A stretch of DNA of 64,000 nucleotides from an uncultured Chloroflexia bacterium (GTDB taxonomy: Bacteria; Chloroflexota; Anaerolineae; JAAYZQ01): assembly GCA_963700285.1 (NCBI GenBank), contig CAVOXA010000001.1, forward strand, positions 768,001-832,000. The letters run 5' to 3'. Below are positions 1-64,000 of this stretch, piece after piece. The notes below the pieces were generated by a model. It ran no database searches, was not told the origin of the DNA, and saw nothing but the letters and a program-made list of their open reading frames with translations. The position numbers and the translations under genes were made by a program. Position 1 is the stretch's first letter. Every line of letters begins with the position of its first letter.

Positions 1-2
1 GC

Positions 3-1073
3 GTGGTAGATGCTGGCGGGCAGGGCCTGCTTGTCATTCTGGAAGGAATGCTCCGCTACGCCCAAGGTGAGCCGGTGAGCATGGATACCGAGCTGGAGGC
101 GGCTGTGGATCTCCAGCCGTTCCACCTTGAGGCCGAAGAAGGCTACGGCTATGACATTCAGTTCATCATCCGGGGCCAGGGGTTAAATGTCGAGGAGATC
201 CGCGAGACGATTGCCTCGATGGGGGACTCGGCGCTGGTGGTCGGCGATTCCGCCGCCGTAAAGGTACACGTACATTCCCCGGAGCCGGGCACGCCGATCA
301 ACTATGGGGCTGGCTTGGGTGCGCTCAGTCGTGTCATCGTTGAGAACATGCAGGAGCAGTACCAGGAATTCATCCTGAGCAAGGCCAAGCGGCCACCAGC
401 TCCGGTAGAACCCTTGGGTGGTGTTGGCACGGTGGTCGTTGCGCCTGGGCAGGGGTTGGCACAGGTGTTTAAAAGCCTGGGGGCAAGTGTCGTGGTTTCT
501 GGCGGCCAGACGATGAATCCCAGTACCGAAGATCTGCTCAGTGCGGTGGAAAGCGTACCGAGTGACGATGTGATTATCCTGCCCAATAACAAGAACATCG
601 TCATGGCTGCCGAGCAGGCCAGTGCTCTGTCCGGAAAGAATGTGCGCGTGGTGCGGACGATCACGGTGCCACAGGGGGTCAGTGCCTTGCTGGCACTGAA
701 CTATCAGGCCGATCTGGACACCAATGTCAGAGTGATGGCCGATGCAGCCAGGGCCATCGAGACGATAGAGATCACAAGGGCAGTGCGGTCGGTACAGGTT
801 GATGGCATCCGCGTGAAAGAGGGCGAAGTGATTGGGCTTGTGAATGGAGTTCTAAAGGCCAAGGGTGACTCACCCAATGAGGTGAGCAAGATGGCCCTGC
901 GCGAGATATCCGCCGACGAACTTGAGATCATTACGATCTACTATGGCGAGTCGGTTACAGAGGATGAGGCTCAGCAGCTGGCCGGTGAATTGGAGACGCT
1001 GTTCCCGGACCAAGAGGTCGAGGTTGTGGATGGCGGCCAGCCCTACTATTACTATATTCTATCTGCGGAGTAG
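3..1073 (+). CDS. fakA: DAK2-domain fatty acid kinase catalytic subunit (FakA/YloV), 5' truncated by window edge
   Basis: VDAGGQGL, VKVHVH, GGQTMNPS, ILPNNKNI and C-terminal GGQPYYYYILSAE motifs; adjacent to degV and recG. Confidence 0.93.
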   Translation: MVDAGGQGLLVILEGMLRYAQGEPVSMDTELEAAVDLQPFHLEAEEGYGYDIQFIIRGQGLNVEEIRETIASMGDSALVVGDSAAVKVHVHSPEPGTPINYGAGLGALSRVIVENMQEQYQEFILSKAKRPPAPVEPLGGVGTVVVAPGQGLAQVFKSLGASVVVSGGQTMNPSTEDLLSAVESVPSDDVIILPNNKNIVMAAEQASALSGKNVRVVRTITVPQGVSALLALNYQADLDTNVRVMADAARAIETIEITRAVRSVQVDGIRVKEGEVIGLVNGVLKAKGDSPNEVSKMALREISADELEIITIYYGESVTEDEAQQLAGELETLFPDQEVEVVDGGQPYYYYILSAE

Positions 1074-1115
1074 TGGCGGTCAAGGCTCACGCAGTACCCC
1101 GGAGGCACGATGTAA

Positions 1116-1970
1116 ATGGCAAAAGTGCGCATCATCACCGACGCCACAGTCCATCTGAATTCAGACATCATTGACAAGTACCAGATCACAGTCTTGCCAA
1201 TCGAGATCCTGTTCGGCAACGAGATCTTTGTCATTGGGCGCAAAGACAGCCCGGCCAAGCTTTTTTCGAGAATGATCGATGGGCCGGCTGATGTGATGCG
1301 GGCCTCGATCTCGCCCCAATCCATCCGGGCAGCCTATCGGGCCTTGACTGCGGAAACGGACGAGATCCTGGTTGTTGTGAGTTCACGAGCCTTGAGCCAG
1401 GTCTACGATGTGGCCTTGGCTGAGGCTCAGACCTATCTGGGCCGATGCCGGATTGTGGTGGCGGATTCAGAGTCTACATCGTGGGGATTGGGTCTGGTCG
1501 TAGAGGCTGCAGCTCGGGCAGCGGAAGGGGGGCAGTCCCTCGATCAGATCATTCGGCTGGTACGAGGGGTACTGCCTCACATCTATCTAGTTCTCATTGT
1601 CGATCGCCTGGATTACCTGGAGAAAGGAAGCCGCATCGGTCCGGCTCAGGCTCTGCTGGGCAGTATGCTACGCATCAAGCCCCTGTTGATTGTGGAAGAT
1701 GGGGATGTCATTCCGATGGAAAAGGTACGCACGCGCGCCATGGCGATTGAAAAGCTGGTTGAGTTTGTGGCCGAATTCGCCGTGGTTGAGCAGGTGGTAA
1801 TCTTGCGAAGCCAGTCTGGGAATGATATGGATGAGCTGACGGACGAATTGTGCGAGCGACTGGGCGAGGTGTTGCCGGGCTTTGAGTTTCCAGCCATCGA
1901 GTACGATCCGGTGCTGGCCTGCCACGTGGGTCCAGAGGCTATGGGCGTGATCGTTTACGAAGGTTTATGA
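1116..1970 (+). CDS. degV: DegV family fatty-acid binding protein (FakB-like)
   Basis: VRIITDA N-terminus, DSESTSWGLG, LDYLEKGSRIG, IKPLL, HVGPEAMGV; GGAGG SD upstream. Confidence 0.9.
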   Translation: MAKVRIITDATVHLNSDIIDKYQITVLPIEILFGNEIFVIGRKDSPAKLFSRMIDGPADVMRASISPQSIRAAYRALTAETDEILVVVSSRALSQVYDVALAEAQTYLGRCRIVVADSESTSWGLGLVVEAAARAAEGGQSLDQIIRLVRGVLPHIYLVLIVDRLDYLEKGSRIGPAQALLGSMLRIKPLLIVEDGDVIPMEKVRTRAMAIEKLVEFVAEFAVVEQVVILRSQSGNDMDELTDELCERLGEVLPGFEFPAIEYDPVLACHVGPEAMGVIVYEGL

Positions 1971-2004
1971 TTGGTCGATACGCACTGTTCATGGATGGCC
2001 GACC

Positions 2005-2306
2005 ATGGTCAGAATTGTCACCGATAGCACGGCGGACCTGCCGGCTGGTGTGGCAGCAGCGCTTGGTATCACCGTGGTACCCTGCTATGTCGTCTTTGGG
2101 ACTGAGACCTATCGGGATGGCGTAGAACTGACAGTGCAGCAATTCTACGGGAAGCTCGCTGGGTCGAGCGTGATTCCTACGACTGCCGCACCGCCACCCG
2201 CTGTTTACGAAGAGGCTTATTGCCAGCTAGCCAAGGAGCAGGTGTGACGATCGCCAGCCACGCAGGACCGGGAGCGGTAGGCATTGCCTGCGTCGCAGCG
2301 GAGTGA
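2005..2306 (+). pseudogene. degV: Second DegV paralogue with a large internal deletion
   Basis: N-terminus MVRIVTDSTADL...PTTAAPPP joins at ~2238, out of frame, to a DegV C-terminus AGVTIASHAGPGAVGIACVAAE* (stop 2304-2306); only ~100 of ~280 codons remain. Confidence 0.8.
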
Positions 2307-2382
2307 CAGAGCTAGGCTACGCCAGGGTACGACGGCAGGCCGGGACAGAGCAGCGTAAATCGGAATTTGGTTCGGAGGCAGA

Positions 2383-4883
2383 ATGCTGGCAGCTTTTGAC
2401 AAGCTGGACAAGATACTCAGACTGGAACAGAGCCAGGGTTATCGCAACCGCTCTGTGATCGGCGGACTGGACAAGTTTGCGGTACTCTGGCGGGATGAGG
2501 CTCAATCAGAATCGCAAGACGATGTGCAGATCAGCCAGATTGCCAAGATCTCCGATCTGTTGGCTGGCTATTCTCAAGCCGACCAGCCAAAGCGCCAAGA
2601 GTCGGTGGAGAGTATTCTGGGCCTGCTCCAGGAGGCGCCGGGCGATTCTCCACTCCGCAAGCCGCCTCTGCGCAAGCCGGGCTCGACTGCCACCCAGTCT
2701 CCGGCCGAGTCGCCTGCGGCTCCCGAGCCCCAGGGCGCACCACGGCCTGTCAAGGAGACCTCGGACGCGCCCTCCGGACCCCTTGAGCCTCCTGCCTCGG
2801 GACTGCAGGCGCCGGTTACCAGCCTGCCTGGGATCAGCGCAGCATACTCGGCCCGCCTTGCGCGTCTGGGGATTTCTACCGTGCGTGACCTACTATACCA
2901 CATTCCCCATCGCTACGATGACTATCGCACACTGAAACCAATTAACCGGCTGGAGTACGGGGACGAGACGACCGTGGTTGGCACGATCTGGGAAACCACC
3001 AGTCGCAAGATACGGGGAGGCAGCACACTTGTTAGCAGCATCGTGGCCGATGCTTCGGGCACTATCGAAGCGGTCTGGTTCAACCAGCCTTACCTGGTCG
3101 GCCAACTGCGTGCAGGGAGGCAGATCGTTCTGAGCGGGAAGGTAGACGAGTACCTGGGGCGCCTGATGCTGCAATCACCCGTTTGGGAGCCGCTGGAGAA
3201 GGAATTGATTCATACAGGCCGCTTGGTGCCCATCTACCCCTTGACGAGTGGTATCACGTCCCGTTGGATGCGGCGGCTCATTAAGCGCGTTGTGGATCAC
3301 TGGGCTCCGCGTCTGGAGGATCACCTGCCCGCGCAGATCCGCAAGAGGGCGGATCTGATAGAACTTTCTGCTGCCCTCCGGCAGATCCACTTTCCGGACA
3401 GTGAGGCGACGGCTGCGGAGGCTCGCCACAGGTTGTCTTTTGACGAGTTCCTGTTTATCCAACTGGGGATGCTGCGCCAGCGTCAGGAATGGCAGAACCA
3501 GGCTGGGACGCCCATTCCACGCAATCAGCGATTACTGGACGCTTTCCTGGGTTCGCTGCCATTTCAACTGACCCCCGCCCAACAGCGCAGCCTCGATCAG
3601 ATATTGGTCGATATAGCTCAGATCACAGCCAATGAGCCGTCTGCTGCAGGGAGACGTGGGCTCGGGCAAGACGGTGGTTGCGACGGCGGCCATGCTGATG
3701 GCTGTTGCGGCCGGCAGACAGTCAGCCCTGATGGCTCCCACCGAGATCCTGGCCGAACAGCACTACCGGACCATAACAGAACTGGTGGCCCATGCTGAGG
3801 ACTGGGGCCTCGAAGGTCCCCTGTCGGTGGTACTGCTCACAGGCAGCCTTCGCCGTGTGGAGCGTGGCAAGGCATATGCGGCTCTGGCCTCGGGCCAGAC
3901 AGACATCGTTGTCGGTACCCACGCCCTGATCCAGAAGCATGTTACGTTCAAAGATCTAGGCTTGGCCATTGTGGACGAGCAACACCGTTTTGGTGTGACC
4001 CAACGCACTAGCCTGCGCGGAAAGGGGGCATCTCCCCACGTACTGGTCATGAGCGCCACGCCTATCCCCCGCAGCCTGGCGCTGACGGTCTACGGTGATC
4101 TGGAGGTCTCGGTGATTGACGAACTGCCTCCCGGCCGCCAGCCCATCGAAACCCGCTGGCTTCTACCCAAGGAACGGGAGCGTGCCTACGCCTTTCTGCG
4201 CAGCCAGGTCGAAAAGGGCCGCCAGGCTTTCATCCTGTACCCCCTTGTCGAGGAGTCGGAAAAGGTTGAGGCCAGGGCCGCAGTGGAGGAGTACGAACGG
4301 CTGCAGCAGACCGTGTTCCCAGACCTTCGGCTGGGATTGCTCCACGGCCGCATGAAGGCGCAGGGAAAAGGAGCGGGTGATGGTCGATTTCCACGAGGGC
4401 GAACTAGACATCCTGGTGTCCACCTCGGTGATAGAGGTCGGCATCGATGTACCAAATGCTACTGTCATGCTCATCGAGGGCGCCGACCGTTTCGGCTTGG
4501 CCCAATTGCACCAGTTCCGAGGCCGGGTTGGCCGAGGCTCACACCAATCGTACTGCTTGCTGCTCTCCGATACGGCTTCTCCGCACGATCCTACAACCAA
4601 GGCCACGTGGGAGCGGCTAAAGGCCATCGAAGACACGCAGGATGGATTCGTTCTGGCCGAAAAGGACCTGGAGCTTCGCGGACCCGGGGACTTTTTCGGG
4701 GTACGGCAGAGCGGGCTGCCCGCACTGCGCCTGGCCAGCCTGAGCAATGTCCAGATCTTGGAGCAGGCGCGCACCGAGGCGCAATCCCTATTCGAGGACG
4801 ATCCGACGCTGAGCATGCCAGAAAACCAAGCGTTGGCCGAGCAGGTATCGCATTTCTGGCAAGCGGTAGGGGAGCCAAATTAG
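2383..4883 (+). CDS. recG: ATP-dependent DNA helicase RecG, split over three ORFs by frameshifts near 3630 and 4370
   Basis: Wedge domain, [57 protein letters not shown]. Confidence 0.93.
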
Positions 4884-4903
4884 ACTCCCTGCGGAGACCA
4901 TTC

Positions 4904-5457
4904 ATGTCCAAATCAACCAGAGTTGTGCCATTTACCCAGGCACTTTTGACCCGGTGCACAATGGCCACATCGACATCGTTGCACGCGCTTCCAAGCTGTT
5001 TGATCATCTGACGGTTGCGATCTATGCCCGGCCACTCAAGAATCTGTTGTTCACCACGGAAGAGCGTAAGGCCATGATGGAAGATGCCTTGTGCGATATC
5101 CCAAACGTCAGTGTTGCAACCTATCGCCAATTGACCGTGGAGTTTGCCCGGCAGGCTGGTGCCCAGGTCATCGTCCGCGGCCTTCGGGTGATTTCTGACT
5201 TTGAGTTGGAGTTCCAGATGGCGCTGACCAACAAAAAACTGGCGCCAGACATCGAGTTCGTGTGTCTGATGACGAGCCAGGAGTATGCCTTTCTTAGCGC
5301 CAGTACGGTCAAAGAGATTGCCATGTTGGGGGGCTGTGTTGATAGCATGGTGCCTCCCCACGTGGCAGACGCGATGAGCGCCAAGTTCGAAGGGCCAGCC
5401 AGCGCCGACGACGAAAGTGTGAAGCTTGGTCTCACTACGAGACTAGGCTCAGCGTAG
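4904..5457 (+). CDS. coaD: Pantetheine-phosphate adenylyltransferase (apparent frameshift in the first ~10 codons)
   Basis: CAIYPGTFDPVHNGH in the 4954 ORF frame, VRGLRVISDFELEFQMA; ATG at 4904 is in another frame. Confidence 0.92.
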
Positions 5458-5486
5458 CCAAACCAAGAAGAAAGGAGGCGATTCCC

Positions 5487-6027
5487 ATTAGCGACATCTA
5501 TCACCTAATCGATCGATTGGAACGGCTGCTGAACGATAGCTGACGCAGGTGCCCTTGAGCGCATACCTGATTATCAATGAAGGAGACTTCCTGGACATCA
5601 TTGACCAGATGCGCACAGCCATTCCGCAGGAGGTCAAGCGGGGGGAGAGAGTCCAACAGGAGCGGGACCGGATCATCGCTCAGGCAGAGGAAGAGGCCGG
5701 GAGCGATCGTGGAACTGGGGCAAGGAGGAGGCGGCCAGACTGGCTGATGAGCATGAAGTCATCCAGGCCGCGAACCAGAGAGCCCAGACGATCCTCGAAC
5801 GCGCCCAGCGCGAAGCCGAAGGGCTCAAGAGTGAGGCCGACAAGTACGCGCAAGGCGTCCTCATCTCTCTCGATGAACAACTCGGGGTACTGGATGGGCA
5901 GATCGAAGGCCTGCTGACGACGGTACGAAACGGCCTAAGGAGACTTTCGCAGTCCGAAGGCCCTGCGCCTGTGCATAGACCCGTACAAGTGGAAGAGCCT
6001 GCTACTTTACTGGAAGCCGGATCCTAA
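5487..6027 (+). CDS. Conserved coiled-coil protein downstream of coaD (often annotated ATPase subunit/DivIVA-like); frameshifted
   Basis: DIYHLIDRLERLL...IIDQMRTAIPQEVK...IIAQAEEEA...AQREAEGLKSEADKYA...TVRNG; AAAGGAGG SD at 5471; conserved coaD-X-DUF177-rpmF order. Confidence 0.75.
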
Positions 6028-6121
6028 CACTGGTTTGCACGCAGATCGCAACAACGTCCGCGAATGACATGGCCGTGCCTGGTGGGGAGTGCGGGTCAGC
6101 CTGCCCTGCCGCGTCTATGTC

Positions 6122-6150
6122 TTGACACGTGACCTACTCTGGCCTATAAT
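6122..6150 (+). promoter_or_regulatory. Consensus sigma70 promoter for DUF177-rpmF
   Basis: TTGACA-17 bp-TATAAT, 27 nt upstream of ATG 6178. Confidence 0.88.
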
Positions 6151-6177
6151 TGGGCCGACCAATGGTCGGGGATAGAC

Positions 6178-6808
6178 ATGCGTTACAACGTTGCCCAACT
6201 GCTCAAGGGGCCGATCGGCGGACGCCGAGAATACGATCTGAACGAAGAAGTGAGCTGGCTGGATGCGGAGTTGGAGCTCATTCGCCCGCTGACTGGTTCG
6301 GTGACGTTGATGCGTACGAGCCAGGGGATCCTGGTCGCAGGGCAATTGCGGACTGTGCTCCGAGGGACGTGCCGGCGCTGCCTCGAGCCGTGCGACCTGG
6401 CGGCTGAACTTGATCTGGAAGAAGAGTTCTATCCTGCCGTACACATTGGCCAAGGCTCCGCTGGACGAGGTGCCTGACGAGGACGAGGACGAGGCCCTGC
6501 TGATTGACGAGCACCATGTCCTTGATCTGAGCGAGGTGATCCGCCAAGGCCTGTTGCTGGTTGACCCAAGGCAGACTTTGTGCCGTCCCGATTGTGCGGG
6601 GCTGTGCCCGCGCTGCGGCGGAAATCGCAACCTGGGGGAGTGCAATTGCGACGAGGGTCTGAGGGATCCGCGCTGGGCGGCGCTGCAGACGTTGCTATCG
6701 AATCCATCGGATTCGGTAGGAAAGGAGCGACTAAGCCAGTGGGAGCATTACCAAAACACAAACTGGGCAAAGGCCGCAAGGGTCGCCGGCGCAGCCACCA
6801 CGCGCTAA
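6178..6808 (+). CDS. yceD: DUF177/YceD family metal-binding protein (frameshift near 6450; true 3' end probably earlier)
   Basis: [41 protein letters not shown]; immediately upstream of rpmF. Confidence 0.88.
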
Positions 6809-6925
6809 AGGCCCGAAACTTGATCCCTTGTCCCAAGTGCCACGAATTGCGTTTGCCTCACCAGGTCTGTCCCGTCGTGCGGCAGCTACAAGGGCATTGA
6901 GGTTATCGAAATCAAGTGTGAATAG
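6739..6925 (+). CDS. rpmF: 50S ribosomal protein L32, Zn-ribbon type (single-base insertion near 6872)
   Basis: GTG start after AAGGAG; [20 protein letters not shown]...CPKC...[12 protein letters not shown] after correcting one inserted base. Confidence 0.92.
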
Positions 6926-6971
6926 TACGGGCAGACATTGCTCGGCGGTATCTGCGTTCTGGGATAGAGAG

Positions 6972-7009
6972 AGGCCGTGTCAGGTATTCAGGCACACGGC
7001 CCTTGTTTT
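6972..7009 (+). terminator. Probable intrinsic terminator after rpmF
   Basis: GGCCGTGT...ACACGGCC stem followed by CTTGTTTT. Confidence 0.55.
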
Positions 7010-7052
7010 GCCGGTAGCGCACAGCCAGCGATGACACTATCAGGAGGTCACA

Positions 7053-8197
7053 GTGATTGATTTCTCTTTAGTCCGACGACCTGTTGGAGATCCAGACCAG
7101 GGCACGCGAGTTCGCCCAGGGAAGAGATTCTGCCCATTGCCGCCGAGTACGACCGCAAGGCCGAGGTGCCGCCTGGCATCGTGGCCAAGGCCAAGGCAGC
7201 GGGGCTGCTCAACGTCACCATTCCCAAGGAATATGGGGGCATGGGCTATGGTGCGCTTGAAAGCGCCATCATCGCCGAAGAGTTGGGTGCGGCCTGTGCT
7301 GGCATCAGCATCACCATCCTGGTCAATGGCCTGGCTCTGACGCCAATCCAGCTCTTTGGCAGCGAGGAGCAGAAGAAGAAATTCCTTCGTCCCGTCGCCG
7401 AGGGCGGCCAAGCTGGCAGCCTTTTGTCTGACGGAGCGTGACGCAGGTTCCGACGCGAGTGCGATCCAGACTACGGCCCTGCCTGACGGCGATGACTTTG
7501 TCATCAACGGGCAAAAGTGCTTTATCACCAGCGGCGGTCTGGCCGATATCATGACCGTCTTTGCCCTGACCGATCCGGATCGCGGGCCCCGAGGCGTGTC
7601 GGCCATCGTCGTGCCGGCGGACACACCCGGCATCCAGGTGACCAAGGTCGAGGACAAGATGGGGCAAAGGGCGTCGAACACGGTGGAACTAACCTTTGAG
7701 AACGTGCGCGTTCCCCAGGCGAACCTGTTGGGCAAGCGGGGTCGGGGCTTTCCCATCGCCCTACAGACACTGGACTTTGGCCGGTCCGGCGTGGCTGCCT
7801 TGAGCGTCGGTGTGGCCCGGGCGGCCCTAGAATATGCCGTCGCCTATGCCAAAGAGCGCCAGCAGTTTGGCGCACCCATCAATCACCAACCAGGGCGTCT
7901 CCTTCATGCTGGCCGACATGGCCATGAAGGTCGAGGCTGCACGGCTGCTCACCTGGCAGGCGGCCTGGTACGCAGACCAAGGGCGTCAAGGCCACCGACA
8001 AGTCGGCCATGGCCAAATGCTTTGCCTCGGATACGGCGATGGAGGTGACGACCAACGCGGTACAGATTTTTGGCGGCTATGGCTACATGAAGGACTATCC
8101 CGTCGAGAAGCTGATGCGCGATGCCAAGCTGCTCCAGATCTACGAGGGCACCAACCAGATCCAGCGGATGGTGATCGCCCGGCAGTTGGGCAAGTGA
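7053..8197 (+). CDS. Acyl-CoA dehydrogenase (short-chain/butyryl-type), several frameshifts
   Basis: [77 protein letters not shown]. Confidence 0.9.
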
Positions 8198-8223
8198 GGG
8201 ATCGGAGCTAAAGGGACGACGAT

Positions 8224-9168
8224 ATGGGTGAGACGGCACTGGTTTTCCCAGGACAGGGATCACAGGAAGTGGGAATGGGCCGGGATCTGGCAGAAGCCTA
8301 TCCACAAGCCCGGCTTTTGTTTGACAAAGCTGATGCGATCCTGGGCTTTTCGCTGTCAAGTCTCTGTTTCAAGGGGCCTGAAGCAGCCTTAAACGATACG
8401 ATCAACACACAGCCGGCGCTTTTTGTTACCAGCCTGGCCGTACTGGCTGCCCTGGAGGTCGAGGGCGGAGATGCGGCGCGGCCAGCGATGGTGGCCGGCC
8501 ATAGCCTGGGCGAGCTGACTGCTCTTGCTGCGGCCGGGGCGATGGACTTTGCCGATGGCCTGCGGCTGGTGCGGGAGCGCGGCCGGTTGATGAAACTGGC
8601 CGGAGAACAGAGTCCGGGCGGCATGGCTGCCGTACTCAAGATGGACGACGAAGAAGTGGAGCAAGCCTGCCAGGAGGCCAGCGACGAGATTGGGCAGCCG
8701 GTGCAGATCGCAAACTATAACTCGCCGGGCCAGGTGGTTATCTCTGGCGACAAGGACGCACTGGCGCGGGCCATAGAATTGCTGAAGCAACGAGGCGGCC
8801 GGCGCATCATCCCCCTGGCTGTGAGCATCGCTGCCCATTCGCCGCTGATGTCTAGTGTCGTGGGTGAATACCGGGCGGCGGTGGACGCGACATCCTTCCG
8901 GGTACCTGAGGTGCCGGTCGTGGCCAATATCAGCGCTCGGCCGCTGCTGGGCGTTGATGAAATCCGCGACGAATTGGCCGGGCAGCTCACCTGGCCCGTG
9001 CGCTGGACGTCCTCGGTGCAGTGGATGATCGAGCAGGGCGTGACTCGCTTTGTCGAGGTCGGACCCAAGGACGTGCTGAGCAAACTGGCGGAGCGGATTG
9101 ACCGCCGGGCAGAGGCCCAGAGTGTAGGAGATGTAGCGTCGGTGCAAATGCTGTATCCTGGCGGATAG
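8224..9168 (+). CDS. fabD: Malonyl-CoA:ACP transacylase
   Basis: FPGQGSQ, TQPAL, GHSLGE, ANYNSPGQVVISG, AAHSPLM. Confidence 0.95.
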   Translation: MGETALVFPGQGSQEVGMGRDLAEAYPQARLLFDKADAILGFSLSSLCFKGPEAALNDTINTQPALFVTSLAVLAALEVEGGDAARPAMVAGHSLGELTALAAAGAMDFADGLRLVRERGRLMKLAGEQSPGGMAAVLKMDDEEVEQACQEASDEIGQPVQIANYNSPGQVVISGDKDALARAIELLKQRGGRRIIPLAVSIAAHSPLMSSVVGEYRAAVDATSFRVPEVPVVANISARPLLGVDEIRDELAGQLTWPVRWTSSVQWMIEQGVTRFVEVGPKDVLSKLAERIDRRAEAQSVGDVASVQMLYPGG

Positions 9169-9265
9169 GGCTTGTCTGCGGTGGCATCGCCGCAGGAGCA
9201 GTGGGTCTGATGCGTCGTGGTTGGTGAGGTGGATCTGGCCTTCAGAGACTGCGAGGGGGGAAGCG

Positions 9266-10012
9266 ATGAGCATTCAGGACCAGGTAGCTGTCGTAACAGG
9301 TAGCTCGCGGGGCATTGGTCGTGCCATCGCCCTGCGGTTGGCAGTGGACGGTGCTAGGCTTGTGGTCAACTACCGGAGCGACGAGGCTGCGGCCATGGAG
9401 GTCGTGGATCAGATCGTCGCCGGTGGCGGGGAGGCCGTGGCCGTTCAGGCTGACGTGAGCCAGGTTGCTGAAGCCCAGGCCCTCATCGACAGCGCCAAAA
9501 AAAGATTCGGCCGGGTGGATGTCCTGGTCAACAATGCTGGCACTACCCGGGACACGCTCATTATGCGCATGAGCGAAGACGATTGGGATCTGGTGATCGA
9601 CACCAATCTAAAGGGTACATTTAACTGCATCAAGGCTGTCACCCGGCAGATGATGCGCCAGCGCGAGGGAAGGATTGTGAATATTACCTCTGTGGCTGGT
9701 ATCAGCGGCAACCCCGGGCAGGCCAATTACGCTTCAGCCAAGGCTGGCATCATTGGGCTGACCAAGACGGTGGCCAAGGAGCTTGGTTCACGGGGCATCA
9801 CCTGCAATGCCGTAGCGCCCGGTTTTGTGCCCACAGACCTGACTGCCTCTCTGCCCGAAGAGCTGATTCAGATGGGCATTGACCGCACGCCGCTGGGCAG
9901 GCTCGGGACCCCCGAGGATTGTGCTGCCGCGGTTTCCTTCCTGGTCTCGCCGGATGCAAGTTTTATCACCGGGCAAGTACTGGCTGTGGATGGTGGCTTG
10001 GCGATTTCTTGA
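9266..10012 (+). CDS. fabG: 3-oxoacyl-ACP reductase
   Basis: TGSSRGIG, NNAG, NYASAKAG (YxxxK); follows fabD. Confidence 0.94.
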   Translation: MSIQDQVAVVTGSSRGIGRAIALRLAVDGARLVVNYRSDEAAAMEVVDQIVAGGGEAVAVQADVSQVAEAQALIDSAKKRFGRVDVLVNNAGTTRDTLIMRMSEDDWDLVIDTNLKGTFNCIKAVTRQMMRQREGRIVNITSVAGISGNPGQANYASAKAGIIGLTKTVAKELGSRGITCNAVAPGFVPTDLTASLPEELIQMGIDRTPLGRLGTPEDCAAAVSFLVSPDASFITGQVLAVDGGLAIS

Positions 10013-10041
10013 ATGGCAGGGTTGGACGAGAGGGGCGAACA

Positions 10042-10407
10042 ATGGACGACAATCTTGGCAAGGTGATGATCGCGCCCAATGTGCTGGTCACGATCGTTCA
10101 AAAGACCGCGACTTCTGTGCCTGGTGTGCACCAGTTGTACGATAGTGTGCCTGGCGTGAAGCGACTGCTTGGCTTGCACACGGTGGGCCAGGGTGTGGAG
10201 GTAGAGGTCGCTGATGACCAGGTGGCTGTCGACGTCTACCTGGTGGCCAGGCGTGACACAGATCTGTTGCAAATGGGGCGCCAGCTACAAAGCGATGTCA
10301 CGCGTGCTATCGAGCACATTGTAGGGATGGACGTGCGTGAGGTCAATGTCCATGTCGAGGATGTCGCGACCGAACTGCCTCAGGGCAAGGTACGAAAGAA
10401 AGGGTAG
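10042..10407 (+). CDS. Asp23/Gls24 family envelope stress protein
   Basis: [27 protein letters not shown]; conserved position upstream of nusB. Confidence 0.88.
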
Positions 10408-10412
10408 ACTGG

Positions 10413-10832
10413 ATGAAGGTCCGCCACCAGGCGCGAGTCATCACTCTGCAATCATTGTTCGAGATTGACTGTGCCGGACACAATCCCGTTGCAGTGATTG
10501 AGCAACGGTTGGACGAAGCCGGTTTGCCAGAGCCGGGCGCGGTCTTTGCCCGTGAATTGGTGATGGGAGTCAGTAGCCATCAGGAAGAATTGGATGCCCT
10601 GATCAAGCGCTATGCGCCCGAATGGCCAGTAGAACAGATTGCCATCGTCGACCGCAATGTCCTGCGGATTTCCATTTACGAGATTACAATGCGCCAAGAC
10701 ACACCAATTAAGGTGGCCATCAACGAGGCAGTTGAGCTTGCCAAGCAGTTTGGCAGTGACAGTTCGGGCCGGTTTGTCAATGGTGTGTTAGGCTCTCTAG
10801 TTGCACAGGAAACGGTCCTTGTTAGACCATGA
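10413..10832 (+). CDS. nusB: Transcription antitermination factor NusB
   Basis: [33 protein letters not shown]. Confidence 0.95.
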
Positions 10833-11548
10833 ATATTTTCAGCAATTTGGGCATCACTGAACTAGTCCTCATCTTTCTGTTGGCCCTCTTGGTTGTCGGC
10901 CCCGAGCGACTGCCGGAATTGGGTCGGAAATTGGGCGCCACACTGCGGGATCTGCGGAAAGCCTACGAAAATCTGACCAGAGACCTGGGACCGGAGCTGG
11001 CCTCTTTCCAGGAGACTGCCCGGGAGTTGCGGGATTCGGTTGATTCTGTCCGGACCATTCCCCAGGATATGGTCCAGAAGGTAGTCAAGTCTGCTGAACT
11101 TGATGAAACCCTGGATGAGTTGAAGGGGGTGCGGGATACAGTTGGAGGAATGGGGAAGACCTTGACTGATGCCCAGAAAGCGGTCAGCAACCCCTTGAAT
11201 GCAGCCGTGGCTACGGCGCGCAGTGCGCTGTCACCTGAAAAGGCTCAAACAGAAAAGGGGCCAGGGGACGAAAGGACAATAGCAACAAGACCCGCCGAGG
11301 AGCCTGGCGACGCGGCAGGGATGGCACAAAAAGCAGCAGCGGGTGCTGAGCAGCAAAATGCATCCCGGCCCGACGCCGGGACGGCTACAAGTGTGGAGGA
11401 AGAGCCTATTCCAGCCAATACTGGGGCTGGTAGTGAAACAGTGGCTGCTGCCAAGGTGACCGCTGACCCCACAGCTCTTGCAGAACAACAGGAGCAGGAC
11501 AGTCTGGAGGTGGATACTACGGTCCCCCCGGAGCAGGACGATGATTGA
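10829..11548 (+). CDS. tatB: Twin-arginine translocase TatA/TatB subunit with long acidic tail
   Basis: [30 protein letters not shown]; overlaps nusB stop and tatC start. Confidence 0.85.
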
Positions 11549-12803
11549 TGATCCATCTGTTCCGATGAGCTACGATCCTTCCAGCCCGATGGATGATGAG
11601 CGGACCACTCCAGATGGCGAGGGAGAAGCTGAGTCAGGAATTGGCTCCTCTAGTGATGCTCAGGACACGCCAAGCAGCGAACCAGAAGCTGAACCTGAAA
11701 CGACGCCCTCGACCGACTCCCAGGAAACGCAGCGCAGCGAGGCAGATTCCGAGCCTGAGATGGCACCCTTGATAGATTCTCAGGATATGCCGAGCAGCGA
11801 GCCGGACCCTGAGCATGAAGCGATGCCGTTGGCTGATGCTCAGGATACCCCGAGCAGCGAGCCAGACCCTGAGCCTGAAACGACGCCCTTGACAGACCCT
11901 CAGGATGCGCCGAGCAGCGAGCCAGACTTCGAGCCTGTACCGGCGCCCTCGACTGAGGCATTGATCGCGCCCAGTGGGGAGTCGGATGCTGATCAGACGA
12001 GTGCACCGGAGAGCAGTACCCAGGCTGAGGTGCGCGCTGAGCCTGTTGCAGAGGCCAAGGCCAAATCTGCTGGCACGGCCCAAAGCCCAGCAGAAAGTGT
12101 GCCAGGCACCGAGCCGGCCGTCATGCCGCTCATGGAGCACCTCATAGAACTCCGCAAGCGGCTAACATGGGCTGTGCTGGCGCTCTTGATTAGTACGGGT
12201 ATCAGCTTTATCTTTGCCAAGCAGGTGTTGATCTTTCTCATTGCGCCCATGGGGGATGCTATGCCCCAGGCCCTCAAGCCCACCGAGTCCCTGGGCAACT
12301 ATATGAAGGTGGCCCTCATCTGCGGCGTAACATTGGCCATGCCAGTGATCGTGTACCAAATCGGGCGCTTTCTGGCGCCTGGACTGACAAAGCAAGAGAA
12401 GCGCTGGCTTTTCGTGTTGGTGCCCGGAGCTACCTTGTGTTTTGTGGTCGGCGCTGCCTTTGCCTACTTTGTAATGCTTCCGACGGCCATCCCCTTCCTC
12501 CAGGGTTTCATGTCCGACATCATCGATCAGGCGTGGGCCATCGGCGAGTACCTGTCCTTCGTCACTTCCCTCCTCTTGTGGATCGGACTGGCCTTTGAGT
12601 TGCCCCTCTTCGTCTTCTTTTTGGCCAAACTGGGCATCATTAACGTCGAGATGCTCACCAAGAACCGAAAATACGCCTATCTGGGCATCGCGGTGGCAGC
12701 GGCGATTATCACCCCCACGGTTGACCCGTTGAACATGATGCTCGTCATGGGTCCCTTGATTGTCCTGTACGAGGTAGGTGTGATCCTGGCCAGGATCGCC
12801 TGA
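11541..12803 (+). CDS. tatC: Twin-arginine translocase TatC with ~190-aa acidic repetitive N-terminal extension
   Basis: MPLMEHLIELRKRL, YQIGRFLAPGL, FELP, AAIITPTVDP, LYEVG. Confidence 0.93.
   Translation: MIDDPSVPMSYDPSSPMDDERTTPDGEGEAESGIGSSSDAQDTPSSEPEAEPETTPSTDSQETQRSEADSEPEMAPLIDSQDMPSSEPDPEHEAMPLADAQDTPSSEPDPEPETTPLTDPQDAPSSEPDFEPVPAPSTEALIAPSGESDADQTSAPESSTQAEVRAEPVAEAKAKSAGTAQSPAESVPGTEPAVMPLMEHLIELRKRLTWAVLALLISTGISFIFAKQVLIFLIAPMGDAMPQALKPTESLGNYMKVALICGVTLAMPVIVYQIGRFLAPGLTKQEKRWLFVLVPGATLCFVVGAAFAYFVMLPTAIPFLQGFMSDIIDQAWAIGEYLSFVTSLLLWIGLAFELPLFVFFLAKLGIINVEMLTKNRKYAYLGIAVAAAIITPTVDPLNMMLVMGPLIVLYEVGVILARIA
11655..11954 (+). repeat. Five tandem degenerate 60-bp (20-aa) repeats in the tatC 5' region
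   Basis: Units D(A/S/P)Q(D/E)xPSSEPDPEPETxP(L/S)x; GAyxCyCAGGA...AGCAGCGA recurs every 60 bp. Confidence 0.9.
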
Positions 12804-12906
12804 TTCCCGTTTTCAGAACCAAGCAAATAGCCAGGTGACCGCAGTACCGGCAGCAGACAGCGGGAACAATCTGCTGCCGGTGTCGCGCTTGTGTCTCACG
12901 TCTAGA

Positions 12907-12935
12907 TTTACATTTGGCTGATTCTGGTGTAGAAT
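12907..12935 (+). promoter_or_regulatory. Putative sigma70 promoter for the methyltransferase-parA-partner unit
   Basis: TTTACA-17 bp-TAGAAT, preceded by hairpin ACCGGCAGCAGA...TCTGCTGCCGGT (12846-12881). Confidence 0.6.
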
Positions 12936-13029
12936 GGGAGCGCATCGTGTCCACCTAGAACTGCAAGACGTCCCCAACATGGTGCACTGAGAACCTGGCA
13001 AGCCAACCCAGGTCAGAACAAAGGATATC

Positions 13030-13842
13030 ATGACGATCAAAGACCTACGACAGGCCAATATCGAAACTCGCGAGGTGTGGAACGAGAACGCCGCTTTCTG
13101 GGATGAGCGTATGGGTGAGGGCAACGATTTTGTTGAGCTGCTGATCTGGCCCGCGACGGAGCGCCTGCTGGAGCTGCAACCGGGCGAACGGGTGCTGGAT
13201 ATCGCCTGTGGCAACGGCTTGACCTCGCGGCGCATGGCGGCCATCGGGGCCGAGGTTGTGGCCTGTGATTTTGCGGCTGAGATGGTGGCCCATGCCCGGG
13301 CTCGCACGGCAGACCATGCAGCACCGATCCAATACCATGTTCTCGATGCGACCGACGAGGTTGCCCTCCTGGCACTGGGTGAGGGCCGGTTTGATGCTGC
13401 TCTGTGCAGTATGGCGCTCTTTGACATGGCCGAGATCGAGCCGCTCATGAGGGCTCTGGCCCGGCTCCTACACCCCGGAGGACGTTTCGTGTTCTCGGTA
13501 CTTCATCCTTGTTTCAACCATGTCCACATGGTTCAGATGGCCGAGATGGAGGACCGGGAAGGGCAGATCGTCACCACCTACTCGGTGAAGGTCTTTGGCT
13601 ACATGACTCCCTCGGTGGCCCGCGGTACGGCCATTGGTGGGCAGCCAAAGCCGCAGCTCTATTTTGATCGTCCCTTGCAGGTGTTGCTGGGTGCTGCTTT
13701 CGCGGCGGGCTTTGTTCTGGATGGTTTGGAGGAGAGGGCGTTTCCTCCGGAGCATTTGCCCGACCGGAACCCGTTGGCCTGGAGCGGTAACTTTTGCGAG
13801 ATCCCGCCCGTACTTGTGGCGCGGGCGCGTCTGGCTGGATAG
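13030..13842 (+). CDS. Class I SAM-dependent methyltransferase
   Basis: VLDIACGNG motif I, FDAALCSMAL, LHPGGRFVFSVLHPCF. Confidence 0.9.
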   Translation: MTIKDLRQANIETREVWNENAAFWDERMGEGNDFVELLIWPATERLLELQPGERVLDIACGNGLTSRRMAAIGAEVVACDFAAEMVAHARARTADHAAPIQYHVLDATDEVALLALGEGRFDAALCSMALFDMAEIEPLMRALARLLHPGGRFVFSVLHPCFNHVHMVQMAEMEDREGQIVTTYSVKVFGYMTPSVARGTAIGGQPKPQLYFDRPLQVLLGAAFAAGFVLDGLEERAFPPEHLPDRNPLAWSGNFCEIPPVLVARARLAG

Positions 13843-13854
13843 GGCGAGGAATTC

Positions 13855-14604
13855 ATGAGAAAGATTGTTGTCGCCCTTTCAAAAGGGGGTGTGGGCAAGA
13901 CCACAACGGCGATTAACCTGGCGGCAGGTCTGGCCAAGAGTGGCAACCGCGTGCTCCTGGTTGACATGGATACGCAGGGACAGGTGGCAAAGGCTCTGGG
14001 ACTTGAGCCTCAGGCAGGCCTGGCCGAGGTCATGGCTGGCGAGCTGTCGGCAGACAGAGCAATAACGGTGGCTAGGGAAGGGCTCTGGCTTTTGGCTGGA
14101 GGCCGCTCCCTGGCTGGTCTGAAGCGAGATATTGCCCGTAAGGACTTTGGCGGCGAAAAGAGCTTGGCCGAGGCCCTTGGCCCGCTGGAAGGATGCTACG
14201 ATCAGGTCATTGTTGATACAGCGCCCGCGTGGGATGTGCTGATGGTCAACGCACTCTTTTATGCGGACGAGGTCCTGATCCCGGTCGCATTGGAGGTCAT
14301 GGCTCTGCAAGGCCTGGTTGATTTTTCCCATGCGTTGGGCCCCATCCAGAAATACCACCGGAATCTGGTCCTGCGCTACGTTCTCCCGACCTTTATGGAT
14401 CGCCGGGTTAAAAAGTCGGAAGAGATCCTCCATCAATTGGGGCATCACTATGCCGAGCGGGTCTGCGATCCCATCCGCTACAACGTGCGGTTGTCGGAGG
14501 CGCCAGGGTATGGCCAGACCATCTACGAGTATTCTCCAACCTGTGCTGGCTCCCAAGACTATATGAAACTTACTGAAAGGGTGTTGCAGGATGGCCAGTC
14601 GTAA
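13855..14604 (+). CDS. parA: ParA/Soj family ATPase (orphan, no parB)
   Basis: Deviant Walker A KGGVGKTT, LLVDMDTQG, IVDTAP, IRYNVRLSEAP. Confidence 0.92.
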   Translation: MRKIVVALSKGGVGKTTTAINLAAGLAKSGNRVLLVDMDTQGQVAKALGLEPQAGLAEVMAGELSADRAITVAREGLWLLAGGRSLAGLKRDIARKDFGGEKSLAEALGPLEGCYDQVIVDTAPAWDVLMVNALFYADEVLIPVALEVMALQGLVDFSHALGPIQKYHRNLVLRYVLPTFMDRRVKKSEEILHQLGHHYAERVCDPIRYNVRLSEAPGYGQTIYEYSPTCAGSQDYMKLTERVLQDGQS

Positions 14605-15085
14605 AGAGACTCCAGACGTACTTGGTGAGCTGTTAGGTGGTAGTACATCTCCACCCCGGCCGGTGCCCGTGATGGTAGCCAATCTGCTGCCTGGGGAAGG
14701 ACCTGAGCCAATACCTGCGGATGAACCGAAACCAGCGATGGTGGCAGAATCTAAACCGGTGCTGCTGGAAAAACCCAAGGCGCTTCCAGCGTCAGAACCG
14801 GCATTGGATCTTGTGGCGGGGGTTGAGCCAGTTCACGGGCGTGGGGTATCCAGCCGCCCGCGCCGGACCAAGGATCTACGGTGGGAGTATGTCGAGATCG
14901 TATTCTGCGATCATGGTGGCTTTCGCCCGCGTTATATCAACGGCCTGGAGTCAAGGAACTGGAAAAAAGCCCCGCTCATCTACGACTATTTGAATTACCT
15001 TGGCGAGCAGGGCTGGGAGCTGGCCGGGGTAGGTGGCCGGCACAAAGGTCAGATGCCTGCCTACGTGAAGCGGCTGAAACGATAG
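14591..15085 (+). CDS. Hypothetical ParA partner: basic N-terminus, Pro/Glu-rich linker, DUF4177-like C-terminal domain
   Basis: Overlaps parA 3' end by 14 nt; MASRKETPDVLGELLG N-terminus; WEY...LNYLGEQGWELAGV resembles DUF4177. Confidence 0.7.
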   Translation: MASRKETPDVLGELLGGSTSPPRPVPVMVANLLPGEGPEPIPADEPKPAMVAESKPVLLEKPKALPASEPALDLVAGVEPVHGRGVSSRPRRTKDLRWEYVEIVFCDHGGFRPRYINGLESRNWKKAPLIYDYLNYLGEQGWELAGVGGRHKGQMPAYVKRLKR

Positions 15086-15125
15086 GGAGCGTTCTGGCAA
15101 CCTCTGATGCAGGGCTTTCGCTACC

Positions 15126-16163
15126 TCACAGACCCCGGAGGCTTTGTCTCTGTGGCATCTCGCCCCGAAGAAACCCCTCGGCCAGCTCTACCAAGTCTTT
15201 GTTGCCGACAAAAACTGGCGTGCGTTGGTGCAGCTCGGTAGGCTGAATGTTCAGGATTCGCTGCCAGCCATCGGATGCGGCCCCGCCTGCCTGCTCTGCG
15301 AGGAAAGCCATCGGCGCTACCTCGTACAGCAGGCGCAGCTTGCCGTGGGGTCTCTTGGGATCGCGACTATCAGCAGGGTAGTAAAAGATGCCGCCACCCA
15401 AAAGATTCCGGTGAAAGTCGGCCACCAGCGATCCCACGTAGCGCATGGAGAGGTTTTGGGCCTGGAGATGCTCGGTGTATTCCTGGATCTCGCGTGGCCA
15501 GTAGCGCTCGTAGCCCTGGTTGACGCTGTAGAACTTGGGCGGCTCTGGAATGCGGATATCGGGATGGGTCAGCAGGAATTCTCCTACCGTCTGGTCGAGC
15601 GTGAAACCATGCACGCCGTCGCCCGCGCTGTAGACCAGCATGGTACTGGGTCCGTAGAGGATATAGCCGGCGGCTACAATGTCGCGCCCGGGCTGCAAGC
15701 AGTCGTCGATAGTGCCCCGTGTCCCATCTGGCGACTTGCGGCGCATGATGGAAAAGACAGTCCCGATGCTGACCGCATAGTCGATGTTGGAGGAGCCATC
15801 CAGCGGGTCAAAGACCAACACATAGTGGCCCGTGTCGTATTGATCCGGGATGGGGATTACGCTCTGGCTTTCTTCAGATGCCATAACTGCCAGGCGGCCG
15901 GTAAACTGATTGAGGCGTACGATGGTGGCGTTGGCATACTCGTCCAGCTTGGCCACCTCCTCGCCTTGGACGTTGAAATGGCCGGTGAGGCCCAGGATGT
16001 CCTGGAGCCCGGCCATGGTGGTCTCTCGGGCGATCACCTTTCCGGCCAATGCGATGTCGTACAGGATGCTGGTCAACGCGCCGGTAGCTCCTGGATATTG
16101 CTTTTGCTGCTGTAGGATGTGGCGTTCAATTGTGATGACCCGGTCGGGACTCGTATCCTCCAT
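15126..16163 (-). CDS. fbp: Class 1 fructose-1,6-bisphosphatase
   Basis: [44 protein letters not shown]; GGAGGAGG SD. Confidence 0.96.
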
Positions 16164-16196
16164 GGTTACGTTCCTCCTCCTGTGCTGGGTGAGGAC

Positions 16197-16225
16197 ATTG
16201 TAGCGTAGAACCGGTAGAGAGGCAA
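16197..16225 (-). promoter_or_regulatory. Putative sigma70 promoter for fbp
   Basis: Minus strand TTGCCT-17 bp-TACAAT. Confidence 0.6.
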
Positions 16226-16378
16226 GTAGTATCCTGCGAGATGGTGAACTCTGTGGTCATCCATTCTGAGATCCAGCTGCAAACACTTTTTCTCCCCTTG
16301 GTTTTGTGCCAAGATGGGGACTGTTACGGGTACCAAGACAAGTATCAGCCAGGGCTGACTTCCTGGCCCCGTCTTTGG

Positions 16379-17371
16379 TCACTCGGTGAACAGAAGCTGG
16401 CCATATACAGCCCGATGGTCCATGCCCCAACCTCCATCGAGCCGTGCGGTCCCGGGCGACTCGCCGAGGACCCGGGCGGTACCCGTGAGAAAGTTGCTGG
16501 TCACATGGTCGTAGGTTCTTGTGAAAAACGGATAGCGCAGTGTGGGATATGGTGGCTCGCGCTCCGCAATTCCACTGTGATAGACATAGCCCGAGGCGCT
16601 ATCGAGGCCGATCTGCTGTCGCCAATAGCGGATGCTTGGGTCATCCTCACGCCAGGGATCGAGGTTAAAGTCACCCATGATGAGGGCTTTTCTTTCGCGT
16701 ACCAGGCTCTCTGACTCAAATACCTGCTGGATGGCGGCCAGACGGCAGGGGGGGCTCCGATTCTCGGCGTGGGCGTTTACGACGTCAAAGGTACGACCTT
16801 TAATCTGTACAGTCGCGGCCATGATGGATACGCTGTGGCGGCAGTCCTCTTGCTGCCGCTCAAAGCGGTTGGTGTGGCACAGGGCGCCCGGCTCGCAGCC
16901 CAGAATACCGCCGGCACCGGTTCGGACGGCGATGCACTCGAATGCGTTTCGCCTTTCACAGATGATGGTATAATCTGGTCCAACCAACCTGCGAACCTGT
17001 GGATGGTCGGGGGAACCGGCGCAGACACTCCCGGGAAGGGTCAGTCGGCGGTTTTCGCACATCCAGGGTGGCAAGGTTTCCTGGATGCCAACGAGGTCTG
17101 GATGCAGAGCCTGAAGGTTCCTCGCGATCCGCGTTTCCACGGCCCGCCGGCAGAGCTTTACAAAATAGGGCCAGCACAAGGGTGACGTATTGCCAACATT
17201 GACGGTCATCACCGTTAGTCCGTCGCGATTGTTATTCATTTCGGGAATTGAGGCCCTCCTGCTGCTTGTGTCGGAAGGCTGATCCCGCAAAGGCCAGCAC
17301 ATTCCGATCGCAAAAAGGATGGTAAGGATGCCTGGAACTGGGACAAGCAGAAACATCCGGCTCTGGCGCAT
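16379..17371 (-). CDS. Membrane-anchored/secreted endonuclease/exonuclease/phosphatase (EEP) family protein, Cys-rich
   Basis: VMTVNVGN, DLVGIQE, NAH, IMGDFN, TYDHV, MDHRAV; N-terminal hydrophobic helix. Confidence 0.82.
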   Translation of the reverse strand: MRQSRMFLLVPVPGILTILFAIGMCWPLRDQPSDTSSRRASIPEMNNNRDGLTVMTVNVGNTSPLCWPYFVKLCRRAVETRIARNLQALHPDLVGIQETLPPWMCENRRLTLPGSVCAGSPDHPQVRRLVGPDYTIICERRNAFECIAVRTGAGGILGCEPGALCHTNRFERQQEDCRHSVSIMAATVQIKGRTFDVVNAHAENRSPPCRLAAIQQVFESESLVRERKALIMGDFNLDPWREDDPSIRYWRQQIGLDSASGYVYHSGIAEREPPYPTLRYPFFTRTYDHVTSNFLTGTARVLGESPGTARLDGGWGMDHRAVYGQLLFTE

Positions 17372-17378
17372 GACGGTT

Positions 17379-17407
17379 ATTATAGTCCAATGCCTGGTGA
17401 CGGTCAA
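17379..17407 (-). promoter_or_regulatory. Sigma70 promoter implying a leaderless mRNA for the EEP gene
   Basis: Minus strand TTGACC-17 bp-TATAAT, then 7 nt, then in-frame ATG at 17371. Confidence 0.72.
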
Positions 17408-17549
17408 CCTCTGTCACAGTCATAGACACTTATGTCGGGACAAACTGGCAGTCTTGGTGAACGCAGGATTGCACCCAGGGCTGGGTCGGAGGGTCTTGGT
17501 CCAATGACCGAACCAGGGTAAGACCGCAAAGAGAAGGAGGACACCAAGC

Positions 17550-19143
17550 ATGTCTTCGAACCCCGTAGTATGCCAGGAATGGGATGATGAGGCTGACATC
17601 GTTGTCGTGGGATTTGGGGGCGCCGGCGCCTGTGCGGTGCTGGAGGCTGCGCAGAAAGGCGCGGCGGTGATGGCCCTCGACCGCTACCATGGCGGTGGGG
17701 CGACGGCTGCCAGCGGGGCCATCGTCTATGCTGGCGGCGGGCTATGACGATACGCCGGAAGAGATGTACCGCTATCTGAAGCTGGAGGTTGGTGAGGCCG
17801 TCTCTGACTCGACGCTGCGCCGCTTCTGTCGCGAGTCGCCGGGCAACATCGCCTGGCTCGAGGAGGCAGGGGTTCCCTTTGAGGCATCGCTGTGCCCGTT
17901 CAAGACCTCCTATCCCACCGATGATTACTACCTGTACTTTTCTGGAAACGAGCTGGTCCTCCGCTTCGAGGCCCAGGCCAAACCAGCACCGCGCGGTCAC
18001 CGCGCCAAGGGCCCAGGTATCTCGGGGCTCACGTTGTACCACGCCCTGGAGGAGGCTGCTCTGCGTTGCAGAGTCCGGTTGCGGCGCCAGTCGCAGATAC
18101 GGCGCCTGCTCATGTCGCAGCATGGACGGGTGATTGGCGTGGAAGGCCGCTCTATCCCACCCGAGTCAGTATGGGCAGATCTTCACGGTCGCCTGTCCAA
18201 GGTTAACGCCAAAGCCACCACCTATGCGCCGGGTATTGCCAGGCATATCACAGCCACGCTGGAAAAGATCATGGACCGCCATGCCCATCCCTACCGGGTA
18301 CGAGCACACAAGGCCGTCATCTTGGCAGCAGGCGGTTTCATCTTTGACCCGGACAAGGTGCAGGAGCACGCGCCAGCCTATCTGCGCTGCCTGCCCCTGG
18401 GCACGCCAGGCGATGATGGTGCCGGGATCCGGTTGGGAGAGAGCGTCGGTGGGGTAACAGCGCGTATGGACCGCGTTTCTGCCTGGCGTTTTTACGCGCC
18501 CCCGGATGTGCTAGTACAGGGAGTGCTGGTGAACAAGCAGGGGCAGCGCATTTGCAGCGAGGACTTGTATGGTGCAACACTGGGAGATCAGATCGTGGCG
18601 AACGGGGGCGAAGCCTTTCTGGTTTTTGACGCCCAAACCTATCGGGAGGGTGTGCGCAAGCTGAGAAGCCAGGCCGCCCTGTTCCAATGGTTGTACATGT
18701 TGCCCATGTTTCTTATCGGCCGGAAAAGGGCCAAGTCGTTTGAGGGGCTGGCGGCCAAAATCGGTGCGCCTGCCGCTGGGCTTTCGGCTACAATGTCTAC
18801 TTGCAACGCTGTCGCTGAACGCGGTGAACCTGATCCACTGGGCAAGATCCAGGAGCGCTTTGTTCCTCAGGACAGGCCGCCTTTCTATGCTATCGATTGC
18901 TCTCTCGATTCGTCCAATGGGGTACCTTGCCCGGCCATGACCCTTGGCGGCTTGGTGGTGAATGAAGGGACCGGACAGGTAGTCCGCACTGATGGCTCGA
19001 CTGTCGAGGGGCTGTACGCAGCGGGGCGGAACGCTGTGGGCGTCTGCTCCGAAGCTTATGTCAGTGGGCTTTCTATTGCTGACTGCGTGTTCTCGGGCCG
19101 GCGAGCTGGGCGCCACGCAGCGCTACTATCGAGCGAGGAATAG
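17550..19143 (+). CDS. FAD-dependent 3-ketosteroid delta4-dehydrogenase-like oxidoreductase (TesI family), frame broken near 17740
   Basis: DIVVVGFGGAG, GGGATAASG, SLCPFKTSYPTDDYYLYFSGNE, ILAAGGF, TLGGL, GLYAAGR, YVSGLSIADCVFSGR; AAGGAGG SD. Confidence 0.75.
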
Positions 19144-19175
19144 ACCTCGGAGGTTTTCCGAAACCTCCGAGGTCT
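19142..19175. repeat. Perfect 15-bp inverted repeat (REP-like palindrome / bidirectional terminator) between convergent genes
   Basis: AGACCTCGGAGGTTT-TCCG-AAACCTCCGAGGTCT. Confidence 0.8.
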
Positions 19176-19214
19176 GCTGCAAGGACATCGGCCATGAGAA
19201 TTCGCCCAACAATC

Positions 19215-20813
19215 CTAGAAACCGACGGCGCAGCCATCCTTTCGGGGTTCCGAGCCGCCCCACAGGACGCCCGTATCCGGATCGACGGCGATAACCTGGC
19301 CACCCCCAAAGCCGGGTGAGAAGGTTCTCTCCCGCACTACCTCGTGGCCCATCATGGCCAAGGCTCTGCGCGTTGTAGCTGGTACGGCGGTTTCGATCTG
19401 GACCTGCGGCCCGCCGCGACGATCTACCTGGAACCGCGGGGCATCCAGGGCTGCTTGGGGATCCAGGCCATAGTCCACCATGTTGACCAGCACCTGCAGG
19501 TGCCCTTGGGGCTGCATAAAGCCGCCCATTACGCCAAAGCTGAGCCACAACCGGCCATCGCGCAGAGCCATAGCGGGGATGATGGTGTGGTAAGGCCGCT
19601 TTCCCCCGGCCAGTGCGTTGAGATGTCCCGGCTCCAGGCTAAAACACGCGCCCCGATTCTGCAAGCAGACACCAGTGTCCGGTACGACCAGGCCAGAGCC
19701 AAAGCCCATGTAGAGACTGTTAATAAATGATACGGCGTTGCCCTGTCCATCGGCAACGGTGAGGTAGACGGTGTCCTTGTGCTCCGGCTGATCCGGGCCG
19801 GCCATCTCCAGCGCGCGGTCAGGGTGGATGCGGGCCCGGTGCTGGGCAGCGTACTCCTTGGACAGGAGTTTTTCCAGCGGCACGTCGGCCATAGCCGGGT
19901 CGGCCACGAAGCGTCCGGCGTCGACCATGCCCAGGCGCATGGACTCTATCATCGTATGCCAGCGTTCGACATCGTAATAGTTCATGTTCCCGATGTCATA
20001 GCCTTCGACGATATTGAGGGCCACGAGAGCGGCCAGGCCCTGGCCATTGGGTGGGTGTTCGAGTACCTCTACGTCCCGGTATGTGGTCCGGATGGGTACT
20101 CCCCAGGTAGCGGTGTGGGCCGCCAGGTCGCCTGCGGTCAAGTAACCGCCCTTGGCTTGGACGCAGGCGGCGATCTTTTCCGCCAGCGGGCCGTGGTAAA
20201 ATGCATCGGCGCCCCCCTCGGCGACGGCGCGGAAGGTGCGAGCAAGGTCGGGCTGGCGGTGGATCTCTCCCGGTTTGGGCGCCGGCAGATAGATGCGAGC
20301 CGCTTCGGGGTCCTGTGACAGCTTTCCGGCGCCATAGTTCCAGCCACGGCTGATCCATGGACTGACTGGAAAGCCCTCCTCTGCGCTGGTGATAGCGGGG
20401 GCCAGGCAGTCGCTCAGGCTCATGGTGCCGAAACGTTCCAGGAGTGCAGCCCAGCCACTGGCTGTCCCAGGCACGGTTACCGGCAACGGCCCGTTGCTGG
20501 GGATCTCCTCCAGGCCGAGCCTCTGTGCCTCCTCCAGCGTAAAGGCTGCCGGAGCGCGGCCGCTGCCGTTGAGGGCTGTCACCTGGCCGGAGTCTGCCTC
20601 GTAGATCAAGGCAAAGCAATCGCCGCCGATACCGGTGGACATCGGCTCCACGACGTTGAGCATGGCGGCCACGGTCACGGCAGCGTCGGCTGCGTTGCCG
20701 CCGTCCATCAAGACCCGCAGACCGGCTGTAGCGGCCAGGGGCTGGCTGGTGGCGACCATTCCCTTCCGGGCAAGTATGGGTGAGCGACGAGAGTGGAATT
20801 TCCTAGTTGTCAC
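19215..20813 (-). CDS. ggt: Gamma-glutamyltransferase family protein
   Basis: GGNAADAA, EPMSTGIGGD, catalytic DTVY, INSLYMGFGSG, LQNRG, KRPYHTIIP, GVMGGFMQPQGH. Confidence 0.93.
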   Translation of the reverse strand: MTTRKFHSRRSPILARKGMVATSQPLAATAGLRVLMDGGNAADAAVTVAAMLNVVEPMSTGIGGDCFALIYEADSGQVTALNGSGRAPAAFTLEEAQRLGLEEIPSNGPLPVTVPGTASGWAALLERFGTMSLSDCLAPAITSAEEGFPVSPWISRGWNYGAGKLSQDPEAARIYLPAPKPGEIHRQPDLARTFRAVAEGGADAFYHGPLAEKIAACVQAKGGYLTAGDLAAHTATWGVPIRTTYRDVEVLEHPPNGQGLAALVALNIVEGYDIGNMNYYDVERWHTMIESMRLGMVDAGRFVADPAMADVPLEKLLSKEYAAQHRARIHPDRALEMAGPDQPEHKDTVYLTVADGQGNAVSFINSLYMGFGSGLVVPDTGVCLQNRGACFSLEPGHLNALAGGKRPYHTIIPAMALRDGRLWLSFGVMGGFMQPQGHLQVLVNMVDYGLDPQAALDAPRFQVDRRGGPQVQIETAVPATTRRALAMMGHEVVRERTFSPGFGGGQVIAVDPDTGVLWGGSEPRKDGCAVGF

Positions 20814-20873
20814 TGTTCGACCTCCACGGACATAGTTGTCTCAGAGTGTTCTCGGATCTGCAAATCATGCCTG

Positions 20874-22577
20874 TTATCCCTTGATTCGGATGGTCCAGGG
20901 TGCAAGAGCAAAAACCCCCTCGTGCAGCAAGCCTGACAGGCCTGCAATCCACTCGAGTGCGTCGGTAGGGATAGGCTGCGGTACTTGATATCGTTTGGGG
21001 ATGGGGATGTTCACCAAGGCCGCGTAACGATTGGGATCCAGGTCGGCCAGTTCACGGGCCTGGTCTGCGGCAGCCTGCAGATCTCCCAACAGATCCACCA
21101 GCCCATTGGCCACGGCTTGCTCACCGGTCCAAACACGACCCCGGGCAAGGGCTTCTACCTCTTCGTCTGTCATATCGCGACCCTGGGCCACGCGATCCAT
21201 GAACCGGGCGTAGCCGTCGCCGATATCAGACTGGATCTTGAGCCGCTCCTCCGGGCCAAAGGGCGCAACATCGGCGTAGAGACCGGCAGCCTGGCCCCGC
21301 GAGACAACTTCCCGCCCAGCTTGGATCTTTGCAAAGAGGTTCCTTGTGACAATCTTGCCGCCCCAAATGCCGATGGAACCAGTAAGGGTTGCCGCTTGGG
21401 CGACGATAGCATTGGCCGGGGCCGCAACATAGTAGCCGCCGGAGGCGGCCTGGTTGCTCATATAGACCACCACCGGCTTGATCCTTCTGAGGTGATCTAC
21501 CTCGCGCCAAATCAGGTCCGAGGCCAGGGCCGAGCCACCGGGCGAATCCACGTGCAGGACCACAGCCGCAAGATCCTTGTTCTGCGCGGCGGCGCGAAGT
21601 TGCTGGGTGATGGTATCGGATCCGGCCTGGGTCGCGGGCAACGGCAATGGTAGTGGGATGGTAAGGGGTGGCTGACGGCTGGGACCCGGAACAATTGTGC
21701 CCTCCACGGAGATGATGCCGATGTTCCTTCTGCTGTGCCAGCGCCGGGGACGAACCAGCCGTCGCCGAACCTGATCCCAGGTCTGGAGGGCAGCCGGCGC
21801 ATCAGGTGCGCCGAGGTGAACAGGCATTTCGTCCTCATAGCAGACGGCATCCAGGAATCCCACTTCGAGGGCTTGCAGGGACGTCAATGGCGTTTTGTCC
21901 AACAGCTCCATAACCCGGCCTGGTTCGAGGCAGCGTCCCTGAGCGATGGCACCGACGACCTCGGCATATAGGGAGTCGAGGAGCGATTCCAGCATCTCCC
22001 GGTGGGGAGCGGTCATCTCTGACCGGCGGAGCATGTCAGGCGAGACCTTGTATTCAGCGATGGCCTCAAAATCGGCTTCGAGGCCGACCAGGGCCAGCGT
22101 ATCCTTCAGAAAGATGGCTTCGGACCACAGGCCGGCAGCTCGAAAGGGGGCGCTCTCTGGGGCCAGGATCTCATCACAAGCACAGGCCAAATAGTAGGAC
22201 CACATGCTCGGGTCATGAAGGTAGGCCACGGCCCGTTTCCCTGACTCGCGGAAATGGGCAATGGCTTGCCGCAGGCTGCCAAGCGTGGCCGGGCCGGCTT
22301 GTAAGCCAGAAACGACAAGGACCACGCCTTCGACCCGCGGGTCGAAGGCCAGACGCTCCAGCGCGGTGGTCAAGTACTCGACGCTAGGGGGCGGGGGCGG
22401 CCAGGGCAGCAAAGACAGTGGAAAAGGACGTCGTGACTGGGGGGTCCGCTCCGGAAAGCTACCCGTGAGGTTCAAGACGACATAATCCATCCCCCGGCGC
22501 CGGAGCAGGCGCAGACGATTGGTCAGGATCAAACCCGCACTACGGAACAGATCGGAGATGAGGATCCGTTCGGCCAT
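20874..22577 (-). CDS. sppA: Signal peptide peptidase SppA, long form
   Basis: EYKVSPD, VDSPGGSALASD, AASGGYY, TGSIG, GRVWTGEQA. Confidence 0.92.
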   Translation of the reverse strand: MAERILISDLFRSAGLILTNRLRLLRRRGMDYVVLNLTGSFPERTPQSRRPFPLSLLPWPPPPPSVEYLTTALERLAFDPRVEGVVLVVSGLQAGPATLGSLRQAIAHFRESGKRAVAYLHDPSMWSYYLACACDEILAPESAPFRAAGLWSEAIFLKDTLALVGLEADFEAIAEYKVSPDMLRRSEMTAPHREMLESLLDSLYAEVVGAIAQGRCLEPGRVMELLDKTPLTSLQALEVGFLDAVCYEDEMPVHLGAPDAPAALQTWDQVRRRLVRPRRWHSRRNIGIISVEGTIVPGPSRQPPLTIPLPLPLPATQAGSDTITQQLRAAAQNKDLAAVVLHVDSPGGSALASDLIWREVDHLRRIKPVVVYMSNQAASGGYYVAAPANAIVAQAATLTGSIGIWGGKIVTRNLFAKIQAGREVVSRGQAAGLYADVAPFGPEERLKIQSDIGDGYARFMDRVAQGRDMTDEEVEALARGRVWTGEQAVANGLVDLLGDLQAAADQARELADLDPNRYAALVNIPIPKRYQVPQPIPTDALEWIAGLSGLLHEGVFALAPWTIRIKG

Positions 22578-22612
22578 GATGCCTCCGTCTAGGTTGTTGC
22601 GGAATCGAGCGC

Positions 22613-22641
22613 ATTATAGCCGGAAATGGAAGTCGTGACAA
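22613..22641 (-). promoter_or_regulatory. Putative sigma70 promoter for sppA-ggt
   Basis: Minus strand TTGTCA-17 bp-TATAAT. Confidence 0.65.
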
Positions 22642-22857
22642 CCTGAGTCCTGCCCGGCGCAGCGGTCTTGCTTATGACCAGATTGGCAAAAACCGGAGAT
22701 CCCCGTGGAGGATCTCCTCGATCGGGGGGCTCAGGCGGCGTCCGGGCGGATTGGGGTCTTGACAGATGGGTCTGCATCTGATATTGTTCTATTGGTCATG
22801 GCCCCGGCGTGGCATCTAGGCTATCATCATTCCGTATGCCAAAGGAGGCAGTGTAAC

Positions 22858-23412
22858 ATGAACGCTATCGTCATCAGTTCGAGCCCCAACGTGGATGGCT
22901 TGACCGCCGCCTGTGCCAGCGCCGCGGTAGAAGGCATAGTACGGGCGGGTGGGCGGGCCGAAGAGGTGCGACTCAATGACTTGAAGATTGGGATCTGTGA
23001 GGCCTGCGATAATGGTTGGGGGACCTGCCGGACCGACCACGAGTGTCAGGTAGAGGATGATTTTCAGGCATTGCACGCGCGCGTATTGCAGGCCGAGGGC
23101 CTTGTGCTCGTCACGCCTGTTTACTGGCATGAGATGAGCGAATCAGCCAAGGCTTTTGCCGACCGGCTGCGGCGCTGCGAGGCGACCAAGGGCGACGAGA
23201 GCGGTCTGTCTGGCAAGCCGGTGATAGCTGTGGCGGCGGCTGGTGGCAGCGGCAACGGTATGATCACCTGCCTATTCAGCATGGAACGCTGGATCGAGCA
23301 CGTTCGGGCGCGCAAGTTTGATTTTATCCCGGTCAACCGCTGGAACCGGCCCTACAAACTGACAGCCATCAGTGAGGCGGCGCAGGCTATGGCACGGGAA
23401 CCGCTTGGGTGA
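22858..23412 (+). CDS. Flavodoxin-like iron-sulfur flavoprotein (NADPH-dependent FMN reductase/Isf family)
   Basis: ISSSPN, CEACDNGWGTC...C cluster, DDFQ, TPVYW; AAGGAGG SD. Confidence 0.85.
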   Translation: MNAIVISSSPNVDGLTAACASAAVEGIVRAGGRAEEVRLNDLKIGICEACDNGWGTCRTDHECQVEDDFQALHARVLQAEGLVLVTPVYWHEMSESAKAFADRLRRCEATKGDESGLSGKPVIAVAAAGGSGNGMITCLFSMERWIEHVRARKFDFIPVNRWNRPYKLTAISEAAQAMAREPLG

Positions 23413-24260
23413 CCGGCCGTGTCGAGGCGATTCTGCTGGGTACCGCCCAGGATGGGGGAGTGCCCCAGGTTGGATGCTACTGTGTCCATTGTGCGCGTGC
23501 GCGCGAAAACCCTGCAGAGCGCAGGTGGGTCTCCTGTCTGGGACTGGTGGACCATGGCAACTGCCATTCCTGGCTGATCGATGCTACGCCTGATCTGCGG
23601 GAGCAGGTGCATGCCCTGCAGGAGTATGTACCCAATTGCCCGCTGGCCGGGATTGCGCTGACCCACGCTCACGTGGGTCACTATGCAGGCCTGATCCATT
23701 TGGGGCGCGAAGCCTGGGACAGACGAGACCTGCCCGTGTACGTCTCGGCACGGATGGCCGCCTTCCTGGCTGAGAACGCACCCTGGTCTCAGCTAATTGC
23801 CCTGGGCAATATCAAGCCCTGTATCGTCAAAGCTGGTCACGAAACCGCGCTCAGCTCCAATCTGCACCTTCTGCCCGTGAAGGTACCGCATCGCGACGAG
23901 TTCAGCGACACGATGGCTTTCGTAGTATCTGGCCCTGCCCGGGGGCTGTTCTACTGCCCCGACACAGACGGCTGGGACGGCTGGGACCGAGACCTGAAGT
24001 GTCTTGTGTCTGGGCTCGACGTAGCCCTGTTGGATGGTACGTTCTACAGCGCTGACGAGTTGCCACGGAGGGATCTGAGCCAGATCCCCCATCCCTTCGC
24101 GACCGATACTGCCCAAAGGCTCGACGGGGTGGACTGTGAGGTGAAGTTGATCCACATGAATCACAGCAACCCGCTGTACACTACGGGTCCTGAGAGGGAC
24201 TGGCTGGCAGCGAAGGGGATTGGGGTGGGCGCCTTGGGCGACCGGTGGAGGTTGGACTGA
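23409..24260 (+). CDS. Metallo-beta-lactamase fold protein, PqqB-like
   Basis: LGTAQDGGVPQ.GC.C..C, THAHVGH, LDGTFY, IHMNHSNP; GTGA overlap with upstream gene. Confidence 0.85.
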   Translation: MTGRVEAILLGTAQDGGVPQVGCYCVHCARARENPAERRWVSCLGLVDHGNCHSWLIDATPDLREQVHALQEYVPNCPLAGIALTHAHVGHYAGLIHLGREAWDRRDLPVYVSARMAAFLAENAPWSQLIALGNIKPCIVKAGHETALSSNLHLLPVKVPHRDEFSDTMAFVVSGPARGLFYCPDTDGWDGWDRDLKCLVSGLDVALLDGTFYSADELPRRDLSQIPHPFATDTAQRLDGVDCEVKLIHMNHSNPLYTTGPERDWLAAKGIGVGALGDRWRLD

Positions 24261-24349
24261 CCTTTCCGGTATTGCCTTGACGCCATCGCGAGACATACTG
24301 TATGGGCGCGGATGGCGCTGTAGAGAGAGAGGAAAGGAGTCCAGCGCCA

Positions 24350-26347
24350 CTATTCTTTTGTGATCTTGTAAGAGTAGGCCGTTGGGTCTGTCGTCACTGG
24401 AGCCAGCGCCGAGATGACCAGTACAGCCTCGTCAGTCCGCTGGCCAAGTCTGGGTATGGTCATTCTCCCACGATTCTGTTCGTCGAGGACCATCCGCCGT
24501 ACCCGCGTGTCAGGGCCAAGGGTGATCAACTGGACCAGATAGTCTTGGGGTACCTCGTCGCCTACGCGCAGCCAACCCTGGGATTGCCAGCCGCCGTCGC
24601 CCACTTCGGCATCGTAGCTGTAGCCCAATTCGGGTATAGAGATATCATCCACGGCCAGCCCTGGATAATTCAGTGCCTCGTCCGTGATCACCTCGAAGCG
24701 GACGAGTACCTGCTGGCCAGCATGGGGCCCAAGATCAAAGCTCTCCTCTACCCAGCGCGCTTCATCCCGGCCGCCGCTGGCGCCTGTGAACCCTGGACCA
24801 TAACTATTGCCGCTAGGATTGGTGATGGTTGTGTGCTGGTTTGCCAGAATATCCCACGTCTTGCCCCCATCGGCCGAGACCTCAACGTAGGCATAGTCAT
24901 AGTCTGTTTCCAGGTTGTACCACATCCAGGCCTTGAGGGTAGCGCTTTCCAGGTTGCTCAGATCAAAGGCCCGGGTGAGGGTGACGTCGCCGTCGTCACC
25001 CCGGTTTGACCACCATTGGTATTCCCCGCTGTGTACCTCGTTGCCGATCAAGGGGACAACGGTGCTTCCCTCGAACTCGATGGTGAGATCCCCCTCCCCC
25101 TCCAGGAGGATATAGTCAGCCGCATATTGGTGGATGGTCGCTTGCTTCTGGACCGGGTATCTATTGTGGCGCGCTGCGTAGCGTGGCTGCTCGATGCTCA
25201 GGGATGGGTAGCCATAGCGCCCAGCAGCCGGATGTGGGCTATCGAGATAAGTTGGCGACCAACCAGTCGGCAAAAAGATCCTCGAAAGCTCTGTTGACCG
25301 TCGCCTATTGAGGCCAGTACGGCATCAAAGCCGGCGATTCCATTTTCCTGTTCGGCGACCAGCTGCTGGACTGCTTCCTCGCCGTAGCCGTTCCAAAAAG
25401 TATGCCAAGAAAAGATAGCTGGCGCCATAATGGGGCGCAGAGTCGTCAAGCGCGGTCCAGGCGGTCAATTGCGTATCCGGGGTCAAGCTGTATGCATAGT
25501 CTGAGCCCCCCACATCGTAGCCATTGACCTGGGCGGCCAACTCCGATAGGCCTTCGTTGACCCAGGTATCCTCATTCCGGTCCTGGGCCCAGTGGATCAT
25601 GTGCTGGAACTCGTGGGCCAGGATGCCGTCAAAGTAATCGCTGCCTGGCATGGCATTCTCCAGGTTGATGTAGAACATCTCGTGCTCGTTGGAGTGGGGC
25701 CTCACCAGGGTCGAGTATTCATCAGGACCGGAATAGTAGCCACCCACTCCCGGGACGTCGCCCAGAAAGATGTAAACATGGGGATCTCCATCTATGCCGG
25801 GGACCCATTCGCTGCCAAAATAACGGCGGTTGGTAGGGTAGGTTTGATTCTCGAATCTATCTGCCGAGTGCGCCAAAGACTCGGATGGAACATCATAGGC
25901 CTCTTCGATCCACCAGTATGCGTGGGGAGTCTCGTAGCGCAGGACGGCTGTCGAGGTGAAGAAGCTGTTCTCCGCGACGTTGTGAACCCAGAATACAAGC
26001 TCGTCGCCCACGACATAGTCGGGTGGACTGGTCGTGGTTGGGGTTGCTTGGGCCTCGGTGATACCCTGCAGGCGCCGGGCCAAAGCATGCAGATCTCGCT
26101 CAGGAATGGAGGCGTGCTCTGCCACACGGGCAGTTTCGCGCCCGGACGGGATAGGGGCATGGCGAACGAGGGCCAGCGCCGGTGTCGGTTCCTCGATTAC
26201 CAGAGAATCGGCAGGACTGGCATAGATTGCGCCATCGCTCCACCATAGGATTCCGGCAGCGCCACAGACAGTGAGGCAAGTACAGGCCACGGCGGCCAAG
26301 GCCATGCTCAGGGTGATAAACCAAATTGGTCGTTTCATGGGACTCAT
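24350..26347 (-). CDS. Membrane-anchored zinc metallopeptidase, immune inhibitor A/M6-like (frameshifts at ~25250-25390)
   Basis: LAHEFQHMIH zinc motif, WVNEGLSE, C-terminal YNLETDYDYAYVEVS.DGG.TW domain. Confidence 0.82.
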
Positions 26348-26380
26348 TTCCAGGCTAGATTGGCTGGTACACTAGCCATC

Positions 26381-26419
26381 AAACAGAATGCAGGGCGCCT
26401 GCTTGGCAGGGCCCTGCAT
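26381..26419 (-). terminator. Intrinsic terminator downstream of ftsH
   Basis: Minus strand ATGCAGGGCCCTGC-CAA-GCAGGCGCCCTGCAT followed by TCTGTTT. Confidence 0.65.
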
Positions 26420-26526
26420 CCGAATCGGTGAGCGGTCTGACAACTGTACAGGCAGTTCATTGCAGCGTAGAGCTAGGTGGGCGGTCGCTTCTTGCCCTGG
26501 CAAAGGTCTGGACCCAGATTTTGCGG

Positions 26527-28367
<1,841 letters not shown>

Positions 28368-28382
28368 TTGTGTGCGGTGGGT

Positions 28383-28411
28383 AGTCTAGCATAGAGACTA
28401 TGTCATGTCAA
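28383..28411 (-). promoter_or_regulatory. Putative sigma70 promoter for ftsH
   Basis: Minus strand TTGACA-17 bp-TAGACT with extended TG. Confidence 0.65.
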
Positions 28412-28575
28412 GTAAGGTTGTTCACCTTCGTTGAGAACTCGTTTCTGGAGAAGCCGAGACTGACGTCTTTTGCAAAGATGTCTGACAATTTCGCAAAGCT
28501 GGATATAATAGGGATCAATCAAGACGGTGTGCCTTGTGCAGCGAGGTCCGCTGCGGCAGGGTGTACCGGGTCACA

Positions 28576-28909
28576 GGCTGTGACGGAGAAGAGTAGGCGG
28601 GGGACAGCCCCCAGGGAGGCAGGGTCAGGGACTGAAAGCCCTGCCGGGAAAGAACCCGCTGAAGTTCGCTCCTGAGCCGACGGGTGAAATGGCAGTCTCG
28701 ATACATGATTCGCTCAGTAGTGCTGACCAAGTAGTCCGCTCCGGAAGCCCACCGTTAGCGGGGCAGCCGATCGCGGCATGATCCCTCCTGGAGATGGAGG
28801 CGGCGCTGCCGCTGCCGGTGCATGAGAGGGCCGGCCTAGGGCCGGCCAACCAGGGTGGTACCGCGGGAGTGATACGCTCTCGTCCCTGAAGGGGCGAGAG
28901 CGTTTGTTT
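28576..28909 (+). ncRNA. Phe-specific T-box riboswitch (transcriptional) upstream of pheS
   Basis: Stem I with GAAGAGTAG, AGGGAG and GACTGAAAG motifs; specifier TTC at 28665-28667; T-box AACCAGGGTGGTACCGCG at 28848-28865; terminator ACGCTCTCGTCCC-TGAA-GGGGCGAGAGCGT-TTGTTT; TATAAT at 28504. Confidence 0.92.
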
Positions 28910-28948
28910 GGCGGTGGGATTCTGGATTTCGGATCATTTGGAGGCCTT

Positions 28949-29979
<1,031 letters not shown>

Positions 29980-30024
29980 ATCTGCGTCAGGTGCGGTATC
30001 TCCCTTGTACAGGAGAGCATGAGC

Positions 30025-32541
30025 ATGAAAGTACCCATAAGCTGGCTGAAGGACTATGTGGACATCACCGTGCCCCTGGAGGACCTGGCCGAGCGTTTGA
30101 CCCTGGCCGGGTCTGGAGGTGGCTGCCATCGAGCGTATCGGCGACTGGTGGGATCGGGAGAAGATCGTGGTGGGTGAGGTGCTGGAGGTTCGGCCTCATC
30201 CCAACGCCGACCGGCTGGTGCTGGTCGACGTGGACTATGGTGGGGGCGAGGTCGAGCAGTGCGTCACAGGCGCTCCCAATCTCTTTCCCTACAGAGGTGC
30301 TGGGCGGGTGAGCCTCAAGGTGGCCTTTGCCATGGAGGGCGCCGAGCTGTACGATGGCCACAAGGATGGTTTCGTCAAGACCCGCCTCAAGCGGACCAAG
30401 ATCCGGGGCGTTCCATCGCGGGCGATGGTCTGCTCGGAGAAGGAACTGGGTATCTCGGAGGAGCACGAGGGCATCATGTTCCTGCCGGACGATGCGCCGG
30501 TCGGGCAGCCGCTGGCCGACTATCTGGGCGACGCGGTCCTCGACCTGGACCTGACGCCCAATCTGGCCCGCTGTTTCAGCATGATCGGCGTGGCCCGCGA
30601 GGTCGCCGCGCTGACAGGCGTTGCGCTGCGCTATCCTGACACCGACTGGCAGGCCGATGGCCCGCCGGCCGTCGATGCTGGCTCGCGTCGAGATCGAGGA
30701 CCCCAGACCTGTGCGCTCGCTATATCGCCACCATCATCCGTGATGTGGAGATCGGCCCCTCGCCCCAGTGGATGCAGGACCGGGTACGCAGGGCTGGGAT
30801 GCGGCCCATCAGCAACATCGTCGATATCACCAACTATGTGATGCTAGAATGGGGCCAGCCGCTCCACGCCTTTGACTATGACAAACTTGCTGGCCCGAGC
30901 TGGAGGCGCCGTACCGACCATCATCGTCCGGCGCGCCAAGCCAGGCGAAGCCATGATGACCCTCGACGGCGTGGAGCGGACCTTTAACGAGGACACGCTG
31001 CTGATCTGCGATACGGCTGGGCCCATGGCCGTGGCGGGCGTAATGGGCGGCTTTGAGACCGAGATCGACGAGGAACACCGCAACATCCTGCTGGAGTCGG
31101 CCAACTTTGACTTTATCAGCATCCGGCGTACCACACAGGCACTGCAAGCTGCCCAGCGAGGCTAGCCTGCGCTTTGGCAAGGGGATTCACCCGGCGTTGT
31201 CCGAACCAGCGGCACGGCGGGCCAGTGAGTTGATGCGCGTTCTGGCCGGCGGAATCATTGCCCAGGGCATGGTCGATGCCTATCCGGCTCCACCGGAACC
31301 AGTGGTCATCGATCTGACTGCGGCTGAGGTCGAGCGCAATCTGGGTATCCCCTTGAATGTCGAGGAGATCGCGGCCATCTTGCGAGTCACTGGAGTTCCA
31401 CTGCGAACCGGTGGGGGACGAGAGCCTGCGTGTCACGGTGCCCGATCATCGCTTGGACTGCACGTATCCGGCAGATCTCATCGAGGAGGTTGCGCGGATC
31501 TATGGCTACGATCGCATCCCGGTGACCGAGATGGCTGACCGGCTTCCGCCGCAGCGGTCCAATCGCAACCTGGATCTGGAGGAGGAGGTTCGCGACGTGC
31601 TGGTAGGCTGCGGCTTGCAGGAGACAGTTACCTATTCTCTCACCAGCCTGACCCGGGAGGCGGCCCTCGACCCGGCCATTGCTGTTGAGCATCTGCCAAC
31701 CTGAGACCTATGTTGCCCTCGCCAACCCCATCACCCAGGAGCGGTCGGTGATGCGTCGTAGCCTTCTGCCCTACGGCTCTGGAGACAGCGGCCGCCAACC
31801 TGCGTTTCCGAGAACGGCGTAGAGATCTTTGAGGTAGGCAAGGTCTTTTTGCAGGAGCCTGGCGAGGAACTGCCTGACGAACCGCCCGTCTGTCCATCGT
31901 GATGGCTGGTTTCCGTGACAGGCGTCATTGGCTTGCGAGTGGGGATTCAGGCGATGCGGCCCATGAATCGCGGCAGAGGCTCGACTTTTTTGACCTGAAG
32001 GGTGTCGTGGAGACCCTACTGGAACGGCTGCACCTGACGGAGGCGGTCTATCGAGCCGGTGGAACATCCGACCTTCCAGCCAGGTCGTACGGCTTGCCTG
32101 GTTGTCGGTGATGTAGAGATCGGGGTTTTGGGAGAGCTGCACCCTGCCGTGCGCGATGCCTTTGGCCTGCCGGACTGGCGCGTGGCTGCTGCTGAGCTGG
32201 ACCTGGAGGCATTGTTGGCCCAGGCACCCACCACTTGGCTGGTCGAGCCGATTTCGGCCTATCCTGCTGTGCTTCAAGACCTGGCTGTTGTGGTGGATGA
32301 TAAAGTGCCGGCTGCAGAGGTCCAGGATCTCATCACCAAGACCGGAGGCTTCTTGCTCAAGGACGTGCGGCTGTTTGACGTTTATCGAGGGGATCCCGTG
32401 CCGGCAGGGAAAAAGAGCCTGGCCTATGCGCTCACCTTTCAGGCGCCCGACAAGACGCTGCGCGATGCGGTTGTGGCCAAACAGGTGAAGCATATCGCCG
32501 ACCGGTTGAGGCAGGAGTTGGGGGCCGAGCTGCGCGGATAG
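30025..32541 (+). CDS. pheT: Phenylalanine-tRNA ligase beta subunit (multiple frameshifts)
   Basis: [77 protein letters not shown]. Confidence 0.95.
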
Positions 32542-32565
32542 CTGTTCCTGGCCTTCACTGACTGG

Positions 32566-32607
32566 AAACAGGCGCCCACGACGCGAGCGGTCGTGGGTGC
32601 TTGTCTT
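32566..32607 (+). terminator. Probable terminator after pheT
   Basis: ACAGGCGCCCACGAC...GTCGTGGGTGCTTGT followed by CTT. Confidence 0.6.
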
Positions 32608-32947
32608 GTACCATTGCCCCCAGCCCTAGCCTGAAACTCGAGTGACAGGGCACATGTCCCCTAACAGAATGGGTGGTGCGGAATGGGCGAGACGGGCAGC
32701 TTGTCTGCTGGAAACGACGTGCCTTGTGTGCCTCTGCTGGACGCCGTGTATGTCGCGGCCTGAACGAGAACCTCAAGACCATATGTAGGCCCGGGACGAC
32801 CATCGTTCTGATCATGAAGGCGAACAGCGCGTATCAGATCGCCACACTTTGCATACCGGACCATCGATGGTATAATGGAATGCACACGATCTCGCACAGA
32901 GGCGTTGACGACAGCCTCCCAGATTGGCGCAAGTGGACAGGCGATTT

Positions 32948-35359
32948 ATGCCAGACATCATCAACCCCTACATACCGGGCCAGCCCGTAGATGATCCAGA
33001 CCTCTTTTTCGGGCGTCGAGACTTGTTCATCTGGATCCGGGAGCACCTGATCAAAGGACGGCGTGTCTTTGGTATTTCTGGCGCCCATCGCATCGGCAAG
33101 ACGTCGCTGATCCGGCAGCTGCCAGTCCACCTGCCGGATGAGTTTCTGACGGTGGGGGTCAGGTTTTCCGAAAAAGAAGCTTCCCGGCTGGACTGGCTGC
33201 TTTGGCAAGTGGCGGATGCCATCGCCACACAGGCGGTTGGACAGCTCCCGGCAGAATACAGTCGGCCTGACTGGGCTGACTTTGAGGGACATCCAGACCG
33301 GTTGCTGACAAAATTCTGGCCGCGGGTGCGGACAGCTTTGGGGGACCGGTGTCTGGTGCTCATGATTGACGATCTGGATTCCCTGGCCCGGGAACAGTCC
33401 AACCTCCTGGACCCCTTTCTTTCTGTGATGGCGAACTGGCGCGAGCAGGACGAGGGATTGGCGCTGGTCATGACCACCGCGCCAACCTGGCAGGAGACGC
33501 TGTCGCGCAAGCATCCCCGGTTGTTTGGAGGCTCTCTCACGTCCGTGTTGGGTACATTGTCCAGTGAGGATGCATCCCGCCTGATCACCTGGCCGGTGGA
33601 TGGCGTGCTCACCTACGACTATGGCGTTCCGAGACGGATGGTCGAGACCACCTCCGGCCAGCCGTACTACTTGCAACTGCTCTGTTTCGAGGTGTTTAAT
33701 CGCTGTGCAACAGCCGGGTGGGTCAACCAGCGGGATCTAGATTTCGTAGTCGAAGAGCTTGTCAGCCGGGATATTCCCGAGTTTCGTCAGGTCTGGGACG
33801 AGTCCTCCCCGCAGGAGCAGGCTGTCCTGGCTGTCCTGGCCTCTCTCCGTGGGGCACGGGGCATCGCCACCGAGCAGGAGGTTGGCAAGGCTCTATCCAA
33901 GCTTGGGACACGCGTGGATTCCGCCCAGATCACCCTCGCAATGGAGAGCCTGGCGGCTCGGGACATCTTGGAACGTCTTGGCGCTTTGAGCTACCGCTTC
34001 CGCGTGGCACTGCTTCGCGATTGGTTGGGCGAGCGGATCGATCTTCAGGAGGTCGTGCGCGACACGCGCTGGCGTGCATCACAGCGCGACAGGTCTCTGG
34101 GTGATCGGCCTGTGCAGATGCTGCACGTCGGAAAGGAACAGAAGCAGGGGCCAGCCGTGCCCAGCCAGGAAACCGAGAGTGTTGCGGTCAAGGCTTCTCC
34201 CGATGCCGCCAAAGATGAAGGGCAGGATCCTGTCAGGAGTCGTCGCTGGCTATGGCTCATCTTGGCTGCGGCCTTGATTCTGGTATTGGTGATCCTGGGC
34301 CGCATGCTATCTTCCCCAATACCTACTGAGCCACTGTCCGCGGTGGTTTCTCTTGTCTCGCCGACGACGCGTCTGACGGTGCCAATCGCAACTCGAACCC
34401 TAGTACCAGAGGCGGCTGCCGGGTCACCCAGCACTGTGGCGCCGAGCGATGTGCCGCTGCTTGAACCGACGCCGACGCCCGCACCAACGCAGCCCCCGGC
34501 GCCCACTCTGTCGCCAACGCCTACACCTCCAAGGGTAGTTGCTCGATCTGTGCCATCCATCGCCTACCAGTCGCGAAGGCCGCAGGATGGGCGCTGGTTT
34601 GTCTATATCATGGATAGCAATGGGGGCAATCGAACCCTGGTCAGCGAAGGGCAGGACGGTTTTTTGTCTGCGCCTTCCTGGTCGCCCGATGGCTCCCGGT
34701 TTGCCCTGGTCTCCGACGCCGACGGTGCATCGGACATCTGGGTGATAGGCATTGACGGCAGTGATCCGGTCAACCTGACGCAGCATGAGGCCAAGGACCA
34801 CTCGCCAGCGTGGTCGCCAGATGGGGAATGGATCGCCTTTGCGTCGGTTCGGGATTCACCGTACTGGGAACTGTACGTGATGCGGGTCGACGGATCGGAT
34901 CTACAGAGGCTAACTTGGTGGGAGGATGCTTCGGATCTGTGGCCCACCTGGTCTCCTGATGGAACCCGTCTGGCCTTTGCCTCCAAACGGGATGGCAACT
35001 GGGAGATCTATAGCATGGACCGCGACGGTTCCAATCTGATACGGCTGACCCACCATCCCGACGATGATACAAACCCCGCTTGGTCTCCGGATGGCAGCCG
35101 CATCGCCTTCGAGAGTACCCGGGAAGGGTATGCCGAGATCTATGTCGTGCCGGTCGGTGGCGGCGCGCCGGTCAACGTGAGTCAGCTATCCTGGGCCACC
35201 GACCTGGGTCCATCCTGGTCACCTGACGGTGGGCGTATGGTCTTCTACTCGGATCGCGATGGGGATTGGGACATCTATGTCATGGCTTCCGATGGTTCTG
35301 ACGTGGTCAAGCTCACTGGAGATACCAGCAATGATCAAGTTCCTGCCTGGCGGCCCTGA
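32948..35359 (+). CDS. STAND/AAA-type NTPase + winged helix + TM + Pro/Thr linker + TolB-like (PD40) beta-propeller
   Basis: NPYIPGQPV..FFGR, Walker A GAHRIGKTS, Walker B LVLMIDD, TSGQPYYLQ, TM WLWLILAAALILVLVIL, five WSPDG repeats plus terminal PAWRP; TGnTATAAT at 32868-32876. Confidence 0.85.
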   Translation: MPDIINPYIPGQPVDDPDLFFGRRDLFIWIREHLIKGRRVFGISGAHRIGKTSLIRQLPVHLPDEFLTVGVRFSEKEASRLDWLLWQVADAIATQAVGQLPAEYSRPDWADFEGHPDRLLTKFWPRVRTALGDRCLVLMIDDLDSLAREQSNLLDPFLSVMANWREQDEGLALVMTTAPTWQETLSRKHPRLFGGSLTSVLGTLSSEDASRLITWPVDGVLTYDYGVPRRMVETTSGQPYYLQLLCFEVFNRCATAGWVNQRDLDFVVEELVSRDIPEFRQVWDESSPQEQAVLAVLASLRGARGIATEQEVGKALSKLGTRVDSAQITLAMESLAARDILERLGALSYRFRVALLRDWLGERIDLQEVVRDTRWRASQRDRSLGDRPVQMLHVGKEQKQGPAVPSQETESVAVKASPDAAKDEGQDPVRSRRWLWLILAAALILVLVILGRMLSSPIPTEPLSAVVSLVSPTTRLTVPIATRTLVPEAAAGSPSTVAPSDVPLLEPTPTPAPTQPPAPTLSPTPTPPRVVARSVPSIAYQSRRPQDGRWFVYIMDSNGGNRTLVSEGQDGFLSAPSWSPDGSRFALVSDADGASDIWVIGIDGSDPVNLTQHEAKDHSPAWSPDGEWIAFASVRDSPYWELYVMRVDGSDLQRLTWWEDASDLWPTWSPDGTRLAFASKRDGNWEIYSMDRDGSNLIRLTHHPDDDTNPAWSPDGSRIAFESTREGYAEIYVVPVGGGAPVNVSQLSWATDLGPSWSPDGGRMVFYSDRDGDWDIYVMASDGSDVVKLTGDTSNDQVPAWRP

Positions 35360-35434
35360 GGTTGATCAAGACCGTGGGGCAAATGACCAATGACAGGTGG
35401 CCGGGTTCGTGGGTGATTCGTCTCTCGGCGCTTG

Positions 35435-36370
35435 TCATGGGTCTGGGTCCTCGGTAGTATCCTGGCACCAGCCGTTTTCCAGCCCAGCAGCATGATAGGC
35501 ATCCAGAGCGGATTCGTACTCTTCCGAAGTGATCTTGCGGCCAAGGACAGAGTCCCCAACCGCCCGGTGAGCCGGGAAGTACTGGTCCATGAGGCTGATA
35601 TGAACGCTGGGTGAGAGGCTTTCTGCAACCCAGCGAAGCACATCATCTGTGCCTGCTTGCCCGGAGGGTAGAACCAGATGGCGGATGATCATCCCGCGCT
35701 GGGCCAGCCCCATCTCATCCAACACCAGCTCTGCCCCCACCTGGCGATATATCTCTTGCAACGCTGCACGATTGTATTCGATGTAATCCGAGAACCCGGA
35801 GAGCTTCTTGGCTATGTGGTTGTTGGCATATTTGGCATCGGGCAGCCAGATATCGACAATGTTCTCCAGTAGATGCAATACCTCGGACCGTTCGTAGCCG
35901 CTGGTGTTATAGACCAAGGGCAGTCGCAATCCACCTTCGATAGCGGCCGGCAGAGCAGCCATCATCTGAGGCATAAAGTGGGTGGGGGTCACAAAGTTGA
36001 TATTGTGTGCCCCTTTGCGCTGCAGTTCCAGCATGATCTCGGCCAGCCGCTCAATGCTCACACGATCGCCGTAGCCGAGCTGGCTGATGGGATAGTTTTG
36101 GCAGAATTGGCATCGCCCGGTGCATCCAGAGAAAAAGATGGTACCTGAACCGTGCGTACCGCTGATAGGTGGTTCTTCCCACGCGTGCAGATTCCAGCTT
36201 GAGAGTTTCGCTTGGTCGTCCATACGGCATACTCCCCGTTCACCGTCTAGGCGGTCTACGCCACAGAGGTGAGGACAGAGCAGGCATGGAGACAGAAAGC
36301 TCCAAGCTGCCTCAATGCGTTGGGCCAGCTCCCCGCTATGATAAAGCGCCAGATAACCAGGTTCAATCAC
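35435..36370 (-). CDS. Radical SAM protein, PflX-like
   Basis: CLLCPHLCGVDR, EEPPISG..GSGTIFFSGCTGRCQFCQN, NINFVTPTH, IIRHLVLP; GTG start after GGAGG. Confidence 0.88.
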   Translation of the reverse strand: MIEPGYLALYHSGELAQRIEAAWSFLSPCLLCPHLCGVDRLDGERGVCRMDDQAKLSSWNLHAWEEPPISGTHGSGTIFFSGCTGRCQFCQNYPISQLGYGDRVSIERLAEIMLELQRKGAHNINFVTPTHFMPQMMAALPAAIEGGLRLPLVYNTSGYERSEVLHLLENIVDIWLPDAKYANNHIAKKLSGFSDYIEYNRAALQEIYRQVGAELVLDEMGLAQRGMIIRHLVLPSGQAGTDDVLRWVAESLSPSVHISLMDQYFPAHRAVGDSVLGRKITSEEYESALDAYHAAGLENGWCQDTTEDPDP

Positions 36371-36464
36371 AATTCGGCCAGAAGCCTCCATCCACAAGTT
36401 CACAGACCTCAGGCTCTGTCTGCTGACGATCCTCGTTCTGCGCTCGGGCAGAACGTGGAAAGCC

Positions 36465-36493
36465 ATTATAGGGCTGACCGTCGAAGGTGTCAA
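36465..36493 (-). promoter_or_regulatory. Consensus sigma70 promoter for the radical SAM gene
   Basis: Minus strand TTGACA-17 bp-TATAAT. Confidence 0.85.
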
Positions 36494-36699
36494 CTGAACT
36501 TGATCTACCCACCCAGCCCTCCGGGTTCGCACAAGTGTAGCCATAGCCTATGACTTTTGTATTGAGGGCGGTTCACCCAGGCCAACACGCCAATGGCCGT
36601 ACTTGGCTACGGAGAATACCCCCCGAGATTGGGGTCCACAGGAATGAACCGCGCATCTCTGGCTAAATGCACCTGGCAAAGCTTGGGGCAGATGTGTCA

Positions 36700-36728
36700 T
36701 TGACCGATGTTTGGAACTGTGCTATCAT
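36700..36728 (+). promoter_or_regulatory. Putative sigma70 promoter upstream of the ECF sigma gene
   Basis: TTGACC-17 bp-TATCAT with extended TG. Confidence 0.6.
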
Positions 36729-36919
36729 GTGGCGACTATCCTCTGGCGCGGGCCATGTTTTTCGGTGCTTCTAGGATGTTTTTGGGGACAGCGGGTTGGT
36801 ACGAAGGGGGCTCTCTGGCAAGCGCCACCAGGGGAGATAGAGCGCGGCCCGGCCTGAAGCAAAAACGAGAATGCTTGCTTCAGGAGCCGTATCCTTTCGG
36901 AGAGCTAACCGGTATAACA

Positions 36920-37582
36920 GTGGATGTCGATGATGCTCTGAGTGTACCTGAGGTGTCGGTATCTCAGGAACCGCATAGCAAAGTGGGTCACTTTGAGCTA
37001 GCCAAGCGCAAGGATAGGCAGGTCTCGTCTGGAGTTCGCCAGGGGGAAGGCCGTCTGGTCAACCAGGCTAGGCGGGGTGACAATCGGGCGTTCAGCGAGC
37101 TATATCGACGCCATGTTGACATGATCTATCGCTATGCCTATGCTAGGGTAAGGGATGCGACGATAGCTGAGGACCTGACGGCTCAGGTTTTTCTCAAGGC
37201 CTTTGAGGGTTTGCCGAACTATGAACCCCGGGGGGCGCCATTTTCGGCCTGGTTGTATCGCATAGCCCATGCCAGAATCGTTGATTACTGGCGCCAACAG
37301 CAGCGCCGCCAAGAGGTGGGCTTGCTAGAGAGTTTGCCGGCAACAGATCCTCAGCCCGAGGATATCGTTCTCGCCAAATCAGAGTGGAAAGCCGCCGTCG
37401 ATTTGCTGGCTCAATTGACAGACGATCAGCGCGATGTGATCATACTGCGGTTCATCGAGGAAATGAGTTTGGCAGAGGTAGCTGAAACACTGGACAAGAC
37501 GGTCGGTGCGGTTAAAGCGTTGCAGCATCGCGCTCTGGCATCGCTGGCGCGCATACAGAGAGCACAGGTTTCTGCTCTGTGA
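36920..37582 (+). CDS. ECF sigma-70 factor, BldN-like (start codon uncertain)
   Basis: AFSELYRRHVDMIYRY, AEDLTAQVFLKA, FSAWLYRIAH, region 4 EVAETLDKTVGAVKALQHRA. Confidence 0.9.
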   Translation: MDVDDALSVPEVSVSQEPHSKVGHFELAKRKDRQVSSGVRQGEGRLVNQARRGDNRAFSELYRRHVDMIYRYAYARVRDATIAEDLTAQVFLKAFEGLPNYEPRGAPFSAWLYRIAHARIVDYWRQQQRRQEVGLLESLPATDPQPEDIVLAKSEWKAAVDLLAQLTDDQRDVIILRFIEEMSLAEVAETLDKTVGAVKALQHRALASLARIQRAQVSAL

Positions 37583-40500
37583 CCGAGATGGCTGAGGATT
37601 TCACCTCGATCCTGGAACAATGCCTGGGTCAGATCGGTGCTGGCAAGTCGACGATCTGGAACTGCCTGGCCCGGTATCCAGAACTGGCTGGTGAACTGGA
37701 ACCCCTGCTGCTAGCGGCCGAACAGATGTGGCTAGTTCCCAAACCTGTATTGTCCTCCGAGGCCAGGGCCAGGATCGATGTACAGGTGTTTAGTGTAGCC
37801 GGTGCCAGCGAGCAACGCCGGCCCGCCGTAGGCCAGCCCCCAAGCGCTGGCCGAAAGAGGGGCTGGACATCCGTCTGGCGGTGGGCTGCCACGGGACTGG
37901 CTTTCCTCGCCGTCTTTTTTCTGTCATTTACGTTCGTCGCGGATGCCGTAGGCAAGACCCTGCCAGGTTCTCCCCTTCACCCTGTCAAACTGGCTGCAGA
38001 GAATACTCGTCTGTGGCTGGCTCCCTCCCAGAACAAGCCGAAACTGCAACTGGAGTTTGCTAGGCGCCGTTTGGAGGAGGTGACAGCGCTAACCGAGCTT
38101 GGGGATGTGGATGCCTCGATCGTGAATGCTATGACCGAGGAGACAGAAGCTGCTCTCATGGGTCTTGCGTCACTGCCTCCGGATGCGGCCGTGCCGCTTA
38201 TGGGTGACATGGTGGCATTGATTTCTGACCAGGATCAGACCTTGTCCCGCATGATTGAGGGTTCGCCGGCCGGATTGCGGGATCAAGTCGCAACAGCGTT
38301 GGAGTTGAATGCGGCGCAAGCGGCTCGTTCACGCTCACTGGTTGGTTCGTTACCCATGCCACCTTCTATCGCCGTGCTCGCGACGGCCAACCTGGACAGT
38401 GTACCTGAGCCAGAAGGAGAGGTGGAGTATACGGTTTCGGTGACCAATGATGGAGCGGAGCGAGTCACGGTAATATCCCTGTTGAGTGACATCCGTGGAG
38501 ACCTTGATGGCCAGGGCACCTGCTCTTTGCCCCCGGAAGGCATCTTGCTGAGCCCTGACGAATCATATGTCTGTACCTTTGGCGCCGTCGTCGCAGGCAA
38601 CGCCGATCAAGCGCAAACTGATACGGTGACAGCGGTGGTCATGGACGATGAGGGCTTTGAGGCCAGGGTATCCACAAGCGCCACGGTGCTGGTCGGCGAT
38701 GTGGCGCCTACGATTGGGATTTACAGGACCGCGAACCCCGACAGCCTGCCTGAGCCTGGGGGCGTCGTTCAATTCAAGGTGCGGGTGACCAACGTTGGGC
38801 TTGAAACTGTCATCCTAACCGGTCTCGAGGACGGCGAGCGCGGTGATCTGAACGGTTGGGGTACTTGTTCGCTGCCCCCGGAGGGAATCACGATCAACCC
38901 TGGTGGGGCCTACGAGTGTACCTTCAGCGCCAAGGTTTCCGGCAACGCTGCTACGAAAAAACCCAATATCGTGACCGCCATAGCGGCCGATGATGAGGGC
39001 AACACAGTCCAGTCTTCGGCAAGCGCTGTGGTGTCTTTCACTGACGTACTTCCGGTGGTTGCCGTGAGCAAGGCGGTGCTCCCCAGCAGTGTGCCAGAGC
39101 CCGGGGGTACGGCGCAGTTTACTGTGCGGGTGACCAATGTGGGAGTCGAGGATGTCCGCCTTGATGCGCTGGTGGATGACGTTCATGGAGATCTGCATGG
39201 GAGGGGAACCTGTTCCCTGGCACCTGGTGAGGTGGTCATCACTCCTGCGGAAACCTACGAGTGCTCATTTGCTGCGATGGTGGCCGGCAACGCTGGGGAA
39301 AGCAAGATGGCTGTAGTCACAGCCATTGTATCCGACGATGAGGGAAACAGAACCGGCGCTTCCGATAGCGCAAGTGTGACTATCGCTGATGCTCTTCCGG
39401 AGATAGATGTCAGCAGAACGGCAGAACCGGCCCGAGTGCCTGAACCAGGGGGCAAGGTAGAGTTCACGGTACGCGTTGTCAATCGGGGGCCTGAAAGCCT
39501 CGAACTTGTATCATTGGTAGATGATGCGCTCGGTGATCTGAACGGGAAGGGAACCTGTTCTGTGCTGCCCGGTGAGACGATTATTGAGCCTGGTGGGTTC
39601 TACCAGTGCAGCTTTGTCTCCCACGTTTCTGGGAATGCAGATGACGCGTGGACTGATGTAGTGAGTGCCGTAGCTTTGGACGATGAGAGCAACTGGGCGA
39701 AGGCTGCGGGCAGCGTTACAGTGGTTGTCACCGATGTGGCACCCCTGATCAGCGTGCGAAAGACGGCGAGGCCCAGCAGTGTGCCCGAGCCCGGGGGAGC
39801 GGTGGAATTTACCGTGAGTGTGACCAATCAAGGCGTGGAGGATGTCAGTCTCCTTTCGCTCCTGGATGACAACCACGGTGACCTGCATGGGCTAGGTACT
39901 TGTTCCCTGCGGCCGGACGAGATGAGAGTCAGCCCCGGTGATACCTACACGTGCCGCTTCAGTACTGTGGTCTCTGGCAAGCCAGCGGAGAGCTGGACCG
40001 ATACTGTCACGGCTGTCGCATCGGATGACGAGGGGAACAGGGCAAGGGCAGCTGCTGCTACGAGGGTGACCATCAGAGACGTGCTGCCGGCGATAGCTGT
40101 CAGAAAGACGGCAATGCCAAATCGTGTGCCTGAACCAGGAGGCAGTGTCAAGTTCACGGTACGCGTTACCAACAATGGGGCTGAGCAAGTCGTCCTGGAT
40201 GCGCTGGTAGATGATGCTCATGGCAACCTGAGTGGCCAGGGCACCTGTTCGGTGCCGCCTAGTAAGGTTATGATCGATCCTGGCACCGCCTACGATTGTT
40301 CCTATTCTGTTGTTGTTTCTGGCAATGCTGGGGATGTGGAGACGAGCGCGGTGACCGCTGCGGTGTCGGATGATGAGGGCAATAGGGCCAAGGCTGTGGG
40401 CAGTACTGCGGTGGCCACAATCGACGTCCCACCGCAGATTGACGTGAACCTGGTGGCAAAGCCGGACACGGCACCCGAGTCGGGGGGGAAGATTCAGCTT

Positions 40501-42366
40501 AGGGTGCGCGTCACCAACGAGAGCTTTGAGGCAATCCATATCAAGTCTTTGATGGCCGCATCTCGCGGTGATCTGAATGGGCGGGGTAGTTGTTCTGTGC
40601 CTGAGGGGGGGATCCTATTAGGTCCCCAGCGCTCGGATGGCCCAGGTGAGTCCTACGAATGCACCTTCAGTGCAACGGTGGCTGGCAATGCGGCAGAGAT
40701 CCTTACCGAGACGATGTACGTTGTGGCTGTGGACGACGAAGGAAACGAGGTCAAGGCTGGAGCCAGTGATACTGTGACCCTCACTGATGTGCTGCCGGCG
40801 ATCAGGGCCAGTCAGACGGTCGAACCCGGCAGTGTGCCGGAGCCTGGGGGCAAGGTGACGTTCTCCCTGGTTGTGAGCAATGAAGGAACTGAAGAGATTA
40901 CTCTAGATGCGCTGGTGGGCGATGTCCTCGGCGATTTAAACGGACAGGGTACCTGTTCTGTGCCGCGAACAGGGGTAGCGATTCGGCCGGGACGATCCTA
41001 CACCTGTGAGGTTCAGGCTAGCGTCTCGGGAAATGCTAGAGAGAGCAAGGCCAGCACGGTGACGGCGGTCGCCTCGGACAATGAGGGCAACGAGGCCCAA
41101 GCTTTGACAGACGCCACGGTGACCTTCACCGATGTATTGCCATCGCTCCTTGTGAGCAAGGTGGCGGAGCAAAGCAGCGTGCCGGAGCCAGGCGGAGGTA
41201 TAGCTTTCACGGTGCGCATCAGCAACGCGGGAGCTGAGGCCTTTACCCTCAATTCCGTGGTAGATGACCTACATGGTGACTTGAATGGGCAGGGTACCTG
41301 CTTTGTGCCCCAAGAGGGGATATCGCTCCAGGGCGGCGAGTCCTATGTCTGTAGCTTCCAGTCCGAAATCTGGGGCAACGCTGGGGTGACCGAGACCGGT
41401 ACTGTGACAGCCGTGGCCTCGGATGATGAGGGCAACAAGGTGAGTATTTCGGACAGTGCTACGGTGGCGATCTCGGATGTGCTGCCGGCGGTTGGAGCGA
41501 GCATAACGGCGAGTCCCAGCAAGCTGCCAGAGCCGGGAGGAGTTGTGCTGTACTCTGTCAGGATCGCGAACCAAGGGATCGAAGAGCTTTCCCTCGATTC
41601 GTTGGTGGACGATGTCCATGGGAATCTGCTCGGGCAGGGTACTTGTTCAGTACCACCTGAAGGCATAACACTTGGACCAGGGAGTTCCTATGAATGCAGC
41701 TTCCAGGCCGATGTCAGAGGCAACGCTGGGCAGAATAGTACCAATCTTGTTTCGGCCGTGGCCTCCGACGATGAAGGCAACGAAGGACGAGCGGCGGCGG
41801 GTGTCACTGTGGTCATCACTGATGTAGTCCCGGCGATCGGAATCGACGTGTTAGCGAGCTCCGGCAACGTGGTGGCGCCAGGTGGGGAAGTTGAGTTCTC
41901 GGTACGCGTCAGTAACCTGGGCGCTGAGGCTGTGACTCTGGCCAGAATGGTCGATGACGTCTATGGGGACATGAATGGCCTGGGCTCATGCTCCCTTGTA
42001 GCAGGAGAAACGACGATTGGCCCTGGCGGATCGTACGAGTGCACATTTGCCGCTGAGGTTTCTGGAAATGTTGGGGACAGTGTGGTCCACACCGTGACGA
42101 TTGTAGCTTTCGATGATGAGGGCAATGACGTTGCGGCCGCTGCCGACGTGACTGTCACCATCATCGACAATCCCGAGTCCTCAGCTGCCGTCATCTGCCA
42201 ACCAGGCGCCGGTGCGGATGTGGCATGCCCGAACTGGGCGCCGTTGGCGCCGGTGGCTGCCAAGAATAACAGTCTGCTCGCGCCAGTACACCCTTGGCTC
42301 CGGGGCATTCGCATCTCCGGTTCTGTCGATCATCCTGGCACCCCACTTGTAGGAATTCCCACCTAG
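37579..42366 (+). CDS. Giant membrane anti-sigma factor: N-terminal sigma-binding region, TM, DUF5667, 11 Ig-like repeats
   Basis: GTGA overlap with the ECF gene; LEQCL...CLARYPELAGELEPLL; TM WAATGLAFLAVFFLSFTFV; DUF5667 motif LPGSPLHPVKLAAE...ARRRLEE; repeats follow. Confidence 0.82.
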   Translation: MTEMAEDFTSILEQCLGQIGAGKSTIWNCLARYPELAGELEPLLLAAEQMWLVPKPVLSSEARARIDVQVFSVAGASEQRRPAVGQPPSAGRKRGWTSVWRWAATGLAFLAVFFLSFTFVADAVGKTLPGSPLHPVKLAAENTRLWLAPSQNKPKLQLEFARRRLEEVTALTELGDVDASIVNAMTEETEAALMGLASLPPDAAVPLMGDMVALISDQDQTLSRMIEGSPAGLRDQVATALELNAAQAARSRSLVGSLPMPPSIAVLATANLDSVPEPEGEVEYTVSVTNDGAERVTVISLLSDIRGDLDGQGTCSLPPEGILLSPDESYVCTFGAVVAGNADQAQTDTVTAVVMDDEGFEARVSTSATVLVGDVAPTIGIYRTANPDSLPEPGGVVQFKVRVTNVGLETVILTGLEDGERGDLNGWGTCSLPPEGITINPGGAYECTFSAKVSGNAATKKPNIVTAIAADDEGNTVQSSASAVVSFTDVLPVVAVSKAVLPSSVPEPGGTAQFTVRVTNVGVEDVRLDALVDDVHGDLHGRGTCSLAPGEVVITPAETYECSFAAMVAGNAGESKMAVVTAIVSDDEGNRTGASDSASVTIADALPEIDVSRTAEPARVPEPGGKVEFTVRVVNRGPESLELVSLVDDALGDLNGKGTCSVLPGETIIEPGGFYQCSFVSHVSGNADDAWTDVVSAVALDDESNWAKAAGSVTVVVTDVAPLISVRKTARPSSVPEPGGAVEFTVSVTNQGVEDVSLLSLLDDNHGDLHGLGTCSLRPDEMRVSPGDTYTCRFSTVVSGKPAESWTDTVTAVASDDEGNRARAAAATRVTIRDVLPAIAVRKTAMPNRVPEPGGSVKFTVRVTNNGAEQVVLDALVDDAHGNLSGQGTCSVPPSKVMIDPGTAYDCSYSVVVSGNAGDVETSAVTAAVSDDEGNRAKAVGSTAVATIDVPPQIDVNLVAKPDTAPESGGKIQLRVRVTNESFEAIHIKSLMAASRGDLNGRGSCSVPEGGILLGPQRSDGPGESYECTFSATVAGNAAEILTETMYVVAVDDEGNEVKAGASDTVTLTDVLPAIRASQTVEPGSVPEPGGKVTFSLVVSNEGTEEITLDALVGDVLGDLNGQGTCSVPRTGVAIRPGRSYTCEVQASVSGNARESKASTVTAVASDNEGNEAQALTDATVTFTDVLPSLLVSKVAEQSSVPEPGGGIAFTVRISNAGAEAFTLNSVVDDLHGDLNGQGTCFVPQEGISLQGGESYVCSFQSEIWGNAGVTETGTVTAVASDDEGNKVSISDSATVAISDVLPAVGASITASPSKLPEPGGVVLYSVRIANQGIEELSLDSLVDDVHGNLLGQGTCSVPPEGITLGPGSSYECSFQADVRGNAGQNSTNLVSAVASDDEGNEGRAAAGVTVVITDVVPAIGIDVLASSGNVVAPGGEVEFSVRVSNLGAEAVTLARMVDDVYGDMNGLGSCSLVAGETTIGPGGSYECTFAAEVSGNVGDSVVHTVTIVAFDDEGNDVAAAADVTVTIIDNPESSAAVICQPGAGADVACPNWAPLAPVAAKNNSLLAPVHPWLRGIRISGSVDHPGTPLVGIPT
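38362..42168 (+). repeat. 11 tandem ~345-bp (115-aa) domain repeats
   Basis: Consensus P.I.V...A.P.SVPEPGG.V.FTV.V.N.G.E...L..L.DD..GDL.G.GTC...PG..Y.C.F...V.GN......V.A.A.DDEGN; units 2 and 3 start at 38701 and 39046. Confidence 0.92.
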
Positions 42367-42548
42367 GACAGACTGGACTGTTTGGGGATTGCGATCCCAC
42401 GGTGCCGGATGCATGCGTGGGGTGCGTTGCCGATGTTTTTCCGAGAGGGATTGGGCGGGGCGGTGAAGCGGGTGGTCCAGCAAAGAGAACGTTTCGATCT
42501 ATGCCATCTATTAGGTTTTCTTAGGCTGGGAAAAGGAGGGGCAACTGA

Positions 42549-44072
42549 ATGTCTATTCGCGACTATGTTGAGATCCTGTTGCGACGCAAGTGGATAATCA
42601 TTATCACCTTCGCATTGGTGATTGCTATCACAATCGTGGCTACTCTGCTAACGGAACCGATGTACCGCGCGTCCACCATGATGCGAGTGCTGTCGGTCAG
42701 TGGGGGCTCGTCGGGTGACTGGATCGCGTACGACACCAAACAGGTTGAGCGATTGATGAGTACCTATGCCGAGTTTGCCACCAGCCGGCCCGTGTTGCAG
42801 GAACTCAGTCAAAGACTTGAGTTGGAGGAATGGCCTCAGATTTCTGTGGAGATTCTCAACAACACCGAGTTGATGCAAATCACTGCCGAAGCGAGAGATC
42901 CGGTAGTAGCCAGGGACACTGCCAATGCTCTGGCGGAGGTCATGATTGCACAAAGCAGGGAGTTGTATACCGGTGGTGGCAAGACAGCCCAAGAGATACT
43001 TGTCGAACAGTTGGAACAGGTCAAGGGCGAGCTGGATGGAGTTTGGACTGAGTATGAGGCCCTGATCGCCCAATCTCCTGAAGCAGCGGATCAGATTGCA
43101 GCCGCCAGTCGGGCGATCGAGTTGAAGGAAGGTACGTATGCTACGCTGCTCGATCAATATGAGAGAAATCGTGTCCGAGAGGCTGTGCTGGCCAACACGC
43201 TGTCGATCATTGAACCAGCGATAGCACCCCGCAATCCAGCCAAGCCACGCAGTGAGCTGAATATTGCCCTGGGTTTGGTCATAGGCCTTGGCGGAGGTCT
43301 GGCCTTGGCTTTCTTGATAGAGAGCCTGGATACCACGCTCTATTCTGTAGAGCAGATCAAGAGGTCCACCTCATTGGCCATTCTGGGTAAGGTGCCTGCC
43401 GTGGGTCGGCAGGCTCAGAATTCACTCTTCAACGGGTCTTCTCCGCAAGGAGAGGCATTCCGTCGTCTGCGTACCAACTTGCTTACACTCGACTACGATT
43501 CCCCTCTTCGGTCCTTGTTGATCACGAGTGCGGAACCGAAAGAGGGCAAGTCGACGATAGTGTCCAATCTGGCCTTCGCCGTAGCTCAGTCAGGACGTCA
43601 GGTCGTCACGGTGGATGCTCACTTGCGACTACCAACGCTCCACAAGGTATTCGGTCTGTCCAATAGGGTTGGTCTGAGCAGCGTGCTTGAAGACAAGGCC
43701 TCGCTGGAGGATGCGATGCAGGAGACCGGAATCGCGGGCGTCCACGTGTTGACGAGTGGCCCTCTGCCGCCCAACCCCGCCGAGCTGCTAAGTTCTCCAC
43801 AGATGACGGCACTCATCGAGCGATTGACCGGACAGTATGACATGCTCTTGCTGGATACACCCTCTATCCTGGCGGTTACCGATGCAGCAGCGCTGGCCAG
43901 AAGCGCGGACGGCGTCCTGTTGATCGTGGAGCGGGCACGGGCACGCCAGGAAAGCGTGCGCGCGGCGACTCAACAGTTGGCAGACGTCAGGGCCAACCCG
44001 ATTGGCATCGTCGTGAATCGCTCGCAGCCGGACAGTGCCTACGACTACTACAGCCGGGTACCGACAGGTTGA
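42549..44072 (+). CDS. wzc: Polysaccharide co-polymerase/tyrosine kinase (fused CpsC-CpsD/Wzc)
   Basis: Wzz N-terminus, PAIAPRNPAKP, EAFRRLRTNL, Walker A EPKEGKS, LLDTP, C-terminal AYDYY. Confidence 0.9.
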   Translation: MSIRDYVEILLRRKWIIIITFALVIAITIVATLLTEPMYRASTMMRVLSVSGGSSGDWIAYDTKQVERLMSTYAEFATSRPVLQELSQRLELEEWPQISVEILNNTELMQITAEARDPVVARDTANALAEVMIAQSRELYTGGGKTAQEILVEQLEQVKGELDGVWTEYEALIAQSPEAADQIAAASRAIELKEGTYATLLDQYERNRVREAVLANTLSIIEPAIAPRNPAKPRSELNIALGLVIGLGGGLALAFLIESLDTTLYSVEQIKRSTSLAILGKVPAVGRQAQNSLFNGSSPQGEAFRRLRTNLLTLDYDSPLRSLLITSAEPKEGKSTIVSNLAFAVAQSGRQVVTVDAHLRLPTLHKVFGLSNRVGLSSVLEDKASLEDAMQETGIAGVHVLTSGPLPPNPAELLSSPQMTALIERLTGQYDMLLLDTPSILAVTDAAALARSADGVLLIVERARARQESVRAATQQLADVRANPIGIVVNRSQPDSAYDYYSRVPTG

Positions 44073-44160
44073 AGGGATCGTGGCTGTCAGCTACGACTGT
44101 CAGCCGCTTGCAGAGAATCGAGATTGGTGATTACACTCATTGGGATGCGGCGTTGAGACC

Positions 44161-45000
44161 ATGCTAGTGGATTTTGCGATAATTGGGGCACAGAAGTGTG
44201 GCACGACCAGCTTGGCCGCCCAACTGGCGGAGCACCCAGGCATCTGTTTCTGTGAGATCAAGGAACCTGGATACTTTCACAGGGTAGAGGATTGGCAGTC
44301 TGGTCTTGAAGCCTATCATCGGCTGTACGCGCCAGAAGCAGGCCAAATCTGCGGTGAAGCATCTACTATGTATACATTTCTTCCCGAGTGGCAGGGAACC
44401 CATTCCAGACTCTTTGCGTATAACCCAAACCTGAAGTTGATATATGTCATGCGGCAGCCCGTCGAGCGAGTCATATCCAACTACTCGCACGACCTGGTAA
44501 GAGGTTTTGTCAAAGCCCCGCCAGAGACAGCAGTTTTTGAGGATCCCACCTACATCAATCGCAGCCGGTACACTGTTCAGATGCGGCCTTACCTGGAGCT
44601 CTTCCCGCGAGAGAACATCCTACTGTTGGTCTTCGAAGAGTATGTCGCCAATCAACCCCAGACACTGCAGCAGATTGCTGCCTTTCTTGGTATCTCATCA
44701 GGTGCCTTTACCGATACGGGTTCAATGGACAAGCACAAGTCGGTTGGCCAGACCTATCTCAAGAACTCTGCGATACGGGCATTGGTCAGGTCCAGGGCTT
44801 TCCAGGCAGTACGACCGCGTCTGTCGGCATCCATCCGGCGGCCGATTCGGCGCCGCCTGGCGAATGAACTGTACGAAAAGCCACGCTTCTCACCGTCACT
44901 TAGGCAAGTGATCTGGCGTTTTGTAGAAGACGATGTTCATGGAGTGGAGGAGCTTCTAGGACGGCGCCTCGATGTGTGGCGCCTCGGGGAGACCGGATGA
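44161..45000 (+). CDS. PAPS-dependent sulfotransferase, heparan sulfate N/3-O-ST-like class
   Basis: 5'-PSB IIGAQKCGTTSL, KEPGYF, GEASTMY, 3'-PB MRQPVERVISNY. Confidence 0.88.
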   Translation: MLVDFAIIGAQKCGTTSLAAQLAEHPGICFCEIKEPGYFHRVEDWQSGLEAYHRLYAPEAGQICGEASTMYTFLPEWQGTHSRLFAYNPNLKLIYVMRQPVERVISNYSHDLVRGFVKAPPETAVFEDPTYINRSRYTVQMRPYLELFPRENILLLVFEEYVANQPQTLQQIAAFLGISSGAFTDTGSMDKHKSVGQTYLKNSAIRALVRSRAFQAVRPRLSASIRRPIRRRLANELYEKPRFSPSLRQVIWRFVEDDVHGVEELLGRRLDVWRLGETG

Positions 45001-46358
45001 AGCAGCTAGCCTATCCCAGAAGGGTCTTGAGTTTCCGCTTCGAGCAATCGCGCCTGAGCTCGGCCCGTGTCCTTCCGCTCATTGACTTTATGCTCATTGT
45101 TGCCTTTCTGCTGGATCTCTTTACCTCCTATCTCACTTGGAAGGGTTACTTGCCCGAGGTTGTGACTTCGATTTCCCAGCTCTTGGTGGCCGCAGCGGTT
45201 GCGTTCGCGTATACGCGGATGATGATGCTCAACCGCATCCCTGCTGGTGTGTGGGCGCTTCTGGGAGTCTCAGCCATCGGATTCACCGTAGCGCTCTTTC
45301 GGGGGCAGGGCCTCGTTGCGACGCTTTGGGGCTGGTGGAACCTGTTCAAATACCCGATGCTGGGGATTTATGCCTATCTTCGTCTGCGCTGGCCAGACGA
45401 TTTCGCACAAACGCTGACGAGAGTCTGCTTTGGAATAGTGGCATTTGAGACGGTCTTTCAGATCTTCCAATATGTAACAGGCGAGCCCATCGGGGACAAC
45501 TTGGCTGGGACATTCGGTTGGCACGGCGTTAACCATATCCTCTTTCTTACCTGTCTTGCCTTGAGCCTGGCCCTGGGCCTTTGGGTGGCTGAAGGACGGT
45601 GGCGGCCACTGTTGGCAATCTTGGTCCTGGGTGCCGTGGCAAATGTGTTGGCCGAAAATAAGATCTTTCCAGTTGCTGCCCTGGCCATGTCTGCGATTGC
45701 CATCGCTATGTACGTCCTCCGGCGCGGTCAACTATCAAGGCTGCTACTATTCGGCGTTTTGGTAGTGGCCGGTCTCTGGTTATACTCAGCCGGATACAAC
45801 AGTTTCGTGCCGGGCGCCGATAGAGAGCCCCTTGAGAGGCTCTTTGTGGAGGAAGATGCCCGCGAGAACTATTTGAATAAGGTGAAGCGATCAGAGACGG
45901 CGGAGCAACAAACCTACAATCTTGGTCGAAATGTGGCCGTGGAGTATGCTCTGAGTACCCTAAGTGGGGACGCCGTGCTCATGGGGTTTGGTTTCGGCTT
46001 GGGAGCTCGGAGCCAGAGTGGCACGCTGGGTGTGTCAGGTGCCGCGCTCGAGCAGGACAGTTTTGATCGGGGCAGCCAGCTTGTGGCGATTTTGCAGGAG
46101 ATGGGCCTCTTTGGTCTGGTCATGGTTACGGGCTTCACAATGTGGGTGTCGGTCAGGCTGTGGCTCGATGCCAGGCGCAACCCAGAGTCGCCGGCAACCA
46201 GCTTGCGATACGGCCTGCTTTTCTTCTCGCTATGCTGGCCAGTTTGGCTGTGGTACAAGAACCCATTGGGGGCTGATGTGGCCATGATGCTCTACTGGGT
46301 TGGGCTGGGCTATGTACTGAGTGAGCCTCACCTGGAACACCTGAGCGATCGACTGTAG
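44997..46358 (+). CDS. Multi-pass membrane protein, probable Wzy polymerase/O-antigen ligase family
   Basis: ~10-12 hydrophobic segments, GFGFGLG and LQEMGLFGL flanking a large loop; ATGA coupling. Confidence 0.7.
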   Translation: MKQLAYPRRVLSFRFEQSRLSSARVLPLIDFMLIVAFLLDLFTSYLTWKGYLPEVVTSISQLLVAAAVAFAYTRMMMLNRIPAGVWALLGVSAIGFTVALFRGQGLVATLWGWWNLFKYPMLGIYAYLRLRWPDDFAQTLTRVCFGIVAFETVFQIFQYVTGEPIGDNLAGTFGWHGVNHILFLTCLALSLALGLWVAEGRWRPLLAILVLGAVANVLAENKIFPVAALAMSAIAIAMYVLRRGQLSRLLLFGVLVVAGLWLYSAGYNSFVPGADREPLERLFVEEDARENYLNKVKRSETAEQQTYNLGRNVAVEYALSTLSGDAVLMGFGFGLGARSQSGTLGVSGAALEQDSFDRGSQLVAILQEMGLFGLVMVTGFTMWVSVRLWLDARRNPESPATSLRYGLLFFSLCWPVWLWYKNPLGADVAMMLYWVGLGYVLSEPHLEHLSDRL

Positions 46359-46385
46359 TTGGTTCAGGTTGGTCGGAGTGGTAGA

Positions 46386-47579
46386 TTGAGCGATGCTGTG
46401 AGGGATAGAGGGCTACCATCTGTTTTGTGGGTATCGGCCAGGCCCATGGCCTCTGCCCTGGATTCTGCAACCTGGCTGGAGACGACCCGTGAGCTGCGTC
46501 AGCAGGGCTGGCCCATCACGCTGGTCGGTGAAGGCCCTGCTGGCGAGCACTGTATTCAGGGCGTCACAGTGCATTGCCTGCCAAAGTCCCGGGCGTATGG
46601 CTTGGGCTATTGCCTCTTTCACTTGAGGCTATGGCGATTCTTGTTCCAGCAGAGGGCCAATTACGATGCCGTTCTCTTCCATCAGAAGTCGGCGCCATGG
46701 GTTCTACCTCTTCGCTTGGTGCGGAGGCTTGGGGCTTGGAGGCGCCCGCTGTTGACAATGGATACACGGGATGTTGTAGCGGCAGGCACAAGCCTGAGAA
46801 ACCGGCTGCGCCGGCTCTACTTCCGCTGCGCACATTGGCTTGCCAATCAATGGGCAGATGGTCAGATGGCGATCACTCCGCGCATGGCCCAGCTAGTGGG
46901 CATCCCATCCGCCCAACTGTGGGGTACTTGGCCATCAGGCGTCGACCTGGAGCGATTTCGGCCCGCCCAGGCTGGACGGCAGTGGCCTGGCCCGGGGCGT
47001 TCGATCCATTTGATGTACATTGGCAAGTTTGTGCGAGATCGCAACCTCACGCTTTTGTGCCGGGCTGTCGAGCGCGCAAACCTGGAGGGCATGGCCTTTG
47101 CTCTGTCTCTTATCGGCGATGGACCTGAGCGGCAAGCTCTGGACGAGGCAGCGAGGAGTGCTGAGGGAGCCATTCACGTTGGATCGCCGGTGCCCCATGA
47201 CCGGGTCCCTCAACTGTTGAAGCAGGTTCACGTTGGAGTGACATCGCTACCATCGTCAATCGATAGAAAGTTTGAGGCGTCCAGCCCGATCAAGCTGTTT
47301 GAGTACATGGCTGCTGGGCTGCCAGTGATGGCTACGGACAATGCCTGCCATACAGATGTGGTTGGTGAGGGTACCTATGCGTTTTGGGTCCGGGAAGCCA
47401 GCGAGGAAGGAATGCTGGCGACTCTCCGTCTGGTGGCTCGGTCCCAGAAGAGCCTGGGTGACAAAGGTGCCGAAGCGGCTGCTGCTGCCCAGGCATGGAC
47501 GTGGGAGGAAGCTGGCAGGAAACTTGGACTGGCTCTGGAGCGCGGGCTACTGGGGCCTGCCGGTCGGCCGCCCGCATAG
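46386..47579 (+). CDS. Glycosyltransferase family 4
   Basis: PSGVDLERF, SSPIKLFEYMAAGLPV. Confidence 0.85.
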   Translation: MSDAVRDRGLPSVLWVSARPMASALDSATWLETTRELRQQGWPITLVGEGPAGEHCIQGVTVHCLPKSRAYGLGYCLFHLRLWRFLFQQRANYDAVLFHQKSAPWVLPLRLVRRLGAWRRPLLTMDTRDVVAAGTSLRNRLRRLYFRCAHWLANQWADGQMAITPRMAQLVGIPSAQLWGTWPSGVDLERFRPAQAGRQWPGPGRSIHLMYIGKFVRDRNLTLLCRAVERANLEGMAFALSLIGDGPERQALDEAARSAEGAIHVGSPVPHDRVPQLLKQVHVGVTSLPSSIDRKFEASSPIKLFEYMAAGLPVMATDNACHTDVVGEGTYAFWVREASEEGMLATLRLVARSQKSLGDKGAEAAAAAQAWTWEEAGRKLGLALERGLLGPAGRPPA

Positions 47580-47623
47580 TCATGTTTGGGTCCAGCAGAA
47601 GCGCTTTTATCCCGAGGGTAGGT

Positions 47624-48757
47624 ATGGAAGTCGAAACGAAGCCTCTAAAAGTTCTCATTGTAAGTCGGTCCTTCGAGTTTCGAGGTGGGGTCGCGAACTA
47701 TGTGCAGGCGCTGGTGGAGCATACAGACACTGATCGCGTCTCATTCACGCACGTAGCTGTGTCAAAGGCTGAAGTCTCAAGTTCAGGGTGGCGCCGCCCC
47801 TTTGAATACCTGGACAGCATTGTGCGCTTTGGCAGGGCGGTTCTCGACGTACGTCCCGATGTGGTTCATCTGAACCCTTCGCTGAATAGTCGCTCCCTGC
47901 CCTTGCATGTCTGTCTGCTCCTTGTGGCCAAGGCGTTTGGGCAGTCCGTGTATTTGTTCTTCCATGGCTGGGACGACCGCGTAGCTCTGGCCATGATGAA
48001 CGGTACGTGGATGGGTCGCTTGTTGAGAGGCGTGCTGCGCAAGGCGGACTATTGTTCTGTGCTATCGGAGCAGTTTCGGAATCAGTTGATCCAGGCTGGC
48101 TGGGATCCCTCTCGTGTGCAGGTTCTACCGTTGATGATAGATGTTGCTGCCTATCAGCGACGTGCAGAGCGAGGGGAGACAGAATCGGACGGGAATGAGT
48201 CATTTCACGTGCTCTTCCTTTCCCGTTTGGCGCCTGACAAGGGTGTCTGGGAGTTGATGGATGCGGTTGAATGGCTCAAGGGAGCCTACCCCGATGCTCC
48301 GCTTTACTTTACATGTGCAGGCGATGGCTCGGAGTATGAGGGCCTCAAGGACTATGTACAGGCCAAGGGATTGGCTGACATGGTACATCTTCCAGGCTAT
48401 TTGCGTGGCGAGCAAAAACATACTGCCTACCGTAGCGCCGACCTATTCGCGTTCCCTTCTTTTCATGCTGAGGGCTTTCCCATCGCGGTCATTGAATCGC
48501 TGGCCGCGGGATTGCCAGTTGTCTATACACCAGTTGGCGCCCTGGCCGAGATCCTTGGGCCGGAAAATGGGACCCGAATCGAGTTGGCCGACGTATCAGG
48601 CGAAATCCTTGGGGAAGAGATCTGGAACTTGTATCGAGATCCGGATCGCCGCCGGTCCATGGGAGCGTTCAACCAGCAGCTTGCACAGCGGTTTGATGTT
48701 CGCCTCGTGTGCGCAGACACGGTTGATCTGTATCGGCGAGTGGCGTCCAGGAAATGA
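47624..48757 (+). CDS. Glycosyltransferase family 4
   Basis: GGVANY, FLSRLAPDKG, EGFPIAVIESLAAGLPV. Confidence 0.88.
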   Translation: MEVETKPLKVLIVSRSFEFRGGVANYVQALVEHTDTDRVSFTHVAVSKAEVSSSGWRRPFEYLDSIVRFGRAVLDVRPDVVHLNPSLNSRSLPLHVCLLLVAKAFGQSVYLFFHGWDDRVALAMMNGTWMGRLLRGVLRKADYCSVLSEQFRNQLIQAGWDPSRVQVLPLMIDVAAYQRRAERGETESDGNESFHVLFLSRLAPDKGVWELMDAVEWLKGAYPDAPLYFTCAGDGSEYEGLKDYVQAKGLADMVHLPGYLRGEQKHTAYRSADLFAFPSFHAEGFPIAVIESLAAGLPVVYTPVGALAEILGPENGTRIELADVSGEILGEEIWNLYRDPDRRRSMGAFNQQLAQRFDVRLVCADTVDLYRRVASRK

Positions 48758-49728
48758 AGCCTGTAATCAGTGACTCAGCAACACAACATAGAACAGTTGT
48801 GGACGGCCATTTGGCGCGTACACCGGCACAGCGCAAACCGTTGGTGGTCTATATCATGGGCGACGGGCGCAGTGGGAGTACCGTGACCAGTGTTGTGCTG
48901 GGCAATCATCCGTGCATCTCGAGCAATGGCGAGCTGCACAAGTTCGCCAGATACTGGGGTCATCCAAAGAGGGACAACGACAAGGAGAAAGACCTACGCT
49001 TCTGGAAAGAGGTACGAGATTATTTCCAGTCAGAGGGACTGTCTACGGACTACAAACATCTGGAAGACTTGCAGGGCAAGATTGAGAACTATGGCAGCTT
49101 TTGGAGATTGCTGTTCCATCGCGTTCCGGTAGACATCTGTTCCGAGTACTGTACGCACGTAAGGGGCTTGTTCAGAGCCATTAGCGCGGTAAGCAAAAGG
49201 GACATCATTGTGGACGAGTCCAAGAGGCCGACTCGCGGTTATGCACTTCTCCGTTGCCCAGATCTGGATGTACGTATCATTCACCTGGTACGCGATCCGC
49301 GGGGTGTGGTATGGTCGCAGAAAAAGCGTTCGGTCGAACACATGTACAAGTCTCCTCTCACCGCTGGGTTGCACTATTCTACCAAGAACTTGATGTCGCT
49401 CCTCGTTCATCTGAGGGCTCCCCGTGGGAGAGTCATGCGGGTCCGATATGAGGATTTCGTGAGAGAGCCTGCAGTAGAATTGACCAGAATCGGCAAGTTC
49501 CTGGATCTGTCGATGGTCCCGGTCATCGAGAGAATAGAGGCCGGCGAGCCTTTGCAGGTTCCGGTCCTTTTGGATGGAAACCGAATTCGGTGTGAGAAAG
49601 AGATCACACTGCGGTTTGATGATTCTTGGCGCAGACGACAGAGCTTGGGGGAGCGTCTTACAGCGATTCTGTCCACCCTGCCTTTCTTTCTTCGGTTTGG
49701 CTATTGGAATTACCCGTACGATTCATAG
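48754..49728 (+). CDS. PAPS-dependent sulfotransferase, carbohydrate 6-O-ST (CHST)-like class
   Basis: 5'-PSB YIMGDGRSGST, IVDESK, 3'-PB HLVRDPRGVVWS, RVRYEDFV. Confidence 0.87.
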   Translation: MKPVISDSATQHRTVVDGHLARTPAQRKPLVVYIMGDGRSGSTVTSVVLGNHPCISSNGELHKFARYWGHPKRDNDKEKDLRFWKEVRDYFQSEGLSTDYKHLEDLQGKIENYGSFWRLLFHRVPVDICSEYCTHVRGLFRAISAVSKRDIIVDESKRPTRGYALLRCPDLDVRIIHLVRDPRGVVWSQKKRSVEHMYKSPLTAGLHYSTKNLMSLLVHLRAPRGRVMRVRYEDFVREPAVELTRIGKFLDLSMVPVIERIEAGEPLQVPVLLDGNRIRCEKEITLRFDDSWRRRQSLGERLTAILSTLPFFLRFGYWNYPYDS

Positions 49729-49786
49729 GCAGCATTGCGGATGGCAGAGCGGGTAGTACTTGAACTTTTGCGAATGATGGATCTGG

Positions 49787-50959
49787 ATGGTACCTACTGA
49801 CGAGAGCCTACGAAATGCAATAGTGCGCCTGGACGAATGGGTTCAAGCCGCGGGCTATGGAGCCTACGATCCTTTTGATGGACTGAACTCGTGGATCCGT
49901 CCGCTCATGCTCAATAGGCTGAGCCGTCAGGCCTTGCAGCAGGGTGTGAAGCGTTCTCCTGTGAACCTGCGGCCCGTGCTTGGCATCCGGCCAGCGATCA
50001 GTTCGAAAGGCATGGGGTATTTTGCTCGAGGATATCTAAAGCTCTATGCGTTGACGGGTGAAGCGGAGTGGGCTACCAAGGCGCGCCATTGCTTGGATTG
50101 GCTCAGGGCTCATCCCAATCCTGCTTACGCGGGACTTGCCTGGGGCAATCACTTTGACTATCAGTCCAGGGTGTTCTACCTTGCTAAAGGTGAGCCTACC
50201 GTTGTGTGGACAGCCCATATCGCCTTCGCTTTCTTGGATGCCTGGGAGCTTTTTGGAGAGGATAGGGATCTTGAAGCGGCGCAGGGTGTGTGCCGGTTCA
50301 TCCTGAGCGAACTCGAGCGTCGTCCTGAGGGTGGTGGAGTATGTATCAGCTATGTACCTGGCAGCTACCACGCTGTTCACAATGCGAATATGCTGGCGGC
50401 GGCGGCCTTGGCCAGAACATATGCGCACACGAACCTGGATGAGCTTAGGCAGACAGCCTTGGACGCAGTGGCCTATACGGTGCCTGCGCAACGGGATGAC
50501 GGATCCTGGTGGTATGGTGAGGCGGAGAATCTGAGATGGGTGGACAATTTCCATACAGGCTATGTACTGGACTGCTTGTGGTGGTACATGGTCTCTACGG
50601 GGGACCAGCAGTGGCGGCCGGCATTTGACTATGGCGCTCGCTTTTTCATAGAAAGCTTTTTCCTGGAAGATGGCACGCCCAAGTACTACCCCGACCAGAC
50701 CTATCCAGTTGATATTCAGTGCGCGGCACAAGCGATTGAAACCTTGGCTCTACTGGCCAGGCATTGGGATCTTTCGTGTCGGGTGCTAGCGGAGCAAGTG
50801 GCGGCGTGGACCGTTGCCAACATGCAAGACGTGGATGGCCACTTTTACTTCCAGCGTGGACGTAGGTGGGTGAACAAAACGCCAATGCTCCATTGGGGCC
50901 AGGCAACGATGTTCCATGCCCTGGCTTGTCTACTTGAGGTGGAGAGCGATGAGGATTAG
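49787..50959 (+). CDS. Conserved polysaccharide-cluster protein with predicted (alpha/alpha) toroid fold
   Basis: YDPFDGLNS, WGNHFDYQSR, HNANMLAAA, QRDDGSWWYG, VDNFHTGY; overlaps the algD-like gene. Confidence 0.65.
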   Translation: MVPTDESLRNAIVRLDEWVQAAGYGAYDPFDGLNSWIRPLMLNRLSRQALQQGVKRSPVNLRPVLGIRPAISSKGMGYFARGYLKLYALTGEAEWATKARHCLDWLRAHPNPAYAGLAWGNHFDYQSRVFYLAKGEPTVVWTAHIAFAFLDAWELFGEDRDLEAAQGVCRFILSELERRPEGGGVCISYVPGSYHAVHNANMLAAAALARTYAHTNLDELRQTALDAVAYTVPAQRDDGSWWYGEAENLRWVDNFHTGYVLDCLWWYMVSTGDQQWRPAFDYGARFFIESFFLEDGTPKYYPDQTYPVDIQCAAQAIETLALLARHWDLSCRVLAEQVAAWTVANMQDVDGHFYFQRGRRWVNKTPMLHWGQATMFHALACLLEVESDED

Positions 50960-52265
50960 TGTTCTTGGTTTAGGCTATGTGGGCTGTGTATCGGTTGCCT
51001 GCATGGCTGCAGACGGACACCAAGTAGTCGGCGTTGACATCAATCCGGTCAAGGTGGATATCATCAATCGGGGTTGCAGCCCCATCGTCGAGCGTGACCT
51101 GGACGAACTGCTCGAAGAGGGAGTATCTCAAGGCCGGCTTCGGGCCACGGTGGACGCAACGGAAGCTGTGCAGCAGAGCGATCTCAGCCTTATCTGCGTG
51201 GGAACCCCCGGTGACTCTAACGGGCGGCTTGACCTGCAGTATGTCGAACGGGTCTCGGCAGATGTAGGGCGCGCCTTGCAGAGCAAGGCCAGGCATCACG
51301 TGGTCGTCGTACGCAGCACGATGCTGCCGGGTAGTACAAATGACATCGTTCTGCCTATTCTAGAACGAGAGTCGGGTCGAAGGGCGGGGGAGGGTTTTGG
51401 ACTGGCCTACAATCCAGAGTTCCTGAGGGAGGGATCTGCCATCAGAGACTACTATGATCCCCCTAGGACGGTGATAGGCGAGTTCGACGAGTCCAGCGGG
51501 GATGCTTTGGCCGCCATCTATCAGAATTTGGACGCACCCTTGATCCGGACCAGTATCAAGACGGCCGAGTTGGTCAAGTATGCGGATAATGCTTTTCATG
51601 CGCTCAAGATCTCTTTCGCCAACGAAATCGGTGTGATGGCTGGGGCTGAAGGGATCGATAGCCACGAGCTAATGGATATCTTTGTCCAGGACACCAAGCT
51701 TAACCTGTCGCCGGTGTATTTGCGGCCCGGATATGCTTTCGGCGGGTCTTGCCTGCCCAAAGATCTGAGGGCCCTGAACCATCGGGCCCGGAGAAGAGAT
51801 CTGTCGACCCCGGTACTGGCATCCATCCTAGAGAGCAACGAAGGCCATAAGCGCCGTGCTTTTGCACTTGTGAAGGAGACGGGCAAGAAGCGGGTGGCCG
51901 TCCTGGGACTAAGCTTCAAGCCGAATACGGACGACTTGCGGGAGAGCCCCGCGGTCGAACTGGTGGAGAGACTGCTGGGCAAAGGATATCAGCTCAAGAT
52001 CTATGATCGGAACGTCGCCCTGGCCAGGCTTGTGGGTGCGAACAAGGAGTTCATCGAGAGAGAAATTCCCCACATCGCGTCGCTCATGGTGCCCGATGTT
52101 CAAAGCGCATTGGCTGATGCAGAGGTGGTGGTCGTGACTAGTGGCGATGCAGAGTTTCGCCAGGTGGCCGGTAGGCTGCGCCCCGACCAGATTCTTGTGG
52201 AGCTAGAGCGTGTCGTCGATGATGTGAGCGGGTTGGGGGAGAGATACCATGGCATTGCCTGGTGA
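50949..52265 (+). CDS. algD: GDP-mannose 6-dehydrogenase-like (UDP-glucose/GDP-mannose dehydrogenase family, AlgD clade)
   Basis: GLGYVGCVS, NPEFLREG, NAFHALKISFANE, KLNLSPVYLRPGYAFGGSCLPKD, FKPNTDDLRESP. Confidence 0.8.
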   Translation: MRISVLGLGYVGCVSVACMAADGHQVVGVDINPVKVDIINRGCSPIVERDLDELLEEGVSQGRLRATVDATEAVQQSDLSLICVGTPGDSNGRLDLQYVERVSADVGRALQSKARHHVVVVRSTMLPGSTNDIVLPILERESGRRAGEGFGLAYNPEFLREGSAIRDYYDPPRTVIGEFDESSGDALAAIYQNLDAPLIRTSIKTAELVKYADNAFHALKISFANEIGVMAGAEGIDSHELMDIFVQDTKLNLSPVYLRPGYAFGGSCLPKDLRALNHRARRRDLSTPVLASILESNEGHKRRAFALVKETGKKRVAVLGLSFKPNTDDLRESPAVELVERLLGKGYQLKIYDRNVALARLVGANKEFIEREIPHIASLMVPDVQSALADAEVVVVTSGDAEFRQVAGRLRPDQILVELERVVDDVSGLGERYHGIAW

Positions 52266-53502
52266 GGCTGGGGCGCCAGCCGGCAAAGCGCTCATCATTG
52301 TTGAGAACAACTCGGTTCCCTTCGACCGGAGGGTCTGGCGTGAGGCCCTCGCGCTGAAGGAGGCTGGGTGGCACGTGTCCGTGATATGCCCCAAGAGCCC
52401 TCAAGATGACAGACTAGTCTTCAGTGACAGCCCAGCCGGGGACATAGAAGTACTCGAGGGCATTCACATCTATCGTTTCCCAATGCAATTTGCAGAGCGT
52501 GGGGTCATGGCCTTTCTGCGCGAGTATACAACGGCTCTGTGGGCCTCTGTCCGGCTCTCAAGCCAGGTACTTCGGGAACAGGGCTTTGATGTTCTCCAGG
52601 TCTGCAATCCGCCGGACACCTTTTTCCTCTTGGGAGCATATTACCGCTGGAAGGGAAAAGGTTTCATCTTTGATCACCACGACCTATTTCCAGAGAGCGT
52701 TGAGTACCGGTACAAAGGTGCCAGCGGGAGGCTGATGCATTGGCTGGCGGTGCTCTTTGAGCGCTGGACCTTTCGCGCTGCGAACATAGTGGTTTCAACC
52801 AACGAGTCGTACCGGCAGGTCGCCATCCAGCGTGGACACGTTAACCCAGATCACGTGTTCGTCGTGCGCAATGGGCCGGAATTGGCTTTCATCAAAGAGC
52901 CAATCTCTGATCCTTCCCTCAAGAATGGGCGCCCTTATCTGGCATGCTATCTGGGTGTCATGGGGGTGGAGGACGGATTGGAGCCAATGATGGAGGCCAT
53001 TCGCTACGTGATCGATGACTTGGGACGTACAGATATCCAGTTCGTGCTCATGGGTGATGGCAGGCAGCGCTACTATGCCCTGGACCGCGTCACCGAATGG
53101 AATCTGGAGGAGCAAGTGCTGCTGCCGGGTCGCGTTCCCGACGGTGAAGTACAGCGCTATCTTTCTACAGCCGACGTGTGCCTGTCACCGGATCCCTATA
53201 CGCCGCTCAACAACCTCTCGACCATGAACAAGATCATGGAATACATGGCTTTTGGCAAGCCGGTGGTGTCTTTTGATTTGAAAGAAGCGCGGGTTTCGGC
53301 CGATGAAGCGGCTGTCTATGTCCGCTGCGGAGATGAGCACGGATTTGGCGACGCCATTGTGCAACTGCTGGATGATCCGCAACGCCGCGAACATATGGGG
53401 CACTTTGGGCGCCAGCGGGTTCTGACCCAACTTGCCTGGGATCACCAGAAAGAGAAGCTTTGCGCAGCCTACGAGGCGGCTCTGGAGCCCGCAGATTCGT
53501 AG
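52249..53502 (+). CDS. Glycosyltransferase family 4 (WbuB-like)
   Basis: VENNSVPFDRRVWREA, CNPPD, FDHHDL, STMNKIMEYMA. Confidence 0.88.
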   Translation: MALPGEAGAPAGKALIIVENNSVPFDRRVWREALALKEAGWHVSVICPKSPQDDRLVFSDSPAGDIEVLEGIHIYRFPMQFAERGVMAFLREYTTALWASVRLSSQVLREQGFDVLQVCNPPDTFFLLGAYYRWKGKGFIFDHHDLFPESVEYRYKGASGRLMHWLAVLFERWTFRAANIVVSTNESYRQVAIQRGHVNPDHVFVVRNGPELAFIKEPISDPSLKNGRPYLACYLGVMGVEDGLEPMMEAIRYVIDDLGRTDIQFVLMGDGRQRYYALDRVTEWNLEEQVLLPGRVPDGEVQRYLSTADVCLSPDPYTPLNNLSTMNKIMEYMAFGKPVVSFDLKEARVSADEAAVYVRCGDEHGFGDAIVQLLDDPQRREHMGHFGRQRVLTQLAWDHQKEKLCAAYEAALEPADS

Positions 53503-53523
53503 CAGAGCCCCATGTAGCCGGAG

Positions 53524-54165
53524 ATGGCTTGGCAGGCCACACAGGAGCAAAGGGTGAAAGATTTCTTTGTGCATCCGAGCGCCCTAGTTGAGTCTGAGGA
53601 TATTGGTCCTGGTACCAAGATCTGGGCGTTCGCGCACGTTCTCAAAGGAGCCAGGATTGGTCGCGACTGCAATGTGGGCGATCATTGTTTTATTGAGAAC
53701 AACGTTCGTATCGGGGACCAGGTTGTGGTAAAGAATGGTGTTTCCGTCTGGTCGGGGGTCACGCTAGAGGACTATGTTTTCGTCGGTCCCAATGCGGTCT
53801 TTACCAATGACCTGTATCCCCGAGCCAAGGTATACCACGCAGAGGACGTGGAGACGCTGGTCTGCAGAGGGGCCACCCTTGGCGCCAATGCTACGCTTCG
53901 TTGTGGCATTAGGGTGGGACGTTGGGCCATGATTGGAGCGGGTAGTGTCGTGGTTCACGACGTGCCCGACTTTGCCCTGGTCTATGGGGTACCGGCACGA
54001 CAACAGGGATGGGCATGCGCCTGCGGTGAGCGCCTAGAGTTCCCGGTGAAGGGAAGCAGTCGTGCAACCTGCCGGTGTGGTCGTTCCTTTTCGCTTTCGA
54101 ACGGGCGAGTACGTGAGGATGCGCCCATACGCCCTCCTTCAGAAGATACCAAACGTATGGAGTGA
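53524..54165 (+). CDS. Hexapeptide-repeat sugar N-acetyltransferase (WbpD/WxcM-like)
   Basis: IGPGTKIWAFAHV, FVGPNAVFTND, GVPARQQGWACACG. Confidence 0.88.
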   Translation: MAWQATQEQRVKDFFVHPSALVESEDIGPGTKIWAFAHVLKGARIGRDCNVGDHCFIENNVRIGDQVVVKNGVSVWSGVTLEDYVFVGPNAVFTNDLYPRAKVYHAEDVETLVCRGATLGANATLRCGIRVGRWAMIGAGSVVVHDVPDFALVYGVPARQQGWACACGERLEFPVKGSSRATCRCGRSFSLSNGRVREDAPIRPPSEDTKRME

Positions 54166-54171
54166 GAAACT

Positions 54172-55341
54172 ATGGATGTCCCATTTGTAGACTTGCGAGC
54201 GCAACACGATGAAGTGCGTCCCGAAATTGACGCGGTGGTCAAGGAGGTCATAGACAACTCGACCTTCATAGGTGGCGAGAGGGTCGCCTCCTTCGAACGG
54301 AACTATGCTGCGTTCTGCGGCACGCGCCATGCCCTGGCTTGTGCCAGTGGTACGGATGCGCTTAGACTCGCTCTGATGGCGGCTGGCGTTGGGCCAGGAG
54401 AAGAAGTCATCACACCGCCAAATACCTTCATTGCCACAGTGGAGGCCATGACGATGGTAGGGGCCCATCCGGTCTTTGTGGACATCGATGGCCCAACCTA
54501 CAATCTGTCACCTGATCGACTGGCGGATTTTCTAGATGACAATTGCCGATTAGGGCGGTCTGGCCATCTGATCAATGGCCAGACCGGCCGCCGCATCGTG
54601 GCTGTCATGCCTGTCCATCTCTACGGACTCCCGGCAGACATGGCTCCGATCCTAGACATGGCCCGGGAACGTAACCTTCGCGTCATCGAGGATGCTTGCC
54701 AGGCGCATGGGGCTACCTACGAACTGGATGGCGCTGAAGAAAGGGCCGGATCGCTCGGCGAGGTGGCGGCGTTCAGTTTCTACGCTAGCAAGAACCTCGG
54801 GGCAATGGGTGAGGCAGGGGCTGCAACCACCAACGATGATCGGATCGATCGCAATATGCGCGTGTGGCACGACCATGGTCAGAGCCAGCGTTACATCCAC
54901 GTCTCGCCGGACGGCTGGAACGGACGGTTGGATACCTTACAGTGCGCTATTTTGGATGTAAAGCTGAAAAAGCTTGACGAATGGAATGAGCGGCGCCGTC
55001 AAGCAGCGCAATGGTACCGCGAACGCTTGGCTGGGGAAGAGCGGGTTGTGCTACCTATCGAACCTGCTGGCAGCAAGCACGTGTACCACCTCTTTGTTGT
55101 GCGACTGCCCGATCGAGAAAGGGCTCGCGAAAGGCTCTTGGAGAACGGTGTTGGTGTTGGTTTGCATTACCCGATTCCCTTACACCTGCAGGTTGCCTAT
55201 CGGGATCTAGGCTGGAACTCGGGAGACTTGCCGGAATCAGAATCAGCGGCCGAGTCGATACTCTCCCTGCCCATGTTCCCACATATCACAGAGGAGCAAG
55301 TAGACTTTACGTGCAGCGTGCTCAAGAGTGTGCTGGATTAG
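54172..55341 (+). CDS. DegT/DnrJ/EryC1/StrS PLP-dependent sugar aminotransferase
   Basis: VPFVDL, PVHLYG, EDACQAHG, SFYASKNLG, NGRLDTLQ. Confidence 0.93.
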   Translation: MDVPFVDLRAQHDEVRPEIDAVVKEVIDNSTFIGGERVASFERNYAAFCGTRHALACASGTDALRLALMAAGVGPGEEVITPPNTFIATVEAMTMVGAHPVFVDIDGPTYNLSPDRLADFLDDNCRLGRSGHLINGQTGRRIVAVMPVHLYGLPADMAPILDMARERNLRVIEDACQAHGATYELDGAEERAGSLGEVAAFSFYASKNLGAMGEAGAATTNDDRIDRNMRVWHDHGQSQRYIHVSPDGWNGRLDTLQCAILDVKLKKLDEWNERRRQAAQWYRERLAGEERVVLPIEPAGSKHVYHLFVVRLPDRERARERLLENGVGVGLHYPIPLHLQVAYRDLGWNSGDLPESESAAESILSLPMFPHITEEQVDFTCSVLKSVLD

Positions 55342-55388
55342 CCAGGGGACGGGGTTCGTGCTCTACGCTCGATGGGCAACCCTGGTCA

Positions 55389-56225
55389 ATGAACGACGTC
55401 ATGATTGAGCCAAAGAGGTGCTTTGTCAAAGACACCAATGCCGATGGTACGTCCATGTGGCAGCAGGTCGACTCGGCCCTGCAGCGAGGGGACCAGGTTT
55501 GGTTGCGGTCGCCCATGCTGAGTCCGGTAGCCGACGCCATTGGCGAGGACTGTGACGGGCAGCGGTGGCTGGTGATAGATCCGAAGGGCAGAATGCCTGT
55601 CGCCCTGATCCGGATGCGAGATATCCTGCTGAGCGGTTTGGCTCTGGTCTGTCTCTCGCCTCTGCTGCTTGTGATAGCGCTCTTGATCAAGGTCAGCTCA
55701 AAGGGACCTGTGTTCTTTGCTACAACCGTTGTCGGGAAGAAGCGGCACGCCTTCACCTGGCACAAACTGCGCTCGATGCGCGTTATTCCCGAGTCGGTTG
55801 ACGTAGAGCGGCGCCGCACACGATTCCAGGAGTATGTGGAAGGCAAGAGTATGGCAGGCTCTGAAGGGGCACCCACGAAGGTGGTCGAGAAGGGCAGGAT
55901 TACTCCAGTAGGCAGCTTTGTCCGGAAATACAGCATTGATGAACTGCCTCAACTGTGGAACGTGCTTTGCGGTGAAATGTCGCTTGTGGGTCCGCGACCC
56001 TGCCTGCCCTATGAGGCAGAGTTCTACACGGGTTGGCGAGGACGACGTTTTAACGTGAGGCCTGGCTTGTCTGGTGTGTGGCAGGTCTATGGTCGGGGGC
56101 GCGTCGGTTTTGAAGAGGCTGCGGCCATGGACGTATACTATACCTATCGCCGTTCGCTTGGCTTTGATCTGTATCTGATCTACAAGACGTTGGGGGTCGT
56201 ATTTACTGGCAGAGGAGCGTTATGA
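55389..56225 (+). CDS. Small monotopic phosphoglycosyl transferase (priming sugar transferase); start uncertain
   Basis: HKLRSM, SIDELPQLWNVLCGEMSLVGPRP, PGLSGVWQV. Confidence 0.88.
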   Translation: MNDVMIEPKRCFVKDTNADGTSMWQQVDSALQRGDQVWLRSPMLSPVADAIGEDCDGQRWLVIDPKGRMPVALIRMRDILLSGLALVCLSPLLLVIALLIKVSSKGPVFFATTVVGKKRHAFTWHKLRSMRVIPESVDVERRRTRFQEYVEGKSMAGSEGAPTKVVEKGRITPVGSFVRKYSIDELPQLWNVLCGEMSLVGPRPCLPYEAEFYTGWRGRRFNVRPGLSGVWQVYGRGRVGFEEAAAMDVYYTYRRSLGFDLYLIYKTLGVVFTGRGAL

Positions 56226-57244
56226 AAGAGAGTCAGACGGGCGTGGCAATTGTAGGAGCCGGATACTGGGGGCCAAATCTCATTCGAAACTTTGGCCGTC
56301 TGTCCGACTGCCAGGTGTTGTGGGTCTGTGACCAGAAGCCGGGCCGTAGGCAGTACGTGCAGGAGAGATTTCCAAAAATCCCTGTCACAGAAGATGTTGG
56401 GGCCGTTCTCTCAGATCCCAGGGTGGACGCGGTCGTGATCGCCACTCCCGTCTCCACGCACCATGCTGTGGCCATGGCAGCCTTGCAGGCAGGCAAGCAC
56501 GTGATGATTGAGAAACCGCTGACGGACACTTCAGACCGTGCCCAAGAGCTCGTCGATACCGCACGACAGGCCGGTAAGGTTCTAGCCGTCGACCATCTCT
56601 TCGTCTACAATCCGGCCATTGCCAGAATGGTGGAACTCGTGAATGCAGGTGAGGTCGATCGCCTCTGCTACGCCGAGTCCAGCCGGGTGAACCTGGGGCC
56701 GCCGGCATCTGAGGTCGATGTGATCTGGGATCTGGCGACGCACGATCTGTCGATTACCTATGCCCTTTGGGGGCGTCTTCCCATCGAGTTGACTGCCTAC
56801 GGGCGGCGATTCTTGCATCCCACGCTGATCGACGTCGCCTTCCTGCACCTGCGCTTTGAAGACGATTCGTTGGCCGTCCACCACGTTAGCTGGTTGTCGC
56901 CCGAGAAGGTGCGGCGCTACTTTTTGGTGGGAACATGTGGTTCTTTTGTTTTCGATGATACTCTTGCCGAGGGAAAACTCCGGCAGATAGACCAGGGCGA
57001 GGACAGCCGCATCGGACTCGAGGATGATGAGGTCAAAGACCTTTTTTACCGGCCCGGTGTTGTGCGATACCCTGACTTGGAGCCAGTGGAGCCACTGGCA
57101 GCTAGCTGCGGCGACTTTATACGATGCATTCGTACGGAGCAAACCCCTCGCGCCGATGGTCGTGCCGGACTGGCAGTTGTGCGCATGCTGGAGGCTGCCG
57201 AGCGCTCCATCGCCGAGGGTTCGCAGCCGGTGCGATTGGAATAG
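56222..57244 (+). CDS. Gfo/Idh/MocA oxidoreductase (nucleotide-sugar 3-dehydrogenase-like)
   Basis: GAGYWGPN, GKHVMIEKP, WDLATHD, SWLSPEK. Confidence 0.88.
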   Translation: MKESQTGVAIVGAGYWGPNLIRNFGRLSDCQVLWVCDQKPGRRQYVQERFPKIPVTEDVGAVLSDPRVDAVVIATPVSTHHAVAMAALQAGKHVMIEKPLTDTSDRAQELVDTARQAGKVLAVDHLFVYNPAIARMVELVNAGEVDRLCYAESSRVNLGPPASEVDVIWDLATHDLSITYALWGRLPIELTAYGRRFLHPTLIDVAFLHLRFEDDSLAVHHVSWLSPEKVRRYFLVGTCGSFVFDDTLAEGKLRQIDQGEDSRIGLEDDEVKDLFYRPGVVRYPDLEPVEPLAASCGDFIRCIRTEQTPRADGRAGLAVVRMLEAAERSIAEGSQPVRLE

Positions 57245-57253
57245 GGGGTTTCA

Positions 57254-58414
57254 TTGCGAGTTCTTGTGACCGGGGGAGCCGGTTTCATCGGCTCCCATAC
57301 CGTAGACCTGTTGCTTCAGCATGGGTATCAAGTCCGCATCCTGGACAGCCTGACTCCTCCTGTGCACGAGGATGGGCAGGTGCCCGACTACCTCCCCGTG
57401 AACGATATGGAGTTCATGCGTGCTGACGTGCGCGACAAGAGTTCCTGGGAGACCGCTCTGCCTGGTGTCGATGCCGTGATTCACCTGGCGGCGTATCAGG
57501 ACTACTTGCCGGACTTTGGAAAGTTCTTCCACGTCAATACGGTAGGCACGGCTTTGCTGTACGAGGTTGCTGTGGAAAAGCAGCTGCCACTGCGCAAGGT
57601 CGTGGTGGCTTCTTCCCAAGCGACCTACGGGGAGGCCAAGTATCTGCGCGCTGATGGTTCCGTGATCTATCCTGAACTACGTCCAGAGGCCCAGCTAAAG
57701 CGTGGCTTGTGGGAACCCTTGGATCCAGAGACGGCCGAGCCCCTGACCCCCGCCTGGACCGATGAGGCGCGCGTGATGCCACACAATCAGTACTCGATGT
57801 CCAAGTTCACTCAGGAAATGGTCGCTCTGAACTTGGGACAGCGCTATGGCATCCCATCGGTGGCCATGCGCTACTCGATCGTGCAGGGCCCCCGGCAATC
57901 GTTCCGAAATGCCTATTCTGGCGTGTTGCGCATCTTTGCCCAACGGCTGCTCAACGGTCGGGCCCCGGTCTGCTACGAGGATGGACAGCAATTGCGGGAC
58001 TATGTCTCTGTCCACGACGTTGCCAGGGCAAACTTGCTGGTGTTGGAGGATGAGCGCGCGGACTACCAAGCCTTCAACGTAGGTGGAGATCGCAAGGTCA
58101 GCGTATTGGCCTACGCTCAGCTTGTCGCGGGACAAGCTGGTTTGGACATCCAGCCCGAAATCCCTGGACTCTACCGCTTTGGTGACACCCGTCATGTCTT
58201 CTCTGATGTGAGCAAGCTGGGCGCTCTGGGTTGGCGACCTACGGTCTCGTTGGCAGAGATCGTGGATGGGTATATCACTTGGGCGCAGGCGCAGCCGGGA
58301 TTCCGTGACTACTATGCCAAGGCCGAGGTACAGATGGAGGCCATGGGTACCCTGCGTCGTGCAGAGAAAATGGAAAATCCAGTACGATCTCGTAGCGTCG
58401 CGGCGGATTCGTAG
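57254..58414 (+). CDS. NAD-dependent epimerase/dehydratase
   Basis: VTGGAGFIGSH, YSMSK (YxxxK), EDGQQLRDYV. Confidence 0.9.
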   Translation: MRVLVTGGAGFIGSHTVDLLLQHGYQVRILDSLTPPVHEDGQVPDYLPVNDMEFMRADVRDKSSWETALPGVDAVIHLAAYQDYLPDFGKFFHVNTVGTALLYEVAVEKQLPLRKVVVASSQATYGEAKYLRADGSVIYPELRPEAQLKRGLWEPLDPETAEPLTPAWTDEARVMPHNQYSMSKFTQEMVALNLGQRYGIPSVAMRYSIVQGPRQSFRNAYSGVLRIFAQRLLNGRAPVCYEDGQQLRDYVSVHDVARANLLVLEDERADYQAFNVGGDRKVSVLAYAQLVAGQAGLDIQPEIPGLYRFGDTRHVFSDVSKLGALGWRPTVSLAEIVDGYITWAQAQPGFRDYYAKAEVQMEAMGTLRRAEKMENPVRSRSVAADS

Positions 58415-58428
58415 AGAGACGGGAAACG

Positions 58429-59463
58429 ATGTTACTAGCAAGGGCTCCGGTACGGATTAGTCTTGCAGGCGGGGGTACTGACTTGCCTGCATACTATGAG
58501 AATTGTGGTGGCTGTGTGGTAAATACTACGATTGACAAGTATTTCTATACGTTCCTTAATGTCAATCAGGATGAGGATATCCAGATCACTTCCTCGGACT
58601 ATCGGACCTTCTTCCGCCACGATGGACAGGGGCCGCCACTCTGGGATGGCGCTCTCAGTCTGCCGCGGGCCATTCTGAACCACTTTGATATTTCCAAAGG
58701 GGTTTCCATGTTCCTCGCTTCGGAGATTCCTCCTGGGACTGGCCTGGGGTCTTCGAGCACAGTGGCCGTATCGGTCATCAAGGCGGTCGCGGTTGCCTGT
58801 GGACTTCATCTCTCACAGCAGGACATCGCCGAACTCGCCTGCTTCATCGAGATTGGTAAGCTAGGTATGCCCATTGGAAAGCAGGACCAGTACGCGGCTG
58901 CTTTTGGCGGGCTGAACTTTATCACATTCTCTTCGGAGGGCGTCAACGTGGAACCTCTGCGCATTGAACCCCAAGCCCGGCGTCACTTGGAGCAACACCT
59001 CATGCTCTTCTACACCGGCGCCGCCCGCGACTCCGCTAGCATCCTGGGGGAACAGTCAGAGGCTAGCTCTAGGAAGGATCCCGATGTGACTTCTGCTCTG
59101 GATGCCGTGAAAGGTATGGCCTATGAGGTCAAGGAGTGCTTGGAGCGGGGAAAGGTCGATCGCCTTGGCGGGTTCTTGCACGAGAACTGGATGCATAAGA
59201 AGCACTTTGCCTCGGGTGTGACCAATCCGGTCATCGACGAGTGCTACGAAGCCGCGCGGGCTGCCGGAGCGATGGGGGGCAAGATCACGGGGGCGGGCGG
59301 CGGGGGTTTTCTGATGCTCTACTGCCAACCAGTTCATCAAGTAGCCGTCACAGTAGCCCTGGAGTCCAGGGGGCTGAAGGGCATGGACTTTCATCTCGAG
59401 CGAGGTGGTGCCAGAGTATTGCTGAATGCAGCTCTGCAGCTACCGTATGAACGGAGACGGTAG
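58429..59463 (+). CDS. hddA: D-glycero-alpha-D-manno-heptose-7-phosphate kinase (GHMP family)
   Basis: RISLAGGGTD, IPPGTGLGSSS, GKQDQYAAAFGG, GAGGGGF; gmhA nearby. Confidence 0.85.
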   Translation: MLLARAPVRISLAGGGTDLPAYYENCGGCVVNTTIDKYFYTFLNVNQDEDIQITSSDYRTFFRHDGQGPPLWDGALSLPRAILNHFDISKGVSMFLASEIPPGTGLGSSSTVAVSVIKAVAVACGLHLSQQDIAELACFIEIGKLGMPIGKQDQYAAAFGGLNFITFSSEGVNVEPLRIEPQARRHLEQHLMLFYTGAARDSASILGEQSEASSRKDPDVTSALDAVKGMAYEVKECLERGKVDRLGGFLHENWMHKKHFASGVTNPVIDECYEAARAAGAMGGKITGAGGGGFLMLYCQPVHQVAVTVALESRGLKGMDFHLERGGARVLLNAALQLPYERRR

Positions 59464-59466
59464 CCA

Positions 59467-61047
59467 ATGAAGAAACGAGAGCGCACCATCGTTGTCTGGT
59501 CATTGGTAGTCCTCGACACCCTCGCTGTAGTCATAGCCTTGGTGTTGGCCTATTACCTGCGGTTTGGCCTGGACCAGCCACACAAGTTCGACGCGTATGT
59601 GCGCATGACCCTCCTTGCGGTACCAGTGTTCCTGGCCATTTTTGCCTACTCCCGGCTCTATGACACTCACCTGCTTTTCGGGGGTCCCCAGGAGTACGCA
59701 AACGTGGTAAAGGCTTGTACGTTTGGCGTCATCGCCCTGACCATGTTGAGTTTCTGGGAGAGCGGGGGCTTGATGTCACGAGCCTGGCTGCTGATAGCTT
59801 GGATCCTTTCGTTCCTTGTGGTTGGTACAGGGCGTTTCATCTTTCGACGTGTCATCTTTTTCCTGCGTCGCCAAGATCTCTTTGTCAGTCGCGCCCTCGT
59901 GGTCGGTGCCAACGAGCAGGCCAAGATCATCGTTCGTCAGCTTCACGCTTCCGAGGAACGGGGTGTTCGGGTGGTTGGCTTCTTGGACGACTACTTGCCG
60001 CCAGGTACGGCGGTGATGGACGGACTAGAGGTGCTTGGGTCTCCCACCGAGCTGGATCGTGTGTCAAAAGAATATGGTGCCGGGGGAGCTATTGTCATGC
60101 CAGATGCGTTGGCCTGGGAGAGTTTTCAGGAGATCATCCGAGAGGCAGCTTCTCAGCGCAGTGGCTTGGAGATCAAACTGTCACCCGGGTTCTACGAGAT
60201 CTTGACCACGGGAGTGAAGGTAGACCCCACTACCTACGTCCCATTGCTCACGGTGCAACGAGTTCGTATCACCGGGTTGGACGCACTATTCAAGAACCTG
60301 CTGGACTTTGGGTTGGGCTTTGTGCTCCTTGTGCTCTTTTCTCCGGTGATGGCAGCAATCTCGCTGGCTCTCTGGCTTCGCGGACGGCCCGGTCCCGGGC
60401 AAGGTACACAAAGCTCACCTATATTGGATCGGCATCAAGTACTGGGACTGGGTGGGCGAACATTCTATACGCTCAAATTTCATACGGGTCTGCTGGGGAG
60501 CATCCGCCGCAGCCTGGTCGATCCGCTGCCGGTAGATCTGTTGGACAATGGCCGTGTCACGCGATTGGGGGCGTTCCTATTCCGAACTGGATTGGACAAG
60601 CTGCCACAGCTGTTCAATGTGCTGCGAGGCCAGATGAGTTTGGTTGGCCCTCGAACCGTCTCGGACAGAGACAGGGGCCCGTATGGACCATGGCTGCACA
60701 GTATGCTGACGGTCAAGCCAGGAATGACTGGCCCGTGGGCTGTGCGCAGCGTGCCAACGTTGGGGGATGAGATCCGGTTGACGTTGTACTATATTCGGAA
60801 CTGGACAATTTGGGTCGATCTGCAGATCATTCTCAGAACAGCCTCCCGCGTTCTATACTGGCAACGACGCAGGCGAGCGGGAAAAAGTACGACCTCAGCG
60901 ATCGGCCCCAGTGATGAGGAATCACCAATCACTTCACATGTAGAGTCGACCTCCTATGCCATCGAGGCGATGGTTCCCAATCCTGCGACGGGCCCGAATA
61001 CCTATTCCTTAGAGAACTCAGCCATGCAATCCGAGGAGGAGGATTGA
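59467..61047 (+). CDS. Large WcaJ/WbaP-type sugar transferase with degenerate catalytic motif
   Basis: Four N-terminal TMs, CoA-binding-like domain (VVGA, VVGFLDD), PGT domain with LDKLPQL, MSLVGPRT, KPGMTG. Confidence 0.82.
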   Translation: MKKRERTIVVWSLVVLDTLAVVIALVLAYYLRFGLDQPHKFDAYVRMTLLAVPVFLAIFAYSRLYDTHLLFGGPQEYANVVKACTFGVIALTMLSFWESGGLMSRAWLLIAWILSFLVVGTGRFIFRRVIFFLRRQDLFVSRALVVGANEQAKIIVRQLHASEERGVRVVGFLDDYLPPGTAVMDGLEVLGSPTELDRVSKEYGAGGAIVMPDALAWESFQEIIREAASQRSGLEIKLSPGFYEILTTGVKVDPTTYVPLLTVQRVRITGLDALFKNLLDFGLGFVLLVLFSPVMAAISLALWLRGRPGPGQGTQSSPILDRHQVLGLGGRTFYTLKFHTGLLGSIRRSLVDPLPVDLLDNGRVTRLGAFLFRTGLDKLPQLFNVLRGQMSLVGPRTVSDRDRGPYGPWLHSMLTVKPGMTGPWAVRSVPTLGDEIRLTLYYIRNWTIWVDLQIILRTASRVLYWQRRRRAGKSTTSAIGPSDEESPITSHVESTSYAIEAMVPNPATGPNTYSLENSAMQSEEED

Positions 61048-61661
61048 CTCACCAAGACTGCGATATTAGACAGGATGAGTGCGAGATGGATGCAGTTGGG
61101 GGATATTTGACGGAACTCGCCGACATGGTTCGCGAGATGCCACAGGATCGGATCTGGGATGTGATCCACGTACTCATGGATGCCTGGCGGAAGGGCAGCC
61201 GGGTATTCTTGTTGGGCAATGGGGGCAGCGCGGCAACAGCTTCTCATATGGCAAACGACCTAAACAAGTACACGATCGTGCCCGGTCAGCCCCGCTTCAA
61301 GGTACTTGCTCTTTCGGACAATGTCCCCTTGATGACGGCTTGGGGCAACGACACATCGTACGAAAACATCTTTGTGGAACAAATGCTCAATTTTTGGGAG
61401 CCCGGCGATGTGGCCATTGGAATCTCGGGTAGTGGGAACTCCCCGAACGTCTTGAAGGCCATGCAAGCCGCCCGCGATCTTGGAGGCATTGCCATCGGCT
61501 TCACCGGCCGGGATGGCGGTAAGCTGAAAAGCGTCGTAGATCTATGCATCCACGTACCAAGTGATAGAATCGTTCAGCAAGAAGATGGCCATATGATTCT
61601 GGACCACCTTATAGCTACTACGCTTCGCCAGCTCATCGAAGAAGAGGCTGGTGAAAAGTGA
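61044..61661 (+). CDS. gmhA: Phosphoheptose isomerase (SIS domain)
   Basis: GNGGSAATASH, TAWGND, ISGSGNSPNV, EDGH; start may be ATG 61086. Confidence 0.88.
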   Translation: MTHQDCDIRQDECEMDAVGGYLTELADMVREMPQDRIWDVIHVLMDAWRKGSRVFLLGNGGSAATASHMANDLNKYTIVPGQPRFKVLALSDNVPLMTAWGNDTSYENIFVEQMLNFWEPGDVAIGISGSGNSPNVLKAMQAARDLGGIAIGFTGRDGGKLKSVVDLCIHVPSDRIVQQEDGHMILDHLIATTLRQLIEEEAGEK

Positions 61662-61816
61662 TCTCGGTTTGAAGGCGATGAGATTGCCGGATGTGCTATT
61701 GGGTGTGCCCTTTGGCCGGATGACCTGCGGGCCCCAGTCTGGGTACAAGGCCAGCGGGTGCTCTCCAATCAGAAACTGCCATGGCTTGCTGTCTGCCAAA
61801 GGATCGTGGAGGACAT

Positions 61817-62692
61817 ATGAGTAGCAATAGACCTCGCGTCAGCATCGGGCTACCTGTATACAATGGGGCGGCATACCTGACAGAGACGCTTGACTCGTTG
61901 CTGAGCCAGACGTGGACTGATTTTGAACTCATTGTCTCGGACAACGCCTCGACAGATACCACCGAAGACATCTGCCGTTCATATGCTGCCCGAGACGCTC
62001 GCATCCGCTATCTCCGAAACCGGGAGAACCTTGGCGCAGCCGCCAACTACAATCGAGTGTTTCATCTATCATCTGGTGAGTACTTCAAGTGGGCGGCAGC
62101 TGATGACCTTTGCGCGCCGGAATTCCTCGAACGTTGCGTCGAGGTACTGGACCGGGTGTCTTCCGTGGTTCTGTGCTACCCACGGGCGCAGGCGATTGAT
62201 GAGAAGGGTAGCATCATTAGGGACTACCCGAGCAAGCCTAACGCAGATTCTGCTAAACCCCAAGAACGCTTCTTCGAGTTTGTGTGTGTGCCCCATCCTT
62301 GTGTTGCAGTATTCGGCTTGGTACGCGCCAGTGCGCTCAGGAGAACGCAGCTCATCGGCAATTTCGCCTCGGCGGATAGGCCTCTGCTTGGTGAGTTGAG
62401 TCTCCTGGGCCGCTTCTACGAGTTGTCAGAGTTCCTGTTCTTTTACAGGAACCACCCTCAGCAATCTTGGCGAGCATATCCTACTCGCCAGGCAGTGCAA
62501 GCCTGGTACGATCCAGCCAGGGCAACGAAGGTGACTTTGCCTCACTGGCGCCTTCTTCGGGAACATCTTGGCTCGATCAGGCGGGCGCCGTTGGATCGGA
62601 GTGAGCGTATTTCATGCTATCTATGCATGGCCTGGTGGGTGCGAAAGCGCTGGAAACGTCTCGCCAGGAATTTGATTCTCCAGGATTTGTGA
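61817..62692 (+). CDS. Glycosyltransferase family 2
   Basis: SIGLPVYNG, DNASTD, YFKWAAADD. Confidence 0.9.
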   Translation: MSSNRPRVSIGLPVYNGAAYLTETLDSLLSQTWTDFELIVSDNASTDTTEDICRSYAARDARIRYLRNRENLGAAANYNRVFHLSSGEYFKWAAADDLCAPEFLERCVEVLDRVSSVVLCYPRAQAIDEKGSIIRDYPSKPNADSAKPQERFFEFVCVPHPCVAVFGLVRASALRRTQLIGNFASADRPLLGELSLLGRFYELSEFLFFYRNHPQQSWRAYPTRQAVQAWYDPARATKVTLPHWRLLREHLGSIRRAPLDRSERISCYLCMAWWVRKRWKRLARNLILQDL

Positions 62693-62734
62693 TAGACCGG
62701 AGGTAGCTGTTCAATCGCGGATGGGGAGGGGATA

Positions 62735-63928
62735 ATGCACGTGGTGCTCCTGCATTTCTATTCGCATACACCGACTCCGGCCTATCAGCAGATAGCCTCT
62801 GCGTTGCGCATTCGAGGGCACACTGTCTGGGTAGGGGCTAGGGACAAGAAGGGTGACCTTGTGTGGCAGGATGGAGAGAGCGCGTTCTCGGTCACCAGTG
62901 GTCCAGCACGTCCGCCTGGATGGCTGGTGGAGATCCCATTGCTGGGATCGATAGTGGAACGATTGGTATTTCTAGGTTTCATGCTGCGGGTACGCGGTTT
63001 CCTTCGGGATTGCCTTCCGGAGATTGTTCAGGTGAATCACGCATCGGTTCGCTGGCTGGGTTTTCTGCCTCTGTTTATGCCAAAGCAGACGCACTTTGTC
63101 CTTGATTTTCGCCAGGTTGGCCAACGTGCGGCAGAGGATCCGGTTGGAAGGTTCAAAGGGTGGCTCACGGACTGGTGGCGCCGGATCTGCTCGCGGTTTA
63201 TCTATGATGCTGCCTGCTTCTTGCATCCGGCTGGCGCGAGAAGGATACTGGGAACATCCTGGCCAAAGTGGGGAGTCGTTGTCCCTCTTGGTGTGAGCCA
63301 GGGCTTTCTTGCTCTTGACTATGCGGAATCAGGGCGCCAAGAAGCCGAGGGTTCAATCAAGTTTCTCTACATCGGCACGCTGAGCCGGGTACGGCATCTG
63401 GAACAGATCCTGTATGCTGCGCGACAGGTTCTGACTGCGACCGATGACTTTCGTGTCGATTTTGTTGGCGCCGACAGCGCCCAGGGTTTCTATCAGAGCC
63501 TGATCAGCGAGCTGGGATTGGACTCCGTAGTAAGGGTAGAGAAGCCAGTACCGTACCAGGATATACCAGAAGTGATCGCGGGCTACGATGTGGCCCTGGC
63601 CTACGTACCAGAGCGGCCGGCGCATTGGCTGTATCAACCGACCATGAAGGTGCTGGAATACCGTGCAGTAGGAGTGCCCATCATAGCAAGCGATAATGAG
63701 CCGAATCGCGATGTCGTTGTGGATGGCCAGAATGGCCTGATTGTACAGAACACGCCCGAGAGTCTGGCCGAGGGGATTCGTCGTCTGGTTCTCGACCCTG
63801 TTTTTCTGGCGAGTTGTACAGAAAATGCGCGGCAGATGCGCCAAGGTGCGACATGGGACAATGTGGCCATGATGTATGAGCAAGACGTCTACCAGGCACT
63901 GATCAACCAGCCAGAGCGCACAGGCTGA
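62735..63928 (+). CDS. Glycosyltransferase family 4
   Basis: FLYIGTLSRVR, PTMKVLEYRAVGVPIIASD, GQNGL. Confidence 0.85.
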   Translation: MHVVLLHFYSHTPTPAYQQIASALRIRGHTVWVGARDKKGDLVWQDGESAFSVTSGPARPPGWLVEIPLLGSIVERLVFLGFMLRVRGFLRDCLPEIVQVNHASVRWLGFLPLFMPKQTHFVLDFRQVGQRAAEDPVGRFKGWLTDWWRRICSRFIYDAACFLHPAGARRILGTSWPKWGVVVPLGVSQGFLALDYAESGRQEAEGSIKFLYIGTLSRVRHLEQILYAARQVLTATDDFRVDFVGADSAQGFYQSLISELGLDSVVRVEKPVPYQDIPEVIAGYDVALAYVPERPAHWLYQPTMKVLEYRAVGVPIIASDNEPNRDVVVDGQNGLIVQNTPESLAEGIRRLVLDPVFLASCTENARQMRQGATWDNVAMMYEQDVYQALINQPERTG

Positions 63929-63941
63929 CCAGGGGGGCTCA

Positions 63942-64000
63942 TTGAGTGGAAATGAAGTGGACATAAGTCGACCGATATTTATTATTGGTTCGGGTCGGTC
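63942..64000 (+). CDS. Start of a probable third sulfotransferase, truncated by window edge
   Basis: Translates (M)SGNEVDISRPIFIIGSGRS, matching the sulfotransferase N-terminal PIFIxGxxRSG(T) 5'-PSB motif; too short for the ORF track. Confidence 0.65.
   Translation, partial: MSGNEVDISRPIFIIGSGR

Follow-up and report, generated by a model that had tools for sequence, protein, structure and literature searches.

A predicted BldN/RsbN-type sigma/anti-sigma pair of Chloroflexota with an eleven-domain adhesin-like rod as a possible lever for surface sensing

What would an anti-sigma factor do with an extracytoplasmic rod of adhesin size, and which genes would its sigma factor serve? The question is raised by a locus in the window (the whole 64,000-nt stretch of DNA analyzed here), for which an earlier note had described an ECF sigma gene overlapping the gene of a large protein with one transmembrane segment, directly ahead of a wzc polysaccharide cluster. 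This layout is real: the GTG of the 1595-aa anti-sigma ORF (37579-42366) overlaps the TGA of the sigma gene (GTGA, 37579-37582), and wzc starts at 42549 on the same strand, 182 nt downstream. The features are as follows.

35435..36544, - strand: divergent radical SAM gene
36700..36728, + strand: housekeeping (sigma70-type) promoter TTGACC-17-TATCAT with an extended -10 TG, the predicted basal promoter of the sigma/anti-sigma operon
36888..36915, + strand: predicted autoregulatory ECF promoter CGTATC-N16-CGGTAT, 4 nt before the GTG start
36920..37582, + strand: BldN-like ECF sigma factor, 220 aa, with an N-terminal extension of ~44 aa
37579..37815, + strand: cytoplasmic RsbN-like anti-sigma domain, aa 1-79, with predicted helices 2-20, 26-32, 34-51 and 60-79
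37882..37944, + strand: single transmembrane helix, about aa 102-122 (hydropathy; helix 97-124 in the model)
37957..38349, + strand: extracytoplasmic DUF5667 helical bundle, aa 127-257 (Pfam, AF2 model and alignment)
38356..42168, + strand: eleven tandem DUF7507/DUF11 (CLIPPER_2/CLIPPER) Ig-like stalk domains
42172..42366, + strand: C-terminal tail, 64 aa, with two Cys
42367..42548, + strand: spacer of 182 nt between the anti-sigma stop and wzc
42549..44072, + strand: wzc polysaccharide co-polymerase/tyrosine autokinase gene (Wzz, GNVR and TIGR01007 over cut-off), which opens the polysaccharide cluster
44140..55341, + strand: co-directional polysaccharide genes; the cluster runs on past this end

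The sigma factor and the RsbN-like N-terminus

The sigma factor has Sigma70_r2 and Sigma70_r4 domains (Pfam), and its best PDB match is BldN (6dxo_A). TIGR02952 (BldN) was the best of 113 NCBIfam families hit, at 152.7 bits, which is below the cut-off of 206.45. The longest ORF begins at ATG 36707, a start that we rejected as it sits between the conserved -35 and -10 of the housekeeping-type promoter; because that ORF begins within a conserved promoter, GTG 36920 is the likely start, yielding a product of 220 aa. The start at 36888 given previously is not a start codon and corresponds to the first base of the ECF promoter's -35 element. Some 44 aa lie between GTG 36920 and the sigma core, and the frame is open throughout in 4/4 stalk-form loci. 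With the GTG only 4 nt past the -10, mRNA from the ECF promoter is likely leaderless. Two features described for group ECF121, a one-TM anti-sigma factor at +1 with a conserved N-terminus and a sigma extension of ~30-130 aa (PMC7826278 supplement), were both found here, the extension being ~44 aa. An actinobacterial host and a heme-synthesis context were not: the nearest relatives are Chloroflexota (Chloroflexia or Anaerolineae), and the gene neighbors are the radical SAM gene and wzc.

A sequence profile of the anti-sigma N-terminus searched against the PDB matched RsbN (6dxo_D), from the same entry as the sigma factor's best match, with residues 43-78 in register at E 0.022; the match is weak, ranking fourth among 11 hits below three unrelated helical proteins, and the window protein shares 9/36 identities with RsbN across this stretch. 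A single-sequence PDB search with the N-terminal 264 aa returned nothing at E 10 or better, and Foldseek with the 262-aa N-terminal model returned nothing, RsbN of 6DXO included, at E 0.001 or better. We compared the contact residues of RsbN, a class III anti-sigma factor (Leu43, Leu46, Leu50, Arg67 and Leu70), and found L43 kept and A46, M50 and V70 hydrophobic. RsbN R67 forms a salt bridge with BldN D20 (PMC6101532); here both charges are swapped, R67 being replaced by D and the sigma D by R. Among 288 column pairs, this one shows the strongest charge anticorrelation (r -0.66, 36 pairs), a covariation that rests on related sequences and may mirror one or two clade splits.

The model of the sigma/anti-sigma complex scored 0.74 versus 0.00 for the best control, with a contact agreement of at least 86% and a partner pLDDT of at least 77; the mark for this score was reached by 116/157 solved pairs and 2/215 mismatched pairs. 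Sigma4 is contacted by residues 43, 46 and 50 and sigma2 by residues 62-75, the arrangement of RsbN-BldN, and the model reproduces class III docking (helices 1-2 on sigma4, long helix 3 between sigma2 and sigma4), to whose layout AF2 adds one short helix, 26-32. The model may echo memory of 6DXO, and D67 and its partner Arg are absent from its confident contacts. In the wider family, the sigma gene ends at most 150 nt from the anti-sigma start in 35/37 loci. The sigma factor's PDB match, the in-register RsbN match, the charge swap and the complex model together support the BldN/RsbN-like pair proposed in the earlier note, and the N-terminus very probably holds sigma2 and sigma4 in an RsbN-like clamp.

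The remainder of the protein has one strong hydrophobic segment, at about aa 102-122, and the RKR/R preceding it suggests an N-in topology; two further, weaker peaks of hydrophobicity (aa 482-502 and aa 1404-1429) coincide with beta-strand junctions between repeats. The DUF5667 motif noted previously scores above its Pfam cut-off (aa 127-197, 33.7 bits, cut-off 27), so both it and the single membrane span stand. By alignment, the bundle of aa 127-257 is common to the whole family; DUF5667 was not found in 14 control genomes. Its AF2 model has a mean pLDDT of 88, and residues 134-257 are predicted with high confidence to be all-helical, lacking the beta-sheet of an RsgI/SEAL-type domain. An analogy drawn earlier to RsgI can therefore be kept for function, not for structure.

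Promoters, predicted regulon and the wzc cluster

The housekeeping promoter matches at 10/12 positions, and its -35/-10 blocks are conserved in 4/4 stalk-form loci; as a sigma70-type match it is weak on its own because 4 such sites turned up in the scan where 3.0 would be expected. The ECF motif CGTATC-N16-CGGTAT is exact in 4/4 stalk-form loci, and a looser form occurs upstream of 36/42 family sigmas (shuffles: mean 6.5, max 14). The sigma factor's own promoter was the top genome-wide PWM hit, exact sites numbered 19 in 5 relatives versus 0 for a control pattern, and genome G000 has 12 sites scoring 20 bits or more, versus 0, 2 and 2 in shuffles. The promoter described for BldN is CGTAAC-N16-CGTTGA (PMC2375139). 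Among 36 sigmas compared (3 without a -10 call), Ala-Arg in region 2.4 was present in 17/17 with a CGGTA -10 and in 0/16 with CGTT/CCGTA, a correlation among related sequences that could likewise come down to one or two splits between clades. From this sequence evidence, we are strongly inclined to read CGTATC-N16-CGGTAT as the promoter recognized by the free sigma factor.

Sites precede surface operons elsewhere, namely an operon with a membrane protein and DUF11, a hexapeptide-transferase/oxidoreductase operon and an O-antigen-ligase/Wzt cluster; those before two other sugar/polysaccharide operons are retained in G263. Of the 12 strong sites in G000, two are copies of a single duplicated sequence that resembles a housekeeping -10, and several others precede genes without a surface role. 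The gene following the G408 site (L074) looked TadE-like by eye, had no Pfam hit and was not counted.

The cluster that wzc opens includes, within 44140..55341, two sulfotransferases, a polymerase-like membrane protein (no Pfam hit), GT4 enzymes, a UDP-glucose/GDP-mannose dehydrogenase, a hexapeptide acyltransferase and a DegT aminotransferase. Its linkage to the pair, suggested in the earlier note, is conserved, with wzc downstream in 4/4 stalk-form loci with flanking DNA. Direct control of the cluster, suggested with it, is not supported: within the window the sigma motif occurs only before the sigma gene, and it is absent from wzc in 4/4 loci and from the clusters of G263, G286 and L050. 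Control of the cluster would therefore need read-through, to which the 182-nt spacer is open, since it has no terminator-like site and no sigma70-type promoter, nor a site for this sigma factor. Two RNA runs contained 0.10 and 0.05 of the sequence words; their contigs were short and of low depth and touched the sigma gene, the repeats, wzc and two cluster genes, DNA carry-over is possible, and we do not count them as evidence. No RNA contig bridged the spacer in these two low-depth runs.

Alternatively, wzc may be an inherited neighbor with its own promoter, outside the regulon however the signal is sensed, and we give this somewhat under even odds. The missing motif at wzc fits this reading, as does the radical SAM gene, which is also upstream in G263, G286 and L050; because it is equally syntenic, the wzc linkage may reflect inheritance in a region of generally conserved local synteny. 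Sister short-tailed pairs, moreover, precede Tad/Flp pilus genes instead (G129 and G401). However, neither a sigma70-type promoter nor a terminator-like site turned up in the spacer, the sigma motif precedes the two other sugar/polysaccharide operons and is kept there in G263, and both the wzc cluster and the Tad/Flp neighbors are surface-structure operons.

The stalk and how a signal might be sensed

The eleven tandem repeats described in the earlier note hold up: they are 115 aa each (repeat 7: 121 aa), 38-57% identical, with two Cys in 11/11, a DDEGN-like hairpin in 11/11 (74/88 in a wider set) and a net charge of about -10 per repeat (range -5 to -12). That note did not recognize the architecture as a characterized one; the repeats themselves fall within families already described, scoring 169.3 bits for DUF7507 (cut-off 27) and 78.3 bits for DUF11 (cut-off 24.6). 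A two-repeat model is all-beta, with the Ig-like beta-sandwich of seven to nine strands expected of the CLIPPER fold, at low confidence (pLDDT 60), and has many Ig-like structural matches (Z 10-11.5, rmsd 2-3.5, ~100 aligned). The Pfam stalk families, the model and these matches agree with the adhesin-type extracellular rod envisaged earlier, which we take, from the usual length of Ig domains, to be about 45-50 nm long. None of the matches listed in the profile or fold searches was the CLIPPER structure 9IFR.

Two other surface proteins encoded in this genome, both anchored at the C-terminus, carry the same repeat. With triad positions taken from sequence spacing rather than structure, the strict Lys/Asp/Asn isopeptide triad occurs in 0/11 window repeats and 4/100 repeats across 9 stalk-form proteins; with Asp allowed as acceptor, the counts are 1/11 and 20/100, versus 7/7 in the anchored proteins. 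The first Asp of 'DD..GDL' appears to fall at the expected CLIPPER catalytic Asp; the triad is not universal among CLIPPER domains. The Cys pair, in contrast to the eroded triad, is present in 100/100 repeats, as would suit a redox rod in which reduction of the pairs unfolds the repeats and frees the sigma factor. We consider this very improbable: the anchored surface proteins carry a similar pair (alignment), and disulfides occur in about a third of CLIPPER domains (PMC12617251), so the pairs are most simply structural.

At the C-terminus, tails of stalk-form proteins span 3-67 aa (3-18 aa in 4/9), with no conserved tip domain, membrane anchor or sortase anchor. The signal peptide, adhesion domain and C-terminal sorting domain that define a fibrillar adhesin are thus not found together; the N-terminus is an anti-sigma module. 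That module is present in 285/401 class genomes, mostly with short, low-complexity tails, and the stalk form in 3/23 family genomes (the order-level search took in the same 23). A genome scan returned 12 loci, two of them stalk-form and both already in the set, and a metagenome scan one; the module was not found in a plasmid collection, and ESM Atlas matches, scoring below 0.9, are leads only. The stalk form has a single origin (8/42 tree rows, 99/99 support), is sister to short-tailed proteins and stands in place of the relatives' usual Pro/Thr-rich tail. Since 11-12 repeats are retained in 9/9 stalk-form proteins, down to ~48% identity, and the Cys pair in every repeat, length and fold are under selection.

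We favor, at a probability of roughly 45%, an RsbN-type anti-sigma factor whose unanchored eleven-domain adhesin rod acts as a lever for surface sensing. Both proteins would be made from the housekeeping promoter and the sigma factor clamped, in all probability, at sigma2 and sigma4, with the rod threading the wall and polysaccharide coat. A pull on the rod, or loss of the coat around it, might then, by analogy with RsgI and at slightly less than even odds, unsettle the DUF5667 bundle or expose it to proteolysis and free the sigma factor. The latter would very probably read CGTATC-N16-CGGTAT, and would probably amplify its own operon and fire surface operons elsewhere; that the adjacent wzc cluster is reached, by read-through only, is an even bet.

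Two other accounts of sensing compete with the lever. The stalk could be a passive spacer or surface structure, fused once from an adhesin gene to an ordinary family pair that senses through the shared DUF5667. The family manages without a stalk (2 of the best 150 representatives have the repeat; median length 384 aa), a tip domain is missing, and DUF11/DUF7507 are described as stalk formers rather than ligand binders (PMC12617251); the retention of 11-12 repeats and the Cys pair in 9/9 speaks against passivity, though it would fit a structural role as well as a sensing one. On balance we find this account doubtful. We think it more improbable still that the repeats bind a ligand many-fold, the cell's own polysaccharide or divalent cations, in the manner of RbmA, with occupancy and not force freeing the sigma factor. 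RbmA was the top Foldseek match of two repeats (E 5.5e-8, TM 0.36) and the first PDB match of the repeat profile (E 0.006, first 40 positions), and the frequent DDEGN-like hairpin and the linkage to wzc would fit; yet the model is of low confidence, transglutaminase and ApaG domains (Z 10-11) align as well as RbmA does (Z 10.5, rmsd 3.3, 104 aligned), and the acidic repeats suit a likely sulfated, anionic polymer poorly unless cations bridge them.

Over a longer span, a class III (RsbN-type) anti-sigma factor may have taken up the stalk once, lost most isopeptides, kept every Cys pair and become a rod-shaped force or coat sensor, swapping a Tad-pilus-linked circuit for one that monitors and renews a sulfated polysaccharide coat. 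This history is tentative and, to our minds, unlikely as a whole. If true, the protein, with its legible promoter code, would be a natural chimera, and the ectodomain would set the signal for BldN/RsbN-type switches.

Comparison with known systems

CLIPPER/CLIPPER_2 fibrillar-adhesin stalks (PMC12617251) share with the window protein Pfam scores over cut-off, tandem Ig-like beta-sandwiches and paired Cys; here, by contrast, the N-terminus is joined to a signaling protein, adhesion tip and sorting signal are absent, and Lys/Asp/Asn and Lys/Asp/Asp triads are scarce. Vibrio cholerae RbmA, with tandem beta-sandwich domains tied to the exopolysaccharide matrix, was the top Foldseek and a weak profile match; it is a two-domain matrix scaffold, however, not an anti-sigma factor, and matched no better by Z than other Ig-like folds. 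For RsgI of Bacillus/Clostridium, a pulling model was proposed, with an autocleaving SEAL domain whose beta-sheet spans the cleavage site and a terminal carbohydrate-binding domain (bioRxiv 10.1101/2023.06.27.546760). SigI-RsgI and the present pair both have a membrane anti-sigma factor with a juxtamembrane domain, long spacer and variable distal domains, whereas the sigma family and anti-sigma domain differ, and a predicted helical bundle and a stalk without a tip are found here.

BldN-RsbN of Streptomyces (ECF121, class III anti-sigma domain, PDB 6DXO) is closest in its sigma factor, one-pass anti-sigma factor directly downstream, in-register stretch of RsbN 43-78, predicted binding mode, promoter form with a 16-nt spacer, sigma extension and surface-related targets. 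The Chloroflexota pair differs in its reversed salt bridge, its -10 (CGGTAT versus CGTTGA), its apparent autoregulation (BldN, by published description, does not regulate itself), its ectodomain of about 1470 aa versus 272 aa in RsbN, and the absence of the heme-synthesis gene context of ECF121. RsbN was reported only from Streptomyces, and the signal releasing BldN from it was described as unknown (PMC6101532); ECF121 is listed as 100% Actinobacteria (PMC7826278). Our comparisons suggest that RsbN-like proteins form a very large family beyond the Actinobacteria, one whose promoter can be predicted and whose ectodomains can be swapped; they also give a first prediction of a surface regulon in these Chloroflexota. 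The protein likely links surface-building genes to the condition of the cell surface, and its self-promoter is a ready reporter. With a rigid adhesin stalk in one lineage and a short low-complexity tail in most relatives, the family provides natural domain swaps for probing what the outer part of an RsbN-like anti-sigma factor senses.

Gene layout and repeats of the locus

An ORF map, Pfam and hydropathy bore out the arrangement described in the earlier note, in which an ECF sigma is coupled to a one-TM protein carrying DUF5667 and two-Cys repeats, just ahead of wzc. The features are:

36700–36728, + strand: sigma70-type promoter, conserved in an upstream alignment of four stalk-form loci (anti-sigmas with DUF7507/DUF11 repeats after DUF5667)
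36888–36915, + strand: CGTATC-N16-CGGTAT block, conserved in the same alignment; GTG 36920 comes next
ending at 37582, + strand: ECF sigma gene, overlapping the anti-sigma ORF by GTGA
37579–42366, + strand: 1595-aa anti-sigma ORF, with its only strong hydrophobic segment at ~aa 102–122 (hydropathy) and DUF5667 at aa 127–197 (Pfam)
182 nt after the anti-sigma ORF, + strand: start of wzc (ORF map)
44140–45000 and 48754–49728: two sulfotransferases in the cluster (Pfam)

The anti-sigma contains 11 repeats, each 115 aa long except for one of 121 aa, with mutual identities of 38 to 57% and two Cys in every repeat. All-beta structure was predicted in a two-repeat model (pLDDT 60) with about equal matches to many Ig-like folds, as obtained by the modeling and fold comparison that had been proposed for the repeats. 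D-x-x-G-N hairpins can bind calcium, and the rod is presumably 45–50 nm long. The repeats score above the cut-offs for both DUF7507 and DUF11, families renamed CLIPPER_2 and CLIPPER and described in PMC12617251 as stalks of fibrillar adhesins, in keeping with the adhesin-sized rod envisaged at the outset.

Upstream, an 811-aa protein (window 32924–35359) combines an AAA-type ATPase, a membrane helix, a Pro/Thr linker and a TolB-like propeller, and its synteny is kept in G263 and L050, two other stalk-form loci. Genes at window 26797–32541, which we take from their sequence to be ftsH-, pheS- and pheT-like, are broken across frames, and the 1595-aa ORF is unbroken; the split frames suggest assembly indels in the genome holding the window (G000).

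Pairing of sigma and anti-sigma

The proposed BldN/RsbN-like pairing held up. The best NCBIfam family for the sigma is BldN, with a score below the family cut-off, and its best PDB match is BldN of 6DXO. Among 37 loci (the best-scoring ones rather than a random sample, left after removal of 11 duplicates and 1 locus without an anti-sigma, 12 in all), the anti-sigma starts within 150 nt of the end of a sigma gene in 35. A profile of the cytoplasmic domain matched RsbN weakly (E 0.022, below three unrelated helical proteins in rank) but in register across residues 43–78. The RsbN R67-BldN D20 salt bridge described in PMC6101532 is replaced here by Asp in the anti-sigma and Arg in the sigma at the equivalent positions, and across 36 sigma/anti-sigma pairs this column pair had the strongest charge anticorrelation of 288 eligible pairs, a ranking that is no significance test, the sequences being related. 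A model of the complex scored 0.74, and the best of three controls 0.00; contact agreement was at least 86% and partner pLDDT at least 77, a mark reached by 116 of 157 solved pairs and 2 of 215 mismatched pairs. The modeled interface resembles RsbN-BldN, D67 and its partner Arg not being among the confident contacts, and the pass may reflect memory of 6DXO. RsbN-type binding of the sigma by the anti-sigma N terminus is predicted.

In P0008, P0010, P0011, P0070 and other family members, the cytoplasmic domain is repeated up to ~6 times ahead of the membrane helix, as if made to hold several sigma molecules. At locus L053 (G408:C68, 5713–9264), two anti-sigma genes follow one sigma gene, and the second anti-sigma gene also has a copy of the promoter motif. 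G000 has three more BldN-like sigmas (C1:447580-448873, C9:232666-234616 and C10:96458-97657), two of them paired with DUF5667 anti-sigmas and bearing CGTTA-type self-promoters, the third with a short partner.

Promoter motif, candidate regulon and the wzc cluster

Position 36888, earlier taken as the sigma start, is the first base of the promoter block, and the likely start codon is GTG 36920. In sister loci, an ATG lies 5 nt past the motif, which speaks for leaderless starts and for a sigma of 220 aa. Overlying the sigma start in 4/4 stalk-form loci is a +1-frame ORF of five codons (window 36924–36941), which may arise merely as a side effect of the protein frame. A perfect TTGACA-17-TATAAT on the minus strand (window 36465–36493) sits within the longest radical SAM ORF, so the true start of that gene is probably further downstream.

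A looser motif precedes 36 of the 42 family sigmas (from 44 upstream regions, 2 of them mis-cut and dropped; shuffles gave a mean of 6.5 and a maximum of 14). The BldN motif is given as CGTAAC-N16-CGTTGA in PMC2375139. Sigmas with a CGGTA −10 have Ala-Arg in region 2.4 (17/17); those with a CGTT or CCGTA −10 have it in 0/16 and carry Asn, as in BldN, in 15/16. The stalk-linked sigma is predicted to recognize CGTATC-N16-CGGTAT, and since the other three BldN-like sigmas in G000 are all Asn-type, CGGTAT sites in that genome most likely belong to it.

With a matrix trained on 14 sites, all from other genomes, 12 sites scoring 20 bits or more were found in G000 versus 0, 2 and 2 in shuffles; the exact pattern gave 19 sites among five relatives versus 0 for the control. 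Among the sites shared with G263, one lies ahead of an O-antigen-ligase gene with acyltransferase and Wzt genes behind it, and one ahead of a hexapeptide-transferase/oxidoreductase operon. A third, a strong one in the region G000:C22:109357-110700, leads into a small unknown ORF (~96 aa; the G263 copy has no Pfam match) and then a tandem repeat array. Another, shared with both G263 and G286, precedes a 484-aa membrane protein and then a DUF11-like secreted protein. Several further G000 sites stand before genes without a surface role, and one duplicated sequence accounts for two sites. In G129, a genome with a short-tailed sister pair, sites lie ahead of a subtilase, a lamin-tail protein, TetR and a PAS/GAF protein. 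The operon behind the G000 site C1:1341636 (L084, G000:C1:1330000-1343000) reaches as far as genes for nonribosomal peptide synthetases (AMP-binding, PP-binding).

The suggested linkage to wzc was recovered in 4/4 stalk-form loci with flanking DNA (G000, G263, G286 and L050), the upstream radical SAM gene being kept equally. Besides the self-promoter, no site above 10 bits was found in the window or in the three related loci. Since the anti-sigma-wzc spacer has neither a terminator-like site nor a sigma70-type promoter, read-through into wzc is possible and would be the sole route for control of the neighboring polysaccharide genes. The two sulfotransferases suggest that the cluster product is a sulfated polysaccharide. 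The spacer also has a predicted hairpin with a GGATGCA block (window 42385–42430), the block being kept in G000, G263 and L050 and as GATGCA in G286; further along is a GGCGGT-like stretch that we take to be reminiscent of ops elements. Tad/Flp genes lie directly downstream of two short-tailed sisters (G129 and G401). RcpC was not found in 3/3 stalk-form genomes (81–90% complete) and is present in genomes G407 and G408. The change between wzc and Tad/Flp context amounts to a single evolutionary event and is no statistical trend.

Origin of the stalk and comparison with known systems

Among 401 genomes taken as a sample of the class, 285 had a match to the first 264 aa of the anti-sigma, counting G000 and the unpublished G346, which was used nowhere else. 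Titles of relatives name Chloroflexota, Chloroflexia or Anaerolineae. At E 1e-30 or better, a profile search returned 3178 clusters; the top 150 representatives have a median length of 384 aa and the repeat in only 2, and 83 of their 120 tails that reach 60 aa or more are poor in hydrophobic residues. Some other members (16 long ones scanned) have DUF5666 or DUF4382 domains. Of 23 genomes of the family, 3 have the stalk form, which is also seen in 8 database proteins; 3 of these proteins match loci already in the genome set. In a midpoint-rooted tree of 42 rows, from which P0067 was left out, the 8 stalk-form rows form one group (99/99), sister to four same-family proteins with short tails.

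Two G000 surface proteins with C-terminal hydrophobic anchors bear the same repeat and are a plausible source of it. The Cys pair is kept in 100/100 repeats of nine stalk-form proteins, none of which has a tip domain or anchor. With positions inferred from spacing, the strict Lys/Asp/Asn isopeptide triad occurs in 4/100 of these repeats and Lys/Asp/Asp-or-Asn in 20/100; the anchored proteins have Lys/Asp/Asp in 7/7. As far as described in PMC12617251, CLIPPER domains are often Lys-Asn cross-linked, with disulfides too in about one-third of cases, and Lys-Asp bonds are untypical of the fold class.

A full-text search, subscription journals being outside its coverage, found no paper containing DUF5667 and none that closely matched Ig-repeat anti-sigmas; searches joining Chloroflexota with ECF or RsbN gave no paper whose title concerned this topic. 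PMC7826278 or its supplement may define a group to which this sigma belongs. The architecture, which the earlier note did not recognize as characterized, consists of known parts; none of these searches turned up the parts in combination, the promoter code or this range beyond Actinobacteria.

Direct evidence covers gene order, domains, conservation and the motif. By analogy with RsgI (bioRxiv 10.1101/2023.06.27.546760; bioRxiv 10.64898/2026.05.12.724683, as far as these describe it), pulling on the rod, or loss of a coat around it, would release the sigma. In the main rival explanation, the stalk is passive and DUF5667 does the sensing. RsgI-like extracellular sensing, as originally suggested, serves as an analogy for release by the rod, but RsgI has a SEAL domain, whereas a SEAL-like domain is absent from the predicted structure of the 1595-aa anti-sigma. 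Compared with BldN-RsbN, the sigma lies below the TIGR02952 cut-off and departs from two ECF121 criteria, yet the predicted working mode is alike.
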